Shown here: one piece after another, positions 1 through 64,000 of the stretch
Layout of the letters: each line of letters opens with the position of its first letter
How positions within the stretch are numbered: position 1 is the stretch's first letter
DNA from: a plasmid
Length of the DNA: 64,000 nucleotides
Reading direction: 5' to 3' (one strand)
Assembly: GCF_053078305.1 (NCBI RefSeq)
Contig: NZ_CP166875.1
Translations under genes and position numbers: made by a program
The notes under the pieces: generated by a model
The model's input: the letters and a program-made list of their open reading frames with translations, nothing else
The model's database searches: none
What the model was told of the DNA's origin: nothing

Positions 1-8
1 TGGATGTT

Positions 9-1067
9 ATGTCCCGGACAGTGGGGATCCTCTGGTTGATTCTGCTTCCCATGACATTCGGCTTTCTGTGGATGTGGTTTCACCATCCGGCCCAGCCCCG
101 TTTTACCCGCAGGCCACTGAATATCCACACACTGCCCCATATTTTTTCAGCTCTGTCACCGGCGATCGCCCCCGTTCTGGCTGATGGAGACAACAACAGA
201 CTCTTCCACGGACAAAAACGTCCCGAGCGCCGTGTCGCACTAACCCCCGAAGTCTTTGTGGAGCAGAACAACCTTATCCGCAACATGCAGCTCGATGTTG
301 CGTCCACACGCCAGTGCTTCATGGCGCAACTGGGGCAACCACTGACCAGCTGGAAAGACATGGCCCCACATGAAAAAGCGCTCTTTGCCATCTTTGGCCT
401 GCAGTTCTTCCTCGGTGACCGGAAAGCAGCGGTAGCCCTGATGAACAACCTCAATCTCTCCTGCAGGCTCAAAAGTAAACGGGACCAGGGGCGTTTCAGC
501 ACGCCGGTGTATTCACTGGCCAGAAACGCCTTTATCCGGGTCATCAAAACAGAAGGCGCACAACAGTGGCTCAGGCAGCACCGTTACGTTCGCAGCGGTC
601 TGGTCTGGCTTTACGCACATGATTTGCGCCTGACGCCTCCGAACTGGCTGTGGCTCAAGGGCGTTGACCGGACGCTCTTCTATGCCCTTCACCGGGCAAA
701 CACCACAAAAGGCTTCATCGAAGGGGCCGGCGTGGTGGCCGTTGCCCGGGCAGAAAATGAAGCCAGCCGTCTCGGCCTCCCCTGCCCGGAACCCTGTGTG
801 GAAGAGGCCATTGAAGGGCTTCGACGGGACATGCTGGGGCTGGGCCTGATATGGGACGAACCTCAGCCAGATCGCGATCGTAAACGTCAGATCAGGACCC
901 GCTGGTCACTCACGGATGACGTGATACCCCGCCGCCATGATAACGACGAAGACACTGACACTGGTGAAACCACCGAAACCACCGAAACCACCGAAACCAC
1001 CGAAACCACCGAAACCACCGAAACCACCGAAAAACAGCATCCCGCCGACAAGGAAAAAGAACAATGA
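9..1067 (+). CDS. trbA: TrbA-like conjugative transfer protein (I-type transfer region); N-terminal hydrophobic segment, C-terminal acidic (ETT)n repeat
   Basis: ATG at 9 confirmed in sequence; first gene of a three-gene set that ends opposite nikB as in IncI/IncL-M plasmids; assignment by synteny, not by motif. Confidence 0.45.
   Translation: MSRTVGILWLILLPMTFGFLWMWFHHPAQPRFTRRPLNIHTLPHIFSALSPAIAPVLADGDNNRLFHGQKRPERRVALTPEVFVEQNNLIRNMQLDVASTRQCFMAQLGQPLTSWKDMAPHEKALFAIFGLQFFLGDRKAAVALMNNLNLSCRLKSKRDQGRFSTPVYSLARNAFIRVIKTEGAQQWLRQHRYVRSGLVWLYAHDLRLTPPNWLWLKGVDRTLFYALHRANTTKGFIEGAGVVAVARAENEASRLGLPCPEPCVEEAIEGLRRDMLGLGLIWDEPQPDRDRKRQIRTRWSLTDDVIPRRHDNDEDTDTGETTETTETTETTETTETTETTEKQHPADKEKEQ
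964..1030 (+). repeat. 9-bp tandem repeat (gaaaccacc) x about 7, encoding (ETT)n inside trbA
   Basis: Directly visible perfect tandem repeats in sequence. Confidence 0.9.
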
Positions 1068-2188
1068 CCATCCACTACACTGCAACACTGAATAATAAAC
1101 ACCTGTCCCTGACCGCCCTGTACCCTGACGGTAATCGGGAGGTGATTGCCATCCTGCCGGTAACAGAACTGGGCGCACTGATTAACCGTAATAACAGGCT
1201 GATGCACCTGTCCTTCAGTTCCCCTTTTCGCGAAATAACCGAAACGGTGCTTGTTGATACCGTTGATGCAGAACGTCCCGGACATCACATCGGCAGAATG
1301 CTCTCAGCGATTGATGCCTGCCTGGATGCCGAATATGCCGGAAAAGGAAAACATCCCTCCCGGAAATATGGCTTCTGGCGGACACTGATGTGTGGCTTTA
1401 TCGCCGGAATTGCTCTGCCGGCGACAGTTGCAGGTTACCACTGGATGAAGGCAGAGCCCCCTTCCACGCTGGCTTACCCTAAATCTCAGGAATGGAGAGC
1501 TGAACCAGTAACCGACACAGAGACACCACGCCCACATACGGAACATCATGTTAACAGCATCCCGGCCCGCCCGGCTCCCACACAGCAGGAACCTTCTTCT
1601 GCCCCCGCCCCGACGGCAGTGACGGAAGAACAACACGTTCAGGCCGCTGAGGCCCGCCGTAATCTGGCCACAGTACTTAAACGCAACGCAGACCGGGGGA
1701 TGTTCACCATTAACCTGTCCACTGGTCATGAACGCACGCTGTACGCCTTCCTTGACCCCGCATGCATCAACTGCCGTCTGCTGGAACCCGCGCTTAAGCA
1801 ACTGGCCCGGGAATTCAGCGTGGTGATTTATCCGGTCTCCGTGATTGGCGGGGAGTCCAGTACAAAGCGGACTGCTCCGCTGCTGTGTGAACCGGACTCA
1901 CAAAAACGGGCGACCGGATGGCATCAGCTGTATTCCGCTGACAGTGGTATGGCCCCCACCGGCGATGCACCGGCCGCACAGGATGGACAGTGTCTGACCG
2001 CCGCACGTGCTGCCATCGATGTCAATAACCAGGCTTTCCGCCAGTTCGGTTTTGGCGGAACCCCCTGGGTGTTATCAGATACCGGCTGGCACCTGCCGTC
2101 CGGCATCCTGAAAGACGCCACTTCCGTTCGCCTCTTCCTGAAAGCAACAGATAGCGAGGAGTATCACAATGAGCCAGCACCACGTTAA
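1064..2188 (+). CDS. trbB: Thioredoxin-fold DsbC-like disulfide isomerase of the transfer system (TrbB-like)
   Basis: CxxC motif (DPACINC) in a thioredoxin-like C-terminal half; overlaps trbA stop; synteny with trbC/nikB. Confidence 0.55.
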   Translation: MTIHYTATLNNKHLSLTALYPDGNREVIAILPVTELGALINRNNRLMHLSFSSPFREITETVLVDTVDAERPGHHIGRMLSAIDACLDAEYAGKGKHPSRKYGFWRTLMCGFIAGIALPATVAGYHWMKAEPPSTLAYPKSQEWRAEPVTDTETPRPHTEHHVNSIPARPAPTQQEPSSAPAPTAVTEEQHVQAAEARRNLATVLKRNADRGMFTINLSTGHERTLYAFLDPACINCRLLEPALKQLAREFSVVIYPVSVIGGESSTKRTAPLLCEPDSQKRATGWHQLYSADSGMAPTGDAPAAQDGQCLTAARAAIDVNNQAFRQFGFGGTPWVLSDTGWHLPSGILKDATSVRLFLKATDSEEYHNEPAPR

Positions 2189-4469
2189 TCCTGACCTCAT
2201 ACACCGCACGGCCTGGGGAAACCCGCTGTGGAATGCACTGCATAACCTGAACATCATTGGTCTGTGTCTGGCCGGCAGTATCATTACGGCCCTGATATGG
2301 CCACTGGCCCTTCCTGTCTGTCTGCTGTTCACCCTGGTCACCTCCGTGATATTCACGCTGCAACGCTGGCGATGCCCCCTGCGTATGCCCATGACGCTCA
2401 GCCTTGATGACCCCTCCCAGGACAGAAAGGTCAGGCGAAGCCTCTTCAGCTTCTGGCCCACCCTGTTTCAGTATGAAGCAGATGAAACATCCCCCGCACG
2501 GGGGATTTTTTATGTCGGTTACCGCCGTATCAATGATATCGGTCGTGAGCTCTGGCTGAGCATGGATGACCTCACCCGGCATGTCATGTTTTTTGCCACC
2601 ACCGGTGGCGGTAAAACAGAAACCACCTTTGCCTGGCTGCTCAACCCGCTCTGCTGGGGAAGAGGCTTTACCTTTGTTGACGGAAAGGCACAGAACGATA
2701 CCACGAGGACAATCTGGTATCTCTCCCGACGTTTTGGCAGGGAGGATGATATCGAGGTCATCAACTTCATGAACGGCGGAAAATCCCGCAGCGAAATCAT
2801 TCAGAGTGGCGATAAATCCCGCCCACAGTCAAACACCTGGAACCCGTTCGCATTCAGCACCGAAGCCTTCACCGCCGAAACCATGCAGTCCATGCTGCCC
2901 CAGAACGTTCAGGGCGGTGAATGGCAGTCACGGGCGATAGCCATGAACAAGGCACTGGTCTTTGGCACAAAATTCTGGTGCGTCCGGGAAGGTAAAACCA
3001 TGTCCCTGCAGATGTTACGGGAACATATGACGCTGGAAGGGATGGCAAAACTCTATTGCCGTGGCCTTGATGACCAGTGGCCGGAAGAAGCCATCGCACC
3101 ACTGCGAAACTACCTGCAGGATGTCCCGGGATTCGATATGTCACTGGTGAGAACGCCGTCAGCCTGGACTGAGGAGCCCCGTAAACAGCATGCTTATCTC
3201 TCCGGTCAGTTCTCGGAAACGTTCACAACCTTTGCCGAAACCTTCGGGGACGTCTTTGCGGCAGATGCCGGCGACATCGATATTCGCGACAGTATTCACA
3301 GCGACCGCATTCTGATTGTGATGATCCCTGCACTGGACACATCGGCCCATACCACGTCGGCACTCGGTCGTATGTTCGTCACCCAGCAGAGCATGATCCT
3401 CGCCCGTGACCTGGGCTACCGCCTGGAAGGCACAGATGCACAGACCCTGGAAGTCAAAAAATACAAAGGCAGCTTCCCCTATATCTGTATCCTTGACGAA
3501 GTCGGTGCCTACTACACAGACCGCATTGCTGTGGAGGCCACCCAGGTACGTTCACTGGAGTTTTCCCTGATAATGATGGCGCAGGATCAGGAGCGAATTG
3601 AAGGGCAGACCTCCGCCACCAACACCGCCACACTGATGCAGAACGCCGGCACCAAATTCGCCGGACGCATTGTCAGTGACGACAAAACGGCAAGAACGGT
3701 GAAAAATGCCGCCGGTGAAGAGGCACGGGCCAGAATGGGCAGCCTGCAGCGCCACGATGGTGTGATGGGTGAGTCCTGGGTGGACGGTAACCAGATCACC
3801 ATCCAGATGGAAAGCAAAATCGACGTGCAGGATTTGATCAGACTGAATGCCGGTGAGTTCTTTACCGTTTTCCAGGGGGATGTGGTGCCGTCAGCCTCTG
3901 TGTATATTCCGGACAGCGAGAAAAGTTGCGACAGTGATCCGGTGGTCATCAACCGCTATATTTCCGTTGAAGCCCCCCGGCTGGAGCGTCTCCGCCGTCT
4001 CGTCCCCAGGACAGTGCAGCGCAGGCTCCCCACACCGGAGCATGTCAGCAGCATCATCGGTGTACTGACAGCAAAACCATCCCGTAAACGTCGTAAAAAC
4101 CGTACAGAGCCTTACCGTATCATTGATACATTCCAGCGCCGGTTGGCAACAGCGCAGACATCACTGGATCTGCTTCCGCAATATGATACAGATATCGAAT
4201 CCCGGGCAAACGAACTGTGGAAAAAGGCTGTGCACACTATCAATAACACAACCTGGGAAGAACGCCGGGTATGTTATATCACACTGAATCGTCCGGAAGA
4301 GGAACACTCCGGTCCTGAAGATATACCTTCAGTAAAGGCGATTCTGAATACCCTGCTCCCCCTGGAGATACTGTTACCGGTCGCTGAAAATAATAAATCG
4401 CAGACAATAAATAATGATCATCCCCAGAAATCATGTGGAGCACAACCAACAACTGACGAAAAATACTGA
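2169..4469 (+). CDS. trbC: Type IV coupling protein (TrbC-like, VirD4/TraG-type ATPase)
   Basis: N-terminal transmembrane helices, Walker A (ATTGGGKTET) and Walker B-like (ICILDEVG); 766 aa; adjacent to relaxase operon. Confidence 0.6.
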   Translation: MSQHHVNPDLIHRTAWGNPLWNALHNLNIIGLCLAGSIITALIWPLALPVCLLFTLVTSVIFTLQRWRCPLRMPMTLSLDDPSQDRKVRRSLFSFWPTLFQYEADETSPARGIFYVGYRRINDIGRELWLSMDDLTRHVMFFATTGGGKTETTFAWLLNPLCWGRGFTFVDGKAQNDTTRTIWYLSRRFGREDDIEVINFMNGGKSRSEIIQSGDKSRPQSNTWNPFAFSTEAFTAETMQSMLPQNVQGGEWQSRAIAMNKALVFGTKFWCVREGKTMSLQMLREHMTLEGMAKLYCRGLDDQWPEEAIAPLRNYLQDVPGFDMSLVRTPSAWTEEPRKQHAYLSGQFSETFTTFAETFGDVFAADAGDIDIRDSIHSDRILIVMIPALDTSAHTTSALGRMFVTQQSMILARDLGYRLEGTDAQTLEVKKYKGSFPYICILDEVGAYYTDRIAVEATQVRSLEFSLIMMAQDQERIEGQTSATNTATLMQNAGTKFAGRIVSDDKTARTVKNAAGEEARARMGSLQRHDGVMGESWVDGNQITIQMESKIDVQDLIRLNAGEFFTVFQGDVVPSASVYIPDSEKSCDSDPVVINRYISVEAPRLERLRRLVPRTVQRRLPTPEHVSSIIGVLTAKPSRKRRKNRTEPYRIIDTFQRRLATAQTSLDLLPQYDTDIESRANELWKKAVHTINNTTWEERRVCYITLNRPEEEHSGPEDIPSVKAILNTLLPLEILLPVAENNKSQTINNDHPQKSCGAQPTTDEKY

Positions 4470-4504
4470 AGGAATACAAATATTTTCTGGTGACCATATC
4501 TGTC

Positions 4505-4545
4505 AATCCGACTGTAAAACCCTGTTCACTAAGTCCGGGGTTTTA
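4505..4545. terminator. Hairpin (aaaaccc...ggggtttt) between convergent trbC and nikB, probable bidirectional terminator
   Basis: Inverted repeat visible in intergenic sequence between convergent genes. Confidence 0.4.
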
Positions 4546-4689
4546 CGGCACACTGGATAAGGGCCGCAGACACGGCCCTTAATTCAGAGTTAACCGGGTA
4601 TAAACTCAATTCAGTGACTACTCCCGCCCTTATTGACGAAGGTTCCTGCCGTTTTGGGGCTGAATCTTTGCACCATCACTTATCCGGGC

Positions 4690-7410
4690 TTACATTCCAG
4701 GTGATGGTGGCTCCCATGTTTTCTCCTGCCGTAACGTATAATTATCATCATGGCTCTCCGATAAACGGGTCTGCTGTCTGATATATTCCCGGTAATACTG
4801 CTCACTGCGTTGACGGTGCAAATCCACGTCCGGACGAGTAATGGTGAAGTGTCCGTTTCCGGTTATTCCCGCTGCATTGTGCCAGGCCACCATTTCTGCA
4901 AACACATCATTAAACTGCTGGTATGAACCTTCCGGCTCAAAACCAAGCTTTCCGTTGCGGCTGAACAGAACTGGCGCAATTAAATCAAGCTTCTCTGCCA
5001 GTTCATTTCGGTCCGTGTGATGGTAGAACACAACCCGATCTCCGTAATCCGTACAGACATTTTTTCCTGTCCGCGTATCCCTGAAATGAACACTTCCATT
5101 TTTCTGAAGACGAGCTTCAAGTTTTGCAACATTATTAAAAAGTGGCGTTCCTCCGGGTTCGCAGAGTACGACACAACGATCAGCATTAGTTGTGCGTCTT
5201 TTATCCTTATTACGCGAGCGACGATCACGATAATCCCAGCCACGTAACTGCGATACTGCAGCCCTGTCTCCCTGAGCCGCCTGTTGTTCCACCCACTGCC
5301 GGTAGGACAAAGGATACCACTTACCCTCCGCAATCAGTGACAACCGCTCTTCCTTCACACTCTCCTTCAGCCTGATCAGCGCCTGCATACGCTGCACTTC
5401 CGCAATATGGTAATGCAGCTTACGCAATTGTGGATCCCGGAACTGCACACGGATATACGCCTTGCGCCGACGGCAGGCAGCATGAATTTCCCGTAACCGT
5501 TCTCCGTAACGTAAGTCGGGTTTACGCCAGTGCTCCTTCCATGCAAGATAACGCGCACGCAAATCTTCCCGCGCAGCTGCACGGGCTTCACGGCGCTCAC
5601 GACGAATCTCAGGATCGCGCCGGAAGCCTGGTTCCACTTCATCACTGGCAGCAAGTTCCGGATTGTAACGACATTCAGGCTTCACCCGTTCGAAAATATC
5701 TGCAGCCGCAATTTCAAATGGCCCGGCCTGAGGCTCGGCACGGGATAACGTCAAATCCGGGTGGATACTGCTGGCCTTCACCGGTGTCAGCTCATGATTA
5801 AACGCATCCACAATCACAAGACCATGATGCTGTTTCTGCAGCATAAGCCCTTTACGCGCAAACATCTCATGACATGCCTGCCAGCTGAAATCCCCGCCAG
5901 CTATCATCTCTTCAATCTGGCTCCTGCACTGAATAAGAGCGTATCCCCACAGACTTTCCTTATCGGAAAACAGTTCACGCTTTATAGCCCCCTGCGGACC
6001 TGTGCCCATCCTCATGCGATACCATTCGTAATCACTGACAGGCTGAGAGCCAATACTGTGTCCCCGGAATCGTTCTCCGGGAACGACCTGAGTAAAAATA
6101 TCCTTCGGTACAGGCTGCCATCCACCATCCAGATCCTGCATATAATCCAGCGTCATTAACGGCCACACACTGTCTGCACGTACTGGTGTCTGTTGTTTAT
6201 CAAATCCATCATGCAGTACCAGATGCCCGTGCTGAATCCCCATCCATAATCCCGCCTCTGCCAGAGTACGGTGTACAGCCAGGCAGCTTTTCAGTTCACC
6301 ATTGCGCGCCATTGCCGGTAAGCGTTCGGCAAAATGACGGCAGGCGTACTGTTTCAGACTCTCCGTTTCTGCCACTTTTTCCGGCCGGATATCAACGTTT
6401 ATGGCTTCCGGATCATAACGACCGGGTGTCCCCACCTGACTGAAAATATCTGTCGGTACAGGCTGATATTCCCCCAGTTTCCGCCCCAGTTTTTCAGCCG
6501 TCCATGACGGTCCGAACGAACTGAGTGCAACACCTTCCCGCGCTCTGTCCCAGCCATCCTTCACCACCAGTTCCCCTTCCTGCATCGTGATATACAGACC
6601 ATCGCTGGCCAGCCGTTTATGCAAAGATAACCAGTCCTGTGCAGGCTCTTCACGCAGCCCGGCAATCGACATCTGAGCAATATATTCCCTGAACGTCTGC
6701 TTTTTCCCGCGTCGCCAGGCATTACGGCGCTCACGTACCAGCGCTGTTTTGCGCACAATACGGTTGCCGGGTGCATGCACAAAGCAGCCATTATCCGGCG
6801 CGAATCCGTGCTTAAGTTCAAGTTCACGACATGCACGGCTGAGTTTTTCCTGGCTCCACGGAAGGCAATTGATATAGCCGGTTTCAGGGTGGACACGATT
6901 CACTGCAACATGTACATGCAGGTTATCCGTGTCTGTATGAACGGCTGCCACATACTGATGTTTTGACAGCTCAAGGGATTTCAGGGTGTGACGCACACAG
7001 TCAAAAAGCTGCTCAGAACGCGGACTTTCGTGCGCAGGCCAGGAGAGAATATAGTGAAAAACAGGATCTGTATCATCTTTGGAAAAATGAGCAAGGTCTG
7101 CTGCTTTCTGCATTTCTTCAGCCGCAGATTCAAGAGACAAACAGTTATGAAAGCAGGTCACACCATAGAAATTCACCCACTGACTGCCGTCTTTCATCAC
7201 ATCAATCAGGGAAACAAATTTTTCATTACGCAGACGTGTTGCATAATCAACAAGACGTCTGAAGCGATTCCGGTGCGGAACCTCACCTTTCACTTCCGTG
7301 TCTGGTCTGAGTTCATCTTCCGGCACATCATCCCGCACTGAGGTGTACGCAATCAGGTCTTCAAAAGAAGACTTTCCGTCGCGTCTTTTTTTCGGAATGA
7401 TGGCATTCAT
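4690..7410 (-). CDS. nikB: MOBP-type relaxase NikB
   Basis: 906 aa; N-terminal relaxase domain with HxDxxxxHxH-type motif (HTDTDNLHVHVAVNRVHPETG); directly downstream of nikA and oriT. Confidence 0.85.
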   Translation of the reverse strand: MNAIIPKKRRDGKSSFEDLIAYTSVRDDVPEDELRPDTEVKGEVPHRNRFRRLVDYATRLRNEKFVSLIDVMKDGSQWVNFYGVTCFHNCLSLESAAEEMQKAADLAHFSKDDTDPVFHYILSWPAHESPRSEQLFDCVRHTLKSLELSKHQYVAAVHTDTDNLHVHVAVNRVHPETGYINCLPWSQEKLSRACRELELKHGFAPDNGCFVHAPGNRIVRKTALVRERRNAWRRGKKQTFREYIAQMSIAGLREEPAQDWLSLHKRLASDGLYITMQEGELVVKDGWDRAREGVALSSFGPSWTAEKLGRKLGEYQPVPTDIFSQVGTPGRYDPEAINVDIRPEKVAETESLKQYACRHFAERLPAMARNGELKSCLAVHRTLAEAGLWMGIQHGHLVLHDGFDKQQTPVRADSVWPLMTLDYMQDLDGGWQPVPKDIFTQVVPGERFRGHSIGSQPVSDYEWYRMRMGTGPQGAIKRELFSDKESLWGYALIQCRSQIEEMIAGGDFSWQACHEMFARKGLMLQKQHHGLVIVDAFNHELTPVKASSIHPDLTLSRAEPQAGPFEIAAADIFERVKPECRYNPELAASDEVEPGFRRDPEIRRERREARAAAREDLRARYLAWKEHWRKPDLRYGERLREIHAACRRRKAYIRVQFRDPQLRKLHYHIAEVQRMQALIRLKESVKEERLSLIAEGKWYPLSYRQWVEQQAAQGDRAAVSQLRGWDYRDRRSRNKDKRRTTNADRCVVLCEPGGTPLFNNVAKLEARLQKNGSVHFRDTRTGKNVCTDYGDRVVFYHHTDRNELAEKLDLIAPVLFSRNGKLGFEPEGSYQQFNDVFAEMVAWHNAAGITGNGHFTITRPDVDLHRQRSEQYYREYIRQQTRLSESHDDNYTLRQEKTWEPPSPGM

Positions 7411-7421
7411 CAGCGATTATC

Positions 7422-7754
7422 TCAGCGTCCCATTAAATCTCTTCGCAGAGTATTAGCGAGTTCTGTAATAGCAACGAGAACCTCTGCATACTCTTTATCT
7501 CCCGTGCGTTTTCCTTCCACAAACAGATGCTTCTGCAGGCGACCAAGACGCATCAGCTCTTTCAAAAACTCTTCGTCAATGCGGGCATTTATCTGTTTTC
7601 CCAGCACAGTTTTTCTTATCAGAGTTGAAACTGTCAGTCCGTTTTTTTCTGCCTTTTCTCTAACAATCTCAGCCTCTTCTGGTGAAAAACGAACAGCAAT
7701 GAGGACATTCTTTTGCCGTTTCTCACTGCCACTTCGGGTTTTCTTCTCACTCAT
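7422..7754 (-). CDS. nikA: Relaxosome accessory protein NikA (ribbon-helix-helix)
   Basis: 110 aa basic RHH-like protein immediately upstream of the relaxase, adjacent to oriT hairpins. Confidence 0.8.
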   Translation of the reverse strand: MSEKKTRSGSEKRQKNVLIAVRFSPEEAEIVREKAEKNGLTVSTLIRKTVLGKQINARIDEEFLKELMRLGRLQKHLFVEGKRTGDKEYAEVLVAITELANTLRRDLMGR

Positions 7755-7759
7755 GGTCT

Positions 7760-7900
7760 GCTCCTTACCGGGGTGTCGGGGCTAAGCCCTGACCAGGTGG
7801 TAATCGTATAGCCGTGCGTGCGCGGTTATACGATTACACATCCTGTCCCGTTTTTCGGTCCATTATAGCCTGTTATTTTTGTGCATCATAGTCTTATGCA
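7760..7900. other. Origin of transfer (oriT) region with two inverted repeats
   Basis: Hairpin ggggctaagccc (about 7779-7790) and inverted repeat taatcgtatagccg...cggttatacgatta (about 7801-7836) just upstream of nikA. Confidence 0.6.
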
Positions 7901-7980
7901 GACGGCAGAGGCAGGGCGCAGCCCTGCCAGGAGTCAGTTTTTGATGATAAAATCAGACTTCAACATGAAACGGAGAGAAA

Positions 7981-8322
7981 GTGCCAATGGCTTCTAAAAA
8001 ATTTTACTCAGATGATGACATCCAGCTGGCAAAAGCTGCTTTATCAGAATTGCCGGACCTCACCGCTCAACGGAAAACATTGCGTGATTTTCTTGATGCC
8101 ATTCGTGATGACATTATTGTCCTGGTAAGGACAAAGGGTTATGCACTGGCAGATGTTCGTGACACGCTCAAAAATGCAGGGTATGAAGTAGGAGAGAAGG
8201 CACTTCGTGACATTATTCGGGAAGCAGAATCGAAAAAACCATCCCGCCGTTCTTCCTCTAAAACAGCACCTAAAAAGACAGATTCAGGCAGGAAAGATGG
8301 CATCGATATGAACAACAATTGA
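7981..8322 (+). CDS. Hypothetical protein with lysine/serine-rich basic tail
   Basis: ORF with upstream purine-rich stretch; no recognised domain. Confidence 0.35.
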   Translation: MPMASKKFYSDDDIQLAKAALSELPDLTAQRKTLRDFLDAIRDDIIVLVRTKGYALADVRDTLKNAGYEVGEKALRDIIREAESKKPSRRSSSKTAPKKTDSGRKDGIDMNNN

Positions 8323-8407
8323 TGTGACAATGTCACATCGTGTTCTGAGATTATGATGATTACAGAAAAAAAAGCCCCGGCATAAATACCAGGGCTTTTC
8401 TGTTTAA

Positions 8408-9259
8408 TCAGACTCGTGGCGGCAATGCACCAGGATAATGCCGTGCAATAATATCATTCAGTTTTTCAACAAGGTCAGAACGCTTAAAGACAATGTGTAC
8501 GGTCCCTTTCTGGTAGCCACGCACCGTAAAATATTCCCCTTCTAACAGCTTACCGACATTGTCGCCGTTCCCGAGAAATTCACCGTACTGCGCCCCGATG
8601 CTGCTCCGGAAGTCAGGAACGTTGCGCCCCTCCAGCAGATAAAACGGACGTACCAGGTCATCCAGTGCCTCCCGTCCGCTGCAGTCCAGCGTCACACGCC
8701 CGTTACTCCAGCGGTACAGCAGGTTTTCAATAATGATTTTCTTACCCAGACGGCAGGGATTATTGGTTCTGTAATCCCATGACAATTTCCGGTAGACATC
8801 AATCAGTCCCTGTTCAAATGTTTGCATCTTACTGGCATTCAGATAGCGAAAAGTTGCCAGTACATTGTCCAGGGTGATTTCAGGACAGGTGTCGCTCATC
8901 AGCTGGCTGTTCCACTCATCACGCTGGCATGAACTCATGAAGGTGTACATGCCAGTATCCGTCATCAGGCGATCCCAGATTTTCCGGTCGGCAAGACGGG
9001 TGATATTCTTTTTTGCTTCTTCCGGTTTATCCATGCATCGAACGGAGTCAGTCACGCAGTCTTCAAACCCGTAGAGAAAAATGTCACCGGAAGCATCGAG
9101 CAGAATCCTGCGCGCTGTCGCCAGGCATTCCATCGCCTGCATGAACAGTGCAATACCTTCGTTACGCTGCGCGATAATGCGGTCGATGGCCACAGACGGA
9201 ATAATATCTGTCGTGCCGGCAGTATTCAGGTCAGCAGTGGGTAAAGTCTGATTCATCAC
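8408..9259 (-). CDS. Leading-region hypothetical protein (DUF4942-like)
   Basis: 283 aa ORF in leading orientation, preceded by repeat A1; family assignment from memory only. Confidence 0.45.
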   Translation of the reverse strand: MMNQTLPTADLNTAGTTDIIPSVAIDRIIAQRNEGIALFMQAMECLATARRILLDASGDIFLYGFEDCVTDSVRCMDKPEEAKKNITRLADRKIWDRLMTDTGMYTFMSSCQRDEWNSQLMSDTCPEITLDNVLATFRYLNASKMQTFEQGLIDVYRKLSWDYRTNNPCRLGKKIIIENLLYRWSNGRVTLDCSGREALDDLVRPFYLLEGRNVPDFRSSIGAQYGEFLGNGDNVGKLLEGEYFTVRGYQKGTVHIVFKRSDLVEKLNDIIARHYPGALPPRV

Positions 9260-9284
9260 ATTGTCTCCTCATCGTCACGACTGC

Positions 9285-9645
9285 CGGGTCAGCCAGGTCA
9301 TTTCCCGGAGGAGCGAAGCTCCTTCTGCCGTCCGGGTCTTCGGGGATTTCCCCGCAGTGGACCTTTCCGATGGGGGCCCGTTTACCGCCTCACGGGACAG
9401 CTGTCCGGGGGCGGACGCAAAATTTTTAGCCGGGTTCATGGCTAAAAATTTTGTGGCCGGTGCATCTCACCCTGGACAGATGGAACGGGAGGGGGTTACG
9501 TCTGCCCCCTGGAAAGTCCACAGCGGGAAACAGGCCGCAGGGGTGGCGGCAGGAGGGAAGACTGCTGCGCCATCAGGCGCAGTTTCCTCACACACCGTCA
9601 GGTGTGCAGGGAGCGCAGGTCACGGCGCGACTGAAGAAAAACGAC
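9285..9645 (-). repeat. Repeat family A copy 1: GC-rich structured element (Frpo/ssi-like single-strand promoter candidate)
   Basis: Shares long near-identical blocks (ccgcagtggacctttccgatggg; cagctgtccgggggcggacgcaaaa; ggaaagtccacagcgggaaacaggccgcag) with copies at 12.7, 28.1 and 33.4 kb. Confidence 0.55.
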
Positions 9646-9719
9646 GGCACAACAATGGCATGTGGTGGTCACTGGCACACCACTCCCGCACAGGTGAAAA
9701 CAGAGAAAACCGCACGACA

Positions 9720-9830
9720 TTTACAACCAAAAAAAAGTGAAATTTCTTCACTTTTTCACGCTTATTTTTCGCGTTGATTTGGTGATTATGATGATAAAAT
9801 AAAGTGAAATTTTTTCACTTTTTCAAAGGT
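9720..9830. promoter_or_regulatory. Tandem palindromic operator-like sites (aaagtgaaa-N-tttcacttt, two copies) upstream of the HTH gene
   Basis: Two near-identical palindromes directly visible about 60 bp apart. Confidence 0.5.
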
Positions 9831-9835
9831 GTTTT

Positions 9836-10087
9836 ATGACCGGCTGGGAACTGCGAATCTGGCGAAAAAGCATGCTCTGGTCACGCGAAAAAGCGGCCAG
9901 AGAATTTGGCGTGACGCAGAGAACATGGCACGCCTGGGAAAATGCGGAACAGGTGGATGTCACCGTCTGGAGGACCACCCAGGCACTTTCAGTCCGTGAC
10001 CTGCTGCCTCACATGCAGGGGATGCGTAAGGCAGATATCATCAGGCGTCTGGAAAATGAACTGGGGGAAACGGCAGGGAATGTGTGA
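9836..10087 (+). CDS. Small HTH DNA-binding regulator
   Basis: 83 aa; helix-turn-helix-like segment (REKAAREFGVTQRTWHAWE); preceded by palindromic operators. Confidence 0.45.
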   Translation: MTGWELRIWRKSMLWSREKAAREFGVTQRTWHAWENAEQVDVTVWRTTQALSVRDLLPHMQGMRKADIIRRLENELGETAGNV

Positions 10088-10117
10088 GCGTGATTCACAG
10101 CCTGGCTGAATGCCAGG

Positions 10118-10387
10118 CTACTGCTCATCAGGAAACAGCTTTTTCAGTTCTTCACCGGAAAGTCCCGTGACCTCCTGAATCCGTTCCGGCGGCCAGCCTA
10201 TATCCCGCAGCCGGCAGGCTATTTCCCGCGCCACTTCAAGAACCCCTTGTTTAAAACCTTCTTTAAAACCTTCTTTAAAACCCTCGTCGAAACCTTTCTG
10301 TATAAGACGTTCTGCAATCGTCATGCTGTTTGCTCTGCTCCTGCTGGCAAAAAAGCCCGGGATTTTGCCGGGCTTTGTGGTTCTCAT
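10118..10387 (-). CDS. Small protein resembling the C-terminal domain of Rpn nucleases, with KEGF tandem repeats
   Basis: C-terminus (ACRLRDIGWPPERIQEVTGLSGEELKKLF) parallels the C-terminus of the adjacent Rpn protein; 12-bp tandem repeats in DNA. Confidence 0.5.
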   Translation of the reverse strand: MRTTKPGKIPGFFASRSRANSMTIAERLIQKGFDEGFKEGFKEGFKQGVLEVAREIACRLRDIGWPPERIQEVTGLSGEELKKLFPDEQ

Positions 10388-11301
10388 CAGTGAGTGATTT
10401 TCTTCAGTTCGTCATCGGAAAGTCCGGTAGCCTGCTTAATCTGCTCCGGCGTCATCCCCATTTTCTGAAGCTGGCACGCAATAGCCAGGGCTTTTTCAAG
10501 CGCTCCTTCCATGCGTCCTTCCATCCTGCCTTCCTGGCGACCTTTTTGCTCAAGACGTTCTGCGATAGTCATCAGTTTATCCTCATGCTGCGGCAGACGC
10601 TCAGCCAGCGCCCGCATAAATTCCGGTGATACAGAGTCCCCTGCGTTAACGATGTAATGAATCAGAACACGCACCTGTTCATCTGAAATTTCCACCATGA
10701 CCTGCGGGAGTTTGTCCAGCAGCTCCATCATGTCACGATGGCGGATATGCTTCATCAGCAGCGTCAGTGCGGCCATCCGGCGATGGTTCATGATTTCATT
10801 GTCATCAACGACAGTGATATCAACCAGCGGAAACGGCTTTGTGTATATTTTAGCCGCAAGAGCCGGATTCTCAAAACAGCCCAGCCAGTTCATGCTGTAC
10901 GGGTACGGGCTGCGCTCACCGTGATAGAACAGCACCGGAATCACCAGTGGCAACGTTTTGTGCTGCTCCAGATGTCTCTGCATCGCCGCCACACTGTAAC
11001 GTAACATGCGAAAAGGCATGTACAGATTTTCGGTGCTCTGGTGCTCGATGAGCGTATAAACATAGCCGTCTTCACCCCCGGTGGTTTTCACGCTCCAGAG
11101 GATATCGCTGGCGTACTGATGCAGGTCCGGCTCTACAAAGGTGGCGGGTTCCAGCTTCAGCGTGGACAGGTCGCACAACTGCCGGTACTCCGCAGGAAGA
11201 TGCAGTTCCAGAAAATCTCTGGCGACGTCGGGATTCGCCAGGAACGACCGGAACGCGGCATCATGCGGCGTGGGCGTTGTGGTGTTTTTCTTCTTACTCA
11301 C
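10387..11301 (-). CDS. Rpn-family recombination-promoting nuclease (YhgA-like PD-(D/E)xK)
   Basis: 304 aa; conserved Rpn N-terminal nuclease region (FLANPDVARDFLELHLP...TLIEHQS) recognised from memory. Confidence 0.7.
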   Translation of the reverse strand: MSKKKNTTTPTPHDAAFRSFLANPDVARDFLELHLPAEYRQLCDLSTLKLEPATFVEPDLHQYASDILWSVKTTGGEDGYVYTLIEHQSTENLYMPFRMLRYSVAAMQRHLEQHKTLPLVIPVLFYHGERSPYPYSMNWLGCFENPALAAKIYTKPFPLVDITVVDDNEIMNHRRMAALTLLMKHIRHRDMMELLDKLPQVMVEISDEQVRVLIHYIVNAGDSVSPEFMRALAERLPQHEDKLMTIAERLEQKGRQEGRMEGRMEGALEKALAIACQLQKMGMTPEQIKQATGLSDDELKKITH

Positions 11302-11762
11302 GGTTCCTCCATCAAATCAGCAGCATCGCAGCAATCATCGCCCAAATCCCCACAACCGAGAGGACAGCAATTGCGTTCAAAGCCATGACAACAATAGCCG
11401 CGTTCTGAGTCACGGCGTATTTCTTCAGCAATCTCTTCTGCGGAAAGGTAATCAAACTCCTCACGGGCCAGTTCCAGGACCAGTAGATGTTGTTCTGTCG
11501 GCAATGTGGCCACAAAATTATCAATAGCAGCACTCAAACGTCGCTGATATAGCTCATAAACAAGACCACAACGGGGCATTAGTTCTTCGGATAATAGTTC
11601 CAGTTTTGAGCGAATTCTGTCAGCGTTGAAAGTGACTTCATCAAAAGACATATGAAAAGCTTTGTCAGTATCAAAACAAGACTTCATTGTTATCTCCAGC
11701 CCTCCCGGGCCCTGAATGAAAGAGAATCTGTTTCCCTTTTCTGTTTTTTGTGGAGACACCAT
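11298..11762 (-). CDS. Hypothetical leading-region protein with Cys-rich C-terminus
   Basis: ORF in leading orientation; no recognised domain; true start may be internal. Confidence 0.35.
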   Translation of the reverse strand: MVSPQKTEKGNRFSFIQGPGGLEITMKSCFDTDKAFHMSFDEVTFNADRIRSKLELLSEELMPRCGLVYELYQRRLSAAIDNFVATLPTEQHLLVLELAREEFDYLSAEEIAEEIRRDSERGYCCHGFERNCCPLGCGDLGDDCCDAADLMEEP

Positions 11763-11863
11763 GCAACACAGACGTCGTGATGTTTTTCATCTTGCTCACG
11801 GTTCCTCCTGGTAAAGTACCTGAACACATCCTGCCACCTGCACAGGCAGACGGCAGGGGTTAA

Positions 11864-12130
11864 TCAGTGACAGACCCGTTCAATTTCAAGCGCGCGGAGC
11901 AGGTGGCCCCATTCGCTGACTTTCATGGCGGGGATACGTACCCGCTTCTGCTCACTGCAGCGTCTGGCGATATGACCGCCCATCGCCAGGACGTCCGGGT
12001 TAATCTCATCCGGTGCCAGTTCCTGGCGTCTGAAGCGGGTATGGCGGTGCAGGGGTTTATTCTCCCGCAGGCACTCTTCACGCAGACGCTTTACATACTC
12101 GGCGGTTGCGAAGATAATTGATGGTCTCAT
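11864..12130 (-). CDS. Hypothetical small leading-region protein
   Basis: Start refined to the internal ATG (MRPSIIF...); no recognised domain. Confidence 0.3.
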   Translation of the reverse strand: MRPSIIFATAEYVKRLREECLRENKPLHRHTRFRRQELAPDEINPDVLAMGGHIARRCSEQKRVRIPAMKVSEWGHLLRALEIERVCH

Positions 12131-12222
12131 GGCATAATCTCCATAGTTAGTGAATGAGATGCCGGACTTCCGTACGGGGAAGCGCCGGCGGAGAGAGGCA
12201 GGGTTTATCGCCCTGCTTTTTT

Positions 12223-12657
12223 TCATTCCGGACAGCGACGCAGTGCCAGCGCGAGCGCTTTCATCTTCCAGCCTTCCGGCGTGCGGTACATCACCTTCCA
12301 GTAGCCGTCGATGAACACATAATGGAAGCGCACCTCTTCAGTGCTTTCCGTGGCGATGGCCTCCCTGAAAGAACGGTACTCACGCGCCTCACTGTCCATC
12401 CGGAAACCACTGTCACGTCCGTAATAAGCCGTCACACCGTCCACCGGGTTCTGAAGCGTATGCCCGGCGGGTTTGTCGCAACGGGGACCGAGGCAACGGA
12501 TATCACCGTGTTCAACCAGGGCTTCGGCCTGCTGACCGGTGGCATAGTGGGTATGCAGGATGCGACCGTTCCAGGTCGGCTCACCGTGCAGGTGGCAGTA
12601 AACGGTACGGAACACCCCGTCGCGGCAAAAAACGGAAATCGTGCTGCTGACTGTCAT
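12223..12657 (-). CDS. Hypothetical leading-region protein (about 144 aa)
   Basis: Start refined to ATG at MTVSSTISVF; lies directly downstream of repeat A2. Confidence 0.4.
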   Translation of the reverse strand: MTVSSTISVFCRDGVFRTVYCHLHGEPTWNGRILHTHYATGQQAEALVEHGDIRCLGPRCDKPAGHTLQNPVDGVTAYYGRDSGFRMDSEAREYRSFREAIATESTEEVRFHYVFIDGYWKVMYRTPEGWKMKALALALRRCPE

Positions 12658-12689
12658 GAAAACGTCTCCTTCTGCTGAATCAGGTCGCC

Positions 12690-13210
12690 GGGCCGACCGA
12701 TTGCTCCCCCGGAGGGGCGAAAGCCCCTTCTGCCGTCCACTTCTTCGGGGTTTCTCCCCGCAGTGGACCTTTCCGATGGGGCAGCGACAGCCACGGCACG
12801 GGGCAGTTGTCCGGGGGCAGACGCAAAAGTTTTTGACGCTTGCGGCAAAAAGTTTTGTGGCTGGTACATCTCCCCCCTGGACGGCTGACACGTGTTGTGG
12901 CCGCTTCAGCCCCCGGAAAGTCCACAGCGGGAAACAGGCCGCAGGGGTGGCGGCGGAAGGGCAGACAACTGCGCCATCAGGCGCAGTTTCCTTACACACC
13001 GTCAGGTGTGCAGGGAGCGCAGGTCACGGCGCGACAGAGGCGGCGCGACCGGAACGGTCGCTGCAAGCCTGGTTTTTCAGACATCGGACCGTAGCGGCAG
13101 CCCGAAACCGCGCCAGCGGGTTCGGCGGAGACTGGCGGGTGCGCCAGCAGCTGCCTGTCGGAGTCGGGCCTGACGACCGGATGCCGCCAGGCAGCCGGGA
13201 GCCGAAGGTG
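12690..13210 (-). repeat. Repeat family A copy 2 (Frpo/ssi-like candidate)
   Basis: Shares conserved blocks with copies A1, A3, A4. Confidence 0.55.
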
Positions 13211-13388
13211 TCCCCGCCTCCGGAAATCAGAACAACAGAAACGACATAACAGAAAAATGCCTCACACCATGACGGGCAGGAAGGGCAGCGCCGCAGGCGC
13301 GGCCCTCCTGCATTTCAGGCAGGCGTAAGCCTGCCAGGGTTTTCCGGCGGCCTGGCAGGCCATACCCCCGCCGGAGCGGGGGAGTAAA

Positions 13389-13889
13389 TCACCGACGGAA
13401 CACATGACCGTCAATAAAGGTGAAGGAGTCCAGGAATAAATCCCGCGCATACGCCTCATAGTCAAAATAGAGCGCCACCGTCTCCGGCACGTCAGCCAGC
13501 AGGCCGGTATCACTGGCGAACTCAACCGCAAAAGCCTCCTCACTGTCAGCCTCGCCCCACCAGGCATCGCGGAAGCTGTCAAAATCCGTCTCACCGGTAT
13601 CATCCACCCAGAGACGATAAGCCTCTTCGCAGCCTTCATCCCGTGCCCGGCGGAAGCCTTCAACCCAGGCCCAGTTGATATGACATTCAGAGGCCATATT
13701 CCCCGGGAATCCCTCATAATCCTGAAACATCAGTTCAGGATCGGCTTCATCCTGGTGAAGAGCACGGCAGGCGGCGAAAAAGTCGCGCTCATCATCAAAC
13801 GTGGTCAGGTCAAACCAGCGTCCGGCGATGCTTCCACAGTTGTATTTGTGCCAGGTTCCAACGTATACAGCAGGTGCAACAACAGACAT
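13389..13889 (-). CDS. ardA: Antirestriction protein ArdA
   Basis: 166 aa from ATG at MSVVAPAVYVGTWHKYNCGSIAGRWFDLTTFDD; acidic C-terminal half; RBS-like sequence upstream. Confidence 0.9.
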   Translation of the reverse strand: MSVVAPAVYVGTWHKYNCGSIAGRWFDLTTFDDERDFFAACRALHQDEADPELMFQDYEGFPGNMASECHINWAWVEGFRRARDEGCEEAYRLWVDDTGETDFDSFRDAWWGEADSEEAFAVEFASDTGLLADVPETVALYFDYEAYARDLFLDSFTFIDGHVFRR

Positions 13890-13904
13890 TCCCGAATCCT
13901 CCAT

Positions 13905-14100
13905 AGTCACATGTTCTGCGACACCGGGCGGTGCCGTGCCTCCATCTTTGCCGGGCCTGCAGGGATGCAAGGGCGCAAGGAAAGCCGCAGCCCGACGCGC
14001 ACGGCTGACGGGAGTTGGAGGGTGAGACCGCGAAATCTGAGCGGGTGAACGACCGGAAAATCACGGCAGACGGGAAGGAGGGACCGGGTGACCGCAGCGG
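13905..14100 (-). repeat. Repeat family B copy 1 (upstream leader element of ardA)
   Basis: About 190 bp near-identical to 35140-35335, which sits upstream of the KlcA-like gene. Confidence 0.6.
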
Positions 14101-14302
14101 TTCATCTTACCTTGCAACCCGCCCGCAGAAGCCCGGCTACGATGGAGGCACGGCACAGCCCGCACACGACGCTGAGGCCACATAACTGAAAACCCACAAG
14201 GCCATGCCCCGCATGGCCGGGTAAAGCGGAGCCTGCGGCGACATCCTTTTGCTCTTTCCGGGGACCGGCTGGAAAAGGCGGAGATTTTCCCCGCCAGCGT
14301 CA

Positions 14303-15073
14303 TCATTTCCGGATTTTCGCCAGTGCATCCGCCATGCTGCGGATTTCAGTCCGGGCTTCCAGGACCACCTCCCGCAGAATATCCCGGTCAAACCAGCGAC
14401 GGGACGGTTCATCAGGTATACGCAGCACATCGCAGGCCAGCCCACTGGACAGGATATGCTCCACACACTCACTGACCAGATACATTTCCACCGACGAAAA
14501 ACGAGCGCCCCGGTTCAGGATGGCATCGAGCACCACGGGCAGGTTTTCGTCGTCTTCATCGAGCCAGCAGGGGTGATCGCTTTCCTTCACAACCAGACGA
14601 AAGCGGCGCGTCTGGCGGGTCAGCAACGTCTGACCGGTGGTAGTCAACGCCGCACGGATACGCCGCGCATCTTCTGCCACCCGGCAACTGACACTGCATA
14701 CTGCATCGCGCACCGCATCAAGAACTGCCCTGATTTCGTCTTCGGTCAGCCATTCTCCGGCATACGGGAAAGACACCTGCGTTCCGTCTGCCGGAAGTAC
14801 CGGCAGCGACTGCCACTGACTGCCGGACAGAACAAGTTCCGCCCCGGTTCCGGTCAGTTTCTGAATGGCAGAGGCCAGGAGCGGCGGCAGTACGCCGCCG
14901 TGACGGTTGATAAGTAACGTCGCCAGCCGGGGCGCATCCAGCCGCACGTAAATGCTGATCCAGCCCGGATACTTCGGGTTCCGCTGGTCAACATCCGTTT
15001 CTTCCGGCCAGCCCTGCGCCAGCAACAGGTTGCTGGCGTGGCGATAAATCAGTGCATTCAGCGTTTCATTCAT
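14303..15073 (-). CDS. Hypothetical leading-region protein (256 aa)
   Basis: ORF in leading orientation; no recognised domain. Confidence 0.4.
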
Positions 15074-15117
15074 AATTCATGAACTCCCTGTATCGCCGCC
15101 CGAAGGCGGCGATAACA

Positions 15118-15552
15118 TCAGTCGTTTTCGTGTGTGTTGTTTTTCAGCAGGGTGCGGGCCTGATTAACCACCTCCTGACGGCGGGTGACGCATTCCGGGA
15201 CGGCGAGGCCATGATCCCGGGCGGCCCATTCACGTTTCCACAATGCCTGCTCAGCGGTCTGAATCAGGGACGCCAGCAGTTCAGCAGGGACGGTCACCTG
15301 GCGGTTTTCGCTCACGTTATTGATGATCTCCATCACCGCAGCGGAAGAAATACCGGACTCAATCCGCTGTTCTTCCGGGATGTCCTCCAGGCGTGCCAGG
15401 ACGGTCCTGATTTCATGACCGGTCAGAGAAATTTCCATACCGTCAGCCAGTGCCTGAATCTCTTCCGGGGACCAGACAACCAGCATCAGCGGCGTGTTCT
15501 CCGTATACTGCGCTGCCAGCTCACGGCAGAGCGTTTCGCATGTTCCGTACAT
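15118..15552 (-). CDS. Hypothetical leading-region protein, paralog of 34229-34648 (DUF1380-like)
   Basis: Shared start MY(G/C)T and shared motif RxVTVPAxLL with the second copy. Confidence 0.45.
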   Translation of the reverse strand: MYGTCETLCRELAAQYTENTPLMLVVWSPEEIQALADGMEISLTGHEIRTVLARLEDIPEEQRIESGISSAAVMEIINNVSENRQVTVPAELLASLIQTAEQALWKREWAARDHGLAVPECVTRRQEVVNQARTLLKNNTHEND

Positions 15553-15565
15553 TCTCGTCTCCTTC

Positions 15566-15787
15566 TCAATCTTTAAAGCACGCATCCAGTTCCAGAATTT
15601 CGGTATATGCCTCCATCAGGAGGCGGTTTGCGCGAAACAACGTCTGACGCACCAGACGTTCCGGCAGGGTGTCAGCATTAAAGCTGTACCGCCGCTCCAT
15701 CTCATTCATGGTTGTACGCAGGTCGCACATGGCATTGGCCACATCCGCCACTTCGGCGCGAAGTTTTTCGTGTCCGGCATAGTTCAT
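15566..15787 (-). CDS. Hypothetical small protein
   Basis: 73 aa ORF tightly packed between neighbouring genes. Confidence 0.3.
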   Translation of the reverse strand: MNYAGHEKLRAEVADVANAMCDLRTTMNEMERRYSFNADTLPERLVRQTLFRANRLLMEAYTEILELDACFKD

Positions 15788-16471
15788 TTACGCAGCCTCC
15801 GGCATAAACCAGTCATCATTCGCGGCCCCCTGCTGCATGGCCCGTTGTACGGCGGCAAGGCGTTGCTGCCCGGCACGGTGATACTGCTCAAGCAGCTCGA
15901 TACCGATATACCGGCGTCCGGACTGGAAGGCGGCCACGCAGGTTGAGCCGCTGCCTGCAAACGGGTCCAGCACAATTGCGTTCGGGTGTGTGAAGCTCTC
16001 AATCAGCGGTTGCAGGCTGGTAACGGGCTTTTCCGTCGGGTGATGACGATTGCCTGAATATTTCCAGCCCAGCACGTCCGGCAGCGGGTTTTGTGGCAGA
16101 CGTGGACGGCCTTTTGCCAGGATGTAGGCACATTCGTGGCGATAGCCCACATATGCGGCCTTCGATGTGTAGTTTTTGGTGAAGACCAGGTGACCAACAA
16201 CGCTGAATCCCGCATTTTTCCAGGCAGACATAAAACGATCGACGCGATTCCAGCCATAGAAGCTCACCATTAACGCGTCTTTTTTGAGTACGCGGTACAT
16301 CTCATTACAGGCCGGTTGCAGCCATTCATCGGTTTTATCGCCGGCAATGGTACGCCCCTGACGGTCACGAAAACCGACGAGGTACGGCGGGTCGGTGAGG
16401 ATGAAATCAATGGCGTTATCAGGGATACGGGCCATAACATCGATGCAGTTACCGAGGACAAAACGGGACAT
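15788..16471 (-). CDS. Orphan N6-adenine DNA methyltransferase (beta class)
   Basis: DPPY catalytic motif near N-terminus and FxGxG SAM-binding motif (DPFAGSGST) near C-terminus; no adjacent restriction gene. Confidence 0.8.
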   Translation of the reverse strand: MSRFVLGNCIDVMARIPDNAIDFILTDPPYLVGFRDRQGRTIAGDKTDEWLQPACNEMYRVLKKDALMVSFYGWNRVDRFMSAWKNAGFSVVGHLVFTKNYTSKAAYVGYRHECAYILAKGRPRLPQNPLPDVLGWKYSGNRHHPTEKPVTSLQPLIESFTHPNAIVLDPFAGSGSTCVAAFQSGRRYIGIELLEQYHRAGQQRLAAVQRAMQQGAANDDWFMPEAA

Positions 16472-16479
16472 ACCAAACT

Positions 16480-16850
16480 CCTTCTCTTACAGAGGGCACC
16501 GGGAGGGCCCCCCTGTGGTGCCCGTTCCCCGCTGCCTGTGGGCTGTTCACCGCGTCCGGTAACGGGTCAGGCCGACCGTGGAATACCGCAGCCGTCGTCT
16601 TTTTGACGGCAAGGTTATGCCGCGAAAGCGGCTTGAAGGGCGTTCATCAGAAAAGGGCGACGGGCTGGCGTACACTGTCACCGGTGCCAGCCGGGAGCGG
16701 TAAAAGCGCCCGTCCCGTGCCCGGCCGGACGCGGGACACTGACCACAGGCAGCGTTTATGCCGCGCCGCGTCAGCCGGCGCAGTAAAAAGAGGAGCACGG
16801 CGACATCCTTTGTCGGAAAAGAAACGGGCGGTTGCCCGCCCGTCTCCGTC
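16480..16850 (-). repeat. Repeat family C copy 1 (about 330 bp GC-rich structured element)
   Basis: Near-identical to 17795-18125. Confidence 0.6.
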
Positions 16851-16855
16851 ATACT

Positions 16856-17782
16856 TCATCCGCCATAATGCGCCACCTTGTCGACTATCCACGCAGGTCC
16901 GGTGACTTCCGGCAGCTCATCGTCATCTGTCGGGGAAGACCATTCCAGTTCCCCCCACAGCACATCAACGAGCTCTCCGCGCTCATACAACTGCCAGCCA
17001 CAGAAATTGCAGCCCTGTTCGGCGTACCAGTGCTCCAGCGTGCAGCCGAAACGGCGGCTTAATTCTGCAACAACGTCGCTTTCCGGCTGACACCACGGCG
17101 TGTCGAAATCTACCTGAATGAAGTTTTCCCCCTGACTGCTGATATTCAGGTCATACCCACAAGGCCACTTCACGCCATACCGTTCTGTATACCAGTGATA
17201 TGCAGAAGGAACACCGTTCAGAACACCGCCGTTAAAGCCATTCACTTCAATATCCAGGCGGGTCGGCAAAACCGTCAGCAGGTCAAACGGCATGGTTTTT
17301 TCCGGCAGTACGTTGTCACACAGACGGTTCCACCACACCGATACATCCTCGTTACCCCAGATGTCACACCAGTCACCTCTTTTTGCGGTGAAATGCACAG
17401 TGATAGTTTCCCTGACATCATCCGGTAACTCTTCCCAGCGACGCTGTCCAGTACCGCTCTGCAGCCAGAGTTCATGCAGCATCAGGCAGTTTTGCTCATC
17501 CAGCAGTACACCGTTCTGCAGGTGTGTCAGCCAGCGGGTGAACGCGATATTTTCCGGTGATACAGCACCACGTCCGGCAGCCGTCACTCCGGGGCACTGC
17601 TCAGAGCGGATATTTTCAGTGATCTGCAGAAGTCCGGCACTTCCGGCCAGAAACAGCTGAATACCTTCATTTGTGGCGCGGCGATAAAACGGTGTGACTG
17701 CACCGCTGGCCAGTCGTTTAATCTCAGCAATCTGTGCCGGTTCACCAGAAAAATACATACGATTCGAGCACCAGTTTGGCAT
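16856..17782 (-). CDS. Hypothetical leading-region protein (DUF1281-like)
   Basis: Start refined to ATG at MPNWCSNRMYF; flanked on both sides by repeat family C. Confidence 0.45.
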   Translation of the reverse strand: MPNWCSNRMYFSGEPAQIAEIKRLASGAVTPFYRRATNEGIQLFLAGSAGLLQITENIRSEQCPGVTAAGRGAVSPENIAFTRWLTHLQNGVLLDEQNCLMLHELWLQSGTGQRRWEELPDDVRETITVHFTAKRGDWCDIWGNEDVSVWWNRLCDNVLPEKTMPFDLLTVLPTRLDIEVNGFNGGVLNGVPSAYHWYTERYGVKWPCGYDLNISSQGENFIQVDFDTPWCQPESDVVAELSRRFGCTLEHWYAEQGCNFCGWQLYERGELVDVLWGELEWSSPTDDDELPEVTGPAWIVDKVAHYGG

Positions 17783-17794
17783 GGGAATTCTCCT

Positions 17795-18125
17795 CACAGG
17801 AGCACCGGGAGGGAGCCCCTGTGGCGCCCGTTCCCCGCTGCCTGTGGGCTGTTCACCGCGTCCGGTAACGGGTCAGGCCGACCGTGGAATACCGCAGCCG
17901 TCGTCTGTTTGACGGCAAGGTTATGCCGCGAAAGCGGCTTGAAGGGCGTTCATCAGAAAAGGGCGACGGGCTGGCGTACACTATCACCGACGCCAGCCGG
18001 GAGCGGTAAAAGCGCCCGTCCCGTGCCCGCCGGACGCGGGACACTGACCACAGGCAGCGTTTATGCCGCGCCGCGTCAGCCGGCGCAGTAAAAAGAGGAG
18101 CACGGCGACATCCTTTTCCCCTGAA
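17795..18125 (-). repeat. Repeat family C copy 2
   Basis: Near-identical to 16480-16850. Confidence 0.6.
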
Positions 18126-18139
18126 CATCCGTCAGCCTT

Positions 18140-18380
18140 TCTCTGCGGCAAGATCAATCCTTAACAGAAAAAAAACCAACAAGCACCCACATAAAAAACA
18201 AAAAACCCAAGCAACACCCACACAAACAAAAAAAACACCCAGAAAACACCCAAAGACAAACAACAATAAAGTAATGAAACCCATAAAACACCCAAAAAAA
18301 GACAAAAAAGATTAAATAGCACTTGAACGCCACCAAAAAAATACTATTATGGGTATAGACACCCAAACGACACCCAAAAG
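18140..18380. other. A/C-rich iterated array (CACCC-type motifs), parC-like centromere candidate
   Basis: More than 10 spaced (A)CACCCA motifs in a very A/C-biased stretch directly upstream of the ParM-like gene. Confidence 0.5.
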
Positions 18381-18388
18381 AGGATTTT

Positions 18389-19360
18389 ATGATTAAGATA
18401 TTCTGTGATGATGGTTCTACAGCGGTTAAGCTGGCATGGTTTGAAAACGGGGAACTAAAAACCCTCATTAGTCACAATTCTTTCAAGGAAGGCTGGAACA
18501 CATCAGGATTTGGCAGTGAGAAAACTTATAATTACTTAGTCGATGGAGAGAAATATGCGTTTGATACACATAACCCATCAGCAATAGTCACAACCAATAT
18601 TGAGTTTCAATATAGTGTAGAAAATCGTCTCGCTGTACATCACGCACTACTACAAACAGGAATGGAGCCTGGGGATGTAGAGCTTTGGGTTACATTACCT
18701 GTATCTGAATATTTCACTACAGATATGCAAGAGAATTCGGATAACATAAGAAAAAAAATAGAAAACCTGAAAAAAGAAATTACACTGAATAAAGGCAGCG
18801 TATTTTCAATCAAGAAAGTTCATGTATTACCCGAGTCTCTACCTGCAGCGTTGACCTCTCTCGAAGAGGATAAAGTCAGTGATCTTGAAACGTCCCTTGT
18901 CGTCGATCTTGGTGGAACAACTCTTGATTGTGGCGCTATAGCTGGCAGATATAAAAATGTAACACAAGTATCCGGAGAACCTGGTCTTGGCGTAACTCTG
19001 GTAACAACGGCGACAATGAATGCCCTGAAACAGGCAGGAACGCATACCAGCTACTATATTGCAGATCAACTGGTTAGAAACAGAAATGCTGATGATTTAT
19101 TCGAAATTGTTGTTAATGACAGCAGTAAAATAGATGATGTGAAATCAGTAATTGAAAACAGTATTACAAGACTTTCAGACAGAGTTATAAATCATTTACA
19201 CTCGTACAAAGGGATAAATCGTATATACATGACTGGTGGTGGTGCGGAACTAATCTACCCTGCAATAAAAAAAGCATTCCCCTTATTAAAGGATAAAGTA
19301 AAAATTTTACCAGATGCGCAATTAGCCCTTGTTATTTCTATTGCTGAAATAAATCGATAA
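18389..19360 (+). CDS. parM: Actin-like segregation ATPase (ParM/StbA family)
   Basis: 323 aa; actin-fold phosphate motifs (DDGST; DLGGTTLD; MTGGGAE); RBS aagagga upstream. Confidence 0.75.
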   Translation: MIKIFCDDGSTAVKLAWFENGELKTLISHNSFKEGWNTSGFGSEKTYNYLVDGEKYAFDTHNPSAIVTTNIEFQYSVENRLAVHHALLQTGMEPGDVELWVTLPVSEYFTTDMQENSDNIRKKIENLKKEITLNKGSVFSIKKVHVLPESLPAALTSLEEDKVSDLETSLVVDLGGTTLDCGAIAGRYKNVTQVSGEPGLGVTLVTTATMNALKQAGTHTSYYIADQLVRNRNADDLFEIVVNDSSKIDDVKSVIENSITRLSDRVINHLHSYKGINRIYMTGGGAELIYPAIKKAFPLLKDKVKILPDAQLALVISIAEINR

Positions 19361-19923
19361 TGAGGTACAGGATGAGTGATGAACGTCGTAAATTATGGCT
19401 ATACTTATATCCTGATGAGCCACAGCAAAAATCCGCAATAGAAACCATTGAAGAAATACCTCAAAGACAACGTTCTGATTTCTTCAGAGATAGTATTGTT
19501 GCAGGTATTGCATTATCAAAACTCGATAAACGATTACCTGCACTTGTATCTATGTTACTACAGCAAGATAGTAATATAGATACTCTTGTACGTATTTTAA
19601 AAATACTATTCCCCAAGCTTGATATTGACTCAACGGAAGATAAATCTACACTCTGTGCCGTTGCTTGGCAAAAAAGATGTCGGGATGAATTACAACAAGG
19701 CACACCATGGTCTGCCTGGTTTGCGATTAGTGAGGATGAATATAATCATCATCTTAATCATCCAGAATCAAACAGTCAGGTACGTGCATTATGGGCTTAT
19801 GATGAAAACGAGCAGAAAAAGGATATACAGGATAAAGAGAGAACGCCCTTTCCGGAGGCCAACACCAATACAAGTTCAGAAACATTGAGTAATGCTAAAA
19901 AATTATTTGGTAATTCAAATTAA
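19360..19923 (+). CDS. Partition adaptor (ParR/StbB-like)
   Basis: Translationally coupled to the ParM-like gene; assignment by position only. Confidence 0.45.
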   Translation: MRYRMSDERRKLWLYLYPDEPQQKSAIETIEEIPQRQRSDFFRDSIVAGIALSKLDKRLPALVSMLLQQDSNIDTLVRILKILFPKLDIDSTEDKSTLCAVAWQKRCRDELQQGTPWSAWFAISEDEYNHHLNHPESNSQVRALWAYDENEQKKDIQDKERTPFPEANTNTSSETLSNAKKLFGNSN

Positions 19924-20033
19924 TTATTCAAAGAAAATCCCGGTCGAAGGGCCGGGATGTTTACACGTTAACCACCCTGCAATTCTGCCACTCCTGATGC
20001 GGAATAACAGGACAGGACCGGGAACAGTCAGGC

Positions 20034-21560
20034 TCACTTTTTTCTCCGTCGTCTGCCACGCGCTCTGCTGCCTGTATTTTTTTCCCGGGATGCCGGCTCA
20101 CTCTGCAATGCCGGGGGAGGTACCTGTTTCAGGAGCTGGCGCAGCACACTGTTGAGGATCAGCGTCCGCCGAGCCCGTGTGGCAGCCACATAGAGCAGGT
20201 TGAGTTCATCCCGCAGTTTCTCTTCAAATTCCTGCACATTGTCCGTTCCCGGCTGCTCAAGCTCCTGAAAATCCTCATGCAGCCTCACTGTGTCCCATTC
20301 CAGGCCTTTGGCCCTGTGCACCGTGGTGACAGTCACGGCAGCAGCCTTTTCGTCACGGACCTCATATTTTCGCAGCGTGGCCACATGTTCCGGCAGCGGC
20401 GAAAACTTCTGAATGATAGCCACTGACTGCAGCATTTCCGCGTCCCGGCTTGCCTTTGCCGTCGCCTCATAGTCAGAGAACGACTCCCACGCAGCAAAGC
20501 GAGCCGGCTCCCGGATTTTTTCCGTCATTCCCACAGAAAACCACCACAGATCCAGCAGGCGGGCAACCGGCCAGGCATTCATACCGTTGATCCAGTATGT
20601 TTTCTGCTTCCTCCGGGCCGCGTGAAGCGCAGCACCAATCACGCCCATCACTGTCCGGCACAGCACCGCACAGTGAGGCATATTCCTCTCGGGTTTCAGC
20701 AACAGACGGTCATCACCGCCAAGCCCACAGACTTTTTTCGTCTCCCCGTCCAGAGCCAGCACAGCATTTGCCACATCTGCCACACAGGGACCGAAACGGA
20801 AACTGCCGGTAAGCCACAGCCTGTCTGCCGTGGCCAGAGAGGGGGTATTCAGCGCATCCACGGCACCCCGGAAGCGATAAATCTGCTGATGTGGATCACC
20901 CACCATCACCAGCGTTCCACGGTGGCGCAGGACCAGGTCGGAGATCACCGGACTGGCGTCCTGGGCTTCATCAAACAGGATTTCATCGTACTTTGCGGAC
21001 AGATCCGGCTGCGAAAGCTGGTACAGCTTCAGATACAGATCATGAACGACCGGAAAGTCATCACTGCGGTCGCACATTCTTTGCCAGAGACGCACGGCCA
21101 GCGGCAGCACCTCTGCTGCGCGCAGTGGCGGCCTGGCACGGACATGCACCTCAGACAACGTCGTGTCCGCACTGTTCATGAAAGCCTGTAGGGTTTCCCT
21201 GACGGCCGCAGCCAACGGCCACTGGCGCAGTGAAAGCGCCCCGGCGATATCAGTAATGCCCAGGGAAGGCACGAGACGGTGGGAGTAATGTCGTCCAAAT
21301 TCCGGCCACGCCAGCTGATGTGCAGTCCGGCAACAGACATTCACCGGGAAGCGTGCCTGAGCCTCCTCCCGGACAGACCGGTTGAATGCGATATAGAGCA
21401 TACGGCGTTCAGGCCGGGCCTGCGCATAAGCCACCAGTGTGGCTGTTTTGCCGGTGCCGGCAAAAGCCCTGACAACCAGTCGCTGTCCCTGCCAGTTAAT
21501 GACAGCCTGTTGTTCAGCGGTCGGAGCGTGACGGATTTTCCTGACCGGGTGCTGAGTCAT
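20034..21560 (-). CDS. UvrD/Rep-family superfamily I helicase-like protein
   Basis: Walker A (AGTGKT), Walker B-like (LFDEAQD) and UvrD C-terminal motif (TVHRAKGLEWDTV); start uncertain. Confidence 0.6.
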   Translation of the reverse strand: MTQHPVRKIRHAPTAEQQAVINWQGQRLVVRAFAGTGKTATLVAYAQARPERRMLYIAFNRSVREEAQARFPVNVCCRTAHQLAWPEFGRHYSHRLVPSLGITDIAGALSLRQWPLAAAVRETLQAFMNSADTTLSEVHVRARPPLRAAEVLPLAVRLWQRMCDRSDDFPVVHDLYLKLYQLSQPDLSAKYDEILFDEAQDASPVISDLVLRHRGTLVMVGDPHQQIYRFRGAVDALNTPSLATADRLWLTGSFRFGPCVADVANAVLALDGETKKVCGLGGDDRLLLKPERNMPHCAVLCRTVMGVIGAALHAARRKQKTYWINGMNAWPVARLLDLWWFSVGMTEKIREPARFAAWESFSDYEATAKASRDAEMLQSVAIIQKFSPLPEHVATLRKYEVRDEKAAAVTVTTVHRAKGLEWDTVRLHEDFQELEQPGTDNVQEFEEKLRDELNLLYVAATRARRTLILNSVLRQLLKQVPPPALQSEPASREKNTGSRARGRRRRKK

Positions 21561-22183
21561 TTTGCCGTTGCGTCCTCCCCGTCCGTCATCCCGGCCAGAG
21601 CGACCTGTTTTTTCTCCCACCGTCGGTCCCGGATGGCCAGCCAGCGTTGAGCATTTTTTGCCTCATCCTCAGAAACCAGCCCGGCAGGCTTACCGTCGAG
21701 GTCATAGCGGGTGGCACCGGTGACAGCGGTACGCAACAGATAGACACGGCGGGAGGTGATACAGGATACGGCACAGTCCCATTCATCCCGGGTGAGTCCG
21801 GCTTCAGGGTGCTCAGCCAGCCAGGCAGGAATATCGCGGGAGATACCGACCCTGAGAGGCAGAAAACCGCCGCCTTCAGCGCGAAGATGCGGGAAAATCG
21901 CCTTGACCTTTTCCATGCACTGGTCGGTGAACTCCCGTGTCCAGTGCTCTCTGAGGGGTCTGCGTGGTGGTCTTCCTTTCCTTTTTTTTCCGACGGCAGC
22001 AGGCGCAGGAGACGCATCCTGGATGGGGGCTGGCAGCTGCTCATCAGCAGCAGCCGGTGGTGCCCCCACTTCCGGTACAGGCGAAATGACAGTCTCTGTT
22101 TTATCGACGACAGGTGGTGGTGAAATAACGCGACGTTTTTTCACCACAATGACGGGCGTTTTCTTTTCCTGATTCCTGGCCAT
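21557..22183 (-). CDS. ProQ/FinO-family RNA-binding protein (FopA-like)
   Basis: C-terminal region matches the ProQ/FinO pattern (FPxLRAEGGGFLPLRVGISRDI...SRRVYL...ATRYDLDGKPAG); paralog at 53208-53789. Confidence 0.6.
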   Translation of the reverse strand: MARNQEKKTPVIVVKKRRVISPPPVVDKTETVISPVPEVGAPPAAADEQLPAPIQDASPAPAAVGKKRKGRPPRRPLREHWTREFTDQCMEKVKAIFPHLRAEGGGFLPLRVGISRDIPAWLAEHPEAGLTRDEWDCAVSCITSRRVYLLRTAVTGATRYDLDGKPAGLVSEDEAKNAQRWLAIRDRRWEKKQVALAGMTDGEDATAK

Positions 22184-22635
22184 TAATACCCCGACAAGAT
22201 TAAATTCTGGTTAACGATATCATTATACAGCGAATAATATAATTATGGTTCACGTATTATTATCCGTGACTCTTTCCTGGTAACTCCCGCATAATAACTT
22301 CACTTTTCCAGTATTCCAGAAGATGATGTTTTTTCCTCGATAATAAAAATGTGCCAATATGGAAATAAGAAATCGGATTTTTTATCAGCATACGCAAATT
22401 TTCAGATAACAATGAATACAGATGTATTTTATATACACAGATAAAACCGCGCAACAGACATAAATATGACAGTAGCATGAAAAAGCAGAGAGAGACAGGG
22501 TGATACAGAAAAGTAACTATTTTTTTAGCTATAGTATTATTGGTTTTACCTATTTTCGTGATTGTGTTTCTGTATATTGGGGGTTCGCGCCCATTTCCTC
22601 TAAAAGTCTCACCTTGCTTAGGTAATTAATTGAAT

Positions 22636-23217
22636 TTATTTATAAAACGTTGCAATTTTAGCATCATTTTTTATTGTTCTTTTTAACCTGAAGTACGTCG
22701 ATCGAGAGATACCTGTTTTTTCTGTCACACTGCCCAGAGATTCTCCCTGTGATATAAGCTCCAACGCTGTAGGCGTTCGTGGATGCTTCTTCCTGCCAAA
22801 TTTTACGCCTGCGGCAAGTGCCGCTATTCTTCCGTCGTTTGTCCGCTCCAGAATACGCTCACGTTCCGCTTCAGCTACAGCAGCAAGGATTTGGATAACC
22901 ATTTTGCCCATTGTCCCTTCTGTACTGAGACCGTTCTCCAGGAACCGGATGGCGATCCCCTTTTTGTAACAGCTATCAACCACACGAATCATGTCAGCAG
23001 TGTTACGCCCCAGTCGGTCCATTTTTGTACAGATGATTACGTCGTCTTTCTCTGCACGGGCCAACAACCGCTGTAGTCCTTCCCGTTCATCAGTTGCGCC
23101 AGTCATCATATCCGTAAAAATACGATCTTCCCGTACCCCGGCATTTTTTAGCTCCGAGATTTGATGTGTTAGCTTCTGATGACTGGTTGATACCCGTGCA
23201 TACCCCAATAACGCCAT
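22636..23217 (-). CDS. tnpR: Serine recombinase / resolvase
   Basis: N-terminal catalytic serine motif (GYARVSTSHQ), C-terminal HTH; divergent from the transposase gene. Confidence 0.85.
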   Translation of the reverse strand: MALLGYARVSTSHQKLTHQISELKNAGVREDRIFTDMMTGATDEREGLQRLLARAEKDDVIICTKMDRLGRNTADMIRVVDSCYKKGIAIRFLENGLSTEGTMGKMVIQILAAVAEAERERILERTNDGRIAALAAGVKFGRKKHPRTPTALELISQGESLGSVTEKTGISRSTYFRLKRTIKNDAKIATFYK

Positions 23218-23373
23218 TTTTAGTCTCACTTATCGTTTTTGACACTGCATGGTATCATAATGTACAAAATACGATTTTTGAAACCTGCTTTTATGCTGTT
23301 TTAGACAGGTATCAGATATCTTAATATTTGATACTAGCCATATTTAACAAATATTTAGCATTTTGGTAAATGT

Positions 23374-26300
23374 ATGCAGAAGTACAAGAAAAGAATTAGT
23401 ATATTAACAAAAAGTGAAATAAATGAATTATATCAAGTCCCCTCTTTTAATCCTGTTGAAAGGGATGAGTTTTTTTCGCTGGATATCAGCCTTAAAAGAG
23501 AAATTGATAAAATAATAAATATAGAAAGCAGGGTGTATCTGATATTAATAACAGGGTATTTCAGATATAAACCTGTGATTCCTGAATTTACATTAAAAGA
23601 CGTAAAAAGGGATGTGAAATATATTATCCAGACATATTATAAAAACGAAAGTACTAATCTCAATTTAAACATACCTAAAAGTACAAAGTACCGCCTTGTT
23701 AAACGAATGCTTTCTACTCTAGGATTTGAACAACTCACCCCATCTATAAAAAATGAGTTAAGTGAACGTCTGAATGATGTTGCTACTATATGTATGGAAC
23801 CAAAATATATTTTTGATGAATTACTTGCTTTTTTAGGACAGCGGCGTATAGCTCTTCCTGGATACAGTACTGTCCAGAACCTCGTTTCAGATGCTTTAAA
23901 CTTTGAAAGGAAAAGGACAATTAATATTTTGTCAAAGAGAATTTATCCTGCCACTGCACAAAAGATTACATCCATCATCCATGATGATGGAATATTAAAT
24001 TCCATCAGGGGATATAATTATAGCACGAGAGACTTCTCAGCATCAGAAATAGAAAATGAATTAAGAACTCACAATGTGATAAGTAGTATTTACTATGAAA
24101 TAAAAGATATAATTAATTCATTAGGTATATCCCAGGGAAACATGGAGTACTATGCAACTATCGTAAAACACAGTACAACATTCAGACTTAAGCGACACCC
24201 TAAATGGCAAGGAATACTTTATTTGTGCTGCTACTTGTACTTCAGATACAGAGAGATAAATGATAAAATAATCACAGCCTTCAGATATTTAGTAAAAAAA
24301 CATAAAGACGCTTCAGTTTTGTTTGCAAAAGCTCGGGCAACAGAGGAAATAGATCTAATAAATAAAAAGCTTAAGTTTGCGAGTAAAATATTTAACTTCT
24401 TCGTTGATAGTAACATTGAAGACAGCATCCCTTTTGGATATGTTCGTGAAAAGGTTTTTTCACTTATATCGAAAGATGATATGCATCTTGTGAGTGAATT
24501 TTTTGACAAAAATAAAATCGATGTAATTGAATATCAATGGCAGTATATTGACAGCCATCACCTTAAGATCGCCAATTCAATCCGAAAGCTTTTTCTGGCT
24601 ATAGATATAGTATATGACAACGAGAAGTCTGTTATTGGCCAGCAAATTACTGCTGCCAAGGATGATCTCAGAGGAAAAGGAAAGCTGGATGCTAAGGATC
24701 TGAGGGTAATTCATCCATCCGAGAAAAATTACATTGTAAAAGAAGGAGAAATTAACACTCAACGATTCGAATTTCATATGTACAGCAGGGTATCTAACCA
24801 TCTGGAAAACGGTGTCTTTTATGCTGCGGAGAGTGAACAAAACAAGAGACTGGAAGATGATCTCATAGAACGAAGTTACTGGCATAAGAATAAATCGATT
24901 TTGATAGAGAAAACAGGCCTTGAACGACTTATCACACCAATAACGCAGACTCTTAATGAGCTGGAGAATACCTTTAGCGATAAACTGGCTCGTATAACCA
25001 TTGGAATAAACTCAGATGCTAATGAGTTTGTGAAAAAACAACCACACTCCAACAGATTACAGTGGAGTCTGGCCAGTAAAAAATGGAAGACCAGCATCGA
25101 TAATCCGATTTACAATCAGATAAAAAATATCGGAATAGTTGACGTAATGAAGTATGTAAACAATGAGACGAATTTTTTGTCTGTGTTTAATGCCATATCA
25201 TCCAGGAAAAATAATCTTGAAGCTGACTATAATGACCTTCTTGCCTGTATATTTGGTAATGGCGCAAATTATGGTGTTCACAGAATGGCATCTGCATCAG
25301 ACCGTAGTATTGGAATACTACGTGATGTGAATGACAAATTCATTCGTCCAGAAACAACAGGAATGGCCAACACAGTAATATCTGATGCAATTGCAAATCT
25401 TTCTGTATATAAATACTGGACGATAAATGAAGATTCTCCATTTGGAAGTGTTGATGGGCAGAAGCACACTTGCAGAATAAATACATTTAAAGCCCGTTAT
25501 TCTGCCAAGTATTTCAGAAAGGGGAAAGGGGTTTCTGCGATGACACTGGTATCTAATCATGTGCCATTATCAACTGTGGTAATTTCTCCAAATGAATATG
25601 AAGGTCATTTTGCATTTGACTTGTTATATAACAACACCAGTGAAATACAACCAAAGTCATTAGCGACTGACAATCATGGTATAAACAACGTTAATTTTGC
25701 GATTCTTGACATTTTTGGCTATCAGTTTTCACCACGTTATGCAAAATTCAAGAAAATATTTAATGAATTATTTGATGTTATACTGGAGAGTGATAAACTC
25801 ATTATAAAACTTAAAAAACAATTTAACTTTAAGCTCATTGAACATGAATGGGAAAACATCCAACATATTATTTGTTCTTTAAGCAGAAAAACAACCATTC
25901 AAAGTACGGTTGTTAAGAAGTTATCTAATACAAAGCGTAGCAACAAGACATTAGCAGCACTTCGGGAGTATGACCGAGTTATAAAATGCATATATGTCCT
26001 GGATTATGCTGACAATAAAACCTTAAGGCAATTTGTGCAACAAGCACTGAACAGAGGTGAAGCTTATCATCAACTAAGAAGAGCAATAGCATCAGTAAAT
26101 GGAAATCAATTTCGCGGTGGTAATGACTACCAAATAGATCAATGGAACGACTGTGCGAGGTTAATAGCTAATTGTGTAATCTATTATAATTCAGCAATAT
26201 TATCCAGGCTGGTCGAGAAATTTGAAAAAGAAAATAATAAAAAAGCGATAGATGTTCTGGCTAACTTATCCCCAGTAGCATGGAGACACATTCTCCTTGG

Positions 26301-26412
26301 AGGGAATTATTCTTTTGAAGATCAAGTTGCGATCACAAATTTGGACAGTCTTTTGGAGGGAGTAGACCCACTAAGTGATATCGGAGATATTGAGTCCGAA
26401 TATGACGGTTAA
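23374..26412 (+). CDS. tnpA: Tn3-family DDE transposase
   Basis: 1012 aa, size and organisation typical of Tn3-family TnpA; AT-rich codon usage unlike the backbone. Confidence 0.8.
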   Translation: MQKYKKRISILTKSEINELYQVPSFNPVERDEFFSLDISLKREIDKIINIESRVYLILITGYFRYKPVIPEFTLKDVKRDVKYIIQTYYKNESTNLNLNIPKSTKYRLVKRMLSTLGFEQLTPSIKNELSERLNDVATICMEPKYIFDELLAFLGQRRIALPGYSTVQNLVSDALNFERKRTINILSKRIYPATAQKITSIIHDDGILNSIRGYNYSTRDFSASEIENELRTHNVISSIYYEIKDIINSLGISQGNMEYYATIVKHSTTFRLKRHPKWQGILYLCCYLYFRYREINDKIITAFRYLVKKHKDASVLFAKARATEEIDLINKKLKFASKIFNFFVDSNIEDSIPFGYVREKVFSLISKDDMHLVSEFFDKNKIDVIEYQWQYIDSHHLKIANSIRKLFLAIDIVYDNEKSVIGQQITAAKDDLRGKGKLDAKDLRVIHPSEKNYIVKEGEINTQRFEFHMYSRVSNHLENGVFYAAESEQNKRLEDDLIERSYWHKNKSILIEKTGLERLITPITQTLNELENTFSDKLARITIGINSDANEFVKKQPHSNRLQWSLASKKWKTSIDNPIYNQIKNIGIVDVMKYVNNETNFLSVFNAISSRKNNLEADYNDLLACIFGNGANYGVHRMASASDRSIGILRDVNDKFIRPETTGMANTVISDAIANLSVYKYWTINEDSPFGSVDGQKHTCRINTFKARYSAKYFRKGKGVSAMTLVSNHVPLSTVVISPNEYEGHFAFDLLYNNTSEIQPKSLATDNHGINNVNFAILDIFGYQFSPRYAKFKKIFNELFDVILESDKLIIKLKKQFNFKLIEHEWENIQHIICSLSRKTTIQSTVVKKLSNTKRSNKTLAALREYDRVIKCIYVLDYADNKTLRQFVQQALNRGEAYHQLRRAIASVNGNQFRGGNDYQIDQWNDCARLIANCVIYYNSAILSRLVEKFEKENNKKAIDVLANLSPVAWRHILLGGNYSFEDQVAITNLDSLLEGVDPLSDIGDIESEYDG

Positions 26413-26478
26413 CAACATGATAAATAATGGTTTTTATGCTAAGAGTGAGACTTTTGGAGGAAATGGGCGCAGAACCCC

Positions 26479-26702
26479 TGTATCTGCCGTTCGGTTTTTG
26501 CACGAAGTTTTTCTGAGCTTTTACCGAACTGCATACGTTGCAGTTTCGCAACCAGCGCCTTCAGCCGGTTGATTTCGGAAGCATAAGCCGCCACCCGCTG
26601 TGAGAGCAGGCGGTTGTATTCAGCCATCTGGCGGATGGTGTCCTGTTGCGTCTGCAACAGTGCCCGCAGGCGGGCGTTCTCATGAGCAAGTGAGGTGTCC
26701 AT
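26479..26702 (-). pseudogene. IS66-family transposase TnpC, N-terminal fragment
   Basis: MDTSLAHENARLRALLQ... N-terminus typical of IS66 TnpC; reading frame continues into the transposon inverted repeat. Confidence 0.7.
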
Positions 26703-26721
26703 ATCCTCACTTTACAACGGG

Positions 26722-27069
26722 TTATATGCGGATTCCAGCGCGTTCCGTTCGTTTCGGGTGCTTCCAGTTGATACCTTCAAGAAGCATGGATAACTGAGCC
26801 GGAGTAAGGTGCACCTTGCCGTCACGGGTGACTGGCCAGACGAAGCGGCCCCGCTCCAGGCGTTTGGTGAAGAGGCACAGTCCGTCACTGTCAGCCCACA
26901 ACACTTTTATCTGGTCACCCCGGCGTCCGCGGAAGATGAACAGGTGTCCGGAGAACGGGTCATCCTTCAGGACGTTCTGAACTTTTGATGCCAGGCCGTT
27001 AAAGCCATTTCGCATATCGGTGATACCTGCAACCAGCCAGATACGCGAACCTGCAGGGAGAGATATCAT
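26722..27069 (-). CDS. IS66-family accessory protein TnpB (orfB)
   Basis: 115 aa with conserved IS66 orfB sequence (WLVAGITDMRNGFNGLA...). Confidence 0.75.
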   Translation of the reverse strand: MISLPAGSRIWLVAGITDMRNGFNGLASKVQNVLKDDPFSGHLFIFRGRRGDQIKVLWADSDGLCLFTKRLERGRFVWPVTRDGKVHLTPAQLSMLLEGINWKHPKRTERAGIRI

Positions 27070-27746
27070 CAGTGGCTGCTCCCTTTTATTTCGCGGATAA
27101 GTGTCTGTAATAACGCCGGCGTCAGTTTACCTTTAAGCCTGAGAGTTCCGGCCGGCAGAACCAGCTCACAACACAGACTGTCGGACGGTGTATTTATCTG
27201 CTCTGGTTCCTGTGCGGGGGCCGGGATTTTATTATCCGGCTCCGGCGTTAACGTCACGGGAAGCAGTGCCGGCATATTTTTTCCGGAAGGCAGCAGGCCA
27301 CCTTTCCGGTATTGATGGCGCCAGTTGAAGAGCAGGTTATCGTTGATTCCGTTTTCCCGGGCGATCTGCGCCACACAGGCTCCGGGCTGCAGTGACTGCT
27401 CCACTAAGGCGATTTTAAACTCATAAGGGAAGTTGGGCCGCCGGGGACGTTTTTTTACCACGGGGGCTTCGGATATAACGGTGCTTTCAGGACGTACGAC
27501 TGGTACCGTGGAAAATTGTCCGTAAAGGCAGGCATCAAGTTCCTGCTCCGACATGCCTGCGGGCAAAGGCCACGAAAGGCCAGCTCTCCGAAAGCGCACG
27601 AACATACTACAAACTGTTGATTTTGGTACACCCAGGCGACGCCCGGCCACAACCCGGGGTAAATGTTCTTCAAAGTGAAGACGTAAAGCTTCAGTGATCC
27701 AGGTCCGGTGTTTCATACGATAGTGTCCATTAAAAATGATGGACAT
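27069..27746 (-). CDS. IS66-family accessory protein TnpA (orfA), extended form
   Basis: Contains the conserved KRPRRPNFPYEFKIALVEQSLQPGA...NLLFNWRHQYR block. Confidence 0.7.
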   Translation of the reverse strand: MSIIFNGHYRMKHRTWITEALRLHFEEHLPRVVAGRRLGVPKSTVCSMFVRFRRAGLSWPLPAGMSEQELDACLYGQFSTVPVVRPESTVISEAPVVKKRPRRPNFPYEFKIALVEQSLQPGACVAQIARENGINDNLLFNWRHQYRKGGLLPSGKNMPALLPVTLTPEPDNKIPAPAQEPEQINTPSDSLCCELVLPAGTLRLKGKLTPALLQTLIREIKGSSH

Positions 27747-27997
27747 TATTTTTGTAGAGCCGGAGGAAACAGACCAGACGGTTTAAATGAGCCGGTTACA
27801 AACAAATTCGCTTCATAAATTTCATAGTGCAGACCACATCCCCAATGAGCCTGCTTTTCCAGCCTGCTGATCACCACATCAGCCCGGATAACATCAAAGG
27901 GATTGCGGGAATGAATATTACGAATAAAGCCATCGGTACGTGCTGCTGACATATTTCTGCCCATCTTTAATACACCTCTGTTTTTTGCCCCCATCAT
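27746..27997 (-). CDS. Hypothetical protein, possibly 3'-truncated by the IS66 insertion
   Basis: ORF ends exactly where IS66 orfA begins; located downstream of repeat A3. Confidence 0.25.
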   Translation of the reverse strand: MMGAKNRGVLKMGRNMSAARTDGFIRNIHSRNPFDVIRADVVISRLEKQAHWGCGLHYEIYEANLFVTGSFKPSGLFPPALQK

Positions 27998-28089
27998 CTG
28001 TTGAGTTTCGGGAGCCGCGGTTTTGACGTTTTGCGGGGACCTGCCTTTTGTTCCCTCCGGTATTCACCATCACCTGTTTGAGAACCTTC

Positions 28090-28490
28090 GCCGCAAGGGG
28101 CATCACTGCCACGGCCGGAAACGACTGTCCGGGGGCAGACCGCAAAAGTTTTTGCCTGCTTTTGGGCAAAAAGTTTTGCGGGATGTGCATTTCACCCCTG
28201 GACTGGCGGAGACGGTTGTGGCTGTCTTTGCCCCCGGCGACAGGGGCTTAAACAGGTGTATGGCACCGGACACAACAACGGGCAGGGACCCGCCGCAACG
28301 ACGAAGAGCGCGTGCGCGAAACGGCGTTGCCCCTTACATCCCGGCGGCCTTTTGCCGGGATGCCAGGAGCGCAGGCCACGGCGCGACAGAGGCGGCGCGA
28401 CCGGAACGGTCGCTGCAAGCCCGGGGTTTCGCGTCAGGGATGGAAGCCCGCCAGGGCGGAGACAGCTTCGCTGGCTCCGTTCACGACAGC
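28090..28490 (-). repeat. Repeat family A copy 3 (partial, more divergent)
   Basis: Shares the ctgtccgggggcagac...gcaaaagttttt and ggcgcgaccggaacggtcgctgcaagcc blocks. Confidence 0.5.
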
Positions 28491-28856
28491 CCGCCCCGCC
28501 TGGGGGACGCCCGGAAAAGGCATAAGCAGGAGAACAACAAAACAGACAATAATCAGGGCAGCAGTAATCAGAGTCAGAACAGGAGGAAAAAGAGAATAAT
28601 CAAAGGGAAGGTGATGTGATTTCCGACAGGTCATAAACAGAGAAGGCGGGGGAAAAGAACGGGCGCCGCAGGCGCGCGTTCATCCCCGTTCCCGGAGGGA
28701 ATCGGCCTTCCTGGCAGTCTGGTTGTTCATGCTGCTGCAATGTCAGCAAGGAGAAAGGGGCCACCGGCGAACCAGCAGCCCCTTTATAAAGGCGCTTCAG
28801 TGCAGTCAGACCAGCATCAGCCCTGAAAAGGCGGGCCTGCGCCCGCCTCCAGGTTG

Positions 28857-29015
28857 CTACTTACCGGATTCGTAAGCCATGAAAGCCGCCACCTCCCTGT
28901 ATCCGTCTCTGTAACGAATCTCGCACAGCGATTTTCGTGTCAGATAAGTAAATATCAACAGTGTGAGACACACAATCAACACACACCAGACAAGAGAGCT
29001 GCGTGGTAGTTTCAT
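28857..29015 (-). CDS. hok: Hok/Gef-family type I toxin (FlmA/Hok-like)
   Basis: 52 aa [52 protein letters not shown]; adjacent to psiA. Confidence 0.85.
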
Positions 29016-29289
29016 GGCCTTCTTCTCCTTGCGCAAAGCGCGGTAAGAGGCTATCCTGATGTTGTCAGACATATGGGATGCCTCGTGGGTTAATGAAAAA
29101 TTAACTACGGGGCTATCTTCTTTCTGCCACACAACACGGTAACAAACCACCTTCACGTCATGAGGCAGAAAGCCTCAAGCGCCGGGCACATCATAGCCCA
29201 TATACCTGCACGCTGACCACACTCACTTTTCCTGAAAATAACCCGCTCATTCAGGCTGTTTACGGGTAATCTGTGTGATTGTTGCCGCA

Positions 29290-30009
29290 TCACGCCGCCT
29301 CCCGGAGTTTGTTCGGCACCATCCACCGCTCCATCTCACGGACAGCGTGACCCGCCTCCCTTGCTGCCATACCTGCCTCTGCGATGACCTGCCAGAATGG
29401 CATATCCTGCCACTGCCAGCGTTCCATCCCGGCCAGTGACGGAAAACGCTCACCCCACTGCCAGAACAGGGTTTCCAGGTCATGCTCTGCCACCCGGTCA
29501 CTCCAGCGTGCATACCAGCTTCCGACTGTTTCCGGTGAATGGAACGCCAGTTCGATTTCAGCCTGAGCGACCAGCGTCTGGTACGCACGGGCTTTCTGCT
29601 CTGCCTCCCGTGCCTGCTGGCGGCTGTACTTCTGCATGACCAGCACGGATTTATGGCGACTGCGTTCCCTGACACGGAACCGCACCGACGGGAACAACCG
29701 CTCTGCTGCATCACCGGGAAGGGGAAGGAGGCAGACCTCGCCCTGTGTTTCAATCAGCACATCGACGGCATACAGCCACTGAGAACGGTTGCCGCGCAGT
29801 TCTTCTGCGGTCAGGGACGGCATGAAAAATCGCAGGTCAGACAGCGAAATCCTGCGGCTTCCGTTCAGACAGCGGAAAAACGCCCCCGCATACGGATATT
29901 CCGCCAGCGTGTTACCCTGGTGGCGGCGTTTTTCTGTCTCCGCCACCGCCCGCCATGCGGCCTGTTGCTCTGTGCTGAGAGGAACCAGTGCCTGTGAACG
30001 TGCGCTCAT
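29290..30009 (-). CDS. psiA: Plasmid SOS inhibition protein PsiA
   Basis: 239 aa with the recognised PsiA N-terminus ([24 protein letters not shown]). Confidence 0.9.
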
Positions 30010-30443
30010 GCCTGACCTCCTTCCGCCATCAGGATATGGATGATGTCACTGACGCTGTATCCCTGTTCATCCAGTGATGCCGCCAGTGCCAGTGAATGGC
30101 TGACAGCTTCCGGTGCAAACCGCCGCTGCACCTGAACCACCGCAAACGGCTCACCACCGGCATTCACCAGAACCAGCACCCAGACCTGAGAGACATCGCC
30201 CGGTGAACATAACGCCAGGTGAAAACGTTCGTGGGCAGGCGTGAAACGGACCTGGACGGGGAAAAAGCCGCCGAACTCGCTGCCGTACTCGCCATTCATC
30301 GTCCAGTTGTCCGGCGCATCCAGTTCCCGCATCACGGCGTGTGTCAGCTCACGGCGTTCATCACTTCCGGCAGCCCGGATATCTTCATATTCCTGTGCGC
30401 TCATGGTCTGTAATACATTCAGGGTCAGTTCAGTTTTCATCAC
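30006..30443 (-). CDS. psiB: Plasmid SOS inhibition protein PsiB
   Basis: 145 aa with the recognised PsiB sequence; overlaps psiA start. Confidence 0.9.
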
Positions 30444-30494
30444 GGTATCTCCCTTGCTGCCGCCCCGTCTCCGGCGGGGCGGTGTGGTTGTTCA

Positions 30495-32513
30495 TCAGGC
30501 GGCATCAGCCAGGTTATCGGCGCGTTCAGTGGCATCCGTCTGTGGACGTGGTGAACCCATCCAGCCAGGCACCCAGCGGTTGTCTTTCATGTGGAACTCT
30601 GCATGTTCAGCGGCATCGCCTTTCTTCATCTTCTCCGCGTCCCGTGCGGCACCGGACAGTCCGGCATCATTCAGGGCATCGATAATCTGCGGCTTTTTCA
30701 GGTGACCGAAGAAGTTTGCTTTTGTCGGCTGCCACCAGTCACGCATGTGAAAGCCGATGGCGCTCTCCAGCGAGTCCAGCGGACTGCGTGACGTGTGACC
30801 ATACTCGCGGGTCTGAACGCCGTGGATGCTGCACGCGGTGCAGAAACTGAGCAGTGATAACAGCACGTCCTGGCTGAGTGACAGGAACGTCGTCATGTCC
30901 CGTGCCCATCCCTCCGGTAACAGGGCAGCAAGACGGGCTTTTTCTGCCATCATCGCCATGAATGCGGCACCGTCCTTCCCCGATGGCGCATCGCTGGTCA
31001 GCGAATAATGTTTACATTCCAGGCTGATTTGTGCTGGTTTACTGTACGCTCCGCTGCCAAACACATTCAGGCAGAGCGTCCATGCCAGCAGTGCCAGAGA
31101 TTTGTCCGGTTGCTGCATGAGTGCCGCCTGGACTGCCAGCGTGCGTTCGGAAGACATTTTCGTCAGCAGTGGCAGACTGATTTCCTCCACTGACGCTTTC
31201 TCCTGCACCTGTTCCGTGCGGTCAGCGTCGTCAGTCACGTCATCTTCACTGCGCAACTGCACACCACGCTGGACACACACATTACCGTAACGCCAGGACA
31301 CCACCACGCCACTTCCGGCACGCATCTCCGGCGTCCACGCCCTGACCTTCGCCATGCAGTCAATCAGCTTCATTTCTGCTGCCAGCAGGTCAGATTCCTC
31401 ACACTGGTTTTCCAGCGCGTCGTAACGCATCATCAGTTCGTTCAGGCGTTCTTCTTCTGCCTCCGTCAGCACCGCTTCCGGCTCCGGCAGGTTGCGGTAT
31501 GCCCGGGAATCTTCACGGCACTCACCGACAGGCTCCATGCGTCCGGCGCACCATTCCCAGCCTTCGGCTTCCCGAAGGTGTTCAGCGACAGCCTGGAGTT
31601 TTTCCAGCAGGGCGGCATCGAGCGCCACGCAGTCCACATAGCCACCCTCGTCATCGCTGAACAAATCAGTACGCAGTTCGTCAGGTGAGAAAGCATCAGC
31701 CCCCACGAAGCGGAATTTAGTGTTGTCCTTCACCGCCACTTCACTTTCCGTAATCAGATTGCGGATAACCCGCACATCCGGTTTACCGCCCCATCCTGAC
31801 TGGCAGGCCGCTTCAAACACCTGCACCTGACGCGCGGTGTCGTTCTCCAGCGCCAGCGCCTGACAGTGCTCGGTGGTGATGCGGTCTTCTGCCAGCGCAT
31901 CGAGGATGACAGGCGCAAGGTCTGCCAGTTTCAGCATTCGCTGAACGTGGCGGGGCGAATAACCCAGCAAATCACCGATTTGTGCAGGTGTTTTGCCTTC
32001 CTGCGCCATTGCACGGAATCCGGCAATCTGTTCGGCAGGGTGCATATCCCGACGATGACCGTTCTCGGTCATCGATGCGGCAGTCGCCAGCTCCTGCGGA
32101 ATGACCTTCACACGGACAGGCCAGTCAACCTGAATGATGTCACGCTCTGCCAGCATGTTGAGTGCTGCCAGTCGGCGACCACCTGCGGCGACACCGTAAC
32201 GGTCACCTGGCAGGGCATGAACAACCAGATTCTGTAACAGGCCGACACCTTTAATGGAGTCCGCCAGTTCGCTGACGGACTCCGCAGAATACGGCACCGT
32301 GCGCACATTCAGCGGAGACTTAATCAGCGAGGCCAGCGGCACGCTCACTTCCTCCGTCTGCGCCAGCAGGGCCGACAGGACTGTTTCCTGCGTTTTTGCA
32401 GGTTTACGGCTGGATTTACGCTCCGTTTTTGCCTTAGACTCTGTAACTGACATAGTTAGTACCTCCCAAAACGGTAATAATGATTGTCTGCCGGACGCGT
32501 TCCCGTCCGGCAC
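30495..32513 (-). CDS. ParB-like nuclease-domain protein of the leading region
   Basis: About 650 aa; ParB/Srx-like N-terminal domain; conserved position between ssb and psiB; start may be the internal ATG (MSVTESK). Confidence 0.7.
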   Translation of the reverse strand: MPDGNASGRQSLLPFWEVLTMSVTESKAKTERKSSRKPAKTQETVLSALLAQTEEVSVPLASLIKSPLNVRTVPYSAESVSELADSIKGVGLLQNLVVHALPGDRYGVAAGGRRLAALNMLAERDIIQVDWPVRVKVIPQELATAASMTENGHRRDMHPAEQIAGFRAMAQEGKTPAQIGDLLGYSPRHVQRMLKLADLAPVILDALAEDRITTEHCQALALENDTARQVQVFEAACQSGWGGKPDVRVIRNLITESEVAVKDNTKFRFVGADAFSPDELRTDLFSDDEGGYVDCVALDAALLEKLQAVAEHLREAEGWEWCAGRMEPVGECREDSRAYRNLPEPEAVLTEAEEERLNELMMRYDALENQCEESDLLAAEMKLIDCMAKVRAWTPEMRAGSGVVVSWRYGNVCVQRGVQLRSEDDVTDDADRTEQVQEKASVEEISLPLLTKMSSERTLAVQAALMQQPDKSLALLAWTLCLNVFGSGAYSKPAQISLECKHYSLTSDAPSGKDGAAFMAMMAEKARLAALLPEGWARDMTTFLSLSQDVLLSLLSFCTACSIHGVQTREYGHTSRSPLDSLESAIGFHMRDWWQPTKANFFGHLKKPQIIDALNDAGLSGAARDAEKMKKGDAAEHAEFHMKDNRWVPGWMGSPRPQTDATERADNLADAA

Positions 32514-32518
32514 CTCTC

Positions 32519-32794
<276 letters not shown>

Positions 32795-32809
32795 TCACAG
32801 TCAGGCCAG

Positions 32810-33337
32810 TCAGAACGGGATATCGTCTGAAAATCCGTAATCCTCCCCCTCCGGCGGCTGAGGCTGAGGCTCGGGCTGCGCGGCCTTACGTCCACGGCCT
32901 TTCGTTTTCGCGCCACTTTTTTTCGTCGCGTCAGCACTCTGTGGCTGCCCATTCTGCTGAGGCTGCGGTTGTGCCTGAGCGTTCTGCTGTGGTGCAATCC
33001 CCAGCATCTGCATGGTGCCCGTGGTCTTAACAAGAATTTCAGTGACGTAACGGGTGATACCGTTATCTTCCCAGCTACGGGTTCGGAGTTGCCCCTCGAT
33101 ATAGACCTGCGCGCCCTTGCGCAGATATTCACCAGCCACTTCCGCGAGCTTGCCGAACAGCACCACGCGGTGCCATTCCGTCTGCTCCCGCATCTCCCCC
33201 GTCTTTTTGTCGCGCCAGCTTTCTGATGTGGCCACCTGCAGGTTTGCCACTGCGCCCCCGTTGGGGATGTAACGGACCTCCGGATCATTGCCCAGACGCC
33301 CGACGAGGATGACCTTGTTGATACCACGTGCACTCAT
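32810..33337 (-). CDS. ssb: Plasmid single-stranded DNA-binding protein
   Basis: 175 aa; OB-fold N-terminus, Gln/Pro-rich linker and C-terminal acidic tail DDIPF. Confidence 0.9.
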
Positions 33338-33394
33338 GAGAACCTCCTGACTGAAAGATGTGAGATAAACCGGATACCGGAGACGGGACGTTCA

Positions 33395-33850
33395 TATGCC
33401 CCTTCAGAGGAGCGAAAGCTCCTCCTGCCGTCCACTTCTTCGGGGTTTCTCCCCGCAGTGGACCTTTCCGATGGGGGCCCGTTTACCGCCTCACGGGACA
33501 GCTGTCCGGGGGCGGACGCAAAATTTTTTGCCGGGTTCATGGCTAAAAATTTTGTGGCCGGTATATCTTCCCCTGGACTGATGGAACGGGAGGTGGTTAC
33601 GTCTGCCCCCCGGAAAGTCCACAGCGGGAAACAGGCCGCAGAGGTGGCGGCAGAAGAGGAGCGCAGGCCACGGCGCGACAAAGGCGGCGCGACCGTTCCG
33701 GTCGCTGCAAGCCCGGGTTTTCACGCATCGGACCGTAGCGACAGCCCGAAACCGCGCCAGCGGGTTCGGCGGAGACTGGCGGGTGCGCCAGCAGTTGCCT
33801 GTCGGAGTCGGGCCTGACGACCGGATGCCGCCAGGCAGCCGGGAGCCGAA
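33395..33850 (-). repeat. Repeat family A copy 4 (upstream of ssb)
   Basis: Nearly identical to copy A1 over about 250 bp. Confidence 0.6.
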
Positions 33851-34037
33851 GGGGCGCATGTGTAAGAAGGTTCTTTAACGACAGGTCTGTAACAGGTACT
33901 TCCTGAAACAACGCCTGTCACCAACAGGAAGGGTAACGGGCGACGCGCCAGCGTGGCCCGCATCCCTTCCGGCAGGCGCCAGCCTGCCAGGGGTTTTCGC
34001 GCGGGCTGACAGGCGGCCTCCACCGCCTACCCCTGTA

Positions 34038-34229
34038 TCACCTGTGCCTGCTGCCCTGAAGGATGTAGTGACCACCGAGGAAAACCGCCTGCTGATTCGC
34101 CACAAAATCACAGATTTCATCAACAATCTGCGCGGTGGTGAGCGGTTTCTGCCCCATTTCACGACGCCGCGCATTAATCACGGCTTTGTAATTGCGCAGA
34201 ATTTCGCGGGTTTCCGTGCTGATATTCAT
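34038..34229 (-). CDS. Hypothetical small protein
   Basis: 63 aa ORF in leading orientation. Confidence 0.3.
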   Translation of the reverse strand: MNISTETREILRNYKAVINARRREMGQKPLTTAQIVDEICDFVANQQAVFLGGHYILQGSRHR

Positions 34230-34648
34230 TACCCGTTCTCCCCGTCCAGCGCCTGACGCATTACCCGCATAATCTCACGTTCTTCCCTGACAAATGCGTC
34301 ACCGTCGCCCCCGTTCTCGCTCCCTACAGCATGGAGGCGATAAATTTCACTACCAGCCATCACCATCACTTTTTCCAGCAGCACCGCAGGGACTGTTACA
34401 AGACGGTTTACGCGCTTTTCCTCCATCAGTTCATTGACAATATCGGAAACAACTCTGTCACATGCGCCATATACAAAAGCATCGTCCAGCCGCTGCATGA
34501 CGGTTTCCAGCTCATCGTCTGACAGGTTCCAGTCCCGGGCTATGTGGCGCACATCCCCGCGGGTCAGCACCACGGCAAAAACACATTCACTGTCCGGCAC
34601 GTCTGTATTCAGCACTTCGCGGATAATTTCTTTAACAGTACAGTACAT
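34229..34648 (-). CDS. Hypothetical leading-region protein, paralog of 15118-15552 (DUF1380-like)
   Basis: Shares start and RxVTVPAxLL region with the first copy. Confidence 0.45.
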   Translation of the reverse strand: MYCTVKEIIREVLNTDVPDSECVFAVVLTRGDVRHIARDWNLSDDELETVMQRLDDAFVYGACDRVVSDIVNELMEEKRVNRLVTVPAVLLEKVMVMAGSEIYRLHAVGSENGGDGDAFVREEREIMRVMRQALDGENG

Positions 34649-34694
34649 GTTCTCGTCTCCTTTACAGGGGCGGCATTGCCGCCCCGTCCGTTAA

Positions 34695-35120
34695 TCAGTC
34701 CAGTGCCGCGTAAATCGCGTTACATTCGGGGTGAAATTCGATGTGGCTCCACAACTGCGCATCGCGCATCCGGTAAAGCTGGGTCAGTCCTGCATCCCCG
34801 CTGTCGTGGTACAGCCACAACTGGCGGTTAATCACAAGGGAAGTCAGGATGATACCTGCGGCATCAGCACTCACAGTGCGGTCAAACCAGTTTTCACCGT
34901 TGACCAGATGAAAACGGTCGCCATCCGGCATCATGTAACCGCCACCGTCCGGCAGGCGGATGAAATGCCAGAAGCCTCCCTGATATTCCGGCATCATTTT
35001 TTGCGCCAGCGCGTACACATACGCCTCGGCATACAGAAAATCGTTGCCAAACAGGTAAGGCAGAAAGGAGAGACGGTCGCACTCTTCAACGTTCAGAGTG
35101 ACAGATTTCGCATACTGCAT
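34695..35120 (-). CDS. Antirestriction protein, KlcA/ArdB family
   Basis: 141 aa from ATG at MQYAKS with RBS ggagg; family assignment from memory; preceded by repeat B2. Confidence 0.6.
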
Positions 35121-35139
35121 GGGATTTCCTCCGTTGTTC

Positions 35140-35335
35140 ACATATTCCGCGACACCGGGCGGTGCCGTGCCTCCAGAAAAGCCGGGCGATAAGGCGGGGA
35201 TGCAAGGGCGCAAGGGAAGCCGCAGCCTGACGCACACGGCTGGCGGGAGTTGGAGGGTGAGACCGCGAAATCTGAGCGGGTGAACGACCGGAAAATCACG
35301 GCAGACGGGAAGGAGGGACCGGGTGACCGCCGCGT
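35140..35335 (-). repeat. Repeat family B copy 2 (upstream leader element of the KlcA-like gene)
   Basis: Near-identical to 13905-14100. Confidence 0.6.
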
Positions 35336-35746
35336 GCACATTATATTCAGCGCCACATCCGGTAGCCTGCGATATAACACAGTTATCCTGTCAGTAAGAG
35401 CAGGTATGATGAATACACGGAGATTAAAAATATAATCTCCGTCACATGTTACCCCCGGAAACCGGTAACGCCGTCACGGGAAAGACGTGACAGAAAAAGC
35501 AGCCTCCGTTACTCCAGGTATCAGAAGGCTGAATAATGCATGAGACTTTCTTTCTTATGTGTCTGGTCAGGCTGGCTGACCAGCGTTTTTAGTAACACAT
35601 AGCCATATGTGTATTAAGCCACCTCATCTTATTTTGTTGAATTGATCACAATTCAACGGTTTATTTTTGGCGTGATGTGTGAGCCGTTATTCATCCCGGC
35701 ATGGAATTCATGCAATAACGAAAAGTAATCAGTGACGGAGAGTAAA

Positions 35747-36208
35747 ATGAAGAAATATATACCACTGGTATTATTTGTTTTTTCATGTCAGGTATTTTCT
35801 GCTGATATTCATGGACGGGTTGTGCGTGTTCTGGATGGCGATACCATTGACGTTATGTTATCTCAGCATCCGGTGCGTGTCCGTCTTGTTAATATTGATG
35901 CACCTGAAAAGAAACAGGACTATGGCCGGTGGTCTGAAAAAATAATGAAATCTCTGGTTGCGGGAAAAACGGTTACTGTCACATATTTTCAGCGAGATCG
36001 TTATGGTCGTATTCTCGGGCAGGTTTATGCACCAGACGGAATGAATGTTAATCAGTTTATGGTCCGTGCAGGCGCTGCATGGGTTTATGAGCAGTACAAC
36101 ACCGATCCTGTTCTTCCCGTCCTGCAGGGAGAAGCACGACAGCAGAAACGTGGTCTGTGGGCAGACAGCGCTCCTGTTCCGCCCTGGGTATGGCGCTCAC
36201 GGAAATAA
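35747..36208 (+). CDS. nuc: Secreted thermonuclease-family (SNase-like) endonuclease
   Basis: Signal peptide (MKKYIPLVLFVFSCQVFSA), SNase-like motifs; RBS ggagag; AT-rich. Confidence 0.7.
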   Translation: MKKYIPLVLFVFSCQVFSADIHGRVVRVLDGDTIDVMLSQHPVRVRLVNIDAPEKKQDYGRWSEKIMKSLVAGKTVTVTYFQRDRYGRILGQVYAPDGMNVNQFMVRAGAAWVYEQYNTDPVLPVLQGEARQQKRGLWADSAPVPPWVWRSRK

Positions 36209-36295
36209 TGATATTTCTGTGGCTATTGAGTTCTCATTGAAATGCGATATTTAAAAGTATGAAGCATATTACATTATTAACTTATTTCTCTGTTA

Positions 36296-36694
36296 ATGAA
36301 AGGTGAACAAATGAACTATCAGGCAGTATCAGAATTAATCACATCGTCTAATCATAATGTTCTTATTGTGGGGGACTCAGCTTCTGAAGTTGATAGCTTT
36401 TTAAATAAACTGAATATTACTGATTATAAGTATTATGATTTCAGCCAGATTTACAGTTGTTCTGACAGAACATTAAATGATTATGCGGTTATTTTTATCA
36501 GGGATGCACTGAACGCCAGTGAGCATATTATTATTTTTAATTGTACAGGATGGCCTGATTTGAATAATGAATCTGCCGTCATGCAGTTTGCCAGAGTGGC
36601 ACGAAAATCAGGAAAACAACTGATAGTCGCAGTAAGAGAACAGGATATGAAAAAAATGGAAGCAGAGTTTGGAAGGATCATAAAAATCCACTGA
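36296..36694 (+). CDS. Hypothetical AT-rich protein
   Basis: 132 aa ORF; no recognised domain. Confidence 0.35.
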   Translation: MKGEQMNYQAVSELITSSNHNVLIVGDSASEVDSFLNKLNITDYKYYDFSQIYSCSDRTLNDYAVIFIRDALNASEHIIIFNCTGWPDLNNESAVMQFARVARKSGKQLIVAVREQDMKKMEAEFGRIIKIH

Positions 36695-36973
36695 CGCCTT
36701 CGCGTTGCTCAGTTGTCCAACCCCGGGGACGGGAAAAAGCAAGTTTTCCCCGCCCCCGGCGTTTCTGTAGTGAAAAGCGGGAAATGGAGGGAATGGTCAG
36801 TAACAGGGAATGTGGTATTATCGCGGCGGGTGTCTGAGCCTTTCTGGTTCAGGCAAGACGCAGGTACTAGAAATGCGAAGACCCCACTTGTTAATCCATT
36901 AACTCGTGAGGCCTGCATGAAGTACTTGAACACTACTGATTGTAGCCTCTTCCTTGCAGAGAGGTCAAAGTTT

Positions 36974-37123
36974 ATGACGAAATATGCCCTTATCGGGTTG
37001 CTCGCCGTGTGCGCCACGGTGTTGTGTTTTTCACTGATATTCAGGGAACGGTTATGTGAGCTGAATATTCACAGGGGAAATACAGTGGTGCAGGTAACTC
37101 TGGCCTACGAAGCACGGAAGTAA
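36974..37123 (+). CDS. srnB: Hok/Gef-family type I toxin (SrnB/PndA-like)
   Basis: 49 aa MTKYALIGLLAVCATVLCFSLIFRERLCELNIHRGNTVVQVTLAYEARK; leader ORF starts at about 36917. Confidence 0.75.
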   Translation: MTKYALIGLLAVCATVLCFSLIFRERLCELNIHRGNTVVQVTLAYEARK

Positions 37124-37406
37124 GCTGCCGGGCGGGGACGGAAGTCCCCGCTTTCCGGAAGTGTGAGGTATTTCAGGGGCAGACACCCGACATGCCAGAA
37201 ACCGCCGGTCCCGCCCGGGGCCGGCACACAGGTTAAGGCATTTCCTGTTTTTCAGCCATTTCGCAACAAAAATCACATTAAACAACAGTAATCACCGTTG
37301 ATTTGTGCGCCAACACAGATCTTCGTCACAATTCTCAAGTCGCTGATTTCAAAAAACTGTAGTATCCTCTGCGAAACGATCCCTGTTTGAGAATTGAGGA
37401 GGCGAG

Positions 37407-37667
37407 ATGTCGCAGACAGAAAATGCAGTGACTTCCTCATTGAGTCAAAAGCGGTTTGTGCGCAGAGGTAAGCCTATGACTGACTCTGAGAAACAAATGG
37501 CCGCTGTTGCAAGAAAACGTCTTACACACAAAGAGATAAAAGTTTTTGTCAAAAATCCTCTGAAAGATCTCATGGTTGAGTACTGCGAGAGAGAGGGGAT
37601 AACACAGGCTCAGTTCGTTGAGAAAATCATCAAAGATGAACTGCAGAGACTGGATATACTAAAGTAA
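37407..37667 (+). CDS. copB: IncFII replication regulator CopB (RepA2)
   Basis: 86 aa with the recognised RepA2 sequence ([23 protein letters not shown]...). Confidence 0.85.
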
Positions 37668-37754
37668 AGACTTTACTTTGTGGCGTAGCATGCTAGATTA
37701 CTGATCGTTTAAGGAATTTTGTGGCTGGCCACGCCATAAGGTGGCAGGGAACTG

Positions 37755-37850
37755 GTTCTGATGTGGATGTACAGGAGCCAGAAAAGTGAAAACCCCGATA
37801 ATCTTCTTTAACTTTGGCGAGTGAGAAAGATTACCGGGGCCATCTAAAAA
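37755..37850 (-). ncRNA. copA: CopA-type antisense RNA (replication control), inferred
   Basis: Imperfect long stem-loop (ccccgataatctt...aagattaccgggg) in the repA leader between copB and tap; position as in IncFII replicons. Confidence 0.4.
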
Positions 37851-37890
37851 CCGTATAGCCAACAATTCAGCTATGCGGGGAGTATAGTTA

Positions 37891-37965
37891 TATGCCCGGA
37901 AAAGTTCAAGACTTCTTTCTGTGCTCGCTCCTTCTGCGCATTGTAAGTGCAGGATGGTGTGACTG
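37891..37965 (+). CDS. tap: RepA leader peptide Tap (RepA6)
   Basis: 24-codon [27 protein letters not shown] whose stop overlaps the repA start. Confidence 0.7.
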
Positions 37966-38816
37966 ATCTTCAACAAACGTATTACCGCCAGGTAAAGAAC
38001 CCGAATCCGGTGTTTACACCCCGTAAAGGTGCCGGAACGCTGAAGTTCTGCGAAAAACTGATGGAAAAGGCGGTGGGCTTCACCTCCCGTTTTGATTTCG
38101 CCATTCATGTGGCGCATGCCCGTTCGCGTGGTCTGCGTCGACGCATGCCACCGGTGCTGCGTCGACGGGCTATTGATGCGCTGCTGCAGGGGCTGTGTTT
38201 CCATTATGACCCGCTGGCCAACCGCGTCCAGTGTTCCATTACCACACTGGCCATTGAGTGCGGACTGGCGACAGAGTCCGGTGCAGGAAAACTCTCCATC
38301 ACCCGGGCCACCCGGGCCCTGACGTTCCTGTCAGAGCTGGGACTGATTACCTACCAGACGGAATATGATCCGCTTATCGGGTGCTACATTCCGACCGATA
38401 TCACGTTCACACCGGCGCTGTTTGCCGCCCTTGATGTGTCTGAGGATGCAGTGGCAGCTGCGCGCCGCAGCCGTGTGGTATGGGAAAACAGACAGCGCAA
38501 AAAGCAGGGGCTGGATACCCTGGGTATGGATGAGCTGATAGCGAAAGCCTGGCGTTTTGTCCGTGAGCGTTTCCGCAGTTACCAGACAGAGCTTAAGTCC
38601 CACGGCATGAAACGTGCCCGTGCGCGCCGCGATGCAGGCAGAACCCGCCAGGACATTGTCACCCTGGTGAAACGGCAGCTGACGCGTGAAATCGCGGAAG
38701 GGCGTTTCCGGGGAAGCCTGGAGGCCGTGAAGCGCGAAATCGACCGTCGTGTGAAGGAACGCATGATAATGTCGCGTAACAACAACTACACACGGCTGGC
38801 CACTGCCTCCCCCTGA
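37959..38816 (+). CDS. repA: IncFII replication initiator RepA1
   Basis: 285 aa from the start overlapping the tap stop; recognised RepA1 sequence. Confidence 0.9.
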
Positions 38817-38829
38817 GTTTTACCTCATC

Positions 38830-39250
38830 TGAATAATCCGGCCTGCGCCGGAGGCATCTGCACGCCTGAAGCCTGTCAGCGAACAAAAAAACAGCACCAC
38901 ATACAAAAAACAATCTCATCATCCCGCTTCTGGTGCATCCGGCCCCCCTGTTTTCGATACAAAACATGCCTCACTGACGGGGAATTTTGCTTATCCACAT
39001 TTAACTGCAAGGGACTTCCCCATAAAGTTACAACCGTTCATGTCATAAAGCGCCAGCCGCCAGCCTTACAGGGTGCAATGTATCTTTTAAACACCTGTTT
39101 ATATCTCCTTTAAACCACTTAACTACATTCATTTAAAAAGAAAACCTATTCACTGCCTGTCCTGTGGACAGACAGATATGCACCTCCCACCGCAAGCGGC
39201 GGGCCCCGACCGGAGCCACTTTAGTTACAACACTCAGATACAACCACCAG
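38830..39250. other. Vegetative replication origin region (oriR) with DnaA box
   Basis: DnaA box ttatccaca at about 38987, AT-rich stretch downstream of repA1. Confidence 0.55.
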
Positions 39251-39384
39251 AAAAACCCAAGTCCCGCGCAGAACTGAAACCACAAAGCCCCTCCTCATAA
39301 CTGAAAAGCGGCCCCGCCCCGGCCCAAAGGGCCGGAACAGAGTCGCTTTTAATTATGAATGTTGTAACTATACTCCATCATTGC

Positions 39385-39665
39385 TGTCAGTATTCTGGCT
39401 GGAAGTCCTCAGTACACGCTCGTAAGCGGCCCTCACGGCCCGCTAACGCGGAGATACGCCCCGACTTCGGGTAAACCCTCGTCGGGACCACTCCGACCGC
39501 GCACATAAGCTCTATCATAGCTGACAGCGGGTATGGCTTTGCAGGGTGGGGATGGGTAAGGTGAAATCTATCAATCAGTACCGGCTTACGCCGGGCTTCG
39601 GCGGTTTTACTCCGGTATCACATGTAACCACAGCGTGCCGCCTTACATGCGCTGACGCGCATAAA
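39385..39665 (+). repeat. Repeat family D copy 1 (about 280 bp, upstream of a toxin-antitoxin cassette)
   Basis: Near-identical to 41273-41548 and partially to 49862-49950; contains GC hairpins including a terminator-like cgccgggcttcggcggtttta. Confidence 0.6.
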
Positions 39666-39751
39666 CAACAAGTTGCTACATTAGCTTACAGGTTAATTCA
39701 CCTTGCATAAGATTAGCATATAGGTTAATGTTTATCGAAATGGGAGGTCAT

Positions 39752-40081
39752 ATGTTTAGCGTTGTTTATCACCCGGAAGCCAGGGAAGAAGCCACAGCAT
39801 TACCCATAAAAATCAGGGTGAAGTTTGACCGTCTCATCAGCAAACTGGAATATGACGCCCGATTACTGCGGGAACCGGATACAAAGCCCCTGGGGGATGG
39901 ACTTTTTGAGATCCGCACGATGGGGACGGACATAGCCAGAGGCATCTGGGTATACCACAAAGGCAATACCATCATCATGCTCCGGGTTTTCATCAAGAAG
40001 TCTCAGAAAACGCCAGCAAAAGAAATCGATCTCGCCAAAAAGCGGTTAGCGGAGGTACTTAATGAAACTGGTAAGCCATAA
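39752..40081 (+). CDS. higB: RelE/ParE-superfamily toxin, HigB-like
   Basis: Toxin-first arrangement with overlapping HTH antitoxin; RBS gggagg. Confidence 0.55.
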   Translation: MFSVVYHPEAREEATALPIKIRVKFDRLISKLEYDARLLREPDTKPLGDGLFEIRTMGTDIARGIWVYHKGNTIIMLRVFIKKSQKTPAKEIDLAKKRLAEVLNETGKP

Positions 40082-40343
40082 AGAACTGCATAACGAGTGG
40101 ATGCAGGACGACGAATATCGCGCTGCATGGCAGGAAGAAGAACGTAAGGAGAAACTCAGGGAGTTGCTTGCAGAATGGCGTAAGCATGACAATTTGACAA
40201 AAGCGCAGGTTGCTGAACGCATGGGGGTTACTCCTCCTGTTATTTCCCGCCTGGAAAACAACATCACTAAAGCCAGCATCGACACCCTGACTCGCTATGC
40301 CCATGCGTGCGGTATCAAAAAACCTGTTATTACGCTGTACTGA
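40062..40343 (+). CDS. higA: HTH (XRE-type) antitoxin, HigA-like
   Basis: HTH segment (LTKAQVAERMGVTPPVISRLENN); overlaps toxin stop. Confidence 0.55.
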   Translation: MKLVSHKELHNEWMQDDEYRAAWQEEERKEKLRELLAEWRKHDNLTKAQVAERMGVTPPVISRLENNITKASIDTLTRYAHACGIKKPVITLY

Positions 40344-40531
40344 ACTCTGCTCTATGGCTGCCAGTTCTGGAGAAATCAGTAACTAAATTTTAATTAGCTA
40401 CGTTATGGTAAATCTGCCTGATGTGTCGATTTCTCTGAAAGTAATTCGGCTTCTGTGGGCTGCGTTTGCCTTGTGCCACCTGAATGTAATCACTATGATT
40501 AAATATGATTAACAACTAATCGGATATACAA

Positions 40532-40810
40532 ATGAAAAACAATACCGCACAGGCAACAAAAGTAATTACCGCGCATGTGCCATTACCTATGGCTGATAAA
40601 GTCGACCAGATGGCCGCCAGACTGGAACGCTCCCGGGGCTGGGTTATCAAACAGGCACTTTCTGCATGGCTTGCCCAGGAGGAGGAGCGTAATCGCCTGA
40701 CGCTGGAAGCCCTGGACGATGTGATATCCGGACAGATTATCGACCATCAGGCTGTACAGGCCTGGGCAGACAGCCTCAGTACTGACAATCCGTTACCGGT
40801 TCCACGCTGA
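40532..40810 (+). CDS. Ribbon-helix-helix antitoxin (ParD/CopG-like)
   Basis: 92 aa; stop overlaps start of the downstream toxin. Confidence 0.55.
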   Translation: MKNNTAQATKVITAHVPLPMADKVDQMAARLERSRGWVIKQALSAWLAQEEERNRLTLEALDDVISGQIIDHQAVQAWADSLSTDNPLPVPR

Positions 40811-41085
40811 TGGAACTGAAGTGGACCAGTAAGGCGCTTTCTGATTTGGCGCGGTTATATGATTTTCTGGTGCTGGCCAGTAAACCTGCCGCCGCCAGAA
40901 TGGTACAGTCCCTGATACAGGCACCGGTCATTCTGTTAACTCATCCACGTATGGGAGAACAGTTGTTTCAGTTTGAACCCAGGGAGGTCAGACGGATTTT
41001 TGCTGGCGAGTACGAAATCCGTTACGAACTTAATGGGCTGCGTTTGGGAAACGTACAATATTGTACGGTTGCGCTATTGCGGTAG
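40810..41085 (+). CDS. ParE/RelE-family toxin
   Basis: 91 aa, coupled to the upstream RHH antitoxin. Confidence 0.55.
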   Translation: MELKWTSKALSDLARLYDFLVLASKPAAARMVQSLIQAPVILLTHPRMGEQLFQFEPREVRRIFAGEYEIRYELNGLRLGNVQYCTVALLR

Positions 41086-41272
41086 GGTGTACTCCAACGC
41101 TATACGGTATTTGGCAGACCTTTAGGGACATGAGATAACCTAAATGCAATAAGAGAAAAGCAATAACTTAAAGGCGATAGCTGATCACGATGAATCAATC
41201 AGTTACTTATCCGCATCGATTAAAAAATGCTCCTAACGTACAATAATTCCGTTTCCCAAACCGACCCCTCAG

Positions 41273-41548
41273 TGTTCTGGCTGGAAGTCCTCAGTACACG
41301 CTCGTAAGCGGCCCTGACGGCCCGCTAACGCGGAGATACGCCCCGACTTCGGGTAAACCCTCGTCGGGACCACTCCGACCGCGCACAGAAGCTCTCTCAT
41401 GGCTGAAAGCGGGTATGGCTTAACAGGGTGGGAATGGGATAGGCGAAATCTATCAATCAGTACCGGCTTACGCCGGGCTTCGGCGGTTTTACTCCGGTAT
41501 CACATGTAACCACAGCGTACCGCCTTCCATGCCGCTGGCGCGGCATAT
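41273..41548 (+). repeat. Repeat family D copy 2
   Basis: Near-identical to D1. Confidence 0.6.
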
Positions 41549-41600
41549 CATGGTGACGATATCTGAATCGTTATATACTGTGTATATACGTGGTAATGAC

Positions 41601-41700
41601 GAGGTGATAAATGGCACAGGTTAATATGAGTTTAAGAATCGACGCTGAACTGAAGGATGCTTTTATGGGGTCAGCCTGGAATTCGGAAAATAAACCACGT
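41601..41700 (+). pseudogene. RelB/DinJ-like antitoxin N-terminal fragment, truncated by a miniature element
   Basis: MAQVNMSLRIDAELKDAF then runs straight into the GGGG terminus of the Tn3-type inverted repeat. Confidence 0.5.
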
Positions 41701-41856
41701 TAAGACTATTTTTTAGCCAAATGACTGTCAGGAATCCGGACGGTCGGAACATTTCGTACAGCCTTTACGTTCAGTGAGTTAGCTGGCCTGGATGTAACCA
41801 CTCGTTCAACTCAATTCTCTTAGCGTGGGAAAATTTCCGTTTTCCAAGCGGACCCC
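41667..41856 (+). mobile_element. Tn3-derived miniature element (TIME-like, 190 bp)
   Basis: Left IR GGGGTCAGCCTGGAATTCGGAAAATAAACCACGTTAAG (41667-41704) and right IR, reverse complement GGGGTCCGCTTGGAAAACGGAAATTTTCCCACGCTAAG (41819-41856); no coding capacity. Confidence 0.65.
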
Positions 41857-41875
41857 TAGAAGAAGGGAAGCGATA

Positions 41876-42292
41876 TCAAGCCCAGGGATTAATAATTGAT
41901 ACTCCGGTTAATTCAAAATCACCAACATTTCTGGTTACAACCGTCATCCCATGTACCAGCGCCGTTGCTGCGATCAATGCGTCTCGTTCACTGCGCCTGT
42001 CGGGAACATGTAAACGAGAACAACGTAATGCAACCGCAGTATCTACAGGAAGTATCTTATCAGAAAACGCTGGTAACACATGCTGATCCATCCAAGAACG
42101 TAGCATAATCCCTTGTCGCATATCTCGACGTTCAACTTGTAATATTCCCTGTTCAAGTTCCATTATGGAAATAACAGAAATAAAGAAATCTGCCGCATCT
42201 GTATGCAATACCCATTTTGCAACATTATTATCTATACGTCCTGTCCGAGCCTTCCGTAGCTCAGAGATAACATTAGTATCAAGAATATACAC
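41876..42292 (-). CDS. vapC: PIN-domain toxin VapC
   Basis: 138 aa starting MYILDTNVISELRK; PIN acidic residues. Confidence 0.8.
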   Translation of the reverse strand: MYILDTNVISELRKARTGRIDNNVAKWVLHTDAADFFISVISIMELEQGILQVERRDMRQGIMLRSWMDQHVLPAFSDKILPVDTAVALRCSRLHVPDRRSERDALIAATALVHGMTVVTRNVGDFELTGVSIINPWA

Positions 42293-42546
42293 TATAAAAA
42301 CTCCGCAGGTTTTAAACTAACCGTAATACGAGGCGGTTCAAATTCAACTGCATCAGCATCGGGCATCGCCAGAATGTCAATGAGAGTTCGTCGTTGTTGC
42401 GTCAATTTTCGGTATTCTTCGATACTAAGAAGTACATGTGCGGTTTTACCCCGATCAGTAATAAATACTGGACCATAATTCGTGGCGCGTTTGGCTCGAG
42501 TTACATCTTGATTAAGTTCCCGACTGGATAGGGTTGTAATCTTCAT
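42292..42546 (-). CDS. vapB: Antitoxin VapB (Phd/YefM-type)
   Basis: Start refined to MKITTLSSREL; overlaps vapC start. Confidence 0.7.
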   Translation of the reverse strand: MKITTLSSRELNQDVTRAKRATNYGPVFITDRGKTAHVLLSIEEYRKLTQQRRTLIDILAMPDADAVEFEPPRITVSLKPAEFL

Positions 42547-42657
42547 GCTGTTGCCTTTTGATGTATATAGGTACGTTACTACATTGTAGGGCATGAAATA
42601 GTACAATGCAAGAAATGTACTTGATTAGGGGTAGTCTTCGCCGCTTGTTGCTGTCAG

Positions 42658-42692
42658 ATATTAATGCTAATGTATGCATACATTAGCATTAA
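42658..42692. promoter_or_regulatory. Perfect 34-bp palindrome attaatgctaatgtatgcatacattagcattaat, copy 1
   Basis: Directly visible; identical copy at 47242-47275. Confidence 0.6.
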
Positions 42693-42729
42693 TGAGGGAT
42701 GATATGTGAGAGACAAAACCAGGGAGGCC

Positions 42730-43068
42730 ATGCGGTTTTTTTTAGGCGGCAGGTGTTACACGGCTGAAAACCTTGAAAAGGATTATCTGGCTGAAGTTGC
42801 TAATTACAGTGACGACCGCTGGGAAGCACCCCAACGCGCCGCACGTCTGGCAGCTGCCGTAAAGCGTTACAAGACATCAGAAATGCTGCGCTTTATTTTT
42901 GCTACCACTGCCTACGATCCCGATCCAGATTTAACCCCGCTGACTGTGAGACGTTTGTGCAAGGCATTGTTCGGCAGAACAGGAAGCCAGTGGCTGGTTG
43001 TTGAAGTTTTTGGGGAGAAGGGGCGTCAGCACCGCAGCGCGGACAGCAATCCGGAGATGGTGGAAAAA
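42730..43068 (+). pseudogene. Hypothetical gene (about 160 aa when rejoined), 5' part, interrupted by Tn3-family copy 2
   Basis: ATG with RBS agggagg; frame continues across the transposon into 46969-47214. Confidence 0.5.
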
Positions 43069-43125
43069 GGGGGTTCGCGCCCATTTCCTCTAAAAGTCTC
43101 ACCTTGCTTAGGTAATTAATTGAAT

Positions 43126-43707
43126 TTATTTATAAAACGTTGCAATTTTAGCATCATTTTTTATTGTTCTTTTTAACCTGAAGTACGTCGATCGAGAGAT
43201 ACCTGTTTTTTCTGTCACACTGCCCAGAGATTCTCCCTGTGATATAAGCTCCAACGCTGTAGGCGTTCGTGGATGCTTCTTCCTGCCAAATTTTACGCCT
43301 GCGGCAAGTGCCGCTATTCTTCCGTCGTTTGTCCGCTCCAGAATACGCTCACGTTCCGCTTCAGCTACAGCAGCAAGGATTTGGATAACCATTTTGCCCA
43401 TTGTCCCTTCTGTACTGAGACCGTTCTCCAGGAACCGGATGGCGATCCCCTTTTTGTAACAGCTATCAACCACACGAATCATGTCAGCAGTGTTACGCCC
43501 CAGTCGGTCCATTTTTGTACAGATGATTACGTCGTCTTTCTCTGCACGGGCCAACAACCGCTGTAGTCCTTCCCGTTCATCAGTTGCGCCAGTCATCATA
43601 TCCGTAAAAATACGATCTTCCCGTACCCCGGCATTTTTTAGCTCCGAGATTTGATGTGTTAGCTTCTGATGACTGGTTGATACCCGTGCATACCCCAATA
43701 ACGCCAT
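43126..43707 (-). CDS. tnpR: Serine recombinase / resolvase (copy 2)
   Basis: Identical to 22636-23217. Confidence 0.85.
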   Translation of the reverse strand: MALLGYARVSTSHQKLTHQISELKNAGVREDRIFTDMMTGATDEREGLQRLLARAEKDDVIICTKMDRLGRNTADMIRVVDSCYKKGIAIRFLENGLSTEGTMGKMVIQILAAVAEAERERILERTNDGRIAALAAGVKFGRKKHPRTPTALELISQGESLGSVTEKTGISRSTYFRLKRTIKNDAKIATFYK

Positions 43708-43863
43708 TTTTAGTCTCACTTATCGTTTTTGACACTGCATGGTATCATAATGTACAAAATACGATTTTTGAAACCTGCTTTTATGCTGTTTTAGACAGGT
43801 ATCAGATATCTTAATATTTGATACTAGCCATATTTAACAAATATTTAGCATTTTGGTAAATGT

Positions 43864-46800
43864 ATGCAGAAGTACAAGAAAAGAATTAGTATATTAACAA
43901 AAAGTGAAATAAATGAATTATATCAAGTCCCCTCTTTTAATCCTGTTGAAAGGGATGAGTTTTTTTCGCTGGATATCAGCCTTAAAAGAGAAATTGATAA
44001 AATAATAAATATAGAAAGCAGGGTGTATCTGATATTAATAACAGGGTATTTCAGATATAAACCTGTGATTCCTGAATTTACATTAAAAGACGTAAAAAGG
44101 GATGTGAAATATATTATCCAGACATATTATAAAAACGAAAGTACTAATCTCAATTTAAACATACCTAAAAGTACAAAGTACCGCCTTGTTAAACGAATGC
44201 TTTCTACTCTAGGATTTGAACAACTCACCCCATCTATAAAAAATGAGTTAAGTGAACGTCTGAATGATGTTGCTACTATATGTATGGAACCAAAATATAT
44301 TTTTGATGAATTACTTGCTTTTTTAGGACAGCGGCGTATAGCTCTTCCTGGATACAGTACTGTCCAGAACCTCGTTTCAGATGCTTTAAACTTTGAAAGG
44401 AAAAGGACAATTAATATTTTGTCAAAGAGAATTTATCCTGCCACTGCACAAAAGATTACATCCATCATCCATGATGATGGAATATTAAATTCCATCAGGG
44501 GATATAATTATAGCACGAGAGACTTCTCAGCATCAGAAATAGAAAATGAATTAAGAACTCACAATGTGATAAGTAGTATTTACTATGAAATAAAAGATAT
44601 AATTAATTCATTAGGTATATCCCAGGGAAACATGGAGTACTATGCAACTATCGTAAAACACAGTACAACATTCAGACTTAAGCGACACCCTAAATGGCAA
44701 GGAATACTTTATTTGTGCTGCTACTTGTACTTCAGATACAGAGAGATAAATGATAAAATAATCACAGCCTTCAGATATTTAGTAAAAAAACATAAAGACG
44801 CTTCAGTTTTGTTTGCAAAAGCTCGGGCAACAGAGGAAATAGATCTAATAAATAAAAAGCTTAAGTTTGCGAGTAAAATATTTAACTTCTTCGTTGATAG
44901 TAACATTGAAGACAGCATCCCTTTTGGATATGTTCGTGAAAAGGTTTTTTCACTTATATCGAAAGATGATATGCATCTTGTGAGTGAATTTTTTGACAAA
45001 AATAAAATCGATGTAATTGAATATCAATGGCAGTATATTGACAGCCATCACCTTAAGATCGCCAATTCAATCCGAAAGCTTTTTCTGGCTATAGATATAG
45101 TATATGACAACGAGAAGTCTGTTATTGGCCAGCAAATTACTGCTGCCAAGGATGATCTCAGAGGAAAAGGAAAGCTGGATGCTAAGGATCTGAGGGTAAT
45201 TCATCCATCCGAGAAAAATTACATTGTAAAAGAAGGAGAAATTAACACTCAACGATTCGAATTTCATATGTACAGCAGGGTATCTAACCATCTGGAAAAC
45301 GGTGTCTTTTATGCTGCGGAGAGTGAACAAAACAAGAGACTGGAAGATGATCTCATAGAACGAAGTTACTGGCATAAGAATAAATCGATTTTGATAGAGA
45401 AAACAGGCCTTGAACGACTTATCACACCAATAACGCAGACTCTTAATGAGCTGGAGAATACCTTTAGCGATAAACTGGCTCGTATAACCATTGGAATAAA
45501 CTCAGATGCTAATGAGTTTGTGAAAAAACAACCACACTCCAACAGATTACAGTGGAGTCTGGCCAGTAAAAAATGGAAGACCAGCATCGATAATCCGATT
45601 TACAATCAGATAAAAAATATCGGAATAGTTGACGTAATGAAGTATGTAAACAATGAGACGAATTTTTTGTCTGTGTTTAATGCCATATCATCCAGGAAAA
45701 ATAATCTTGAAGCTGACTATAATGACCTTCTTGCCTGTATATTTGGTAATGGCGCAAATTATGGTGTTCACAGAATGGCATCTGCATCAGACCGTAGTAT
45801 TGGAATACTACGTGATGTGAATGACAAATTCATTCGTCCAGAAACAACAGGAATGGCCAACACAGTAATATCTGATGCAATTGCAAATCTTTCTGTATAT
45901 AAATACTGGACGATAAATGAAGATTCTCCATTTGGAAGTGTTGATGGGCAGAAGCACACTTGCAGAATAAATACATTTAAAGCCCGTTATTCTGCCAAGT
46001 ATTTCAGAAAGGGGAAAGGGGTTTCTGCGATGACACTGGTATCTAATCATGTGCCATTATCAACTGTGGTAATTTCTCCAAATGAATATGAAGGTCATTT
46101 TGCATTTGACTTGTTATATAACAACACCAGTGAAATACAACCAAAGTCATTAGCGACTGACAATCATGGTATAAACAACGTTAATTTTGCGATTCTTGAC
46201 ATTTTTGGCTATCAGTTTTCACCACGTTATGCAAAATTCAAGAAAATATTTAATGAATTATTTGATGTTATACTGGAGAGTGATAAACTCATTATAAAAC
46301 TTAAAAAACAATTTAACTTTAAGCTCATTGAACATGAATGGGAAAACATCCAACATATTATTTGTTCTTTAAGCAGAAAAACAACCATTCAAAGTACGGT
46401 TGTTAAGAAGTTATCTAATACAAAGCGTAGCAACAAGACATTAGCAGCACTTCGGGAGTATGACCGAGTTATAAAATGCATATATGTCCTGGATTATGCT
46501 GACAATAAAACCTTAAGGCAATTTGTGCAACAAGCACTGAACAGAGGTGAAGCTTATCATCAACTAAGAAGAGCAATAGCATCAGTAAATGGAAATCAAT
46601 TTCGCGGTGGTAATGACTACCAAATAGATCAATGGAACGACTGTGCGAGGTTAATAGCTAATTGTGTAATCTATTATAATTCAGCAATATTATCCAGGCT
46701 GGTCGAGAAATTTGAAAAAGAAAATAATAAAAAAGCGATAGATGTTCTGGCTAACTTATCCCCAGTAGCATGGAGACACATTCTCCTTGGAGGGAATTAT

Positions 46801-46902
46801 TCTTTTGAAGATCAAGTTGCGATCACAAATTTGGACAGTCTTTTGGAGGGAGTAGACCCACTAAGTGATATCGGAGATATTGAGTCCGAATATGACGGTT
46901 AA
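43864..46902 (+). CDS. tnpA: Tn3-family DDE transposase (copy 2)
   Basis: Identical to 23374-26412. Confidence 0.8.
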   Translation: MQKYKKRISILTKSEINELYQVPSFNPVERDEFFSLDISLKREIDKIINIESRVYLILITGYFRYKPVIPEFTLKDVKRDVKYIIQTYYKNESTNLNLNIPKSTKYRLVKRMLSTLGFEQLTPSIKNELSERLNDVATICMEPKYIFDELLAFLGQRRIALPGYSTVQNLVSDALNFERKRTINILSKRIYPATAQKITSIIHDDGILNSIRGYNYSTRDFSASEIENELRTHNVISSIYYEIKDIINSLGISQGNMEYYATIVKHSTTFRLKRHPKWQGILYLCCYLYFRYREINDKIITAFRYLVKKHKDASVLFAKARATEEIDLINKKLKFASKIFNFFVDSNIEDSIPFGYVREKVFSLISKDDMHLVSEFFDKNKIDVIEYQWQYIDSHHLKIANSIRKLFLAIDIVYDNEKSVIGQQITAAKDDLRGKGKLDAKDLRVIHPSEKNYIVKEGEINTQRFEFHMYSRVSNHLENGVFYAAESEQNKRLEDDLIERSYWHKNKSILIEKTGLERLITPITQTLNELENTFSDKLARITIGINSDANEFVKKQPHSNRLQWSLASKKWKTSIDNPIYNQIKNIGIVDVMKYVNNETNFLSVFNAISSRKNNLEADYNDLLACIFGNGANYGVHRMASASDRSIGILRDVNDKFIRPETTGMANTVISDAIANLSVYKYWTINEDSPFGSVDGQKHTCRINTFKARYSAKYFRKGKGVSAMTLVSNHVPLSTVVISPNEYEGHFAFDLLYNNTSEIQPKSLATDNHGINNVNFAILDIFGYQFSPRYAKFKKIFNELFDVILESDKLIIKLKKQFNFKLIEHEWENIQHIICSLSRKTTIQSTVVKKLSNTKRSNKTLAALREYDRVIKCIYVLDYADNKTLRQFVQQALNRGEAYHQLRRAIASVNGNQFRGGNDYQIDQWNDCARLIANCVIYYNSAILSRLVEKFEKENNKKAIDVLANLSPVAWRHILLGGNYSFEDQVAITNLDSLLEGVDPLSDIGDIESEYDG

Positions 46903-46968
46903 CAACATGATAAATAATGGTTTTTATGCTAAGAGTGAGACTTTTGGAGGAAATGGGCGCAGAACCCC

Positions 46969-47214
46969 ACTGTGAGACGTTTGTGCAAGGCATTGTTCGG
47001 CAGAACCGGAAGCCAGTGGCTGGTTGTTGAAGTTTTTGGGGAGAAGGGGCGTCAGCACCGCAGCGCGGACAGCAATCCGGAGATGGTGGAAAAAATGGCT
47101 GCCAGATATCGTCATGCCGCCGAACTACACTGGTCCGCAACGCTGGCAGAAATTGAACGGGTAAAGCGGCTTTATCAGACGAAAATTAAGAAATCCAAAA
47201 AAGAAGTGGGTTGA
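46969..47214 (+). pseudogene. 3' part of the interrupted hypothetical gene
   Basis: Repeats residues LTVRRLCKALF...EMVEK of the 5' part, then continues to a stop. Confidence 0.5.
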
Positions 47215-47241
47215 CTGCCATTGTTATTCTTTTCCTTCATC

Positions 47242-47275
47242 ATTAATGCTAATGTATGCATACATTAGCATTAAT
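47242..47275. promoter_or_regulatory. Perfect 34-bp palindrome, copy 2
   Basis: Identical to copy 1. Confidence 0.6.
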
Positions 47276-47299
47276 GATGGTGCGTTGAACGTACAATAA

Positions 47300-47420
47300 G
47301 GGGTCCGCTTGGAATTCGGAAATTTTCCCACGCTAAGTGAATTGAGTTGAACGAGTGGTTACATCCAGGCCAGCTAACTCACTGAACGTAAAGACTGTAC
47401 GAAATGTTCCGACCGTCCGA
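47300..47420 (+). repeat. Solo Tn3-type terminus: inverted copy of the right 120 bp of the miniature element
   Basis: Begins GGGGTCCGCTTGGAATTCGGAAATTTTCCCACGCTAAG; reverse complement of 41739-41856; no partner IR found to its right. Confidence 0.6.
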
Positions 47421-47577
47421 TAACCATTTGGCTTACTTCCGTACATTTCCTTGCGTAGATGTACAGAATTGTACGTTTTCGTACGGTTGGCCCTCAAACC
47501 CCATCCTTGAGTAGTGGCATAAGAAAACGGCTCCCTGTTGTGGAAGCCGTTATCAGTTGCACGATTAGCATTGGAGT

Positions 47578-48003
47578 TTAAAGGATACCTTTCTGAGAAA
47601 ATGTGATCCGGGTTGCTTCATTTAAATCCATATATTTTAGGGTGTCAGGAGATGCCCAGACTATATCCTGAAACTCCTCATTAAATGTAACTGTACGGTT
47701 TGTACTGATACAGTCGAATATTAGGTAAATCATGTAAATGTCCTCGTGGGTACCATCCGGGTACGTTTTTGTACGGATATCATCACGAAAGGCCCAGGGT
47801 TTTACGTCAGTGATATGCAGTTCTTTTCCCAGTTCTTCCTTTATTTCACGCCTCAATGCTGTTTCCATAGTCTCTCCGGGTTCCATTCCTCCACCGGGCA
47901 GTGCCCATTGGCCCGGGAATACTCCGCGATCAGAGGCCATTTTACAAAGTAGAAACTCACCTTCATTTTGTATCACAGGGCACACTATTACTCTCTGGCG
48001 CAT
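47578..48003 (-). CDS. Nudix hydrolase
   Basis: Nudix box [23 protein letters not shown]; low-GC operon. Confidence 0.8.
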
Positions 48004-48004
48004 T

Positions 48005-48739
48005 TTATGTCCTCAACATCATGGCTTTTTGGATAACCTTATCAGAAAAATCATCAATGTCATCCGGGTGAGCACATACCATAATCCGCTCACGAAGGTG
48101 TAACGGAAGATTATCAGTAAAATGTTGATATTCCGCATGCCATCCTGTGATCCATTTTATCTTCATTTCCTCATCTGGAAATTCTTCAGGCCGTACACCA
48201 TGAATTTCATCATCATTGAGATGCATGAGTGAATGTGCGATGGGATAATTAATGAATGCTATAATGTCTGGCTCTGTAAGTAATTCATTTATTCTACTCC
48301 AGAGCACCATGTATGCATCATATTGTGCTTTATTTATATATTCGGACTTCAGCATGAAGTTGATAAAAATATAATCCTCAATATGGGATCTCTCCATAAT
48401 AAGGTTAAACCCTTTATCCAGCCAAGATTTTATCAGTAATGCCCGTTGTATCATAAAATTAAGCTGGATTAGATAACCGTAGTTACTGGTATCGTCAAAA
48501 AGGTAAGGAAGGAGAGTGTGGTGGACACTTTTTTCATCTATCGCGACAGTGTCTGGATCTACCTTAAATAACTCCTTTGACATGCGTCTCAGAAGAGTAC
48601 TTTTACCTACACCGGAATTACCCGACAGACATATATACAGAGGATTTCGAGTTTTATTCTTCTCTTTTTTATCTGCTGACCAAGGATCCATATACAAGTA
48701 ATTATATCTCATACTGTAAACTCCATTTTGTCCAACCAA
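48005..48739 (-). CDS. P-loop nucleoside/nucleotide kinase (dNK/TMK-like)
   Basis: Walker [10 protein letters not shown] in an about 240 aa protein; overlaps both neighbours; start uncertain. Confidence 0.6.
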
Positions 48740-49575
48740 AAGCGGTTGTTCTTACATTTTTGCATGATTTCATTATTTCCGAAAATTGCACTGATTATAT
48801 GATCTTGTGAATCTGTCAGCATATTTCCCAACAGAGTATAGTTTTCTCCATCAGGGATAATAATGTCAAAATTGGGTTCCATAACAACATTGGCTTTGTC
48901 CCGTTCTTCGAAAGTTGCCCAACTAATGGGCATGTTAGGGTGTTGTTTTTTTAGCATTACCATTTTCTCTTTAAATATATCCGTATTGATTTCCAGTTTA
49001 TCTCTTTTTTCTTTTCCGACTCCTAGAGGACAGAACTGGTAAAATCGCCAAGCTTGGATCTTATAGGGCAGAGAATCAACCCAGCAAACAATATCACTGA
49101 GATGATTAATGTTAGACTGAGATACGACGGTCGTGAGTTTTATATTAATTCGATTATTATTTTGGGGTAACCATGTTAATATATTTTTGATAACCCTGTG
49201 TTGGTTACTCATTTTATCACTGCGAATTTCTGAATTGACAAGACTGTCAATTCCATCAATTGGTATTCCTACCCAGTCTAACACCGGATTTAACCGAGCA
49301 TGATCCATAATAAATCGATGCCCGACCGTGGAGAGATATGTCATAAAACCCAGTTGCTTAGCGTATTCAATCAGATCAATGAAATCACTCCGGGATGTAG
49401 GTTCCCCTCCGGTAAAACCGATACGACGGAATCCCATTTTATACATCCGCTCAATTACATTACGAGCACTAGCAAGAGAAGAGTCCTGAATTCCAGGTGT
49501 ACGAAAACACTGATCACATCCTAGGTTACAATGTGAAGTTATTCTGAAATCTAAAAGAAGGGTGCTAATATCCAT
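48709..49575 (-). CDS. Radical SAM enzyme, viperin-like (prokaryotic viperin candidate)
   Basis: CxxxCxxC (SHCNLGCDQCF), GGEP motif (IGFTGGEPT), and C-terminal WRFYQFCPLG region resembling viperin RWKVFQCLLIEG; 288 aa. Confidence 0.6.
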   Translation of the reverse strand: MDISTLLLDFRITSHCNLGCDQCFRTPGIQDSSLASARNVIERMYKMGFRRIGFTGGEPTSRSDFIDLIEYAKQLGFMTYLSTVGHRFIMDHARLNPVLDWVGIPIDGIDSLVNSEIRSDKMSNQHRVIKNILTWLPQNNNRINIKLTTVVSQSNINHLSDIVCWVDSLPYKIQAWRFYQFCPLGVGKEKRDKLEINTDIFKEKMVMLKKQHPNMPISWATFEERDKANVVMEPNFDIIIPDGENYTLLGNMLTDSQDHIISAIFGNNEIMQKCKNNRFWLDKMEFTV

Positions 49576-49861
49576 AACAAGTCCTCTGACTATGATACAT
49601 CAATAACCATTAAAACATAATGGTTATTGCAGACCATGACAAAGCGCAACCTTCGGCTTACCAGGGATATAATATCTGCCAGTAATCAGAGCAGTGGGTT
49701 GCGCAAGGAACTCATGAATGATGAGTTCCGGTAATCGCATTACTGGAAGCCCATGATCGGAGGGACGCTATCAGTCACACCAGTGAAAATTGTGCACAGA
49801 AGCATTTTCATCACTGACAGGCCGTATGCCTCACAAGACGGGAGATAACTGGAGAATATTT

Positions 49862-49950
49862 AGTTCTTCTACCGGCTTACGCCGATTTTACTCCTGTGTT
49901 ATATGTAACCACTGTGTGCCACCTTCCATGCGCTGGTGCGGCATCAGAGT
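49862..49950 (+). repeat. Repeat family D copy 3 (3' portion only)
   Basis: Matches the 3' 85 bp of D1/D2; followed by a TA cassette. Confidence 0.5.
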
Positions 49951-50059
49951 AAAAAATCAGCATTAAATTTATTTGCAAATGTATGAGTAATACAGACTTG
50001 TTAACGGGTCCTTTCAGATGTATCTTTAAGACTTATTAAACAGTCTTAAAAGGTGCATT

Positions 50060-50311
50060 ATGCCTAACATCATTCTGTCTGACATCAGTGCAAGTGTCAG
50101 TGAACTGAAAAAAAATCCGATGGCGACAGTCGGTGCTGGTGATGGTTATCCGGTCGCCATTCTGAATCGCAATCAGCCGGCATTCTACTGTGTTCCTGCT
50201 GAACTGTATGAAAGGATGCTTGATGCTCTGGATGACCAGGAGCTGGTGAAACTGGTTACTGAACGTAGCAGTCAACCTCTGCATGATGTTGACCTGGACA
50301 GTTATTCATGA
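50060..50311 (+). CDS. Phd/YefM-family antitoxin
   Basis: 83 aa; stop overlaps start of the downstream toxin. Confidence 0.65.
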   Translation: MPNIILSDISASVSELKKNPMATVGAGDGYPVAILNRNQPAFYCVPAELYERMLDALDDQELVKLVTERSSQPLHDVDLDSYS

Positions 50312-50595
50312 CTTATACGATAAAATTCAGGGATGATGCGCTTAAAGAATGGCTGAAACTGGATAAGACCATTCAACAACAGTTTGTGAAAAAACTAAAA
50401 AAATGTAGCAAAAATCCTCATATACTGTCTGCAAAACTACGTGGGCTAAAGGACTGCTACAAAATTAAACTTCGTGCATCGGGATTTCGTCTGGTTTATC
50501 AGGTGATTGATGATATGTTAATTATTGCGGTTGTTGCGGTAGGTAAACGAGAACGTAGTAACGTTTATTATCTCGCCAGTGAGAGAATGAGATAG
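50308..50595 (+). CDS. RelE/ParE-family toxin
   Basis: 95 aa; coupled to the YefM-like antitoxin. Confidence 0.65.
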   Translation: MTYTIKFRDDALKEWLKLDKTIQQQFVKKLKKCSKNPHILSAKLRGLKDCYKIKLRASGFRLVYQVIDDMLIIAVVAVGKRERSNVYYLASERMR

Positions 50596-50759
50596 TAACA
50601 TAAATAGCCTTTCCCGCAGATAACTCTCAGAATTGTTATTCTCTCTGTGGCCTCGCCTGAGGCGGAAAAAGAAAAGTTTTGTTGAGAGAATGATTTTACC
50701 TGCCGGGATGAGTCTGGGGTTATTTATATTACCAGACAAATTGAAACGGAGGGACATGT

Positions 50760-51167
50760 TTGATGACAATACTTGTGACGGCACAGGCTCAACTCATAGT
50801 TGGTGAGGCTATGGCGATAAAAAGTTTAGCTCCTGATGGAATGTTGGCCGCTGTATTTGAAGACGACGGGAATACCGGATATTTCTATGCACTTGATGAG
50901 TCCGTTGAAGGTAACCCTGTCAGGGATGCTGTGCATATATATAACGTTGAAGACATTTCAGATGCTCACATCCCCTCTGATGTGAAGATTGGCTGGTCTG
51001 AGGATTGCCTGAAGTGTGTTCTGCTGATAAACGGATATCCACATGGGGTATTCGATTTTGAGGGGAAGAACGGCTACTGTCGAAGTGGATTCCCGCCACC
51101 GGTTAATCATGAATGGTCTGTTCAGGGGCATTCATGGGATGATTACGTCGATAATTTCTTCCGGTGA
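50760..51167 (+). CDS. Hypothetical protein (DUF2251-like)
   Basis: 135 aa ORF; no recognised motif. Confidence 0.4.
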   Translation: MMTILVTAQAQLIVGEAMAIKSLAPDGMLAAVFEDDGNTGYFYALDESVEGNPVRDAVHIYNVEDISDAHIPSDVKIGWSEDCLKCVLLINGYPHGVFDFEGKNGYCRSGFPPPVNHEWSVQGHSWDDYVDNFFR

Positions 51168-51475
51168 TTGAACCGAAAAATTACCTGACGGACAAGTCTG
51201 GGGCCGAATCGTGATGATTCATCATGGCCGTTTATAGTTCAGCAGTCTTGTTCTTTTGCTGTCAGTGGGATACCAGGAAAATAACCGATTGTTACCAGAC
51301 AGAATAACCATCATAAGACGTCACAAGACGGTGACGCTTACATAGTTCCGGGGAGTTAAACAATATACCCTGACTTTGTAATCATTTGAATTATATCCGT
51401 AACGTGTAACTTCCTGCCGTAACACCGGATTTAAGATATTCAAACTTTATCTTTATACCGATATTAAGAGACACA

Positions 51476-52960
51476 ATGCGAAAAATAATTGCTCATTTCA
51501 AGATAGTTTTAACCTTACTTTTGCCCGCAACAGTATCTGCCCAGTCGATAGAGTGGCAATCCTGTATGACCACTCCATTTAGTAACTGGTTTGGTGAGGA
51601 AAAACCGTCTCCTGACTTACTATGTGGTTATTTGTCTGTTCCATTAAAATATACAGACACAGGCGGAGATAGTTCTTCTGTAAAAAGACAGCAGGTAAAA
51701 CTGGCGCTGACAAAATTGCCAGCAAAAAGCAGGCATAAAGGGAGTATCATTATAATAAGTGGTGGACCAGGATTACCTGGCATTAATCCTTATATTAACT
51801 TTGACTGGCCGGTAACAAATCTTCGCGAATCATGGGATATTATTGGCTTTGATCCACGGGGAGTCGGCCAGTCCATTCCTGCAATAAACTGCCAGCAATC
51901 AGATACAGGGATTCAGGAAAACATAACTGAAAAGCAACGGGTATTAAATAAAATTAACAGCTGTATCCATAATACCGGAACTGAAGTTATTCGCCATATT
52001 GGTTCTAACGAGGCGGTATATGATATTGATCGTATCAGGCAAGCCCTGGGTGACGAGCAACTGACAGCTGTGGCATATTCGTATGGAACACAAATTGCAG
52101 CCTTATATGCAGAACGTTTCCCATCCAGCATCAGATCTATCGTTCTTGATGGGGTCGTCGATATTGATGACCTGGGGGACAACTTCACATGGCAACTCAA
52201 ACAAGCACAGAGTTATCAGGAAACGTTCGATCGCTTTGCATCCTGGTGTGCACGTACAAAAAGTTGCCCACTTTCTTCAGTCAGAGATAAGGCAATAACT
52301 CAGTTCCATGAGCTGTTATCAAAATTGCATCACAAGCCTTTATTAGACAGCAAGGGAGAAAATATATCTTCAGATGAACTCATATTATTAACAACAGACC
52401 TTTTGTTATGGCGTTCATCATGGCCAACCCTTGCAACTGCCATACGTCAGTTCTCTCAGGGGATTGTCAGTAATGAAATTGAAACTGCGCTCAGTACTCC
52501 TATAGCCTCAGAAGAGTCAAGTGATGCTCTGGGGGTAATCCTTTGTGTTGATCAGGGGGGGGAGCAATTAACCCCAGAAGAGCGAAAATCCCGAAAAGAC
52601 GCTCTTGCGAATGCCTTCCCGGCTATTAACTTTGACAATGGACGTTCCGATTCACCTGATTTTTGTGAATTATGGCCAATACATAGCAACCTGAATAAAA
52701 CCCGGCTGAAAAATACAGTTCTGCCCTCTGGTTTACTGTTTGTAGCACACAAATACGATCCAACAACACCATGGATTAATGCTCGTAAGATGGCAGAGAA
52801 ATTTTCCAGCCCGTTGCTGACAATAAATGGTGATGGGCATACATTAGCTCTTACCGGAGTCAATTTATGTGTAGATAAGGCCGTTGTTCGTCATCTTATC
52901 ACCCCTATGAAAATGGGAAATATATCCTGTCCAGGAAATGCTGAAATAGATATAAAATAG
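51476..52960 (+). CDS. Secreted alpha/beta-hydrolase (S33 peptidase-like)
   Basis: Signal peptide; nucleophile elbow AYSYGT (GxSxG); 494 aa. Confidence 0.6.
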   Translation: MRKIIAHFKIVLTLLLPATVSAQSIEWQSCMTTPFSNWFGEEKPSPDLLCGYLSVPLKYTDTGGDSSSVKRQQVKLALTKLPAKSRHKGSIIIISGGPGLPGINPYINFDWPVTNLRESWDIIGFDPRGVGQSIPAINCQQSDTGIQENITEKQRVLNKINSCIHNTGTEVIRHIGSNEAVYDIDRIRQALGDEQLTAVAYSYGTQIAALYAERFPSSIRSIVLDGVVDIDDLGDNFTWQLKQAQSYQETFDRFASWCARTKSCPLSSVRDKAITQFHELLSKLHHKPLLDSKGENISSDELILLTTDLLLWRSSWPTLATAIRQFSQGIVSNEIETALSTPIASEESSDALGVILCVDQGGEQLTPEERKSRKDALANAFPAINFDNGRSDSPDFCELWPIHSNLNKTRLKNTVLPSGLLFVAHKYDPTTPWINARKMAEKFSSPLLTINGDGHTLALTGVNLCVDKAVVRHLITPMKMGNISCPGNAEIDIK

Positions 52961-53207
52961 TTTAAAAATTGCCCGCCATTTGCTCCTGATACCGGACATA
53001 TTTTGCATTGGGAGCAAAATGCGTTCAGTGCGATCACGGCACCAGAAACGTCAAACTGGATACACGTAAAAAATGTCGCGATCGCGCAAAATCAAGCCAT
53101 TACTCTCGGGAGTGCTTAAATAATACGCACAATATACAACGCTCTCTTCTCTACAGTCTGTTTCCTGTAATATCCTGCGGTTATTTTGATTTCTCAGAAA
53201 TATTTTC

Positions 53208-53789
53208 CTACCGGGCCTTCATACTCAGCCACCTCTGCTCTTTCGCCGCCAGCCAGCGCCTGGAATTTTGAGCATCACATTCCGATACTTCCCCCTCTGG
53301 TTGACCATCCAGGTTATAACGGGGAGTTCCTGCAACAGAGGTTCTCTGCAGGTAGATCCGGCGACTGGTAATGCAGGATACTGCACAATTCCATTCGTCC
53401 AGGGTCAGCGCTGTTTCCGGATGTGCTGCCAGATATGTAGTAATGTCACGGGTTATGCCTGTTTTCAGAGGCAGAAAACCGCCCCCTTCGGCACGAAGTT
53501 GAGGAAACAGCGCTTTCACCTTCTCCAGACAATCGTGAGTGAACTCACTGGTCCAGTGGGATGGTCTTGGAAAGCGTTGTCTTTTCTTTTTCTTCTTCCT
53601 GGCTGGCGCTTCGGGGATATGAGTTTCGACGGCAGGTGAACTGATTCCGGAGGAGACTGATTCTGTCGCCTGTTCAGTGAGTGCAGGCGCGATAACATCT
53701 TTTTTTTCGGCTAAGGAAGGCGGTGAAAAAGAGCGACGTTTTTTCACCACAATGACGGGATTTTTCTTTTCTTCCAGATCTTTTCCCAT
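53208..53789 (-). CDS. ProQ/FinO-family RNA-binding protein (FopA-like), second paralog
   Basis: Same domain pattern as 21557-22183; AT-rich upstream region. Confidence 0.6.
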   Translation of the reverse strand: MGKDLEEKKNPVIVVKKRRSFSPPSLAEKKDVIAPALTEQATESVSSGISSPAVETHIPEAPARKKKKKRQRFPRPSHWTSEFTHDCLEKVKALFPQLRAEGGGFLPLKTGITRDITTYLAAHPETALTLDEWNCAVSCITSRRIYLQRTSVAGTPRYNLDGQPEGEVSECDAQNSRRWLAAKEQRWLSMKAR

Positions 53790-54025
53790 AAATACCTCTG
53801 CTTCAGAATTTATTTTTTAATAATATCACAAATTATAAATTAATAAAGATTCTCATCTGATAAATTTGTTTAATAATCGGCCTCTAAAAAATATATTGTA
53901 TCCACTTTGTTGTGGTTCTGACAGAAGTAAATTAATTTGAAGTAAATAAAGCAAAATATCAGAAGAATATATCGGGGCGCACAGTCTATCTCTGCCTTTG
54001 TTTCATGGGATGTTCTTTGTATATT

Positions 54026-54062
54026 TTACTTGCTGTTTACTTGCTGTTTACTTGCTGTTTAA
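54026..54062 (+). repeat. 11-bp tandem repeat (gtttacttgct) x 3
   Basis: Directly visible. Confidence 0.8.
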
Positions 54063-54416
54063 GTATGTATATAAGGAGTGCATTCATTATGCCAATGAAG
54101 CTTGTAAAGAAGAATCCCCGGAGCAAAGTGATTCGGGAGCTTAGCTGTGAGCAAGAGATGGCAGTAAAGGCGGTCTGCGGACTGAAAAAACAGCAACTAC
54201 GGCACTACATGCCCTGGCCAATGATCTTCTCCGGGAAATGCGTGAGTATGATGCATGGTTACAGTGTGACTGTATTCCGGGAGATTCGCCGACCATGAAT
54301 TTTGCTGCTCTTAAAAACAACACGGGAACTTTTTATCTGTCCAGTTTGGATATAGATAATTATTGTACTAATAAGGGAAGCCAACACCAGCCGACAGACC
54401 AGACGCCGCTGCTCAT

Positions 54417-54638
54417 TCAGTGAAACGCAGATAAACAGTAAAGCAAATCCAGACTCCAGTACGGAATAATCGTCAGCGGTATTAACGGGATCCGGTGCTC
54501 CCAGTCAAACACCAGGCTGCTGATGTTTTCTCTCCCGGCGGTAAACTGATTCGTCATGCCATAAGTAAGAAAGAAGAATGGGGCCAGCACCATTAGCCAG
54601 CCGATTCCCTGAATAATCACCGCACGCCGCGTTGTCAT
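54417..54638 (-). pseudogene. YnbD-like membrane protein, N-terminal fragment only
   Basis: 73 aa with transmembrane segment, coupled to the upstream gene, then premature stop. Confidence 0.35.
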
Positions 54639-56395
54639 GGTTGACGTCGTACCGCCATAGAGACCGTGAAGATGCCCATTTCATCAATTAGTTGCGTGCA
54701 TTTCTCAAAACCGGCGTCACGGACCAGCGCGTCCATCTCGCCCTGAGTACGTACGCGCATTACCCAGGCTTTGCCATTTTTGTGACTGGTGAGTGACCAG
54801 GCGATGGTTTTTAACTGAGGGTGCCAGGGCTGACAGGTGTAGATCAGAATGCCTCCCGGTTCAATCGCTGCAGCCAGCCCGGCAAGCGAATCTCGTACCG
54901 GCCCGTTTTCCGGGAACAGTTCATACAGACCGGACACGATCCCCAGCGTCGGACGCGGTTCCAGTGCCGCCAGTTCATTACGATTAAAGGCATCCCCCTG
55001 CTCAAATCGCGCACGGCCCACCATACCGCGAGAGGCTATCATCTCCTGACCTTTCGCCACGTTTAATTCGCTGTAATCGCGCAGAAGGATCTCGCTTACC
55101 GCCGTTTCGCCTTGCAGGGCATCAAGCACATAGCGTCCATGCCCGGCGGCAATATCCACGATCCGGACCGAGCTACCCTGCTCTGTTAACCGAGCAACAG
55201 CCTGCTGAATTAACATCTGCAGATGAATTTTACGCTGGCGGATCCCCTTCCAGCCCACGCTATTCAGGTAGTTTTTATCAATGAGGCGCCCCAACGAGGT
55301 GCTGCCCTGAGGCTGGTTGCGATAGATGTAGTCTAGGGTACTGCCGGAATCGAAACCAGTCTCAAATCCCAGACGCACCCCCGTGGACTGCGTGCCCAGC
55401 ACTTTCATCCCGTAGCGCAAACAGCGGTAAGAGATATCGTCCAGCGAATACAGCGCAGGGCCACCGCTCAGTATGCGCCAAGTATCGGCGCTGGGGCTCC
55501 AGCGATCTTCCTGGCTGTAATCAAAACGCTGCACGGGACGGGCATACAAGGTATCAATAAAACTGCGCATCCTGTCAAATGCCAGATGCCGCTCTTTTTC
55601 GCCTAAGGTGTCATGATAAAATCCCGGCAGTACATGCAGTTCTTTCTGCGGATTTCGCAGGTTCTGATAAAAATCAAGCTGCGGCTGGCGGTGCACAACG
55701 TAATCTTCCCCGGAGACCAGCAACTGCACAGGTAGCGTAATGGCGCTGGCATCGCTGACGACTCGCTCAGCCGTTTTGTAGAGATCAAGCAGAATATTCA
55801 CAGCAATTGGTCGGGTAATCAGCGGATCCTTATTGAAGCTTGCCACCCGCTCGGGATCGTGCGTCAGATACTTGCCTTTCACATACGAGTTGACGAAGAA
55901 AAGACCGCGCAGGCGATACATCAATTCCAGCCCCTGGCGAGCAAACGGCACATACAATTTGACCTTAAACGCCGGTGATGCCAACACCAGGCCACGAATG
56001 TCCGGGGCATAATCATGCGCCCAGGTTGCCGCCAGAACCGCCCCGACGCTTTGCGCCACGACGACCACATCCGTCATCCCAGCTTGGCTATCTGCGGCGG
56101 CGAAACGCACAAACTCGTCAACATCCTGCACCGAACGCACGAGCGACGGACTGTAACCACGCAGACCCGGTGAGCGACCATGACCTCGGGCATCCATGGC
56201 ATAAAACGCTGTATCCGGCATCGCCAGCTCATCAACAATGTGTTGCAAACGCCCGGAGTGCTCATGCCCACGATGAAACAGGACCACCACTTTTGGCGTT
56301 GAACTGGCTTCTTGTGCTGGCCAGTGGCGATAAAACAGCTCTGTATTATCACTGGTCAGAAACTGCCGTTCATCGGGTATGCGGGAATTAGTCAT
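54635..56395 (-). CDS. Bifunctional alpha/beta hydrolase + class I SAM-dependent methyltransferase (YnbC-like)
   Basis: 586 aa; N-terminal hydrolase region (HRGHEHSGR..., AQSVGA) and C-terminal MTase region (VDIAAGHGR). Confidence 0.6.
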
Positions 56396-57029
56396 GGGGA
56401 TGATTTCCTTGCGAGGGTTGCAAAAGCGCCGTTAGTCTTTGCTCCAGGTCGTCCATAAACGTTTTCTTCTCCGGATGCGTACTTAGCGCATCGCCAATAT
56501 TTACATCAATAAACAGCGGCAAAGGGATACGATTACCTTTCGCCATCACACGCTCAGTACCGCGCAACCCAACGGGGATAATGGGCACCTCCGGCATGCG
56601 CTGACTCAAATGCCACACTCCGGATTTCAATGGCGCAAGTACGCCTGGCTCACCGCGCGTCCCTTCCGGAAACAGGATCAGTGTTTTACCTTCACGCAGC
56701 GCCTGTTCACATTGCGCCAGCGGATCGGTATAACAGCCCTTTCTTGAAATAGGAATGATGTTAAGGATCTTCAGCGCAAACCAAGCCATGCGTTTATCCC
56801 GCAGAAAATAATCCGCGGCAGCAACCGGATGAACAGAAGCCTGGTAACGCAGCGGAAAAAGCGAAAGCAAGGCGAAAACATCCATATGGCTGTTGTGATT
56901 TGCCACGATTATCGAAGGCCCGTGCTTCGGCAGTCGCTCGCGGTGGCGGACACGCAGACCAAGCCACAGCCAGATGACCGGCCAGACGATACACAGCGTA
57001 AACAGGGTACGGAGTAGTCGTGTCATCAT
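56388..57029 (-). CDS. Lysophospholipid acyltransferase (PlsC-like)
   Basis: HxxxxD motif (ANHNSHMD) and PEGTR motif (FPEGTRG). Confidence 0.7.
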   Translation of the reverse strand: MMTRLLRTLFTLCIVWPVIWLWLGLRVRHRERLPKHGPSIIVANHNSHMDVFALLSLFPLRYQASVHPVAAADYFLRDKRMAWFALKILNIIPISRKGCYTDPLAQCEQALREGKTLILFPEGTRGEPGVLAPLKSGVWHLSQRMPEVPIIPVGLRGTERVMAKGNRIPLPLFIDVNIGDALSTHPEKKTFMDDLEQRLTALLQPSQGNHPHD

Positions 57030-57032
57030 AGG

Positions 57033-57950
57033 TTAGTAGCAGAAATAGCGAACAAAATGGAAGAAGACCGGTGCGGTAAAAATCAGCGAATCCAGCCGAT
57101 CAAGGATGCCTCCATGGCCGGGTAGCAGCGTACCACTGTCTTTGACGCCGATATCACGCTTGATTGCCGACATCACCACGTCGCCGCAAAAGCCAGTAAC
57201 GCCGATAATAACCCCGGCTAACAGTGCCATCGGCCAGCTCAGGGGAGTCAACAGTGGCCCCAGGACTGTTGCCGCCAGCGCCGTCGTTGCCACCCCACCC
57301 AGCAATCCCTCCAGGGTTTTGTTTGGGCTGACCTTCGGTATGACTTTTATACGACCAAGCGACTTGCCCCACAGGTATTGCGCGATGTCGTTAAATTCGG
57401 TCAGGCCGACCAAAAACAGCACCAACAGCGCGCTGGTTTGCATTCCATCCGCCGGTAACACCAGTAAAAACGCGACATGGCTGAAGGCAAATACGGTGGT
57501 CATCAGACTCCAGTGCAACTGGGAAACGGTACGTAAAAAGCCCTGTGTATCCCCAGCAATCACCATTCGCGCCGGTAAAAAAAGGAACACGTAGACCGGG
57601 ATAAACACCACAAACATGCCGTACCAGCCGATACCTATCAGCCAGTAGTTAAGGGGAATTGCAATAAACATCCATAACAGCGGCATGCGGTCGGACTGGC
57701 GGGAAGGCACCAGCGTCAAAAACTCTTTTAGCGCCATAAAGCTGACCAGCGCGAAGAACGTCAGTGCCAGCCAGCTAGGACTTAATAGTGCGAAGGAAAA
57801 CAGGACGATAATCACCCACCAGGTGCGAATACGTAATGTCAGCTCGCGCCAGTCTTTACCTGGACGCAGCCACACCAGCAACCCGTTGATTACGGTGGCA
57901 ATCAACAGCAGGGAAAAAATAACGATCAGTGATTTTTCAAGTAGCGTCAT
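57033..57950 (-). CDS. CDP-diglyceride synthetase-like membrane protein (CdsA/YnbB-like)
   Basis: 305 aa polytopic membrane protein; C-terminal PGHGGILDRLDS signature. Confidence 0.65.
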   Translation of the reverse strand: MTLLEKSLIVIFSLLLIATVINGLLVWLRPGKDWRELTLRIRTWWVIIVLFSFALLSPSWLALTFFALVSFMALKEFLTLVPSRQSDRMPLLWMFIAIPLNYWLIGIGWYGMFVVFIPVYVFLFLPARMVIAGDTQGFLRTVSQLHWSLMTTVFAFSHVAFLLVLPADGMQTSALLVLFLVGLTEFNDIAQYLWGKSLGRIKVIPKVSPNKTLEGLLGGVATTALAATVLGPLLTPLSWPMALLAGVIIGVTGFCGDVVMSAIKRDIGVKDSGTLLPGHGGILDRLDSLIFTAPVFFHFVRYFCY

Positions 57951-58558
57951 TTCACACCCTCTTCACGCAATGCGCTGCGACAGCGATTAAAAATCGTCCA
58001 TAACAACAACAGTGTTGCGACACCCCATATGACATTATTCCAGGCGACAATCTGCGGCCAGATCGACAGTGACAGCCCCCATGCACCAAACACCAGCGCT
58101 CTGTCGCTTTTGCCCAGCGGACCGGCATAGCTGCGCACGCCGTTAATCGTTTGCGCCAGCACGCCGCAAAACTCGGTCATCAGCGCACAAAACACCACGA
58201 TCAGCACCAGCGGTATACTGCTCTGCGGGAGTAGCATAAAGGGCAGATAAAGCGAGATGTCGGAAATTACATCACCCGTCTCATTGAGGATGGCCCCCAG
58301 ACGCGATCTTTGATTACATTCACGCGCCAGCATACCATCGAGCGCATTGAGCGCCATTCGTACAAACAACACCACGGGCAGAAGGACGAATAATCCGGGC
58401 TGAGGATGAATAATGAGCACCACGCCGGTGATAAGGGAAAGCACCATCGCGCACAGTGTAATGTGATTAGCGGTGACGCCGCGCCTGTTCAGCCAGAACA
58501 TCAGCGGTCTTAACAGAGCCTGAAACGAGGGCTTTATCTGGTAAAGGGTCATCATCAC
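57947..58558 (-). CDS. CDP-alcohol phosphatidyltransferase-family membrane protein (YnbA-like)
   Basis: 203 aa; motif DGxxAR...G...D...D pattern (LDGMLARECNQRSRLGAILNETGDVISD). Confidence 0.65.
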   Translation of the reverse strand: MMMTLYQIKPSFQALLRPLMFWLNRRGVTANHITLCAMVLSLITGVVLIIHPQPGLFVLLPVVLFVRMALNALDGMLARECNQRSRLGAILNETGDVISDISLYLPFMLLPQSSIPLVLIVVFCALMTEFCGVLAQTINGVRSYAGPLGKSDRALVFGAWGLSLSIWPQIVAWNNVIWGVATLLLLWTIFNRCRSALREEGVK

Positions 58559-59035
58559 TCCTTAATAAGCATATTTGACGGGGTTGAGTCTGGCCTTTTA
58601 TTGGGGCTGTCACTGGCACACTGAAAGTGAATACAGTTCCGGGCGCGGAAATCCTGCCTGCTGCGCCGGTAAAGGCGACTGACTGGTATTACGGGAGGCC
58701 AGAGAGCCAGTACCTGTGCCGGTAGACTGTGTGGCTGAACCATAAACATAGTGTCCTGGACAACGGTACAGCACTCTGTGCAGCTGTGTCAGCATGCGCT
58801 TTTCTTTAATTATGCCCAGTCATGTGCGGAGGCAAGGATTTCAAAATATCCGTTACATTTGTTGCATGATGCCTTATCGCTGGTCCGGGCTATTGCTTTA
58901 CTTCTTTTAAATCAGCTCTGATGAACATTTTTTACCACTTTATCGCATTAAGGTTATGTCATTCATCGTCTGGCATCACGTTTTTGGTTATGGTGTCAGG
59001 GTGTACCCTACCGCGATAACGCAACCCTAATAAAG

Positions 59036-59902
59036 TCATTCGATGGCATATTTCTTATTGAGAATATATACGCATAAAATAGTTATAAAAACGCCTAGTC
59101 CCTGAATAAATGATATATCTTCCTGCAGGAAGAACCAGGACAACAGCAATGCTACCAGAGGAATAAAATAGAGCATTGCTCCTGCTATGTGAACGGGAAT
59201 CCAGCGTAGGGAATAAAGATAGAAACAAAAAGCCAAAAAATATTGTAAAATTCCTGACAAAAACACAAGAAATACAGATTCTATTGGCAGTTGCAGGGAT
59301 GTGCCAGTTAGAACAATAAAAAAACAAGCAAGAATAAAAGAGAAAGTCAACTGCCCGGTTAACAACGTAACAGGCTCAAAATTCACAATAAGTCGTGATG
59401 AGATAACAACATAAAAGGATGCTGAGAGTACACCTGCAACAATAAGTATATATCCTGTAATATTATCAATGCGGTCATTGATATCAGGTAGGGCAACCAT
59501 TATACTGCCTGCCATTGCTCCAGCAAGCAATAATATAAAGTGTAATGGTGAGTTAATTTTAACGGAAAATAATATAACAGATAGTATAAGAATAAATACT
59601 GACTCAAGTGAAAAAATAACAGCTGTTATACCAGCAGAAATAAATTTTAGGCCATAGAGAGTGAATGTATACGCCAGAAATGGCTCAAAAATTCCTGTTG
59701 AATAGGCAAGGATTGATTTTTTTGTTACCGGGAGTTTTTTTCTGCTAATTGCGAGAACAAACCATGATAACATTGCAGCACTACCAACTTGCCAGAAAAA
59801 CAACTCTCCGGCATCCATGTTTTCGAGACCTTTTTTGCTCATCACTATTGCTGCTCCCCATGAAAAAGCAGCAAGAAATGCAAACATAATTCCCTTAATC
59901 AT
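59036..59902 (-). CDS. DMT-superfamily (EamA-like) transporter
   Basis: 288 aa, about ten hydrophobic segments, very AT-rich. Confidence 0.55.
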   Translation of the reverse strand: MIKGIMFAFLAAFSWGAAIVMSKKGLENMDAGELFFWQVGSAAMLSWFVLAISRKKLPVTKKSILAYSTGIFEPFLAYTFTLYGLKFISAGITAVIFSLESVFILILSVILFSVKINSPLHFILLLAGAMAGSIMVALPDINDRIDNITGYILIVAGVLSASFYVVISSRLIVNFEPVTLLTGQLTFSFILACFFIVLTGTSLQLPIESVFLVFLSGILQYFLAFCFYLYSLRWIPVHIAGAMLYFIPLVALLLSWFFLQEDISFIQGLGVFITILCVYILNKKYAIE

Positions 59903-60604
59903 ATTTAGTTATCTCCTCAGTATAAAGAGGTTTATTTTCAAACGCTCTTGGTGGAAATGGATTAAAAAACTTTGCTTCTTCATCCACAGGAATACCTGGA
60001 ATTTCTCCATAATAAGGATTGCCAACAGGAAACTTTTCCAGTGAGACATAAAACAATACATTCCAGTTAAAAATCATAGGATCATTACTATCAACATCAT
60101 GGATTATGATGGCGTCCTAAGCCAGTTCTCCAGGAATTAATACATCTGTATGATAAAAACCTGAATAGTAATCACTATTAGTAGAATGTATAGGGCAAGC
60201 AAAGCGATTCATTTTAGTATCTGAGTGCCATGTGGTTGATATTTTTTCTGGTGCGGGAATGATGAAATCTGCTATCATAATATTAAGAAAATACTTTACA
60301 GATATATCCAGTTTCATCTGGTTTCTCCTTTATTGTTATCGTGTACCGGTGCATGACAACATAATCACAGCATGATAATAACAATCAATAACAATCAATA
60401 ACAATAAGCTGTGTCACGTTTACATCATGGAACGGAGGTGCTCCTGTGACCTTTGAGCAGAAAAAAGCCCGGCCATGCCCTGATGGACAGCAAAAAGATG
60501 TGGCGGAGCAATTATGCCCCTCCTCTTCTGCGTATTCTCTGGCGGCTGGGTATCCGGCTTCCGCCATTACCCTTTATGCCGTTCTGGCAGGTCACGCTGT
60601 TGAT

Positions 60605-60642
60605 GGGGCTCTGTGGGAATTTCTGCGATAACACCCGCTAAG
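60605..60642 (+). repeat. 38-bp left terminal inverted repeat of a Tn3-family transposon
   Basis: GGGGCTCTGTGGGAATTTCTGCGATAACACCCGCTAAG, matching the GGGG...CGCTAAG pattern of Tn3-family ends. Confidence 0.6.
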
Positions 60643-60779
60643 CGATTTCTCCCTGACGGAAATCACTTGTTTTCCGTCAGGTCCTGCAGTTGAAGAACAT
60701 TGAATCCATAAATCTGCGATTTTTTGCGTGACAAACCCTGTCGGAATGAGAAACTGTACGGAAACTTCAATTTTAAGGT

Positions 60780-61412
60780 TTGTCGCACATGTTGATTGGT
60801 TATATGCGGGTATCAAGCAATGATGAACGTCAGTCAGTTTCTTTGCAGCGTGATGCGTTGATTGCTGCCGGAGTGGATCCCCGGCATTTACATCAGGATC
60901 ATGCTTCAGGTGCTCGTGATAATCGCCCGGGACTTAAGTCCTGTCTCGCTGAACTTCGCGAAGGTGATGTACTGATAGTCTGGAAACTGGATCGACTTGG
61001 TCGTTCACTCTCACATTTGCTCCGAATTATTGAAGACCTGAAAATTCGTGGTATTGCTTTCCGATCATTGACTGAATCTATTGATACAACAACGCCACAC
61101 GGCTCGTTCCTCTTTAACCTTTTTGGCACGCTCGCGGAGTACGAAAGAGCACTTATCACAGAACGCGTTAATGCTGGTCTGGCTGCTGCTCTCCGGCGGG
61201 GGCGAAAAGGCGGAAGGCCACCGGCGATAGATGCTGAAAAGGTTGATCAAATCCTCGCAGCTCTGGAAGGAGGTGCCAGTAAAGCGTCAGTATGTCGCGC
61301 ATTCAGTGTGCCACGCTCAACACTCACCGATACTCTACGACGAATTGGCTGGGCCGGACCTGGGGGCCGTAATCTGACAACGGATCAGAGCAATGTCATT
61401 TCTCGACGCTAA
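60780..61412 (+). CDS. tnpR: Serine recombinase / resolvase
   Basis: Catalytic serine motif (GYMRVSSNDERQ); C-terminal HTH. Confidence 0.85.
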   Translation: MSHMLIGYMRVSSNDERQSVSLQRDALIAAGVDPRHLHQDHASGARDNRPGLKSCLAELREGDVLIVWKLDRLGRSLSHLLRIIEDLKIRGIAFRSLTESIDTTTPHGSFLFNLFGTLAEYERALITERVNAGLAAALRRGRKGGRPPAIDAEKVDQILAALEGGASKASVCRAFSVPRSTLTDTLRRIGWAGPGGRNLTTDQSNVISRR

Positions 61413-64000
61413 ATCGTACGATACGCTTTTTGGATTACCTGAACTTTATGAGGATGCACTTCCCCGGTTTTCGCTCTCCTGCGAGGATATTGCATTCGCC
61501 AGAACTCATCGTCGATCTCATAACCGTCTGGGTTTTGCCATTCAGCTTGCACTTGTCCGTGATCTCGGTCGTACACTGCGTGCAGGAGAGATTCCCCCGG
61601 AGGCTGTTATCACCGTTGTTGCGGAACAACTGGATATTGACCCTGCTGTTTTTACACTTTACGCGCAACGTGAGGAAACCCGTCGGGAACATGCCCGCGA
61701 AATAGTTTCGGCTTTGGCGCTTCGTTCCATCCGGAGTAGCGATTACAGAATGCTCATTATCGCGGCTACACGCGAAGCAGCAACCACCGAAAAAGGACTG
61801 CCGATCACCAGAGCAGTTATCAATAAGCTGAAGGACCAGAAGTTACTTGCTCCTGCTCCGGCGCAACTAATCCGTCTGGCAATGGCGGGCCGGGCGGCTG
61901 CCCGTCGCCTTTCTTATCGGGAACTCATCAGGGATCTGAAACCTTCATCCATTAGCGCTCTCGAGCAGTTGCTTACCGAACGAGTCGGAGAAAAGAGCAT
62001 TTTAGGCTGGATAGCTGAAGCGCCGGAAGGCGTGAAGCTCAAGAATCTTAAGGGGTTAATTGCCAGGCTGGAGGTATTACGAGCAGCGGCAATCTCCGAT
62101 GAGCAACGTAAACGGATTCATGTAAACCGTTACGGTATTATTGCCCGGGATTCTCGCGTTTTACATGCGCGTGAAATACAACGAATGGCATCCGAACGCC
62201 GTCATGCCACGCTGGTAGCCTTTGTTATTGAAAAGCAGGCAACAATTACAGATCTGGCAATTGATATGTTCTGCAAATTGATTGGCAGCACGAGGCGCAG
62301 AGCAGAGATAAGCCAGAAAGAGCGTCGTCTGAAAGCCGCTGAAGTACTTGAAGTCGTAGCTCAGGATCATATTAAGCTGGGACGGGCTCTCCTGGCAGCA
62401 CGTGATGGTAATACTGATATTGAATCTGTAATAACAGCATCACTCGGCTGGGAAGGTTTGATTGCCAGTATGGAGGCTGCAGCTTCGGTGGCATCTTCCC
62501 ATCACTGTTCTGAACTGGATGAACTTATTGGACGACAAAAATCATTACGTAAGCTTGGACGACTCATTTTCAGTGCTTTTTCTTTCAGAGCTTTTCGCCC
62601 GGATGATAGCGTTTTGTTGGCGATTGGGTATTTGCAGGCGTTCTATCATGGCCGAAAATTACCCAAACAAATTCCGCTCGATTTTATGTCCCATAAATGG
62701 CGACGTCGTGTCATCCATGGAGAAAATACCGATCTGCAGGCGTGGGAAGTCGCCGTATTCGTTCATTTGCGAGAACGCCTGAAAACAGGTGACATATGGG
62801 TTGATGGTAGTCGGGCCTGGCGTAGTTTTGAGGACTACCTTCTTCCTCACCATGTTTTCGGGCAGATGCGGGCAGAATCCCGGCTGGGACTTGCCATTCC
62901 GGACAACTTTGCTGAATGGCGGGCTGAGCGAACCACCACACTCAACGCAAAACTGAAAGCGCTGGCAAAAGCTGCTTCGGAGAATGCCATACCCGATGCA
63001 GAACTTTCCAGCAGAGGGTTGTCTGTGTCTCCGATTCGCGAAGAAGAGAACGACAAAATTAAGGCTCTCAGCCGTAAACTATACATGCTGGTACCACGCA
63101 TCAGAATTACCAGTTTGCTGGCAGAAGTTCATAGCTGGACCAGTTTTCTTGATTGTTTCACACATTATCGCACCGGGGAACAGGCGGAAGATGAAGCTGC
63201 ACTTATGGCTGCGATCCTTGCCGATGCGACGAATGCGGGAGCAGAACGGATGGCGCAGAGTTCCCGGGGGGTCACCATTCACCAGATGATGGTAATGATG
63301 GATCGTCATTTACGCACTGAAACCTATGCGTCTGCCACATCAGTTCTGGTCGATGCGCAACAGGAACATCCTTTTGCTGCTATATGGGGTGATGGGCATG
63401 TGTCATCCTCGGACAGGCAGTTTTTTCCTGCGGGTGGACGAGGAGAAGCCAGCCTCGAATATAACGCCAAATACGGCAAACGACCTGGCGCGTCGATTTA
63501 TGGTTTTTTATCGAACCGTTTTGCATCCTTTTTTTCCAGAATGATTCAGGCCTCTGAAAGCGAGGCTCCCTACGTACTTGACGGCTTACTTCATAACGAA
63601 AGTTCTGTGGAGATTCATGAGCATGCCACCGATACAGCCGGTGCGACTGAAACAACATTTTCAATGTTTCACTCTTTTGGTTACAGACTCATACCCCGTA
63701 TTCGCAACCTCGGCAGTCGCAGGTTGTACGTTATTTCACCTTCTGAGGAATATAAACCACTTGATGCCCTGATCGCCGGAAAGGCCAAAATGGAAGTAAT
63801 AGAACAGCACTGGGATGAAGTTTTGCGGCTTAAGGCCTCGATCGGCGCTGGTCTGGTACCACCATCGGTAATACTGAAAAAGCTGGCAGCATCTCCGAGA
63901 CAAAACAGGCTCAATCTGGCCCTGCGTGAAATGGGACGTATTGAACGCTCAATTTTTATCTGTGACTGGTTGCTTGACACTCGGTTACGTCGCAGATCAC
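61393..64000 (+). CDS. tnpA: Tn3-family transposase, 3'-partial (runs off the window)
   Basis: Hand translation from ATG at about 61393 gives an uninterrupted frame to the window end with a TnpA-like N-terminus (NRLGFAIQLALVR); absent from the ORF track because it has no stop. Confidence 0.75.
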   Translation, partial: MSFLDAKSYDTLFGLPELYEDALPRFSLSCEDIAFARTHRRSHNRLGFAIQLALVRDLGRTLRAGEIPPEAVITVVAEQLDIDPAVFTLYAQREETRREHAREIVSALALRSIRSSDYRMLIIAATREAATTEKGLPITRAVINKLKDQKLLAPAPAQLIRLAMAGRAAARRLSYRELIRDLKPSSISALEQLLTERVGEKSILGWIAEAPEGVKLKNLKGLIARLEVLRAAAISDEQRKRIHVNRYGIIARDSRVLHAREIQRMASERRHATLVAFVIEKQATITDLAIDMFCKLIGSTRRRAEISQKERRLKAAEVLEVVAQDHIKLGRALLAARDGNTDIESVITASLGWEGLIASMEAAASVASSHHCSELDELIGRQKSLRKLGRLIFSAFSFRAFRPDDSVLLAIGYLQAFYHGRKLPKQIPLDFMSHKWRRRVIHGENTDLQAWEVAVFVHLRERLKTGDIWVDGSRAWRSFEDYLLPHHVFGQMRAESRLGLAIPDNFAEWRAERTTTLNAKLKALAKAASENAIPDAELSSRGLSVSPIREEENDKIKALSRKLYMLVPRIRITSLLAEVHSWTSFLDCFTHYRTGEQAEDEAALMAAILADATNAGAERMAQSSRGVTIHQMMVMMDRHLRTETYASATSVLVDAQQEHPFAAIWGDGHVSSSDRQFFPAGGRGEASLEYNAKYGKRPGASIYGFLSNRFASFFSRMIQASESEAPYVLDGLLHNESSVEIHEHATDTAGATETTFSMFHSFGYRLIPRIRNLGSRRLYVISPSEEYKPLDALIAGKAKMEVIEQHWDEVLRLKASIGAGLVPPSVILKKLAASPRQNRLNLALREMGRIERSIFICDWLLDTRLRRRS

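What the first reader, a model, noticed from the sequence alone, without database searches (positions are those of the whole stretch)
42658..47275. Gene flanked by identical perfect 34-bp palindromes and split by a transposon with a 126-bp imperfect flanking duplication
Seen in sequence: the palindrome attaatgctaatgtatgcatacattagcattaat occurs at 42658-42692 and 47242-47275, immediately upstream and downstream of one hypothetical gene. That gene is interrupted by Tn3-family copy 2, but instead of a 5-bp target duplication the transposon is flanked by about 126 bp direct repeats of the gene (42943-43068 and 46969-47095) that differ by one base and one extra A. Inference: not a simple insertion; more likely homologous recombination between two differently interrupted alleles, or an unusual transposition intermediate. 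The palindromes could be operator or recombination sites.
Basis: partly seen in the sequence, partly recalled or inferred. Interest (0 to 1): 0.55.

Follow-up and report, generated by a model that had tools for sequence, protein, structure and literature searches.

The report
Hybrid transposon junction in palindrome-flanked plasmid gene
A small plasmid gene of unknown function is split by a Tn3-type transposon whose two flanks come from two different versions of that gene, which is an ordinary plasmid-fusion scar, while the identical palindromes around the gene are a conserved, undescribed control-like site found with this gene across many enterobacterial plasmids.

Summary
A perfect 34-bp palindrome lies at 42660-42693 and 47242-47275. 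A 3900-bp Tn3-family element (43069-46968) is flanked by 126-bp direct repeats with one mismatch.

The repeat is not a target duplication. The left arm (42660-43068) matches a rare allele of the plasmid gene 'yadA' with 0 mismatches; its variant base is exact in 9 of 948 plasmids. The right arm (46969-47275) matches the common IncFII allele with 0 mismatches; its variant is exact in 918 of 948. The single mismatch is that population polymorphism. The same transposon makes normal 5-bp duplications elsewhere. In this window both copies sit at seams between different F-like backbones. So the junction is a recombinant or cointegrate scar joining two independently hit alleles, which is a known kind of event.

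The palindrome is the more novel part:
- Its 30-nt core is almost invariant beside yadA homologues down to about 47% protein identity in at least 8 genera.
- The core always sits 17-18 nt downstream of a TTG, contains a TGnTAATGT extended -10, and ends just before the ribosome-binding site.

It is most likely an operator overlapping the yadA promoter, but this is unproven. No function is known for YadA.

The parts
42645..42650 (+). Putative -35 hexamer (TTGTTG) of the yadA promoter
   Evidence: A TTG lies 17 nt (11 loci) or 18 nt (3 loci) upstream of the palindrome core in 14 of 14 homologue loci whose upstream DNA is otherwise unalignable (first seen). The generic consensus scan did not call a promoter here.
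42660..42693 (.). Upstream 34-bp perfect palindrome. It contains the extended -10-like TGcTAATGT (42665-42673) and ends 12 nt before the GTG start, directly abutting the GAGG ribosome-binding site.
42706..43068 (+). yadA 5' part (codons 1-121), rare 'A' allele type. The reading frame then runs into the transposon end (ORF 42706-43119).
   Evidence: 0 mismatches to the L001/L003 allele over 42660-43068 versus 15 to the L002 allele. ORF list.
42943..43068 (+). Left copy of the 126-bp repeat (A at 42981)
   Evidence: The A variant is exact in 9 of 948 plasmids.
43069..46968 (+). Tn3-family transposon, copy 2. IRL from 43069 and IRR ending 46968 (34-nt arms, 88% complementary); tnpR serine recombinase 43126-43719 (-); about 144-bp tnpR-tnpA intergenic region (presumed res) 43720-43863; tnpA 43864-46902 (+).
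   Evidence: NF033527 Tn3-family transposase 604.9 bits against a cutoff of 500, and serine-recombinase hits for tnpR. IRs. Identical to copy 1. Annotated the same way in other records.
46969..47094 (+). Right copy of the 126-bp repeat (C at 47007)
   Evidence: The C variant is exact in 918 of 948 plasmids.
46969..47217 (+). yadA 3' part, common IncFII allele type (stop codon 47215-47217)
   Evidence: 0 mismatches to the L002 allele over 46969-47275; 21 mismatches plus 14 gap columns to L001.
47242..47275 (.). Downstream 34-bp palindrome (perfect over 42 bp, 47238-47279), 24 nt after the stop codon
   Evidence: RNA hairpin -31.3 kcal/mol, z -7.2. No T-tract and not called as a terminator.
22579..26478 (+). 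Tn3-family transposon, copy 1 (identical, direct orientation). It joins the region upstream of finO to the interior of an ISCro1 transposase gene and has no target duplication.
41737..41857 (.). 121-nt segment 'R' downstream of vapC. An inverted copy at 47299-47419 (97% complementary) brackets the whole vapC/phd-palindrome-yadA::Tn-palindrome block.
   Evidence: (I1).

Best explanation
There are two separate things here.

(1) The 126-bp 'flanking duplication' is a hybrid junction, not a target duplication. One copy of a Tn3-family transposon was inserted after position 43068 of a rare allele of the plasmid gene yadA (5-bp target AAAAA). This transposon normally makes 5-bp duplications. The same transposon also entered a second, common allele of yadA 121 bp further upstream (target ACTGT). 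Either of two routes would then join 'allele-1 left part - transposon - allele-2 right part': RecA-type recombination within the 3.9-kb identical transposon copies on two plasmids, or direct replicative transposition from the first plasmid into the second allele, which forms a cointegrate. The 126 bp between the two insertion points is therefore present on both sides, once from each allele, and the one mismatch is the difference between the alleles. The gene is inactivated. The window as a whole is a fusion of several F-like plasmid backbones with the two transposon copies at the seams.

(2) The palindromes belong to the gene, not to the transposon. The upstream copy overlaps the predicted yadA promoter: -35 TTGnnn, 17 nt, extended -10 TGcTAATGT inside the left arm, dyad centre near the expected transcription start, and the ribosome-binding site immediately after the right arm. 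It most likely acts as an operator for a dimeric repressor. YadA itself is the most parsimonious candidate because it is the only constant neighbour. The downstream copy, present in some lineages only, would be a second operator and/or a 3' mRNA hairpin.

What is shown: allele identities, the polymorphism, transposon behaviour elsewhere, and conservation and fixed geometry of the palindrome. What is inferred: the order and route of the events, promoter activity, and the identity of any binding protein.
For: Junction:
- The left arm 42660-43068 has 0/409 mismatches to the L001 allele. The right arm 46969-47275 has 0/307 mismatches to the L002 allele. Each arm differs from the other allele type (15 mismatches for the left arm; 21 plus a 14-column gap for the right).
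- The A variant of the repeat is exact in 9/948 plasmids and the C variant in 918/948. The 9 appear to be the same rare-allele plasmids that share the window's left-hand vapC/phd context, plus the L010 mosaic allele; I inferred this from the top hits and did not list all nine.
- The same element has clean 5-bp duplications in pFHI_NMBU_11_03 (AACAT) and E. albertii p2RM9973 (TATTA). Six of eight copies examined lack them, so it is often left at rearrangement junctions.
- Right of copy 2, 47467-60608 is 99.4% identical to pFHI_NMBU_11_02. Left of it, the backbone is only about 93% identical to anything in the collection.
- The window carries two finO genes, two sok RNAs and two sets of leading-region repeats.
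- Copy 1 also joins unrelated contexts.
- TSD tracing and cointegrate or recombination origins of TSD-less replicative elements are established practice (PMC5142620).

Palindrome:
- The intact gene is bracketed by both palindromes in other plasmids.
- The core is 27-30/30 identical beside homologues whose coding DNA is only 67-78% identical and whose flanks are unalignable.
- 9 of 14 occurrences in one-genome-per-species data are next to a homologue at 47-95% protein identity, mostly with two flanking copies.
- TTG lies at -17/-18 from the core in 14/14 loci, and a Shine-Dalgarno sequence follows within a few nt.
- 9 arm pairs are invariant while the outer pairs change symmetrically; covariation score 0.154 vs 0.101 +/- 0.018, with 0/500 shuffles reaching it.
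Against: Junction:
- A natural intact mosaic allele exists (L010: rare-type 5' end, common-type 3' end, A at the SNP). The flanks alone therefore do not prove two parents, and the argument rests mainly on the SNP coinciding with the polymorphism and on the exact 0-mismatch matches.
- Neither the parental junctions nor the reciprocal junction were found in any collection.
- The reciprocal copy is not in the window.
- Two directly repeated copies with an apparently intact resolvase would be expected to resolve.
- An assembly chimera through the identical 3.9-kb repeats cannot be excluded from sequence alone.

Palindrome:
- The generic sigma-70 scan found no promoter at this site.
- The YadA model is all-helical with no significant similarity to any DNA-binding fold, and it has no Pfam, NCBIfam, PHROG or PADLOC family.
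- Five palindrome occurrences have no adjacent homologue.
- The symmetric variation of the outer arm positions is more typical of a hairpin or cruciform constraint than of a simple operator.
Confidence: 0.72

Rival explanations
1. Assembly artefact. The source strain carries several plasmids with identical 3.9-kb transposon copies, and the assembler joined the left flank of one insertion to the right flank of another. The real molecules would then be two separately interrupted yadA alleles, each with a normal 5-bp duplication.
For: The two copies in the window are 100% identical over 3900 bp, and neither has a target duplication. The related strain FHI_NMBU_11 carries this element on two different plasmids. 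No other record or metagenome contig contains this junction structure.
Against: Swapping the flanks of the two copies within the window does not restore any 5-bp duplication (ATATT, TGTAT, AAAAA, ACTGT), so at least two further unseen copies would be needed. TSD-less copies of this element are common in finished plasmids (6 of 8). Even under this rival, two alleles of the same gene were hit independently, so the biological reading of the repeat is unchanged.
Confidence: 0.1
2. Aberrant single transposition event. Staggered target cuts about 126 bp apart, or an unusual intermediate, duplicated 126 bp of one allele, and a later point mutation created the mismatch.
For: Direct repeats immediately abut both transposon ends. 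An intact mosaic allele (L010) shows that a single ancestor with a rare-type 5' end and a common-type 3' end is conceivable.
Against: The mismatch falls exactly on the one A/C polymorphism that separates the two allele types within these 126 bp. A random substitution would do this roughly once in 378 cases (my calculation). L010 still differs from the window arms at 3 positions. The same element gives 5-bp duplications elsewhere. Tn3-family transposition generates 5-bp duplications (PMC5142620).
Confidence: 0.03
3. The palindromes act as nucleic-acid structures rather than as a repressor operator. They could be RNA or ssDNA hairpins that stabilise or insulate the yadA transcript (REP-like), or cruciform or recombination sites that delimit an exchangeable cassette. 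Solo palindromes would then be deletion scars.
For: The hairpins are very stable (RNA -31.3 kcal/mol, z -7.2; ssDNA -18 kcal/mol). The outer arm positions change symmetrically and the centre tolerates asymmetry. In L001 the downstream palindrome is a conserved island between diverged flanks. Orphan copies lie at other cassette boundaries, for example directly after HigBA-type TA genes in Photorhabdus, and there is a third copy in L010. The surrounding region is a mosaic of shuffled modules.
Against: The near-invariance of 26 core bases across genera is more than a hairpin needs. If the conserved TTG/17 nt/TGnTAATGT promoter is real, transcription starts inside the upstream palindrome, so that copy cannot form a full RNA hairpin. 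Homology between contexts does not break exactly at the palindrome on the upstream side. There is no T-tract terminator, no Rfam family, and no recombinase- or transposase-like domain in YadA.
Confidence: 0.25

Closest known systems
Recombinant or cointegrate junctions of replicative (Tn3-family, IS26) elements in mosaic resistance and virulence plasmids
   Same: The transposon copies lack matching target duplications, have flanks from different plasmid lineages, and occur as two identical direct copies on one multi-replicon F-like molecule. This fits the TSD-tracing logic of PMC5142620.
   Different: Both parents were hit in the same small gene, 121 bp apart, so the scar mimics a long target duplication. 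The reciprocal product was not observed.
Tn3/Tn1000-type minimal transposons (tnpR and tnpA divergently transcribed, about 38-bp GGGG inverted repeats, 5-bp duplication)
   Same: Tn3-family transposase above the NCBIfam cutoff, a serine recombinase, divergent gene layout, GGGG-initiated inverted repeats, and 5-bp duplications in two other plasmids.
   Different: No passenger genes. The element is AT-rich, with its best relatives in Escherichia, E. albertii and Salmonella plasmids. I did not determine its registered name, and the res subsites were not mapped.
Autoregulatory operators overlapping core promoters (for example LexA, TetR or phage repressor operators; antitoxin operators of TA modules)
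   Same: A perfect dyad covering the -10 and expected +1, a fixed distance to the -35 and SD, sequence conserved far beyond the neighbouring DNA, and an optional second copy about 550 bp away that could allow looping.
   Different: No binding protein is identified. The 34-42-bp dyad is unusually long. The outer positions covary like a stem. The candidate regulator YadA has no recognisable DNA-binding fold.
REP elements / REPtrons and IS200/IS605 (a small gene flanked by palindromic hairpins)
   Same: A gene of about 150-160 aa is bracketed by hairpin-forming palindromes, and extra solo copies are found elsewhere.
   Different: YadA has no Y1/HUH transposase domain and is predicted to be all-alpha-helical. 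The two palindromes are identical perfect dyads rather than distinct left and right ends. There is no evidence of multiplication within genomes.

Membership tests
Tn3-family transposon | Large DDE transposase of the Tn3 family | tested here: met
   NF033527 transpos_Tn3, 604.9 bits (cutoff 500), covering 27-982 of 1012 aa.
Tn3-family transposon | Terminal inverted repeats of about 38 bp beginning GGGG | tested here: met
   34-nt arms, 88% complementary, at 43069-43102 / 46935-46968, both starting GGGG (I7).
Tn3-family transposon | Site-specific resolvase and res site | tested here: inconclusive
   tnpR matches serine-recombinase models but below the equivalog cutoffs and is annotated 'recombinase family protein'. 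It has the divergent layout with a 144-bp intergenic region. The res subsites were not mapped.
Tn3-family transposon | 5-bp target-site duplication | tested here: met
   Met for the element in general (AACAT in L005, TATTA in L006). Not met at either copy in this window, which is the point of the finding.
Recombinant / cointegrate junction between two plasmids | The two flanks derive from different lineages | tested here: met
   0-mismatch matches to two different alleles, the A/C polymorphism, and different backbones on either side.
Recombinant / cointegrate junction between two plasmids | Existence of the reciprocal junction or of parental insertions with 5-bp duplications | tested here: not met
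   Not in the window. Exact-junction scans of metagenome and genome collections found nothing, and there is no such record among plasmids or E. coli genomes. Absence from the databases does not exclude it.
Repressor operator overlapping a promoter | Dyad symmetry with conserved half-site sequence | tested here: met
   23 of 30 core columns are invariant across 12 sites from 5 genera. The core is also found in further genera.
Repressor operator overlapping a promoter | Overlap with a functional promoter | tested here: inconclusive
   Conserved TTG at -17/-18 in 14/14 loci and TGnTAATGT in the left arm, but the generic consensus scan calls no promoter. There are no transcript data.
Repressor operator overlapping a promoter | A protein that binds it | not testable with these tools
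   YadA is the only constant neighbour, but it has no recognisable DNA-binding domain.
Intrinsic (Rho-independent) terminator | GC-rich hairpin followed by a T-tract | tested here: not met
   Neither palindrome is called as a terminator. The stems are AT-rich and followed by GAGGGA / GATGGT.
REPtron / IS200-IS605-like unit | Y1 (HUH) transposase gene between the hairpins | tested here: not met
   No Pfam hit with E <= 0.001, no NCBIfam hit, and the AlphaFold model is all-helical.
Known RNA family (Rfam) | Match to a curated covariance model | tested here: not met
   The only matches in the window are CopA, two sok and AS-pc02, all elsewhere.

The most novel reading that the evidence does not exclude
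The palindrome-yadA-palindrome unit is a self-contained cassette in which YadA, an orphan all-helical protein, recognises the extruded hairpin or cruciform form of its own flanking 34-42-bp palindromes. This would serve both to autoregulate and to promote cassette exchange or deletion in the hypervariable region downstream of IncF replicons, leaving solo palindromes as scars. That would be a new kind of structure-specific DNA-binding or recombination module on clinically important plasmids.
Probability: 0.08. Interest if true: 0.65.

Novelty: new member of a known kind. Interest (0 to 1): 0.3.

Why it matters
The transposon part is a worked example showing that a 'long target duplication' around a replicative transposon can be a hybrid scar of two alleles. 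It marks a seam in a fused multi-F plasmid, which is useful for reconstructing plasmid histories but is not new biology. The palindrome part points to an undescribed, strongly conserved cis-element and an orphan protein family (YadA). Both are present on roughly a thousand or more sequenced IncF-type plasmids of E. coli, Salmonella, Klebsiella and Shigella, directly downstream of the replicon among toxin-antitoxin cassettes. If it is an autoregulated module, it offers a simple entry point (gel-shift, reporter fusion) to the function of a very common plasmid gene.

Tried and rejected
- **Sequence family searches for YadA.** Pfam, NCBIfam, PHROGs, PADLOC and a PDB sequence profile gave nothing significant.
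- **Rfam over the whole window.** Nothing at the locus.
- **Consensus promoter/terminator scans.** Nothing at either palindrome.
- **Literature.** The palindrome sequence and yadA/yacA/IncFII/palindrome term combinations returned no paper.
- **Exact-junction scans.** The parental B-left junction, the parental A-right junction and the window's own right junction gave no match in metagenome or genome collections.
- **The complete structure elsewhere.** It was not found among E. coli complete genomes or PLSDB plasmids.
- **Transposon preference for yadA.** I tested whether this transposon generally prefers yadA. Remnants and other copies lie in unrelated contexts (agg fimbriae, an IncI plasmid, phage-like DNA), so I rejected a general preference. 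The third hit in pFHI_NMBU_11_01 remains a curiosity.
- **Simple unresolved cointegrate of the two copies in the window.** Rejected, because no pairing of the four flanks gives a 5-bp duplication.
- **LexA-box or Fur-box resemblance of the palindrome.** Considered from memory only. The spacing does not fit, and I did not pursue it.

Full report
**Observation**

The perfect 34-bp palindrome ATTAATGCTAATGTATGCATACATTAGCATTAAT occurs exactly twice in the 64-kb window, at 42660-42693 and 47242-47275. None is expected by chance, even allowing 3 mismatches. The downstream copy is perfect over 42 bp (47238-47279).

Between the two palindromes lies a 3900-bp element with GGGG-initiated inverted repeats (43069-46968). 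It is 100% identical to a second, directly oriented copy at 22579-26478. It encodes a Tn3-family transposase (NF033527, 604.9 bits against a cutoff of 500) and a divergently transcribed serine recombinase.

Copy 2 is flanked by 126-bp direct repeats (42943-43068 and 46969-47094) that differ at one base: A at 42981 and C at 47007. Neither copy has a 5-bp target duplication: AAAAA|Tn|ACTGT at copy 2 and ATATT|Tn|TGTAT at copy 1.

**What the gene is**

Removing the transposon and one repeat copy restores a 160-aa ORF starting at GTG 42706. The intact gene, bracketed by the same two palindromes, is present on very many IncF-type plasmids of Escherichia, Salmonella, Klebsiella and Shigella. In a typical IncFII layout it lies downstream of the replicon, after a toxin-antitoxin pair (repA - yacA/yacB - gene - DUF6404).

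**Why the 126-bp repeat is a hybrid of two alleles**

Aligning the two halves with intact alleles gives a clean result:

| Window segment | vs L001/L003 allele (STEC plasmids, same vapC/phd left context) | vs L002 allele (common IncFII type) |
|---|---|---|
| Left arm 42660-43068 (409 nt) | 0 mismatches | 15 mismatches |
| Right arm 46969-47275 (307 nt) | 21 mismatches plus a 14-column gap | 0 mismatches |

Within the 126 bp, the two allele types differ at exactly one site, and that site is the mismatch. A 61-bp query centred on it is exact in 9 of 948 plasmids for the A form and in 918 of 948 for the C form. So the left copy carries the rare variant that goes with its left-hand context, and the right copy carries the common one.

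One caveat: an intact natural mosaic allele exists (L010, pSTEC640_4). It has a rare-type 5' end, a common-type 3' end and A at the SNP. A single mosaic ancestor is therefore conceivable. It still differs from the window arms at three positions. It would also need a later mutation that lands on the polymorphic site and produces the other allele's base, which I estimate at about 1 in 378.

The same element makes canonical 5-bp duplications in pFHI_NMBU_11_03 (AACAT) and E. albertii p2RM9973 (TATTA). Six of the eight copies inspected lack them. A 126-bp target duplication is therefore both unnecessary and unsupported.

**How the junction arose**

Two routes give the same product:
- **Route a:** two independent insertions (5-bp targets AAAAA and ACTGT, 121 bp apart) in two alleles on two plasmids, followed by a crossover within the 3.9-kb identical transposon copies.
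- **Route b:** one prior insertion, then replicative transposition from that plasmid into the second allele, which forms a cointegrate.

Either way, the left flank of copy 2 belongs to one plasmid and the right flank to another. The context agrees:
- To the right, 47467-60608 is 99.4% identical to pFHI_NMBU_11_02.
- To the left, the IncFII replicon and leading region resemble known plasmids at only about 93%.
- The window holds two finO genes (about 22.0 kb and about 53.2-53.8 kb), two sok RNAs and two sets of leading-region repeats.
- Copy 1 likewise joins the region upstream of finO to the interior of an ISCro1 transposase gene.

This is the standard picture of replicative elements at the seams of fused plasmids, read by TSD tracing (PMC5142620).

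Several things remain open. The reciprocal and parental junctions were not found anywhere. No pairing of the four flanks in the window restores a duplication, so more than one event is hidden. Two direct copies with an apparently intact resolvase would be expected to resolve. An assembly chimera through the identical repeats also cannot be excluded from sequence alone.

**The palindromes**

They belong to the gene. The 30-nt core TAATGCTAATGTATGCATACATTAGCATTA is 27-30/30 identical next to homologues in Photorhabdus, Xenorhabdus, Dickeya and Scandinavium. In those loci the coding DNA is only 67-78% identical to the window gene and the flanking DNA is unalignable.

In a scan of one genome per species, the core occurs in 14 loci. 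Nine are next to a homologue at 47-95% protein identity (Citrobacter, Phytobacter, Lelliottia, Salmonella diarizonae and others), mostly with two flanking copies. Five are 'orphans'. Two of these lie directly after HigBA-type TA genes in Photorhabdus, and a third copy occurs in L010. Solo copies are what a deletion between the two flanking copies would leave, but they also fit a more general boundary role.

The geometry of the upstream copy is fixed. A TTG lies 17 nt (11 loci) or 18 nt (3 loci) before the core in 14 of 14 loci. That places a TTGnnn hexamer 17-18 nt upstream of TGcTAATGT, an extended -10-like motif inside the left arm. A Shine-Dalgarno sequence and the start codon follow the right arm within a few nucleotides. 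The dyad centre therefore sits about where transcription should start, which is the classic position for a repressor operator.

Across 12 distinct sites, 9 arm pairs never vary while the outer pairs change symmetrically (UA<->CG, AU<->GC). The covariation score is 0.154 against 0.101 +/- 0.018 for shuffles, with 0 of 500 reaching it. So there is a fixed core plus a variable symmetric extension. The extension hints that hairpin or cruciform formation, or palindrome-templated repair, also matters.

The hairpins are stable (RNA -31.3 kcal/mol for the downstream copy). They lack a T-tract, are not called as terminators, and match no Rfam family. No paper in the searchable library contains the sequence.

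**Verdict**

The transposon junction is an ordinary, if neat, plasmid-fusion scar. I put about 0.8 on the hybrid-allele origin, about 0.1 on an assembly chimera, and a few percent on an aberrant long duplication.

The palindrome is an undescribed, strongly conserved cis-element of a very common orphan plasmid gene. I put about 0.45 on 'operator overlapping the yadA promoter, probably bound by YadA', about 0.25 on a primarily structural role (hairpin, insulator or recombination site), and the rest on unknown. Overall interest is modest.

Noticed in passing
window 47578-49575 (- strand): Directly right of the locus lies a three-gene cluster: NudI-like NUDIX hydrolase (47578-48003), deoxynucleoside-kinase-like protein (48005-48739) and a radical-SAM protein. 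The radical-SAM protein matches PADLOC pVip 'viperins associated with kinases' (E 1.6e-30). This is a likely prokaryotic viperin defence module, shared at 99.8% identity with pFHI_NMBU_11_02.
   Followed up: partly
window 22579-26478 and flanks: Transposon copy 1 also lacks a target duplication. It joins the AT-rich region upstream of a finO (ProQ/FinO) gene to the interior of an ISCro1 (IS66-family) transposase gene. No plasmid in PLSDB has these two flanks contiguous.
   Followed up: partly
L004 (NZ_CP045713.1, pFHI_NMBU_11_01) 9901-10046: The same transposon (1 mismatch in 3900 bp) is inserted in the same gene at a third position (after ...GAAGTTGCTAATT, equivalent to about window 42800). 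[quoted passage not shown] Three different junction positions in one 480-bp gene is more than chance would suggest. It may reflect local re-transposition or shared ancestry.
   Followed up: partly
window 22579-26478 and 43069-46968: Two identical, directly repeated copies with an apparently intact serine resolvase (GYARVSTSHQ motif) sit 20.5 kb apart on one molecule. Resolution would excise a 20.5-kb circle carrying the IncFII replicon. Why this has not happened is unexplained; the fusion may be recent, res may be defective, or the join may be an assembly artefact.
   Followed up: no
window 41737-41857 and 47299-47419: A 121-nt inverted repeat (97% complementary) brackets the whole vapC/phd - palindrome - yadA::Tn - palindrome block. 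A 24-nt motif GGGGNCCGCTTGGAATTCGGAAA recurs at module boundaries (also window 41667-41690 and L016 8893-8916). It could permit inversion of the block.
   Followed up: partly
window 39387-39663 and 41269-41547: A 279-bp direct repeat (94%) of the post-origin segment brackets two TA cassettes: HigB/HigA-like at 39728-40343, and a second antitoxin/toxin-like ORF pair (not family-checked) at 40532-41085. It is followed by a truncated yacA start. The region downstream of the IncFII replicon looks like an array of exchangeable cassettes separated by reused spacer modules.
   Followed up: partly
window 9300-14100 vs 28100-35300; 29013-29184 and 36828-36984; about 22.0 kb and about 53.2-53.8 kb: F-plasmid modules are duplicated within one window: two sets of leading-region repeats (82-96% identical), two sok antitoxin RNAs and two finO genes. 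This indicates a fusion of at least two or three F-like backbones. CopA RNA at 37784-37874 marks the single IncFII-type replicon seen.
   Followed up: partly
L023 799-828 and L030 7094-7123 (Photorhabdus): Orphan copies of the palindrome core lie immediately after a HigB/HigA-type TA module with no yadA homologue nearby. The TA family is the same as at window 39728-40343.
   Followed up: partly
P0113, P0060 (and L012 2487-2528): Some database entries for YadA homologues start inside the palindrome (N-termini such as M..HAYISI / MLMYAYISIK are translations of the palindrome). These are probably mis-called start codons.
   Followed up: no
window 947-1032: A tandem array of 9-bp units (GAAACCACC-like, at least 6 in-register copies), presumably encoding a short peptide repeat. 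It was not examined.
   Followed up: no

Follow-up and report, generated by a model that had tools for sequence, protein, structure and literature searches.

A 203-bp chimeric miniature element of Tn3 ancestry beside a viperin-like module of a mosaic F-type plasmid

In a 64,000-nucleotide stretch of plasmid DNA (the window), positions 47300-47502 are a closed, chimeric and non-autonomous miniature element derived from the Tn3 family (a TIME), 203 bp in length, which we call T203. One of its ends is a Tn21-like terminal inverted repeat (IR) and the other is an IR of the IS101/gamma-delta type. We are confident that such a closed chimeric TIME stands here at a seam of the mosaic plasmid. The explanation that accounts best for the findings as a whole is that the seam of the chimeric TIME arose by an exchange of arms at res site I, which we consider probable. 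The proposal that a resolvase carried out the exchange is more tentative, and we would place it slightly below an even chance.

Anatomy of T203 and its immediate neighbours

The features of T203, of its left flank and of ME190, the other element of its kind in the window, are listed below with their coordinates in the window and their strand.

47300-47502, plus strand: T203, with GGGG...CCCC termini, no open reading frame (ORF) of note, and the flanks AATAA (left) and ATCCT (right)
47280-47299, plus strand: left flank of T203, the inner part of a relic MITESen1-like IR (…AACGTACAATAA, up to the junction) in pO26-L-like backbone
47300-47337, plus strand: IR_A, a 38-bp Tn21-like terminal IR (GGGGTCCGCTTGGAATTCGGAAATTTTCCCACGCTAAG), the counterpart of the T286-family IRR
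47383-47401, minus strand: putative unit of the res site III type, TGAACGTAAAGACTGTACG, collinear with the subsite nearest to tnpR in the element at L014
47414-47445, minus strand: putative res site II-like unit of 32 bp with the inverted half-sites CGTCCGATA ... TGTACGGAA
47460-47485, no strand assigned: res site I-like unit of 26 bp, TGTACAGAATTG-TA-CGTTTTCGTACG, with the central TA at 47472-47473
47471-47502, minus strand: IR_G, an IS101/gamma-delta-type terminal IR (GGGGTTTGAGGGCCAACCGTACGAAAACGTAC) with its terminus at 47502 facing right
41667-41856, plus strand: ME190, a 190-bp element that derives from T286 and has lost 96 bp internally, including site I and some of site II

The arms 41737-41857 and 47299-47419 are complementary at 117 of 121 bases (97% over 121 nt), which is far beyond chance. 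Both contain a 38-bp Tn3-family IR that starts with GGGG and reads GGGGTCCGCTTGGAA(AA/TT)CGGAAATTTTCCCACGCTAAG, and IR_A differs from the IRR of ME190 by two mismatches. An earlier reading of this DNA, made from the sequence only, had taken the copy at 47300 for an inverted repeat of the right end of the 41667-41856 element and for a Tn3-type IR with subterminal sequence, kin to that element; both statements agree with our results. It had also described the copy as solo. The lack of a partner IR holds for the IR_A type, since a scan of the 64-kb window that allowed up to 15 mismatches in 38 positions found no further copy, and so none downstream of 47300. It does not hold for a heterologous partner: 165 bp away, and so within a few hundred base pairs to the right, the IS101-type IR at 47471-47502 closes the 203-bp unit and is in substance the partner that had been reported missing. 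The scan for the IR_A type did not return it because the two IRs of T203 belong to different subgroups, Tn21-like and IS101/gamma-delta-like, which agree at only about 15 of 38 positions. The end of the copy, placed at 47420 in the sequence-only reading, is merely the limit of the match to ME190, and in comparison with 286-bp relatives the homology reaches about 47470-47484. The termini had been drawn as facing away from the segment between the two elements, but the IRR termini at 41856 and 47300 abut this segment and face it.

The IS101-type IR was spotted by reading the window side by side with pFHI_NMBU_11_02 (locus L001) and was then checked against pSC101. IR_G has the CCCC terminus and matches the IRL of the pSC101 element IS101 at 31 of 32 bases; a pattern search for it gave one match in the window and none in 100 shuffled sequences. 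The switch from T286-type sequence to the IS101-type IR falls in the GTAC at 47471-47474. An Erwinia element shares GTACAATTCT, so the IS101-type IR may natively run 6 nt past this GTAC, and IR_G may thus extend to 47465, which would blur the exact junction. The left arm of T203 is the IRR arm of T286, consisting of the Tn21-like IR, a spacer of about 45 bp, the res-like units III and II, and half of site I, and the IS101-type end supplies the second half-site from the inner part of its IR. The terminus at 47502 is a genuine insertion boundary: homology to uninterrupted nudI-flanking sequence starts exactly at 47503, at 100% in NZ_CP027341.1 and at 96% in pO103 and its relatives. On the other side, pO26-L is uninterrupted at the site of the left flank, where …AACGTACAATAA is directly followed by TTTCGAATATCCAAACTGA… and the unbroken sequence reads …CAATAATTTCGAATATCCAAACTGA.

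T203 has the two inverted Tn3-family IRs with GGGG termini that define a TIME, and its length lies within the 50-500 bp of this class, with no transposase gene. The 5-bp (or 6-bp) target duplication that is also expected of a TIME is missing, the flanks being AATAA and ATCCT. Copies of the family occupy many loci, an indirect sign that a Tn3-family transposase may mobilise it in trans. The only ORF that overlaps T203 is a 54-aa frame on the minus strand (47333-47497). T203 is non-coding and probably inert here, because neither a cognate resolvase nor a cognate transposase is encoded in the window.

To the right of T203, and outside it, lies a module of three genes (47503-49575, minus strand).

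47578-48003, minus strand: NudI-like Nudix hydrolase (NCBIfam NF012016, 250 bits against a cut-off of 95)
48005-48739, minus strand: P-loop deoxynucleoside-kinase-like protein, annotated as a deoxynucleoside kinase in pFHI_NMBU_11_02
48709-49575, minus strand: prokaryotic viperin-like radical SAM protein (PADLOC pVip 'associated with kinases', E 1.6e-30)

The pVip match next to a P-loop kinase-like protein gives these genes the make-up of a pVip defence module, with NudI also present; with the viperin model of NCBIfam the radical SAM protein scored 84 bits, below the cut-off of 180 bits. The GC content of the kinase and viperin genes is 35-38%, and the earlier description of the module as low in GC and viperin-like is borne out by this value and by the pVip match. 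The same description had placed the module where the interior of the element would be. The module instead starts at 47503, where the homology to the uninterrupted nudI flank begins. It is neither the cargo of a broken Tn3-type element nor trapped in one, but adjoins a closed TIME. The complete viperin/kinase/NudI module was found in PLSDB only in NZ_CP045714.1, and its nudI part in NZ_CP027341.1.

The T286 family and its res-like subsites

T286 is a 286-bp element that is common on enterobacterial plasmids, and its copy at 101013-101298 of CP061266.1 is bordered by a clean 5-bp duplication, TTATA. The search of PLSDB returned at least 1,671 plasmid records with at least 80% of the 203-nt query and at least 656 with at least 80% of T286, and the counts for the T286 family exceed those published for TIME244 or MITESen1. 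The family matches include NC_002134.1, which we take to be R100. When T286 matches in PLSDB were sampled evenly, about one third of them stopped at positions 112-115. We found no description of T286 in the literature, and it is not among the TIMEs given with sequences by Gomi and Yano 2026 (PMC13367494), which are IS101, IMU, MITESen1, TIME244 and MITEKpn1.

The IRL arm of T286 has a native setting at L014 (AP026455.1), where it lies inside an 852-bp IR-bounded element that encodes a serine recombinase (L014:1716-2306). The element (L014:1501-2352, AP026455.1 18564-19415) has T286-type IRs that enclose only a three-subsite res and the recombinase gene. Its order is IRL, 72 bp, TGTCCGAAATCGACCGGTTTCGGACA (26 bp), 14 bp, TATCCGAAAGTCAGCGAAATTACTTTCGGACA (32 bp, with inverted half-sites), 12 bp, TGTACACCCATTTCGTACA, 12 bp, the recombinase gene from its ATG, and then IRR, which is the classical three-subsite res layout. 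It is a resolvase-only mini-transposon that has no transposase, and the IRL arm of T286 likely came from it. The L014 element and T286 are near-identical as far as position 112 of T286, which is the centre of the 26-bp unit, and diverge beyond it; the half-sites of T286 are collinear with those of L014 (101, 118, 141, 164 and 182/185). The units of 26, 32 and about 19 bp found in T203 are likewise collinear with the L014 region between IRL and the recombinase gene, and together they may constitute a functional res, judging from this collinearity. The centre of site I at L014 is AC and not TA, so that the L014 element is not the direct parent. None of the recombinases in the 64-kb window is more than 38% identical to the L014 recombinase.

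The same junction point occurs in other combinations. In pFHI_NMBU_11_02, the IRL arm of T286 meets the IS101-type IR, with its right flank, at the same GTAC, and the product is a 145-bp element, which we call T140. It has neither site II nor site III, and its flanks in this plasmid, ATCCA and ATCCT, agree at four of five positions. T140-type elements are widespread and old, an example being that adjoining pemIK in pEC-81009 (87% identity). The architecture of T203 itself was found at three loci with differing flanks on the IS101 side, namely in the window, in NZ_CP022913.1 (95% identity, with an internal deletion) and in p948 of ETEC H10407 (89% identical, truncated on the left). A scan of genome contigs for the T203 junction returned no more copies of T203 and only one other sequence, a 113-bp IS101-like miniature element of Erwinia sp. 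ErVv1 (L016:~785-900, on the 633-kb contig NZ_CDPK01000002.1). The Erwinia element consists of its two IRs and one site I, which is 28 bp long and gamma-delta-like (TGTCTGATATATCGCAATATAATAGACA).

Taken by halves, TGTCCGAAATCG is joined to three different right halves (in T286, T140 and L014) and the IS101-type half to at least four continuations (in T203, T140, IS101 and the Erwinia element). IS101 itself has only one good half-site in its IS101-type IR.

Origin of the joint

T203 is a chimera with mosaic flanks, and its junction point is shared by several independent elements. We tentatively attribute the joint to a resolvase and not to short homology. Two miniature elements of related type, sited apart or even in separate plasmids, would have taken part: one lay beside the viperin module, and the other at the relic IR of the pO26-L-like segment, perhaps in a second plasmid. 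The centre of res site I, the TA at 47472-47473, would be where a serine resolvase acting in trans exchanged their arms. The left arm would have been swapped together with its flank, which would leave T203 with no target duplication, and the palindromic central TA would permit joining in either orientation. We favour arm exchange at site I because the half-units combine freely at the centre of the 26-bp unit, as a resolvase crossover would leave them. The model predicts two reciprocal products: a T286 or T203 copy at the relic IR of pO26-L (…CAATAA joined to GGGG…, with AATAATTTCGAAT on the far side), and a symmetric element of the form IRL-72-TGTCCGAAATCG-TA-CGATTTCGGACA-72-IRL'. No reciprocal product was found.

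Elements of this size have been linked to site-specific recombination before. IS101 has been reported to carry a functional res, and for TIME244 the proposal is that it carries a res of three subsites and that its copies undergo inversion or deletion through res (PMC13367494). Against the resolvase stands the fact that the T140 partner lacks sites II and III, and complete res sites on both partners are normally required by wild-type resolvases. The absence from the window of a close relative of the L014 recombinase, the single good half-site in the IR of IS101, the AC centre of L014, the possible extension of the IS101-type IR past GTAC and the missing reciprocal product also weigh against the model. 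So does the fact that a crossover inside the shared 32-bp IR would yield an indistinguishable product.

This last point leads to an explanation that needs no resolvase, in which a T203- or T286-type copy at the pO26-L-like site would have recombined with the element beside the viperin module by the homologous or short-homology recombination of the host. The crossover would have fallen in the shared 32-bp IS101-type IR or in a 5-15-bp GTACG patch. A crossover anywhere in 47471-47502 would indeed yield an identical product, T286 and the IS101-type IR share the patch xGTACGxTTTCGxAC at 12 of 15 positions, and the window has no cognate resolvase. However, 32 bp is the lower limit for RecA-dependent exchange, and the joint of the type seen in pFHI_NMBU_11_02, between the IRL arm and the IS101-type IR, has only CGTAC in common. 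Moreover, the same central point is that of the switch between L014 and T286, where there is no flanking homology on the right. We regard host recombination as a rather unlikely origin of the joint.

T203 could instead have moved as a unit, or by one-ended transposition, with the help of a Tn3-family transposase acting in trans, if an adjacent deletion or another event later removed one copy of the 5-bp duplication together with the original flank. Such movement would fit the three loci at which the T203-type architecture has differing IS101-side flanks, as well as the agreement at four of five positions between the flanks of the element in pFHI_NMBU_11_02. Autonomous Tn3-family transposons with IS101-type IRs are carried by Escherichia plasmids (L017), and these also speak for it. 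What makes this account improbable is that the IRs of T203 come from different Tn3 subgroups and that no T203-type copy seen has a duplication; in addition, it does not explain why the differences between pFHI_NMBU_11_02 and the window are confined to the left side of the GTAC that they share.

Hybrids generated at res sites, like TIMEs, are established concepts, and T203 falls within a known kind. Hybrid transposons of the Tn3 family, for example those of Tn1/Tn2/Tn3 and of the Tn21 subgroup, have arisen through crossover by a resolvase at res site I. As in those transposons, the sequence switches of the elements studied here fall exactly at a site I-like centre; the difference is that the partners here are miniature and non-autonomous, that one half-site lies inside a terminal IR, and that catalysis by a resolvase is presumed. 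IS101, the 209-bp TIME of pSC101, is mobilised and resolved by gamma-delta/Tn1000 functions. T203 resembles it in being small, non-coding and Tn3-derived, in its res or res-like interior and in its right end, the IS101-type IR described above. It is not a copy of IS101, because identity over the whole 209 bp is absent: the match is confined to the IR (27-32 nt), the interior of T203 shows no detectable similarity, and the other IR is Tn21-like and not IS101-like. With TIME244/MITEEc2 and IMU, the Tn21-subgroup TIMEs of Enterobacteriaceae, T203 shares the type of IR_A, which has 9-11 mismatches in 38 positions to the Tn21 IR. Their interiors, compared by reading, are unlike T203 in the sequences of Table S2 of PMC13367494, and the ends of T203 are heterologous. 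MITESen1, a 256-bp TIME, is of the same class and has left relics in the window, and the inner part of a MITESen1-like IR forms the left flank of T203. It is nevertheless a different element, the target or neighbour of T203 and not T203 itself.

A broader picture would have T286, T140 and T203 belong to one large family of TIMEs that carry a res, reside on F-type plasmids and serve as portable sites of crossover. Resolvases in trans would shuffle their arms along with the flanking toxin-antitoxin or defence cassettes, and the inner part of the IS101-type IR would serve as a cryptic resolvase half-site. We put this forward as a speculation and think it doubtful. Unannotated elements of 140-290 bp do sit at several of the cassette boundaries examined, as ME190, T203 and the copies in pFHI_NMBU_11_02 and p03_3013-1 show. 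Annotating such elements and their site I centres would help to trace how F-type plasmids swap maintenance and defence modules, although the gain is incremental.

Mosaic surroundings and the relation to ME190

BLAST comparison of 39-52 kb of the window with fetched plasmid loci showed that its parts match different plasmids. The match of pSTEC17_183-a covers 41460-43068 at 98.8% identity, that of pO26-L covers 46969-47299 at 99.4%, and that of pFHI_NMBU_11_02 covers 47467-52000 at 99.8%. T203 marks an ordinary recombination seam, at which two lineages of a mosaic F-type plasmid were joined. The sequence-only reading had suspected a rearrangement at this place, and in this it was right, since a 5-bp duplication is lacking and the two flanks trace to different plasmid lineages. 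The segment between the two elements (41857-47299) is itself of two lineages, one like pSTEC17_183-a and the other like pO26-L, joined across the following transposon.

43069-46968, plus strand: 3.9-kb Tn3-family transposon, inserted in a hypothetical gene, with the IRs GGGGGTTCGCGCCC…
43126-43719, minus strand: tnpR of the transposon
43864-46902, plus strand: tnpA of the transposon

This transposon was rejected as the cognate of T203, its IRs (GGGGGTTCGCGCCC…) being unrelated. Immediately on either side of it, 126 bp of the interrupted gene are present as a direct repeat (42943-43068 and 46969-47094, 99% identical). There is no 5-bp duplication, the flanks being AAAAA and ACTGT, and the left side is like pSTEC17_183-a and the right side like pO26-L. 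This suggests that two copies of the transposon, inserted 126 bp apart in homologous genes, recombined. The window holds two direct copies of the transposon, at 22579-26478 and 43069-46968, which are 100% identical (3900/3900). No 5-bp target duplication was found at either copy, and the flank pairings of a cointegrate type are all mismatched. The plasmid pFHI_NMBU_11_01 was tested as the partner plasmid and ruled out. In p03_3013-1, a T286 lies inside the same hypothetical gene at another position.

ME190 interrupts a yacA-like antitoxin gene and has no target duplication (TTTAT on one side and TAGAA on the other). Its flanks are identical in plasmids that have no partner element, for example pSTEC17_183-a, in which ME190 is accompanied by vapBC and an intact hypothetical gene. 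T203 retains most of the 96 bp that are missing from ME190, and 4 of 121 positions distinguish the two. Because ME190 lacks the 96 bp retained at 47300, neither was copied from the other; ME190 is an older, independent and internally deleted copy.

The sequence-only reading had proposed that ME190 and the copy at 47300 are the footprint of an inversion or deletion mediated by a Tn3-family element. In its replicative form, intramolecular transposition would have produced an inverted second copy, the intervening DNA would have been inverted or deleted, and the far end would then have been lost. Two inverted IRR ends do flank 41857-47299, which is the geometry expected of such an event. No pairing of the flanks of ME190 and T203 (TTTAT, TAGAA, AATAA/TTATT and ATCCT), however, gives a 5-bp duplication, and the window contains neither of the reciprocal flanks: the sequence that continues the relic IR in pO26-L is missing, as is the left side of the nudI-flank target. 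The 96 bp and the 4 differences just described, together with the identical flanks of ME190 where no partner is present, also argue against the event. Furthermore, the far end is present as the IS101-type IR, which is common to pFHI_NMBU_11_02, and the bracketed segment is a two-lineage mosaic joined across the transposon. We therefore consider an inversion or deletion that involved ME190 highly improbable, and the bracket geometry is an accident of mosaic assembly.

The exact arrangement, which is rare or recent, was not found in 72,556 PLSDB plasmids or in 5,426 complete E. coli genomes. This rarity and the several repeats of the family in the window would also fit an assembly misjoin, in which a repeated element of 120-190 bp collapsed two loci, but such an error is very improbable, because ME190, the only other copy in the window, lacks 47420-47470 and cannot template the join, and because the junction is consistent with T203-type copies elsewhere.

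Several other repeats were noticed in the window. The hypothetical gene has on either side of it a nearly perfect palindrome, ATTAATGCTAATGTATGCATACATTAGCATTAAT, of about 40 bp (42660-42702 and 47233-47280), which occurs also in pO26-L, pSTEC17_183-a and pFHI_NMBU_11_01. MITESen1-like Tn3-family relics, with an IR and a res-like CGTACAATATTGTACGG palindrome, are present at 41036-41269 and also at 54337-54374 and 58907-59026. In pFHI_NMBU_11_02, MITESen1-like IRs enclose the gene of a 213-aa serine recombinase (L001:4938-5579). This gene was considered as the plasmid's own multimer-resolution system and rejected, as it sits inside a relic bounded by MITESen1-like IRs. A third serine recombinase gene of the window (60780-61325, plus strand) encodes a protein about 35% identical to the transposon tnpR product and to the L014 recombinase. 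A repeated segment of about 70-264 bp (78-95% identical) precedes three toxin-antitoxin cassettes, at 39387-39650, 41269-41532 and 49794-49940, and looks like a shared promoter or boundary module. Finally, a tandem array of a 9-bp unit (CGAAACCAC) at 947-1032, with at least six copies in register, probably encodes a peptide repeat.

What the first reader, a model, noticed from the sequence alone, without database searches (positions are those of the whole stretch)
47578..49575. Low-GC three-gene operon: viperin-like radical SAM enzyme + nucleotide kinase + Nudix hydrolase
Seen in sequence: three overlapping minus-strand genes, much more AT-rich than the plasmid backbone. The first has a radical SAM CxxxCxxC motif (SHCNLGCDQCF), a GGEP motif, and a C-terminal WRFYQFCPLG block that parallels viperin. 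The second carries a Walker A P-loop (GNSGVGKST). The third has a canonical Nudix box. Established knowledge: prokaryotic viperins make chain-terminating ddh-nucleotides and are frequently encoded next to nucleotide kinases. Inference: this is a pVip-type antiviral module carried on a conjugative plasmid; the tightly coupled Nudix gene is not, to my knowledge, a standard part of such operons and could detoxify the product or shape substrate pools.
Basis: partly seen in the sequence, partly recalled or inferred. Interest (0 to 1): 0.85.

Follow-up and report, generated by a model that had tools for sequence, protein, structure and literature searches.

The report
Plasmid-borne thionucleoside antibiotic gene cassette
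The three genes are real, but they are most likely not an antiviral viperin system: they match thmABC, a cassette shown in 2025 to make the antibiotic 4'-thiothymidine and to protect its producer, here carried on an E. coli conjugative plasmid.

Summary
Three co-directional minus-strand genes lie at 47578-49575: a radical SAM enzyme, a dNK-family kinase and a NudI-type Nudix hydrolase. They are tightly packed and AT-rich (GC 0.39 against 0.49 for the window).

The antiviral reading is not supported. The genes are collinear homologues (70%, 53% and 58% identity) of thmA, thmB and thmC of Photorhabdus asymbiotica. Son et al. (mBio 2025, PMC12691670) showed that this cluster is the minimal one for the nucleoside antibiotic 4'-thiothymidine, and that thmC alone confers self-resistance.

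The predicted fold matches viperins best (TM about 0.77), and viperin HMMs are the top hits. But the score is below the curated cut-off (84 against 180 bits), and authentic ThmA scores the same. The viperin active-site tyrosine is Asn in all 28 family members. The kinase is AbmG-like, not CMPK2-like.

This is a new member of a known kind. Three points are absent from the paper's main text: carriage on conjugative plasmids, immunity-only remnants on other plasmids, and the viperin fold of ThmA. The product of this copy is untested.

The parts
48709..49575 (-). thmA-like radical SAM enzyme (288 aa). It has a viperin-like fold. Cluster motif C16/C20/C23, GGEP at 56-59, family-specific N229, C182 and C274.
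   Evidence: ORF. 70% identity to P. asymbiotica ThmA. Pfam Radical_SAM only. AF2 pLDDT 92.5. Foldseek top hits are viperins. Residue comparison.
48005..48712 (-). thmB-like kinase of the deoxynucleoside-kinase family (235 aa from the ATG; the mechanical ORF runs on to a TTG at 48739). Walker A motif GNSGVGKST. Its start overlaps the thmA stop (ATGA).
   Evidence: ORF. 53% identity to ThmB. PF01712 dNK in orthologous loci. PDB 8j5e 'deoxyadenosine/deoxycytidine kinase', E 1.8e-30, 34% identity. PGAP start in NZ_CP045714.1. Junction sequence.
47578..48003 (-). thmC-like NudI-family Nudix nucleoside triphosphatase (141 aa), the predicted self-resistance gene. It starts 1 nt after the kinase stop.
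   Evidence: NCBIfam NudI equivalog, 250.8 bits against a cut-off of 95. 58% identity to ThmC. 68% identity to solved NudI 6dt3. ThmC alone confers 4'sT resistance (PMC12691670).
49601..49642 (-). Candidate promoter (TTGTCA-17-TATGTT, 49642-49614) overlapped by a 12-nt perfect inverted repeat (49601-49612 / 49618-49629), a possible operator. An AGAGGA ribosome-binding site lies upstream of the thmA-like ATG.
   Evidence: Consensus scan, inverted repeat I4, sequence. These are pattern matches only and no function was tested.
47526..47551 (-). Candidate intrinsic terminator: a 10-bp stem with 6 G-C pairs followed by a T-run, 27 nt downstream of the Nudix stop.
   Evidence: Consensus scan. Pattern match only.
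47578..49589 (.). Extent of the transferable cassette. Nucleotide homology (75.7%) to the E. cloacae chromosomal copy begins and ends at the three genes.
   Evidence: blastn of the window against the fetched loci. The cassette is AT-rich relative to its flanks in every host examined.

Best explanation
The operon is a thmABC-type cassette. It is a three-gene biosynthetic cluster for a 4'-thio-2'-deoxynucleoside antibiotic, either 4'-thiothymidine or a close analogue, with a built-in self-resistance gene. It moves horizontally as a 2-kb unit and sits here on an E. coli conjugative plasmid.

Proposed mechanism:
1. The ThmA-like radical SAM enzyme has a viperin-type nucleotide-binding barrel. It binds a pyrimidine nucleotide, cleaves SAM and abstracts a sugar hydrogen. 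Because the viperin tyrosine is replaced, the radical is not resolved as a dehydration but channelled into replacement of the ring oxygen by sulfur. This step is inferred.
2. The ThmB-like kinase is homologous to AbmG. AbmG completes the albomycin thiofuranose by net dehydration through a cryptic phosphorylation. ThmB is proposed to complete ring formation in the same way, or to phosphorylate intermediates. This step is inferred by homology.
3. The ThmC-like NudI hydrolase cleaves the toxic triphosphate form in the producer, so that it is not built into the producer's own DNA. Resistance was shown for ThmC. The chemistry is inferred from NudI's preference for pyrimidine dNTPs, which I recall from the literature rather than tested here.
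4. The released nucleoside is taken up by competitors, activated by thymidine kinase, incorporated into DNA, and blocks replication. This was shown for 4'sT in the paper.

On a plasmid the cassette would act as a small-molecule, colicin-like competition and immunity module.
For: Link to thmABC:
- The genes are in the same order with 70%, 53% and 58% identity to ThmA, ThmB and ThmC in the very genome used by Son et al. (GCA_000196475.1). The primer sequences in the paper's supplement match the gene starts.
- The paper shows that thmA-C expressed in E. coli yields 4'sT. It also shows that thmC alone raises the MIC from 0.125 to more than 128 ug/mL without affecting AZT. It reports homologous three-gene clusters in Enterobacterales and Vibrio.

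Coherence of the family:
- The radical SAM family is compact. It has 77 hits, and identity then falls to 38% or less, and only over partial alignments.
- The cassette recurs intact at unrelated chromosomal sites. Nucleotide homology stops at the gene ends, and GC is low in every host.

Kinase and Nudix:
- The kinase matches PDB 8j5e at E 1.8e-30. ThmB is 35.6% identical to 8j5e over 174 of its 254 residues. The paper reports 34.5% identity and 69% cover for ThmB against AbmG.
- The Nudix protein is a NudI equivalog at 250 bits.

Distinction from viperin:
- N229 replaces the viperin tyrosine in 28 of 28 family members. The tyrosine is kept in 78 of 108 nearest relatives and in 4 of 4 viperins. 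Two cysteines, C182 and C274, are specific to the family.
Against: - Nothing was measured for this copy. At 53-70% identity the product could differ in base or sugar.
- The original cluster is silent in Photorhabdus until activated, so expression here is unknown.
- The enzymology of ThmA is unknown even in the source paper, which says only that it is 'presumably involved in sulfur incorporation'.
- ThmA is unrelated to the albomycin sulfur-inserting enzyme AbmM beyond the cluster-binding region.
- The tyrosine-to-asparagine assignment rests on a sequence alignment, not on a structural superposition.
- I could not read the AbmG or AbmM papers. Their roles are taken from their titles and from the summary in PMC12691670.
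- That 8j5e is AbmG is an inference, not a confirmed identity.
Confidence: 0.85

Rival explanations
1. A pVip-type antiphage module. The radical SAM enzyme converts an NTP to a chain-terminating ddhNTP. The kinase supplies substrate and the Nudix enzyme limits self-toxicity.
For: - pVip HMMs are the best hits: PDLC02904 'viperins associated with kinases' at 104.5 bits, E 1.6e-30, and NF038283 as the top NCBIfam hit.
- Viperins are the best structural matches.
- Basic residues equivalent to viperin K120, K220 and K247 are kept as R51, K146 and R177.
- The Nudix protein hits the PADLOC candidate PDC-S07 at E 5e-17.
- The cassette is mobile and AT-rich.
Against: - The 70%-identical cluster makes 4'-thiothymidine in E. 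coli.
- The NF038283 score of 84 bits is far under the cut-off of 180. Authentic ThmA scores the same on both viperin models, while human viperin scores 261 bits.
- The viperin tyrosine column is Asn in the whole family.
- N77 and H79 of the viperin motif are Asp and Arg here.
- The kinase is dNK/AbmG-like, not the CMPK2-type NMP kinase that accompanies most viperins.
- Chromosomal copies sit between housekeeping genes, not in defence islands.
Confidence: 0.04
2. The cassette belongs to the thmABC family but makes a different modified nucleoside, for example a 4'-thio analogue of deoxyuridine or deoxycytidine, or another sugar modification. Its target spectrum would then differ.
For: - Divergence from ThmA, ThmB and ThmC is substantial at 70, 53 and 58% identity.
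- The source paper states that the products of the homologous clusters are uncharacterised.
- More distant family members pair the enzyme with other partners: dNK without a Nudix gene, or a HAD hydrolase plus a phosphoribosyltransferase.
Against: - Every residue that is at least 90% conserved in the family, including N229, C182 and C274, is shared by the window protein and ThmA.
- Gene order and gene lengths are the same.
- NudI-type enzymes favour pyrimidine dNTPs (from my own knowledge of the literature), which fits a thymidine analogue.
Confidence: 0.1
3. A nucleotide salvage and sanitation islet with no antibiotic role. A deoxynucleoside kinase and a NudI house-cleaning enzyme are linked to a radical SAM enzyme that repairs or modifies nucleotides for the host's own use.
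For: - PGAP names the genes 'deoxynucleoside kinase' and 'NudI'.
- Stand-alone NudI proteins with solved structures are 67-70% identical to the cassette copies.
- Chromosomal copies lie among metabolic genes.
Against: - A bioactive product and resistance were shown experimentally for the homologous cluster.
- The distribution is patchy and horizontal, with foreign GC content.
- Immunity-only remnants on plasmids fit a toxin and immunity logic better than housekeeping.
Confidence: 0.01

Closest known systems
thmA-thmB-thmC of Photorhabdus asymbiotica, the 4'-thiothymidine cluster (Son et al., mBio 2025, PMC12691670)
   Same: - Three genes in the same order and orientation, with nearly the same lengths (288/235/141 against 289/254/141 aa).
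- 70, 53 and 58% identity.
- Compact packing and low GC.
- All positions conserved across the family are shared.
   Different: - The window copy sits on an E. coli conjugative plasmid next to a Phd/RelE toxin-antitoxin pair and a Tn3-family element, not in a chromosome.
- The thmB-to-thmC spacer is 1 nt here and about 80 nt in Photorhabdus.
- The Nudix protein is closer to stand-alone NudI (68%) than to ThmC (58%).
- Product and expression are untested.
Viperin and prokaryotic viperins (pVip; ddhNTP synthases)
   Same: - Radical SAM partial barrel closed by a C-terminal extension.
- Best structural and HMM matches.
- CxxxCxxCF and GGEP motifs.
- Basic residues at the positions of K120, K220 and K247.
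- A W-(K/R)-x-(F/Y)-Q strand.
- A neighbouring nucleotide-type kinase.
   Different: - HMM score below the family threshold.
- N77 and H79 become Asp and Arg, R245 becomes Ala, and N222 becomes Thr.
- The tyrosine column is Asn.
- Two extra conserved cysteines.
- The kinase belongs to the dNK/AbmG family.
- The characterised homologue gives a thionucleoside antibiotic, not a ddh-nucleotide.
Albomycin thiofuranose enzymes AbmG (kinase/dehydratase) and AbmM (radical SAM sulfur-for-oxygen swap)
   Same: - A dNK-type kinase paired with a radical SAM enzyme to make a 4'-thionucleoside.
- The window kinase is about 34% identical to PDB 8j5e, which is probably AbmG.
   Different: - The radical SAM partners are not homologous beyond the cluster-binding segment. 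AbmM (8wm2) scores E 3e-4 over residues 10-74 and Foldseek TM 0.55.
- Albomycin is a siderophore conjugate made by a large Streptomyces cluster.
- The albomycin cluster has no Nudix resistance gene as far as the sources I could read show.
NudI (YfaO), the stand-alone enterobacterial Nudix nucleoside triphosphatase
   Same: - Same length.
- 68% identity to the solved structure 6dt3.
- NCBIfam equivalog score of 250 bits.
   Different: Here the gene is translationally packed behind a biosynthetic pair, and by homology to ThmC it serves as antibiotic immunity rather than general house-cleaning.

Membership tests
thmABC-type thionucleoside cassette | Three adjacent co-directional genes in the order radical SAM, AbmG-like kinase, NudI-like triphosphatase | tested here: met
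   The same order is seen in P. asymbiotica, E. cloacae and V. rhizosphaerae.
thmABC-type thionucleoside cassette | The radical SAM protein belongs to the ThmA sequence family | tested here: met
   70% identity over 278 aa to ThmA. The family is separated by a large gap from everything else: the next hits reach at most 38% identity, and only over partial alignments. The next representatives score 188 bits or less, against 478 bits within the family.
thmABC-type thionucleoside cassette | The kinase is homologous to ThmB and AbmG | tested here: met
   53% identity to ThmB. 34% identity to 8j5e, E 1.8e-30. That 8j5e is AbmG is inferred from matching identity and coverage figures and is not confirmed.
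thmABC-type thionucleoside cassette | The triphosphatase is homologous to ThmC | tested here: met
   58% identity. Both are NudI equivalogs at 250-253 bits.
thmABC-type thionucleoside cassette | Production of 4'-thiothymidine, and resistance conferred by the Nudix gene | not testable with these tools
   Shown only for the Photorhabdus genes (PMC12691670).
Viperin / pVip | CxxxCxxC cluster motif and GGE SAM-binding motif | tested here: met
   C16/C20/C23 and G56-G57-E58 are invariant in the family.
Viperin / pVip | Viperin fold: a partial barrel closed by a C-terminal extension | tested here: met
   AF2 pLDDT 92.5. The 18 best Foldseek PDB hits are viperins, with TM 0.71-0.78 over about 290 columns. 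The extension is not alignable by sequence; hhalign stops at residue 202.
Viperin / pVip | Score above the curated family threshold (NCBIfam NF038283, 180 bits) | tested here: not met
   84.2 bits. Human viperin scores 260.8 bits and ThmA 84.1 bits.
Viperin / pVip | The N-hydrophobic-H motif preceding the cluster cysteines (mouse N77 and H79). That this motif defines the family is recalled from Lachowicz et al. 2021, which I could not read. | tested here: not met
   Asp9 and Arg11, invariant in the family.
Viperin / pVip | Conserved active-site tyrosine (mouse Y302), proposed to act in proton-coupled electron transfer | tested here: not met
   Asn229 in 28 of 28 family members. Tyr in 78 of 108 nearest relatives and in 4 of 4 viperins. 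The role of the tyrosine is as summarised in PMC8124187. The assignment is alignment-based and no superposition was possible.
Viperin / pVip | Conserved asparagine in the beta-8 loop that contacts the nucleobase in prokaryotic viperins (Shomar et al. preprint) | tested here: inconclusive
   An invariant N251 in a beta-hairpin is a candidate, but the alignment to viperin in this region is unreliable.
Viperin / pVip | ddhNTP synthesis and antiviral activity | not testable with these tools
   The characterised homologous cluster gave 4'-thiothymidine. ddh products were not reported there.

The most novel reading that the evidence does not exclude
Three linked proposals that my evidence does not exclude:
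1. Gut E. coli exchange a working small-molecule weapon on conjugative plasmids. It would be a 2-kb cassette that makes a 4'-thionucleoside lethal to susceptible E. coli at sub-microgram levels, with its own Nudix immunity gene.
2. Truncated cassettes that keep only the immunity gene, and possibly the stand-alone chromosomal nudI of enterobacteria (67-70% identical to the cassette copies), would be orphan or domesticated immunity genes against such compounds.
3. ThmA would be a viperin-type nucleotide radical enzyme in which loss of the quenching tyrosine and gain of two cysteines redirects the sugar radical from dehydration to sulfur insertion. That would link an innate-immunity enzyme scaffold to antibiotic biosynthesis.
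Probability: 0.3. Interest if true: 0.65.

Novelty: new member of a known kind. Interest (0 to 1): 0.4.

Why it matters
- **Risk of mis-annotation.** Profile-based defence annotation would probably label this locus, and authentic ThmA, as a prokaryotic viperin. Both hit the pVip HMM at about E 1e-29 to 1e-30. The experimentally characterised homologue is in fact an antibiotic synthase.
- **A transmissible weapon.** Finding the cassette on conjugative E. coli plasmids suggests that a potent, strain-selective nucleoside antibiotic and its resistance gene can spread by conjugation among gut enterobacteria. The neighbouring region of the closest plasmid also carries colicin genes, and other plasmids keep only the immunity gene.
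- **A mechanistic lead.** The viperin-like fold with a replaced tyrosine gives a concrete starting hypothesis for the unknown sulfur-insertion chemistry of ThmA.

Tried and rejected
- **Pfam.** It gave only the generic Radical_SAM domain.
- **Literature on viperin plus Nudix.** The search found nothing relevant, and a search for the PDB code 8J5E found nothing.
- **Papers I could not read.** The viperin structure papers (Fenwick 2020, Lachowicz 2021) and the AbmG and AbmM papers are not held. Viperin residue roles therefore rest on secondary sources and on my own memory.
- **Search with human viperin.** It returned only vertebrate orthologues in the listed top 120. I obtained no bona fide pVip sequences, and the viperin side of the alignment is vertebrate only.
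- **Sequence-level comparisons.** Profile searches against PDB and hhalign align only the radical SAM core (residues 8 to about 200). There MoaA (41 bits) and GDGT-MAS (54 bits) score about as well as mouse viperin (43 bits). Sequence alone does not single out viperin; the fold search and the viperin HMMs do.
- **Flanking repeats.** A search for repeats around the cassette found no convincing insertion scars.
- **QueE- or activase-type enzyme.** Considered and rejected. These families score far lower: YjjW activase 29 bits and NrdG 26 bits.
Full report
**1. What is in the sequence**

Three minus-strand ORFs occupy 47578-49575:
- a 288-aa radical SAM protein at 48709-49575
- a kinase at 48005-48739 as a mechanical ORF, or 48005-48712 (235 aa) from the ATG used by PGAP in a near-identical plasmid
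- a 141-aa Nudix protein at 47578-48003

The first two genes overlap as ATGA, and the third starts 1 nt after the second ends. GC is 0.388 for the operon, 0.491 for the window and 0.48-0.53 for adjacent backbone. The window is a conjugative plasmid: it carries TrbC, a MOBP relaxase and IncFII RepA.

**2. First profile results**

PADLOC's best hit for the radical SAM protein is pVip 'viperins associated with kinases' (104.5 bits, E 1.6e-30). NCBIfam's best hit is viperin_w_prok, but at 84 bits against a curated cut-off of 180. Pfam sees only Radical_SAM.

The Nudix protein is a full-length NudI equivalog (250.8 bits, cut-off 95). It is 68% identical to the solved NudI structure 6dt3.

The kinase is not a viperin-associated kinase. 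Its only PADLOC VakA match is the P-loop. It matches PDB 8j5e 'deoxyadenosine/deoxycytidine kinase' at E 1.8e-30. Its orthologues carry Pfam dNK.

**3. Fold**

An AlphaFold2 model built from 28 family members is confident (pLDDT 92.5, pTM 0.90). The 18 best Foldseek hits in the PDB are all viperins or viperin-like enzymes (TM 0.71-0.78, 15-19% identity, about 290 aligned columns).

**4. Family and context**

The protein belongs to a compact family of 77 database clusters. Members come from E. coli, Enterobacter, Cronobacter, Pantoea, Xenorhabdus, Photorhabdus, Edwardsiella and Vibrio, and share 46-89% identity. Beyond them identity drops sharply, to 38% or less and only over partial alignments.

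The three-gene order recurs in the E. cloacae chromosome between yibL/mtlR and lldP, and in V. rhizosphaerae next to purMN. Nucleotide similarity between the window and the E. cloacae copy covers exactly 47578-49589. The cassette is AT-rich relative to its flanks in every host: 0.38 against 0.56, 0.40 against 0.47, and 0.34 against 0.42. It is therefore a horizontally moving 2-kb unit.

More distant members (58-59% identity, on contigs with Legionella-like gene content) keep the radical SAM and dNK pair without a Nudix gene. One member at 47% identity has a HAD hydrolase and a phosphoribosyltransferase as neighbours instead.

In E. coli the whole operon is rare. It occurs in 1 of 5,426 complete genomes and 1 of 72,556 PLSDB plasmids, both times on pFHI_NMBU_11_02 (IncFIA/FIC), at 99.7-99.8% identity.

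**5. The decisive link**

A literature search on the albomycin enzymes surfaced Son et al., mBio 2025 (PMC12691670). The paper makes the following points:
- In P. asymbiotica DSM 15149, thmA (radical SAM), thmB (a distant AbmG homologue) and thmC (a nucleoside triphosphatase) form the minimal cluster for 4'-thiothymidine (4'sT).
- Expression of thmA-C in E. coli BL21 gave 4'sT.
- Expression of thmC alone raised the 4'sT MIC from 0.125 to more than 128 ug/mL, with no effect on AZT.
- 4'sT is activated by thymidine kinase, enters DNA, blocks replication and induces the SOS response.
- Homologous three-gene clusters exist in Enterobacterales and Vibrio, with uncharacterised products.

I fetched that exact genome region (L008, FM162591.1). 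The cloning primers in the supplement match the gene starts, MYKPE... and MRQRIIVC.... The window proteins are 70%, 53% and 58% identical to ThmA, ThmB and ThmC, collinear and of matching length.

ThmB is 35.6% identical to the 8j5e fragment over 174 of its 254 residues. The paper reports 34.5% identity and 69% cover for ThmB against AbmG, so 8j5e is probably AbmG. This is inferred, not confirmed.

**6. Why the viperin HMM hits do not imply a viperin function**

Authentic ThmA gives the same hits as the window protein: PDLC02904 at 98.7 bits and NF038283 at 84.1 bits. Human viperin scores 260.8 bits on NF038283.

hhalign of the family against human viperin gives probability 97% but aligns only residues 8-202. 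The residue correspondences, in mouse viperin numbering, are:

| Mouse viperin | Window protein |
|---|---|
| N77 | D9 |
| H79 | R11 |
| K120 | R51 |
| K220 | K146 |
| N222 | T148 |
| R245 | A175 |
| K247 | R177 |

I also aligned the 28 family members with 108 of their nearest non-family relatives and 4 vertebrate viperins. The column of the viperin active-site tyrosine (mouse Y302) is Tyr in 4 of 4 viperins and in 78 of 108 relatives, but Asn229 in 28 of 28 ThmA-family proteins. Two cysteines, C182 and C274, are conserved only in the ThmA family.

The nearest relatives also fall short of the curated viperin threshold, at 72-125 bits. They tend to sit beside CYTH triphosphatases, thymidylate-kinase or dNK-like kinases, and HAD phosphatases. 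Typical viperin partners are CMPK2-type NMP kinases (Shomar et al. preprint).

**7. Mechanism, with shown and inferred steps marked**

- *Shown, for the homologue:* the three genes suffice for 4'sT production in E. coli. ThmC confers specific resistance. 4'sT acts through Tdk and DNA incorporation.
- *Inferred:* ThmA uses a viperin-type nucleotide pocket, with three of the phosphate-binding basic positions retained, to generate a sugar radical. With the tyrosine replaced, the radical is diverted to sulfur-for-oxygen exchange.
- *Inferred:* ThmB acts like AbmG, by net dehydration through cryptic phosphorylation, as summarised in PMC12691670.
- *Inferred:* ThmC hydrolyses the thio-dNTP to the monophosphate. 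This fits NudI's reported preference for pyrimidine dNTPs, which I recall from the literature and did not test.

The sulfur donor is unknown. The family has no second set of cluster-binding cysteines.

**8. Plasmid context**

Homology to pFHI_NMBU_11_02 runs from 47467 to at least 58821 (99.5%), the end of the fetched locus. That plasmid carries colicin and colicin-immunity genes a few kb from its copy of the operon. To the left, the window instead has a 3.9-kb Tn3-family element, present twice.

Another conjugative plasmid (NZ_CP027341.1, IncK2/Z) retains only the Nudix gene and 146 bp of the kinase next to an IS66 element. Two further plasmids carry related or disrupted copies. This pattern resembles orphan bacteriocin immunity genes.

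Stand-alone NudI (6dt3) is 67-70% identical to every cassette-linked copy. That is more than ThmC shares with the window copy.

**9. Verdict**

The finding is real and is now largely explained. It is a new member of the recently described thmABC family, not a pVip defence system. The source paper's main text does not mention viperin, NudI or Nudix, or natural plasmids. The viperin fold of ThmA, the NudI identity of ThmC and the carriage on conjugative plasmids are therefore modest additions. The product of this particular copy remains untested.

Noticed in passing
window 22579-26478 and 43069-46968: Two 100% identical direct copies of a 3.9-kb AT-rich Tn3-family element, each with a 197-aa resolvase and a 1012-aa transposase. 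They bracket about 16.6 kb that includes the IncFII repA gene (37947-38816). The same element occurs at 100% identity on two other plasmids of strain FHI_NMBU_11. This suggests a composite transposon or a cointegrate history.
   Followed up: partly
window 47238-47279: A perfect 42-bp palindrome (CATCATTAATGCTAATGTATG / CATACATTAGCATTAATGATG). It lies between the Tn3-family element and the point (47467) where homology to pFHI_NMBU_11_02 begins. Its function is unknown.
   Followed up: no
window 49601-49629: A 12-nt perfect inverted repeat (CAATAACCATTA N5 TAATGGTTATTG) overlaps the predicted promoter of the operon. It lies outside the region shared with the E. cloacae cassette. It may be a plasmid-specific operator controlling expression.
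   Followed up: no
L013 (NZ_CP027341.1, IncK2/Z plasmid) 5076-5501; also hits H33 and H34: Immunity-only remnants. An intact thmC-like nudI gene (99.5% nucleotide identity to the window over the 647-bp match) has lost the kinase and radical SAM genes next to an IS66 element. Two other E. coli plasmids carry related nudI or NUDIX genes, and one match also spans an IS256-family transposase.
   Followed up: partly
window 47578-48003 compared with PDB 6dt3, 3oga and 3n77: Stand-alone NudI proteins with solved structures are 67-70% identical to all cassette-linked copies, including experimentally validated ThmC. All score as one NCBIfam equivalog. Chromosomal nudI may share a recent origin with the antibiotic-immunity gene.
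   Followed up: partly
L007 8001-9664; JGI contigs of P0051 and P0065: More distant ThmA-family members (47-59% identity) lack the Nudix gene. Two keep the dNK kinase, on contigs rich in ankyrin, Fic and CsrA genes (Legionella-like). One is instead preceded by a HAD hydrolase and a phosphoribosyltransferase.
   Followed up: partly
L009-L012 (loci of P0081 and P0079): The nearest non-family relatives form a large set of about 280-aa viperin-like radical SAM proteins, all below the curated viperin threshold, and most keep the tyrosine. In these two sampled loci they sit next to CYTH triphosphatases, a thymidylate-kinase/dNK-like kinase, an AdoMet decarboxylase-like gene and HAD phosphatases. A few other relatives are fused to other domains, for example the caspase-like domain of P0109. 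This looks like an uncharted group of nucleotide-modifying modules.
   Followed up: partly
window 50060-50595: A Phd/YefM antitoxin and RelE/ParE toxin pair is transcribed divergently from the operon. A DUF2251 gene (50760-51167) and a 494-aa alpha/beta hydrolase whose N-terminus looks like a signal peptide (51476-52960; not tested) follow.
   Followed up: no
window 54635-57950: A minus-strand operon. In the near-identical plasmid its genes are annotated as a bifunctional alpha/beta hydrolase/SAM methyltransferase, a lysophospholipid acyltransferase and a phosphatidate cytidylyltransferase. This is unusual lipid-metabolism cargo for a plasmid.
   Followed up: no
window 2169-7410 and 37947-38816: The backbone is mosaic: an F-type TrbC, a TraI/MobA(P)-family relaxase and an IncFII RepA all lie in one window.
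   Followed up: no

Follow-up and report, generated by a model that had tools for sequence, protein, structure and literature searches.

How much of a lipid-modification operon does a plasmid hold when it carries the ynb genes? Within the window (the whole 64,000-nucleotide stretch of plasmid DNA analysed here), four intact, tightly coupled minus-strand genes precede a 73-aa remnant of ynbD (Table 1). A preliminary description had read them as a horizontally acquired ynbABCD operon with an extra acyltransferase and a truncated last gene, possibly altering the membrane of the host. Our result mainly corrects this reading: the cluster is real and foreign and belongs to an operon family that is known but uncharacterised, yet it is an incomplete copy, and for this reason experiments are needed before it is taken for a working membrane-remodelling operon. 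With slightly better than even confidence, we favour an account in which a long-form ynb cluster was captured and later truncated, leaving its inferred pathway open-ended in the window.

Table 1. Features of the ynb block and its junctions (percentages and E-values for ynb genes are from BLASTP against E. coli K-12)
Feature	Position	Strand	Remarks
yagA 5' part, truncated at junction	54090-54349	+	92% identical to yagA of >1,100 plasmids
Tn3-family terminal inverted repeat fragment, 27 bp, without outer GGGGT	54342-54368	+	25/27 match to Citrobacter plasmid repeat
ynbD remnant	54373-54638	-	ORF part 54417-54638, 73 aa; 59% to YnbD N-terminus (1e-18); limits from blastn end points and alignment
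ynbC-like fusion: monoacylglycerol-lipase-like alpha/beta hydrolase + Methyltransf_20 methyltransferase	54635-56395	-	586 aa, intact; 76% to YnbC (E=0)
PlsC-type lysophospholipid acyltransferase	56388-57029	-	213 aa, intact; PF01553
ynbB-like CDP-diacylglycerol synthase paralogue	57033-57950	-	305 aa, intact; 61% to YnbB (5e-124)
ynbA-like CDP-alcohol phosphatidyltransferase	57947-58558	-	203 aa, intact; 71% to YnbA (4e-101)
Upstream non-coding region of ynbA	58559-58915	.	limits from alignments and blastn end points
res-like region, repeated TATCGCAT(T/A)TAGGTTAT units, right edge of ynb block	58916-59015	.	matches to L002, L003, L001

All five open reading frames were found where they had first been called. 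Neighbouring genes overlap by 4 nt (ynbA and ynbB), 8 nt (plsC and ynbC) and 4 nt (ynbC and the ynbD remnant), and 3 nt separate ynbB from plsC; the four frames run through about 4.1 kb of the window free of stop codons and frameshifts. The proposed homology to E. coli ynbA-D was borne out, with matches to the K-12 Ynb proteins that, judged by their BLASTP scores, lie far beyond chance level and that span the full length of YnbA, YnbB and YnbC, whose orthologues stand on one strand in K-12 order. The first domain calls (CDP-alcohol phosphatidyltransferase, CdsA-like, PlsC, hydrolase-methyltransferase) likewise agree with profile matches. PADLOC defence-system models gave no match for the four window proteins, full-length YnbD or the product of a sixth gene described below (G6), and a scan of 53000-61500 for RNA families and tRNAs returned only one sub-threshold chance match.

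The active site of YnbA is unusual. Its overall homology to the CDP-alcohol phosphatidyltransferase family (PF01066, recorded on orthologues) is clear; the best NCBIfam match was archaetidylinositol-phosphate synthase (4.5e-19) and the best PDB match the Mycobacterium tuberculosis PIP synthase PgsA1 (6h53, 4e-08). The canonical four-Asp motif D-x2-D-G-x2-A-R-x8-G-x3-D-x3-D is replaced in the window by N71-x2-D74-G-x2-AR-x8-G-x3-N92-x3-D96-x3-D100, such that D74, G75, A78, R79, G88 and D96 are retained while N71 and N92 stand for the first and third Asp. This Asn/Asn variant is conserved in at least 97% of 78 orthologues, and the double replacement may set the chemistry of YnbA apart from that of PIP synthases.

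YnbB matches the NCBIfam phosphatidate cytidylyltransferase model (PRK11624) at 2.3e-25, under the equivalog cut-off, and its residues 261-287 (SAIKRDIGVKDSGTLLPGHGGILDRLD) match exactly the CdsA (PF01148) signature S-x-[LIVMF]-K-R-x4-K-D-x-[GSA]-x2-[LIF]-[PG]-x-H-G-G-[LIVMF]-x-D-R-[LIVMFT]-D. The PlsC-type protein (PF01553, 9e-23; Thermotoga maritima PlsC 5kym, 9e-11) carries HNSHMD at 45-50 (HX4D) and PEGTR at 121-125. YnbC joins a Hydrolase_4 domain (1.2e-68), in which a Ser-Asp-His triad is present on an MGL-like fold, to a Methyltransf_20 domain (1.1e-143); the best fold matches of the latter, an uncharacterised Bordetella protein (3ocj) and SgvM, are uninformative for substrate. In vitro, E. 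coli YnbB produces CDP-DAG; it also supports the formation of MPIase, a membrane-protein-integration glycolipid, but cannot replace CdsA in bulk phospholipid synthesis (PMC6362211, PMC7018664). These properties raise the possibility that the block acts for supply only, with extra YnbB and PlsC, and perhaps YnbA, raising CDP-diacylglycerol-derived GlcNAc-PP-DAG and hence MPIase. Overproduced E. coli YnbB does raise MPIase and substitutes for CdsA in MPIase synthesis alone (PMC6362211, PMC7018664), cold up-regulates ynbB and cdsA (PMC11413397), and the plasmid YnbB has the full CdsA signature. However, plasmid YnbB is just 61% identical to its E. coli counterpart and the MPIase effect is putative, deletion of E. 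coli ynbB has little phenotype (PMC6362211), and the conservation of YnbA, YnbC, YnbD and G6 as a unit would be left unexplained. We consider such a supply role very improbable, and equally so its proposed benefit, that raised MPIase would aid membrane-protein insertion, for example in the cold.

The makeup of the complete cluster emerged from a survey of 80 genomes or loci. YnbA, YnbB, PlsC, YnbC and YnbD occur together in 58 of the 80, and G6 follows ynbD in 72. Both YnbB and PlsC are present in 60 chromosomal loci, all of which also have YnbD; the two genes are adjacent in 55 of the 60. An acyltransferase gene lies between ynbB and ynbC in the chromosomes of Citrobacter, Hafnia, Chania, Phytobacter, Yersinia and others (70-85% identity for the PlsC orthologues inside the clusters of the first three), plsC accompanies ynbB in Pseudomonas, Betaproteobacteria and Acidobacteria, and the long-form locus of Citrobacter rodentium sits in the same ydbH...azoR-hrpA neighbourhood as E. 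coli ynb. The acyltransferase is thus not the "extra" gene it had been taken for, since its orthologues occupy the same position in many chromosomes; it is an ancestral member that E. coli K-12 has lost, chromosomal ynbABCD being the reduced form. That K-12-type ynbABCD is present at coverage of at least 80% in 4,283 of 5,426 complete E. coli genomes. All-against-all clustering of open reading frames around the 80 loci revealed no conserved head-group supplier gene beyond the six genes. Long-form chromosomal ynb clusters are annotated with generic product names only.

Truncation of the last gene was confirmed and can be specified. Relative to intact Citrobacter and Enterobacter plasmid copies, the remnant has lost 10 bp (GCGATAAGCC) between 54437 and 54438, and this deletion is responsible for the stop at 54417, so that the open frame comprises 67 native codons and 6 out-of-frame codons; beyond the stop, ynbD homology runs on as far as 54373. 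A full-length YnbD combines a PAP2_3-like membrane domain with a DSP phosphatase in about 430 aa, of which the 73 open codons of the window retain nothing of the phosphatase domain and only a minor part of the transferase-like domain, whose catalytic motifs PSxH and HHxxD are lost. A model of the full-length protein looks like a fusion of the lipid phosphatase PTPMT1 with a transferase of the sphingomyelin-synthase/AUR1 kind, its N-terminal domain being AUR1- and SMSr-like. With YnbD reduced to a stub, the plasmid copy would be without the inferred finishing steps. G6, which encodes a small membrane protein of about 135 aa directly after ynbD, is absent, and the truncated yagA follows the junction instead; its loss had been overlooked, and no family assignment for its product was found in NCBIfam or Pfam.

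We infer from folds and gene order how the complete system might work after CDP-diacylglycerol, ynb operons having no described lipid product. The literature on YnbC, YnbD, PF12147 and the operon as a whole yielded no functional paper on YnbC or YnbD, and nothing functional beyond the YnbB-MPIase link and BglJ-RcsB control of the ynbA promoter. According to the model, the PlsC-like protein and YnbB would form a private supply from lysophosphatidate through phosphatidate to CDP-diacylglycerol, after which YnbA, related most closely to phosphatidylinositol-phosphate synthases, would transfer the phosphatidyl group onto a phosphorylated alcohol. In YnbD, the PTPMT1-like domain would take off the terminal phosphate and the sphingomyelin-synthase/AUR1-like domain would hand the head group to another lipid, and YnbC (lipase-like plus methyltransferase) would remodel an acyl chain or head group. 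The pathway in the window is open-ended because YnbD, the finishing enzyme, is missing: the block alone would yield at most CDP-diacylglycerol and a phosphorylated intermediate, and a finished product would require the YnbD of the host chromosome. The host protein shares only 56% identity with the YnbD that was lost, so cross-complementation is not assured.

A further reading, which we regard as distinctly unlikely, is that the conserved six-gene pathway builds an undescribed lipid and the D-less plasmid block is kept to feed or rewire host ynbABCD. The pathway would range over Gamma- and Betaproteobacteria and Acidobacteria and would follow a PIP-synthesis-like route, from the Asn/Asn-variant CDP-alcohol transferase through a PTPMT1-like phosphatase to AUR1/SMSr-like head-group transfer; the block could then restore the acyltransferase lost by E. 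coli or accumulate the phosphorylated intermediate.

The setting of the block points to its origin. The replicon is a plasmid: it encodes ParB, TrbC and a TraI/MobA(P) relaxase, and the sequences that match it best are plasmids too; 39001-64000 of the window is covered to at most 53% by any plasmid in the collection. The closest chromosomal relative is a syntenic Phytobacter ursingii locus flanked by azoR and hrpA, with 93% nucleotide identity over 54370-58602 and 92-98% protein identity to the plasmid-type set, compared with about 61-70% nucleotide identity, gene by gene, to the ynb genes of E. coli itself; megablast found no E. coli chromosomal match to the window block. Together with the occurrence of the block on different plasmid backbones, this upholds horizontal acquisition. 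In the account we prefer, 54373-58915 would be a plasmid-borne, 3'-truncated copy of the long form ynbA-ynbB-plsC-ynbC-ynbD-G6, taken over from a Phytobacter-like enterobacterial chromosome and subsequently shortened by a rearrangement that involved a Tn3-family element.

At the left junction, the alignment with IncI-gamma/K1 yagA diverges after ...TGTCCAGTTT, and the 27-bp repeat fragment is wedged between truncated yagA and truncated ynbD. It was compared with the repeat of a Tn3-family element adjoining ynbA in a Citrobacter plasmid (L002 16364-16392) and is the sole such match in the window. At the other edge, the res-like region matches the tnpR-tnpA intergenic region of the same L002 element (13234-13333), as well as L003 and, in L001, a site that lies upstream of a recombinase gene. 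The duplicated Tn3-family element that the window itself contains has different inverted repeats and was therefore rejected as the origin of the junction repeat. Carriage of the block as passenger of an intact Tn3-family transposon was also rejected, as a search for paired inverted repeats in the Citrobacter plasmid and the window found only relics: in the window one inner repeat fragment and a res-like site with no tnpA, and in the Citrobacter plasmid no second inverted repeat flanking the ynb cluster. No IS ends or long repeats were found at the edges of the block.

The non-coding region upstream of ynbA is mostly common to the Enterobacter and Citrobacter plasmid copies and, past 58602, is not found in the Phytobacter chromosome; it presumably holds the ynbA promoter, yet a promoter scan found no promoter-like site upstream of ynbA, and a terminator scan gave matches inside genes at a number near chance expectation. 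The E. coli ynbA promoter is described as requiring activation by BglJ-RcsB (PMC3950696). Such dependence and the empty promoter scan fit an unexpressed leftover that travels passively with a mosaic plasmid segment and has neither product nor effect, as do the loss of two near-universal components (ynbD and G6), the recombination scars at both junctions and the scattered lesions of plasmid copies. Lesions were found in three of four complete-plasmid copies, with further ones in IS66-bounded draft-assembly variants; between them, these copies show damage to ynbA (pFHI_NMBU_11_02), ynbB (L096), ynbC (L097) and plsC (L003). Against inert cargo stand the undamaged frames of the window, the wide spread of mostly intact genes in E. 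coli, and a dN/dS far under 1 even against the closest copy (0.17-0.23), although the divergence behind this last value may mostly predate the truncation. The four enzymes have evolved under purifying selection (dN/dS 0.04-0.22; 0.06-0.22 among plasmid copies). We rate inert carriage as rather doubtful.

The same low ratios could instead mark a complete, selected lipid-modification module of four genes that changes the host membrane, the loss of ynbD and G6 being tolerated or favoured. An index of public E. coli data lists the D-less block DMT-ynbA-ynbB-plsC-ynbC-ynbD' in 1,329 blocks, always on contigs <200 kb, and its four genes are intact in most places read, which could mean that it is useful as is. 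Catalytic motifs are present in all four intact frames, ynbD of an Enterobacter plasmid has been inactivated independently by a nonsense codon, and loci with only A, B and C occur in the chromosomes of E. whittamii and Phytobacter massiliensis. However, YnbD accompanies YnbB and PlsC in all 60 surveyed chromosomal loci that have both, lesions spread over ynbA, ynbB, ynbC and plsC suggest decay of the copies at large and not a selective removal of ynbD, no upstream promoter-like site was seen, and the window-type block is present in only 2 of the 5,426 complete E. coli genomes. A self-sufficient module appears unlikely, and the suggested change in membrane composition is weakened by the absence of YnbD and G6, the lesions of the other copies and the missing promoter-like site.

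We return to capture followed by truncation, with the window cluster an ordinary incomplete passenger and not a new kind of system. Its wider value lies in the ynb family, whose function is obscure apart from the link between YnbB and the glycolipid MPIase. The comparison defines the full six-gene unit and the K-12 version as reduced from it, gives YnbD testable roles as lipid phosphatase and head-group transferase, and draws attention to the YnbA active site. For a search for the lipid product, the complete copies of Citrobacter sp. TSA-1 or Phytobacter would be better starting material than E. coli K-12.

Among known systems, the long-form chromosomal clusters (Phytobacter ursingii, Citrobacter, Hafnia, Chania, Yersinia and others) have identical genes in identical order; they are complete, whereas in the window G6 is entirely absent, ynbD is mostly so, and the cluster lies on a plasmid between transposon relics. 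E. coli K-12 ynbABCD (b1408-b1411) shares homologues of YnbA, YnbB and YnbC with the same order and coupling, and the N-terminus of YnbD, but its ynbD is full-length, a sixth gene is absent, and just a 15-bp gap separates ynbB from ynbC where the window has the acyltransferase. Housekeeping PlsC and CdsA have catalytic families and motifs in common with the window proteins, which score far below their equivalog cut-offs (89.6 versus 385 bits for CdsA, 19.4 versus 501 for PlsC). Mitochondrial PTPMT1, a phosphatidylglycerophosphate phosphatase considered together with the synthase that precedes it, differs from YnbD, which joins its phosphatase to a membrane transferase-like domain and is as a whole protein missing from the window. 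Finally, the inferred logic, from CDP-alcohol phosphatidyltransferase through phosphatase to AUR1-like head-group transfer, recalls Bacteroides thetaiotaomicron BT_1522-BT_1526 and the mycobacterial PgsA1 route (PMC9246714), PgsA1 being the best solved relative of YnbA and the N-terminal domain of YnbD being of the AUR1/SMSr kind. In contrast to that route, ynb clusters have no linked inositol-phosphate synthase or other head-group supplier, their phosphatase is of PTPMT1/DSP type and not PgpA-like, and YnbA has Asn at D1 and D3. The resemblance is a likeness in possible working, not membership.

The feature at 54373–58915 on the minus strand is a real, correctly located, horizontally acquired and 3′-truncated member of the ynb-operon family. 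An ORF check found the five minus-strand reading frames at exactly the coordinates of the preliminary description, with neighbouring frames either overlapping by 4–8 nt or separated by a gap of 3 nt, and family scans agreed with the domains proposed for all four proteins. The YnbA-like protein is a relative of the CDP-alcohol phosphatidyltransferases, its best NCBIfam match being archaetidylinositol-phosphate synthase (4.5e-19, well under the curated cut-off); the YnbB-like protein is CdsA-like (2.3e-25) with a complete CdsA signature; the third is a PlsC-type acyltransferase (Pfam PF01553) in which the catalytic motifs HNSHMD and PEGTR were both found; and the YnbC-like protein joins Hydrolase_4 (1.2e-68) to Methyltransf_20 (1.1e-143) and contains the catalytic motifs AQSVG, GEDYVV, FYHD and DIAAGHG. 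The suspected homology to ynb was borne out by BLASTP against E. coli K-12, with identities of 71% for YnbA, 61% for YnbB and 76% for YnbC, while the terminal fragment matches residues 1–69 of K-12 YnbD at 59% identity. The replicon is a plasmid: genes for a TraI/MobA(P) relaxase, TrbC and ParB lie in the window, and its close DNA matches are all plasmids.

Reading frames of the ynb block in the window
Feature	Coordinates	Strand	Product
ynbA-like	57947-58558	-	203 aa, intact
ynbB-like	57033-57950	-	305 aa, intact
plsC acyltransferase	56388-57029	-	213 aa, intact
ynbC-like	54635-56395	-	586 aa, intact
ynbD fragment ORF	54417-54638	-	73 aa

The acyltransferase had been regarded as an extra gene, but plsC proved to be standard in chromosomal six-gene ynb clusters and is ancestral. 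Its close homologues (70–85% identity) are chromosomal in Citrobacter, Buttiauxella, Hafnia, Chania, Serratia and Pseudocitrobacter, and in Citrobacter rodentium, Hafnia paralvei and Chania multitudinisentens plsC lies within a cluster of ynbA, ynbB, plsC, ynbC, ynbD and a small gene. The C. rodentium cluster and E. coli ynbABCD share their chromosomal surroundings (ydbH ... azoR-hrpA). In C. rodentium, ynbA (5647–6081 in loci L005/L006) was called at 144 aa, without a Pfam match and at 50% identity, and may be decaying or divergent; the remaining cluster genes look intact.

To survey the family, a YnbC alignment was used to seed a scan at species level, and the six proteins were then searched by tblastn against the best 80 of 350 confirmed matches, one genome per species. 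Among these best 80 loci, 58 encode YnbA, YnbB, PlsC, YnbC and YnbD, 11 only YnbA, YnbC and YnbD (Morganella, Providencia, Pantoea, Erwinia, Xenorhabdus), 3 the E. coli set of YnbA, YnbB, YnbC and YnbD, and 2 only YnbA, YnbB and YnbC (E. whittamii and Phytobacter massiliensis). YnbB and PlsC occur together in 60 of the 80, as neighbours in 55 of those 60, and every one of the 60 also has YnbD. Using an HMM of the sixth protein, its gene (G6) was located directly 3′ of ynbD in 72/80 loci. In Enterobacterales the genes run A-B-PlsC-C-D-G6; Pseudomonas and Betaproteobacteria have A-C-D-G6-PlsC-B, and Acidobacteria MAGs PlsC-B-A-C-D. The gene set has been kept across lineages despite differing order. 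This persistence across the surveyed loci identifies the six genes as the ancestral ynb unit and the E. coli chromosomal operon as a reduced form. Clustering all ORFs around the 80 loci revealed neither further conserved partner genes nor a head-group supply enzyme. The G6 product is hydrophobic and ~135 aa long (6604–7014 in L002, the Citrobacter sp. TSA-1 plasmid; 10020–10430 in L010); it matched no family in Pfam or NCBIfam, and its gene is missing in E. coli K-12. The window copy is without two near-universal ynb components, and its supposedly additional gene is ancestral.

The last gene had been described as truncated, and aligning the window with the ynbD copies of the Citrobacter sp. 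TSA-1 and Enterobacter asburiae plasmids resolved two lesions. First, 10 bp (GCGATAAGCC) have been lost between 54437 and 54438, so that codon 67 is the last in frame and a new stop arises at 54417; second, homology stops altogether at 54373. The sixth gene, ~136 aa and 3′ of ynbD in the complete cluster, is missing from the window. On the far side of the junction lies the 5′ part of yagA, a plasmid gene; it starts at 54090 and reaches ...TGTCCAGTTT. Between this and the ynbD stub, 27 bp (54342–54368) match at 25/27 positions the terminal inverted repeat of the Tn3-family element adjoining ynbA in the Citrobacter sp. plasmid, without the outer GGGGT, and the microhomologies CAGTTT and AAGG are present at both joints. 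The yagA–ynbD junction is a scar. Upstream of ynbA, sequence is common to other plasmid copies until ~58915, and 58916–59015 resembles a res site and matches the region between tnpR and tnpA in that Citrobacter plasmid element. With relics at both edges, a Tn3-family element took part in shaping the block; since no complete transposon encloses the genes, that they travelled as its passenger is not demonstrable.

Other repeats were noted in the window. Just 5′ of the truncated yagA start, 54025–54061 contains an 11-bp unit (TTTACTTGCTG) in three perfect tandem copies; the unit is found upstream of yagA in fewer copies in the related plasmid pFHI_NMBU_11_02. A Tn3-family element whose terminal repeats start GGGGTTCGCGCCCATTTCCTC is present twice (22579–26478 and 43069–46968; 3,900 bp each, 100% identical), each copy encoding a resolvase of 197 aa and a transposase of 1,012 aa. 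The two copies, directly repeated and separated by 20.5 kb, could allow deletion or duplication of the intervening segment. The second sits between 126-bp direct repeats (42943–43068 and 46969–47094, one mismatch), which greatly exceed the 5 bp expected of a target duplication made by Tn3-family transposition.

Horizontal acquisition, already proposed in the preliminary description, is upheld by DNA identity: the nearest chromosomal locus, in Phytobacter ursingii ATCC 27989T, is 93% identical across 54370–58602, versus ~61–70% for E. coli's own ynb. The P. ursingii locus, which is complete, lies between azoR and hrpA. Plasmid copies from Enterobacter and Citrobacter are 95% and 91% identical to the block, respectively. 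Among finished sequences the block is rare (4/72,556 plasmids; 2/5,426 complete E. coli genomes, both plasmid-borne). In a larger public collection, the plasmid-type acyltransferase falls in a cluster with 101 sequence variants; a single variant among these appears in 1,329 indexed blocks with no contig >200 kb. The arrangement at the places read was a DMT transporter gene, ynbA, ynbB, plsC, ynbC and a 62-aa ynbD stub abutting IS66, so the block lacking ynbD is the common E. coli form; its backbones are IncFIA/FIC, IncK2/Z and I-complex-like. The DMT (EamA-family) gene, at 59036–59902 in the window (GC 36%), adjoins the block in all E. coli plasmid copies examined but neither the Citrobacter and Enterobacter clusters nor those on chromosomes, and is therefore a travelling neighbour outside the system. 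The Enterobacter plasmid, pN211785FRI, also carries mcr-10.1 (colistin resistance; lipid A phosphoethanolamine transferase; 14773–16053), ~2.5 kb from ynbA with an IS3-family element between them, probably a coincidental co-location of two lipid-related cargos.

Codon comparison gave dN/dS of 0.06–0.22 against other plasmid copies and 0.04–0.13 against chromosomal orthologues. Such low values indicate that the ynb genes have evolved under constraint, much of that history apparently older than the truncation. Among the copies compared, the Citrobacter plasmid is alone in keeping all six genes intact: pFHI_NMBU_11_02 has a ynbA frameshift, the Enterobacter plasmid has a ynbD nonsense codon immediately before the catalytic Cys and a plsC that stops prematurely, and in draft assemblies ynbB is split in one and ynbC lost to IS91 in another. 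A simple scan found no promoter-like site 5′ of ynbA; in E. coli, activity of the ynbA promoter reportedly depends on BglJ-RcsB (PMC3950696). Searches for RNA elements and tRNAs in the region around the block found neither. Weighing these lesions with the low dN/dS and the four intact genes kept in the window, we consider it possible, though rather unlikely, that the block is inert cargo.

The ynb family was already known, its function is uncharacterised, and the window adds one plasmid member; the main value lies in what the comparison reveals about the family. A search of the literature on the ynb operon, YnbC and YnbD returned no published function for YnbA, YnbC or YnbD. In E. coli, the CdsA paralogue YnbB produces CDP-diacylglycerol in vitro and supports synthesis of the glycolipid MPIase, not bulk phospholipid synthesis (PMC6362211, PMC7018664, PMC11413397). 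That the block acts as an MPIase supply module seems very improbable. The closest solved relative of YnbA is M. tuberculosis phosphatidylinositol-phosphate synthase PgsA1, and their alignment places Asn at the first and third Asp positions of the canonical motif. This variant (residues 71–100; N-x2-DG-x2-AR-x8-G-x3-N-x3-D-x3-D) is kept in at least 97% of 78 orthologues and is therefore a family trait, not a defect of the window copy; it suggests an altered metal site or chemistry. The YnbD motifs PSxH, HHxxD and Cx5R are invariant in 53 orthologues.

According to the proposed pathway, PlsC and YnbB would supply CDP-DAG, from which YnbA would form a phosphatidyl-alcohol-phosphate; YnbD would dephosphorylate this product and then hand the head group on, and YnbC would remodel either the head group or an acyl chain. 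The window lacks the steps assigned to YnbD, and we regard a self-sufficient four-gene module as unlikely. Of 5,426 complete E. coli genomes, 4,283 contain K-12-type ynbABCD (≥80% coverage), and the YnbD of such a host, which shares 56% identity with the lost protein, could in principle complete the pathway. On balance we slightly favour an incomplete pathway that leans on its host. A parallel is the Bacteroides inositol-lipid cluster, which combines a PIP synthase with a PIP phosphatase and an AUR1-like transferase (PMC9246714): the logic proposed for ynb resembles this, but ynb clusters have no head-group synthase linked to them, and the ynb phosphatase has a different fold.
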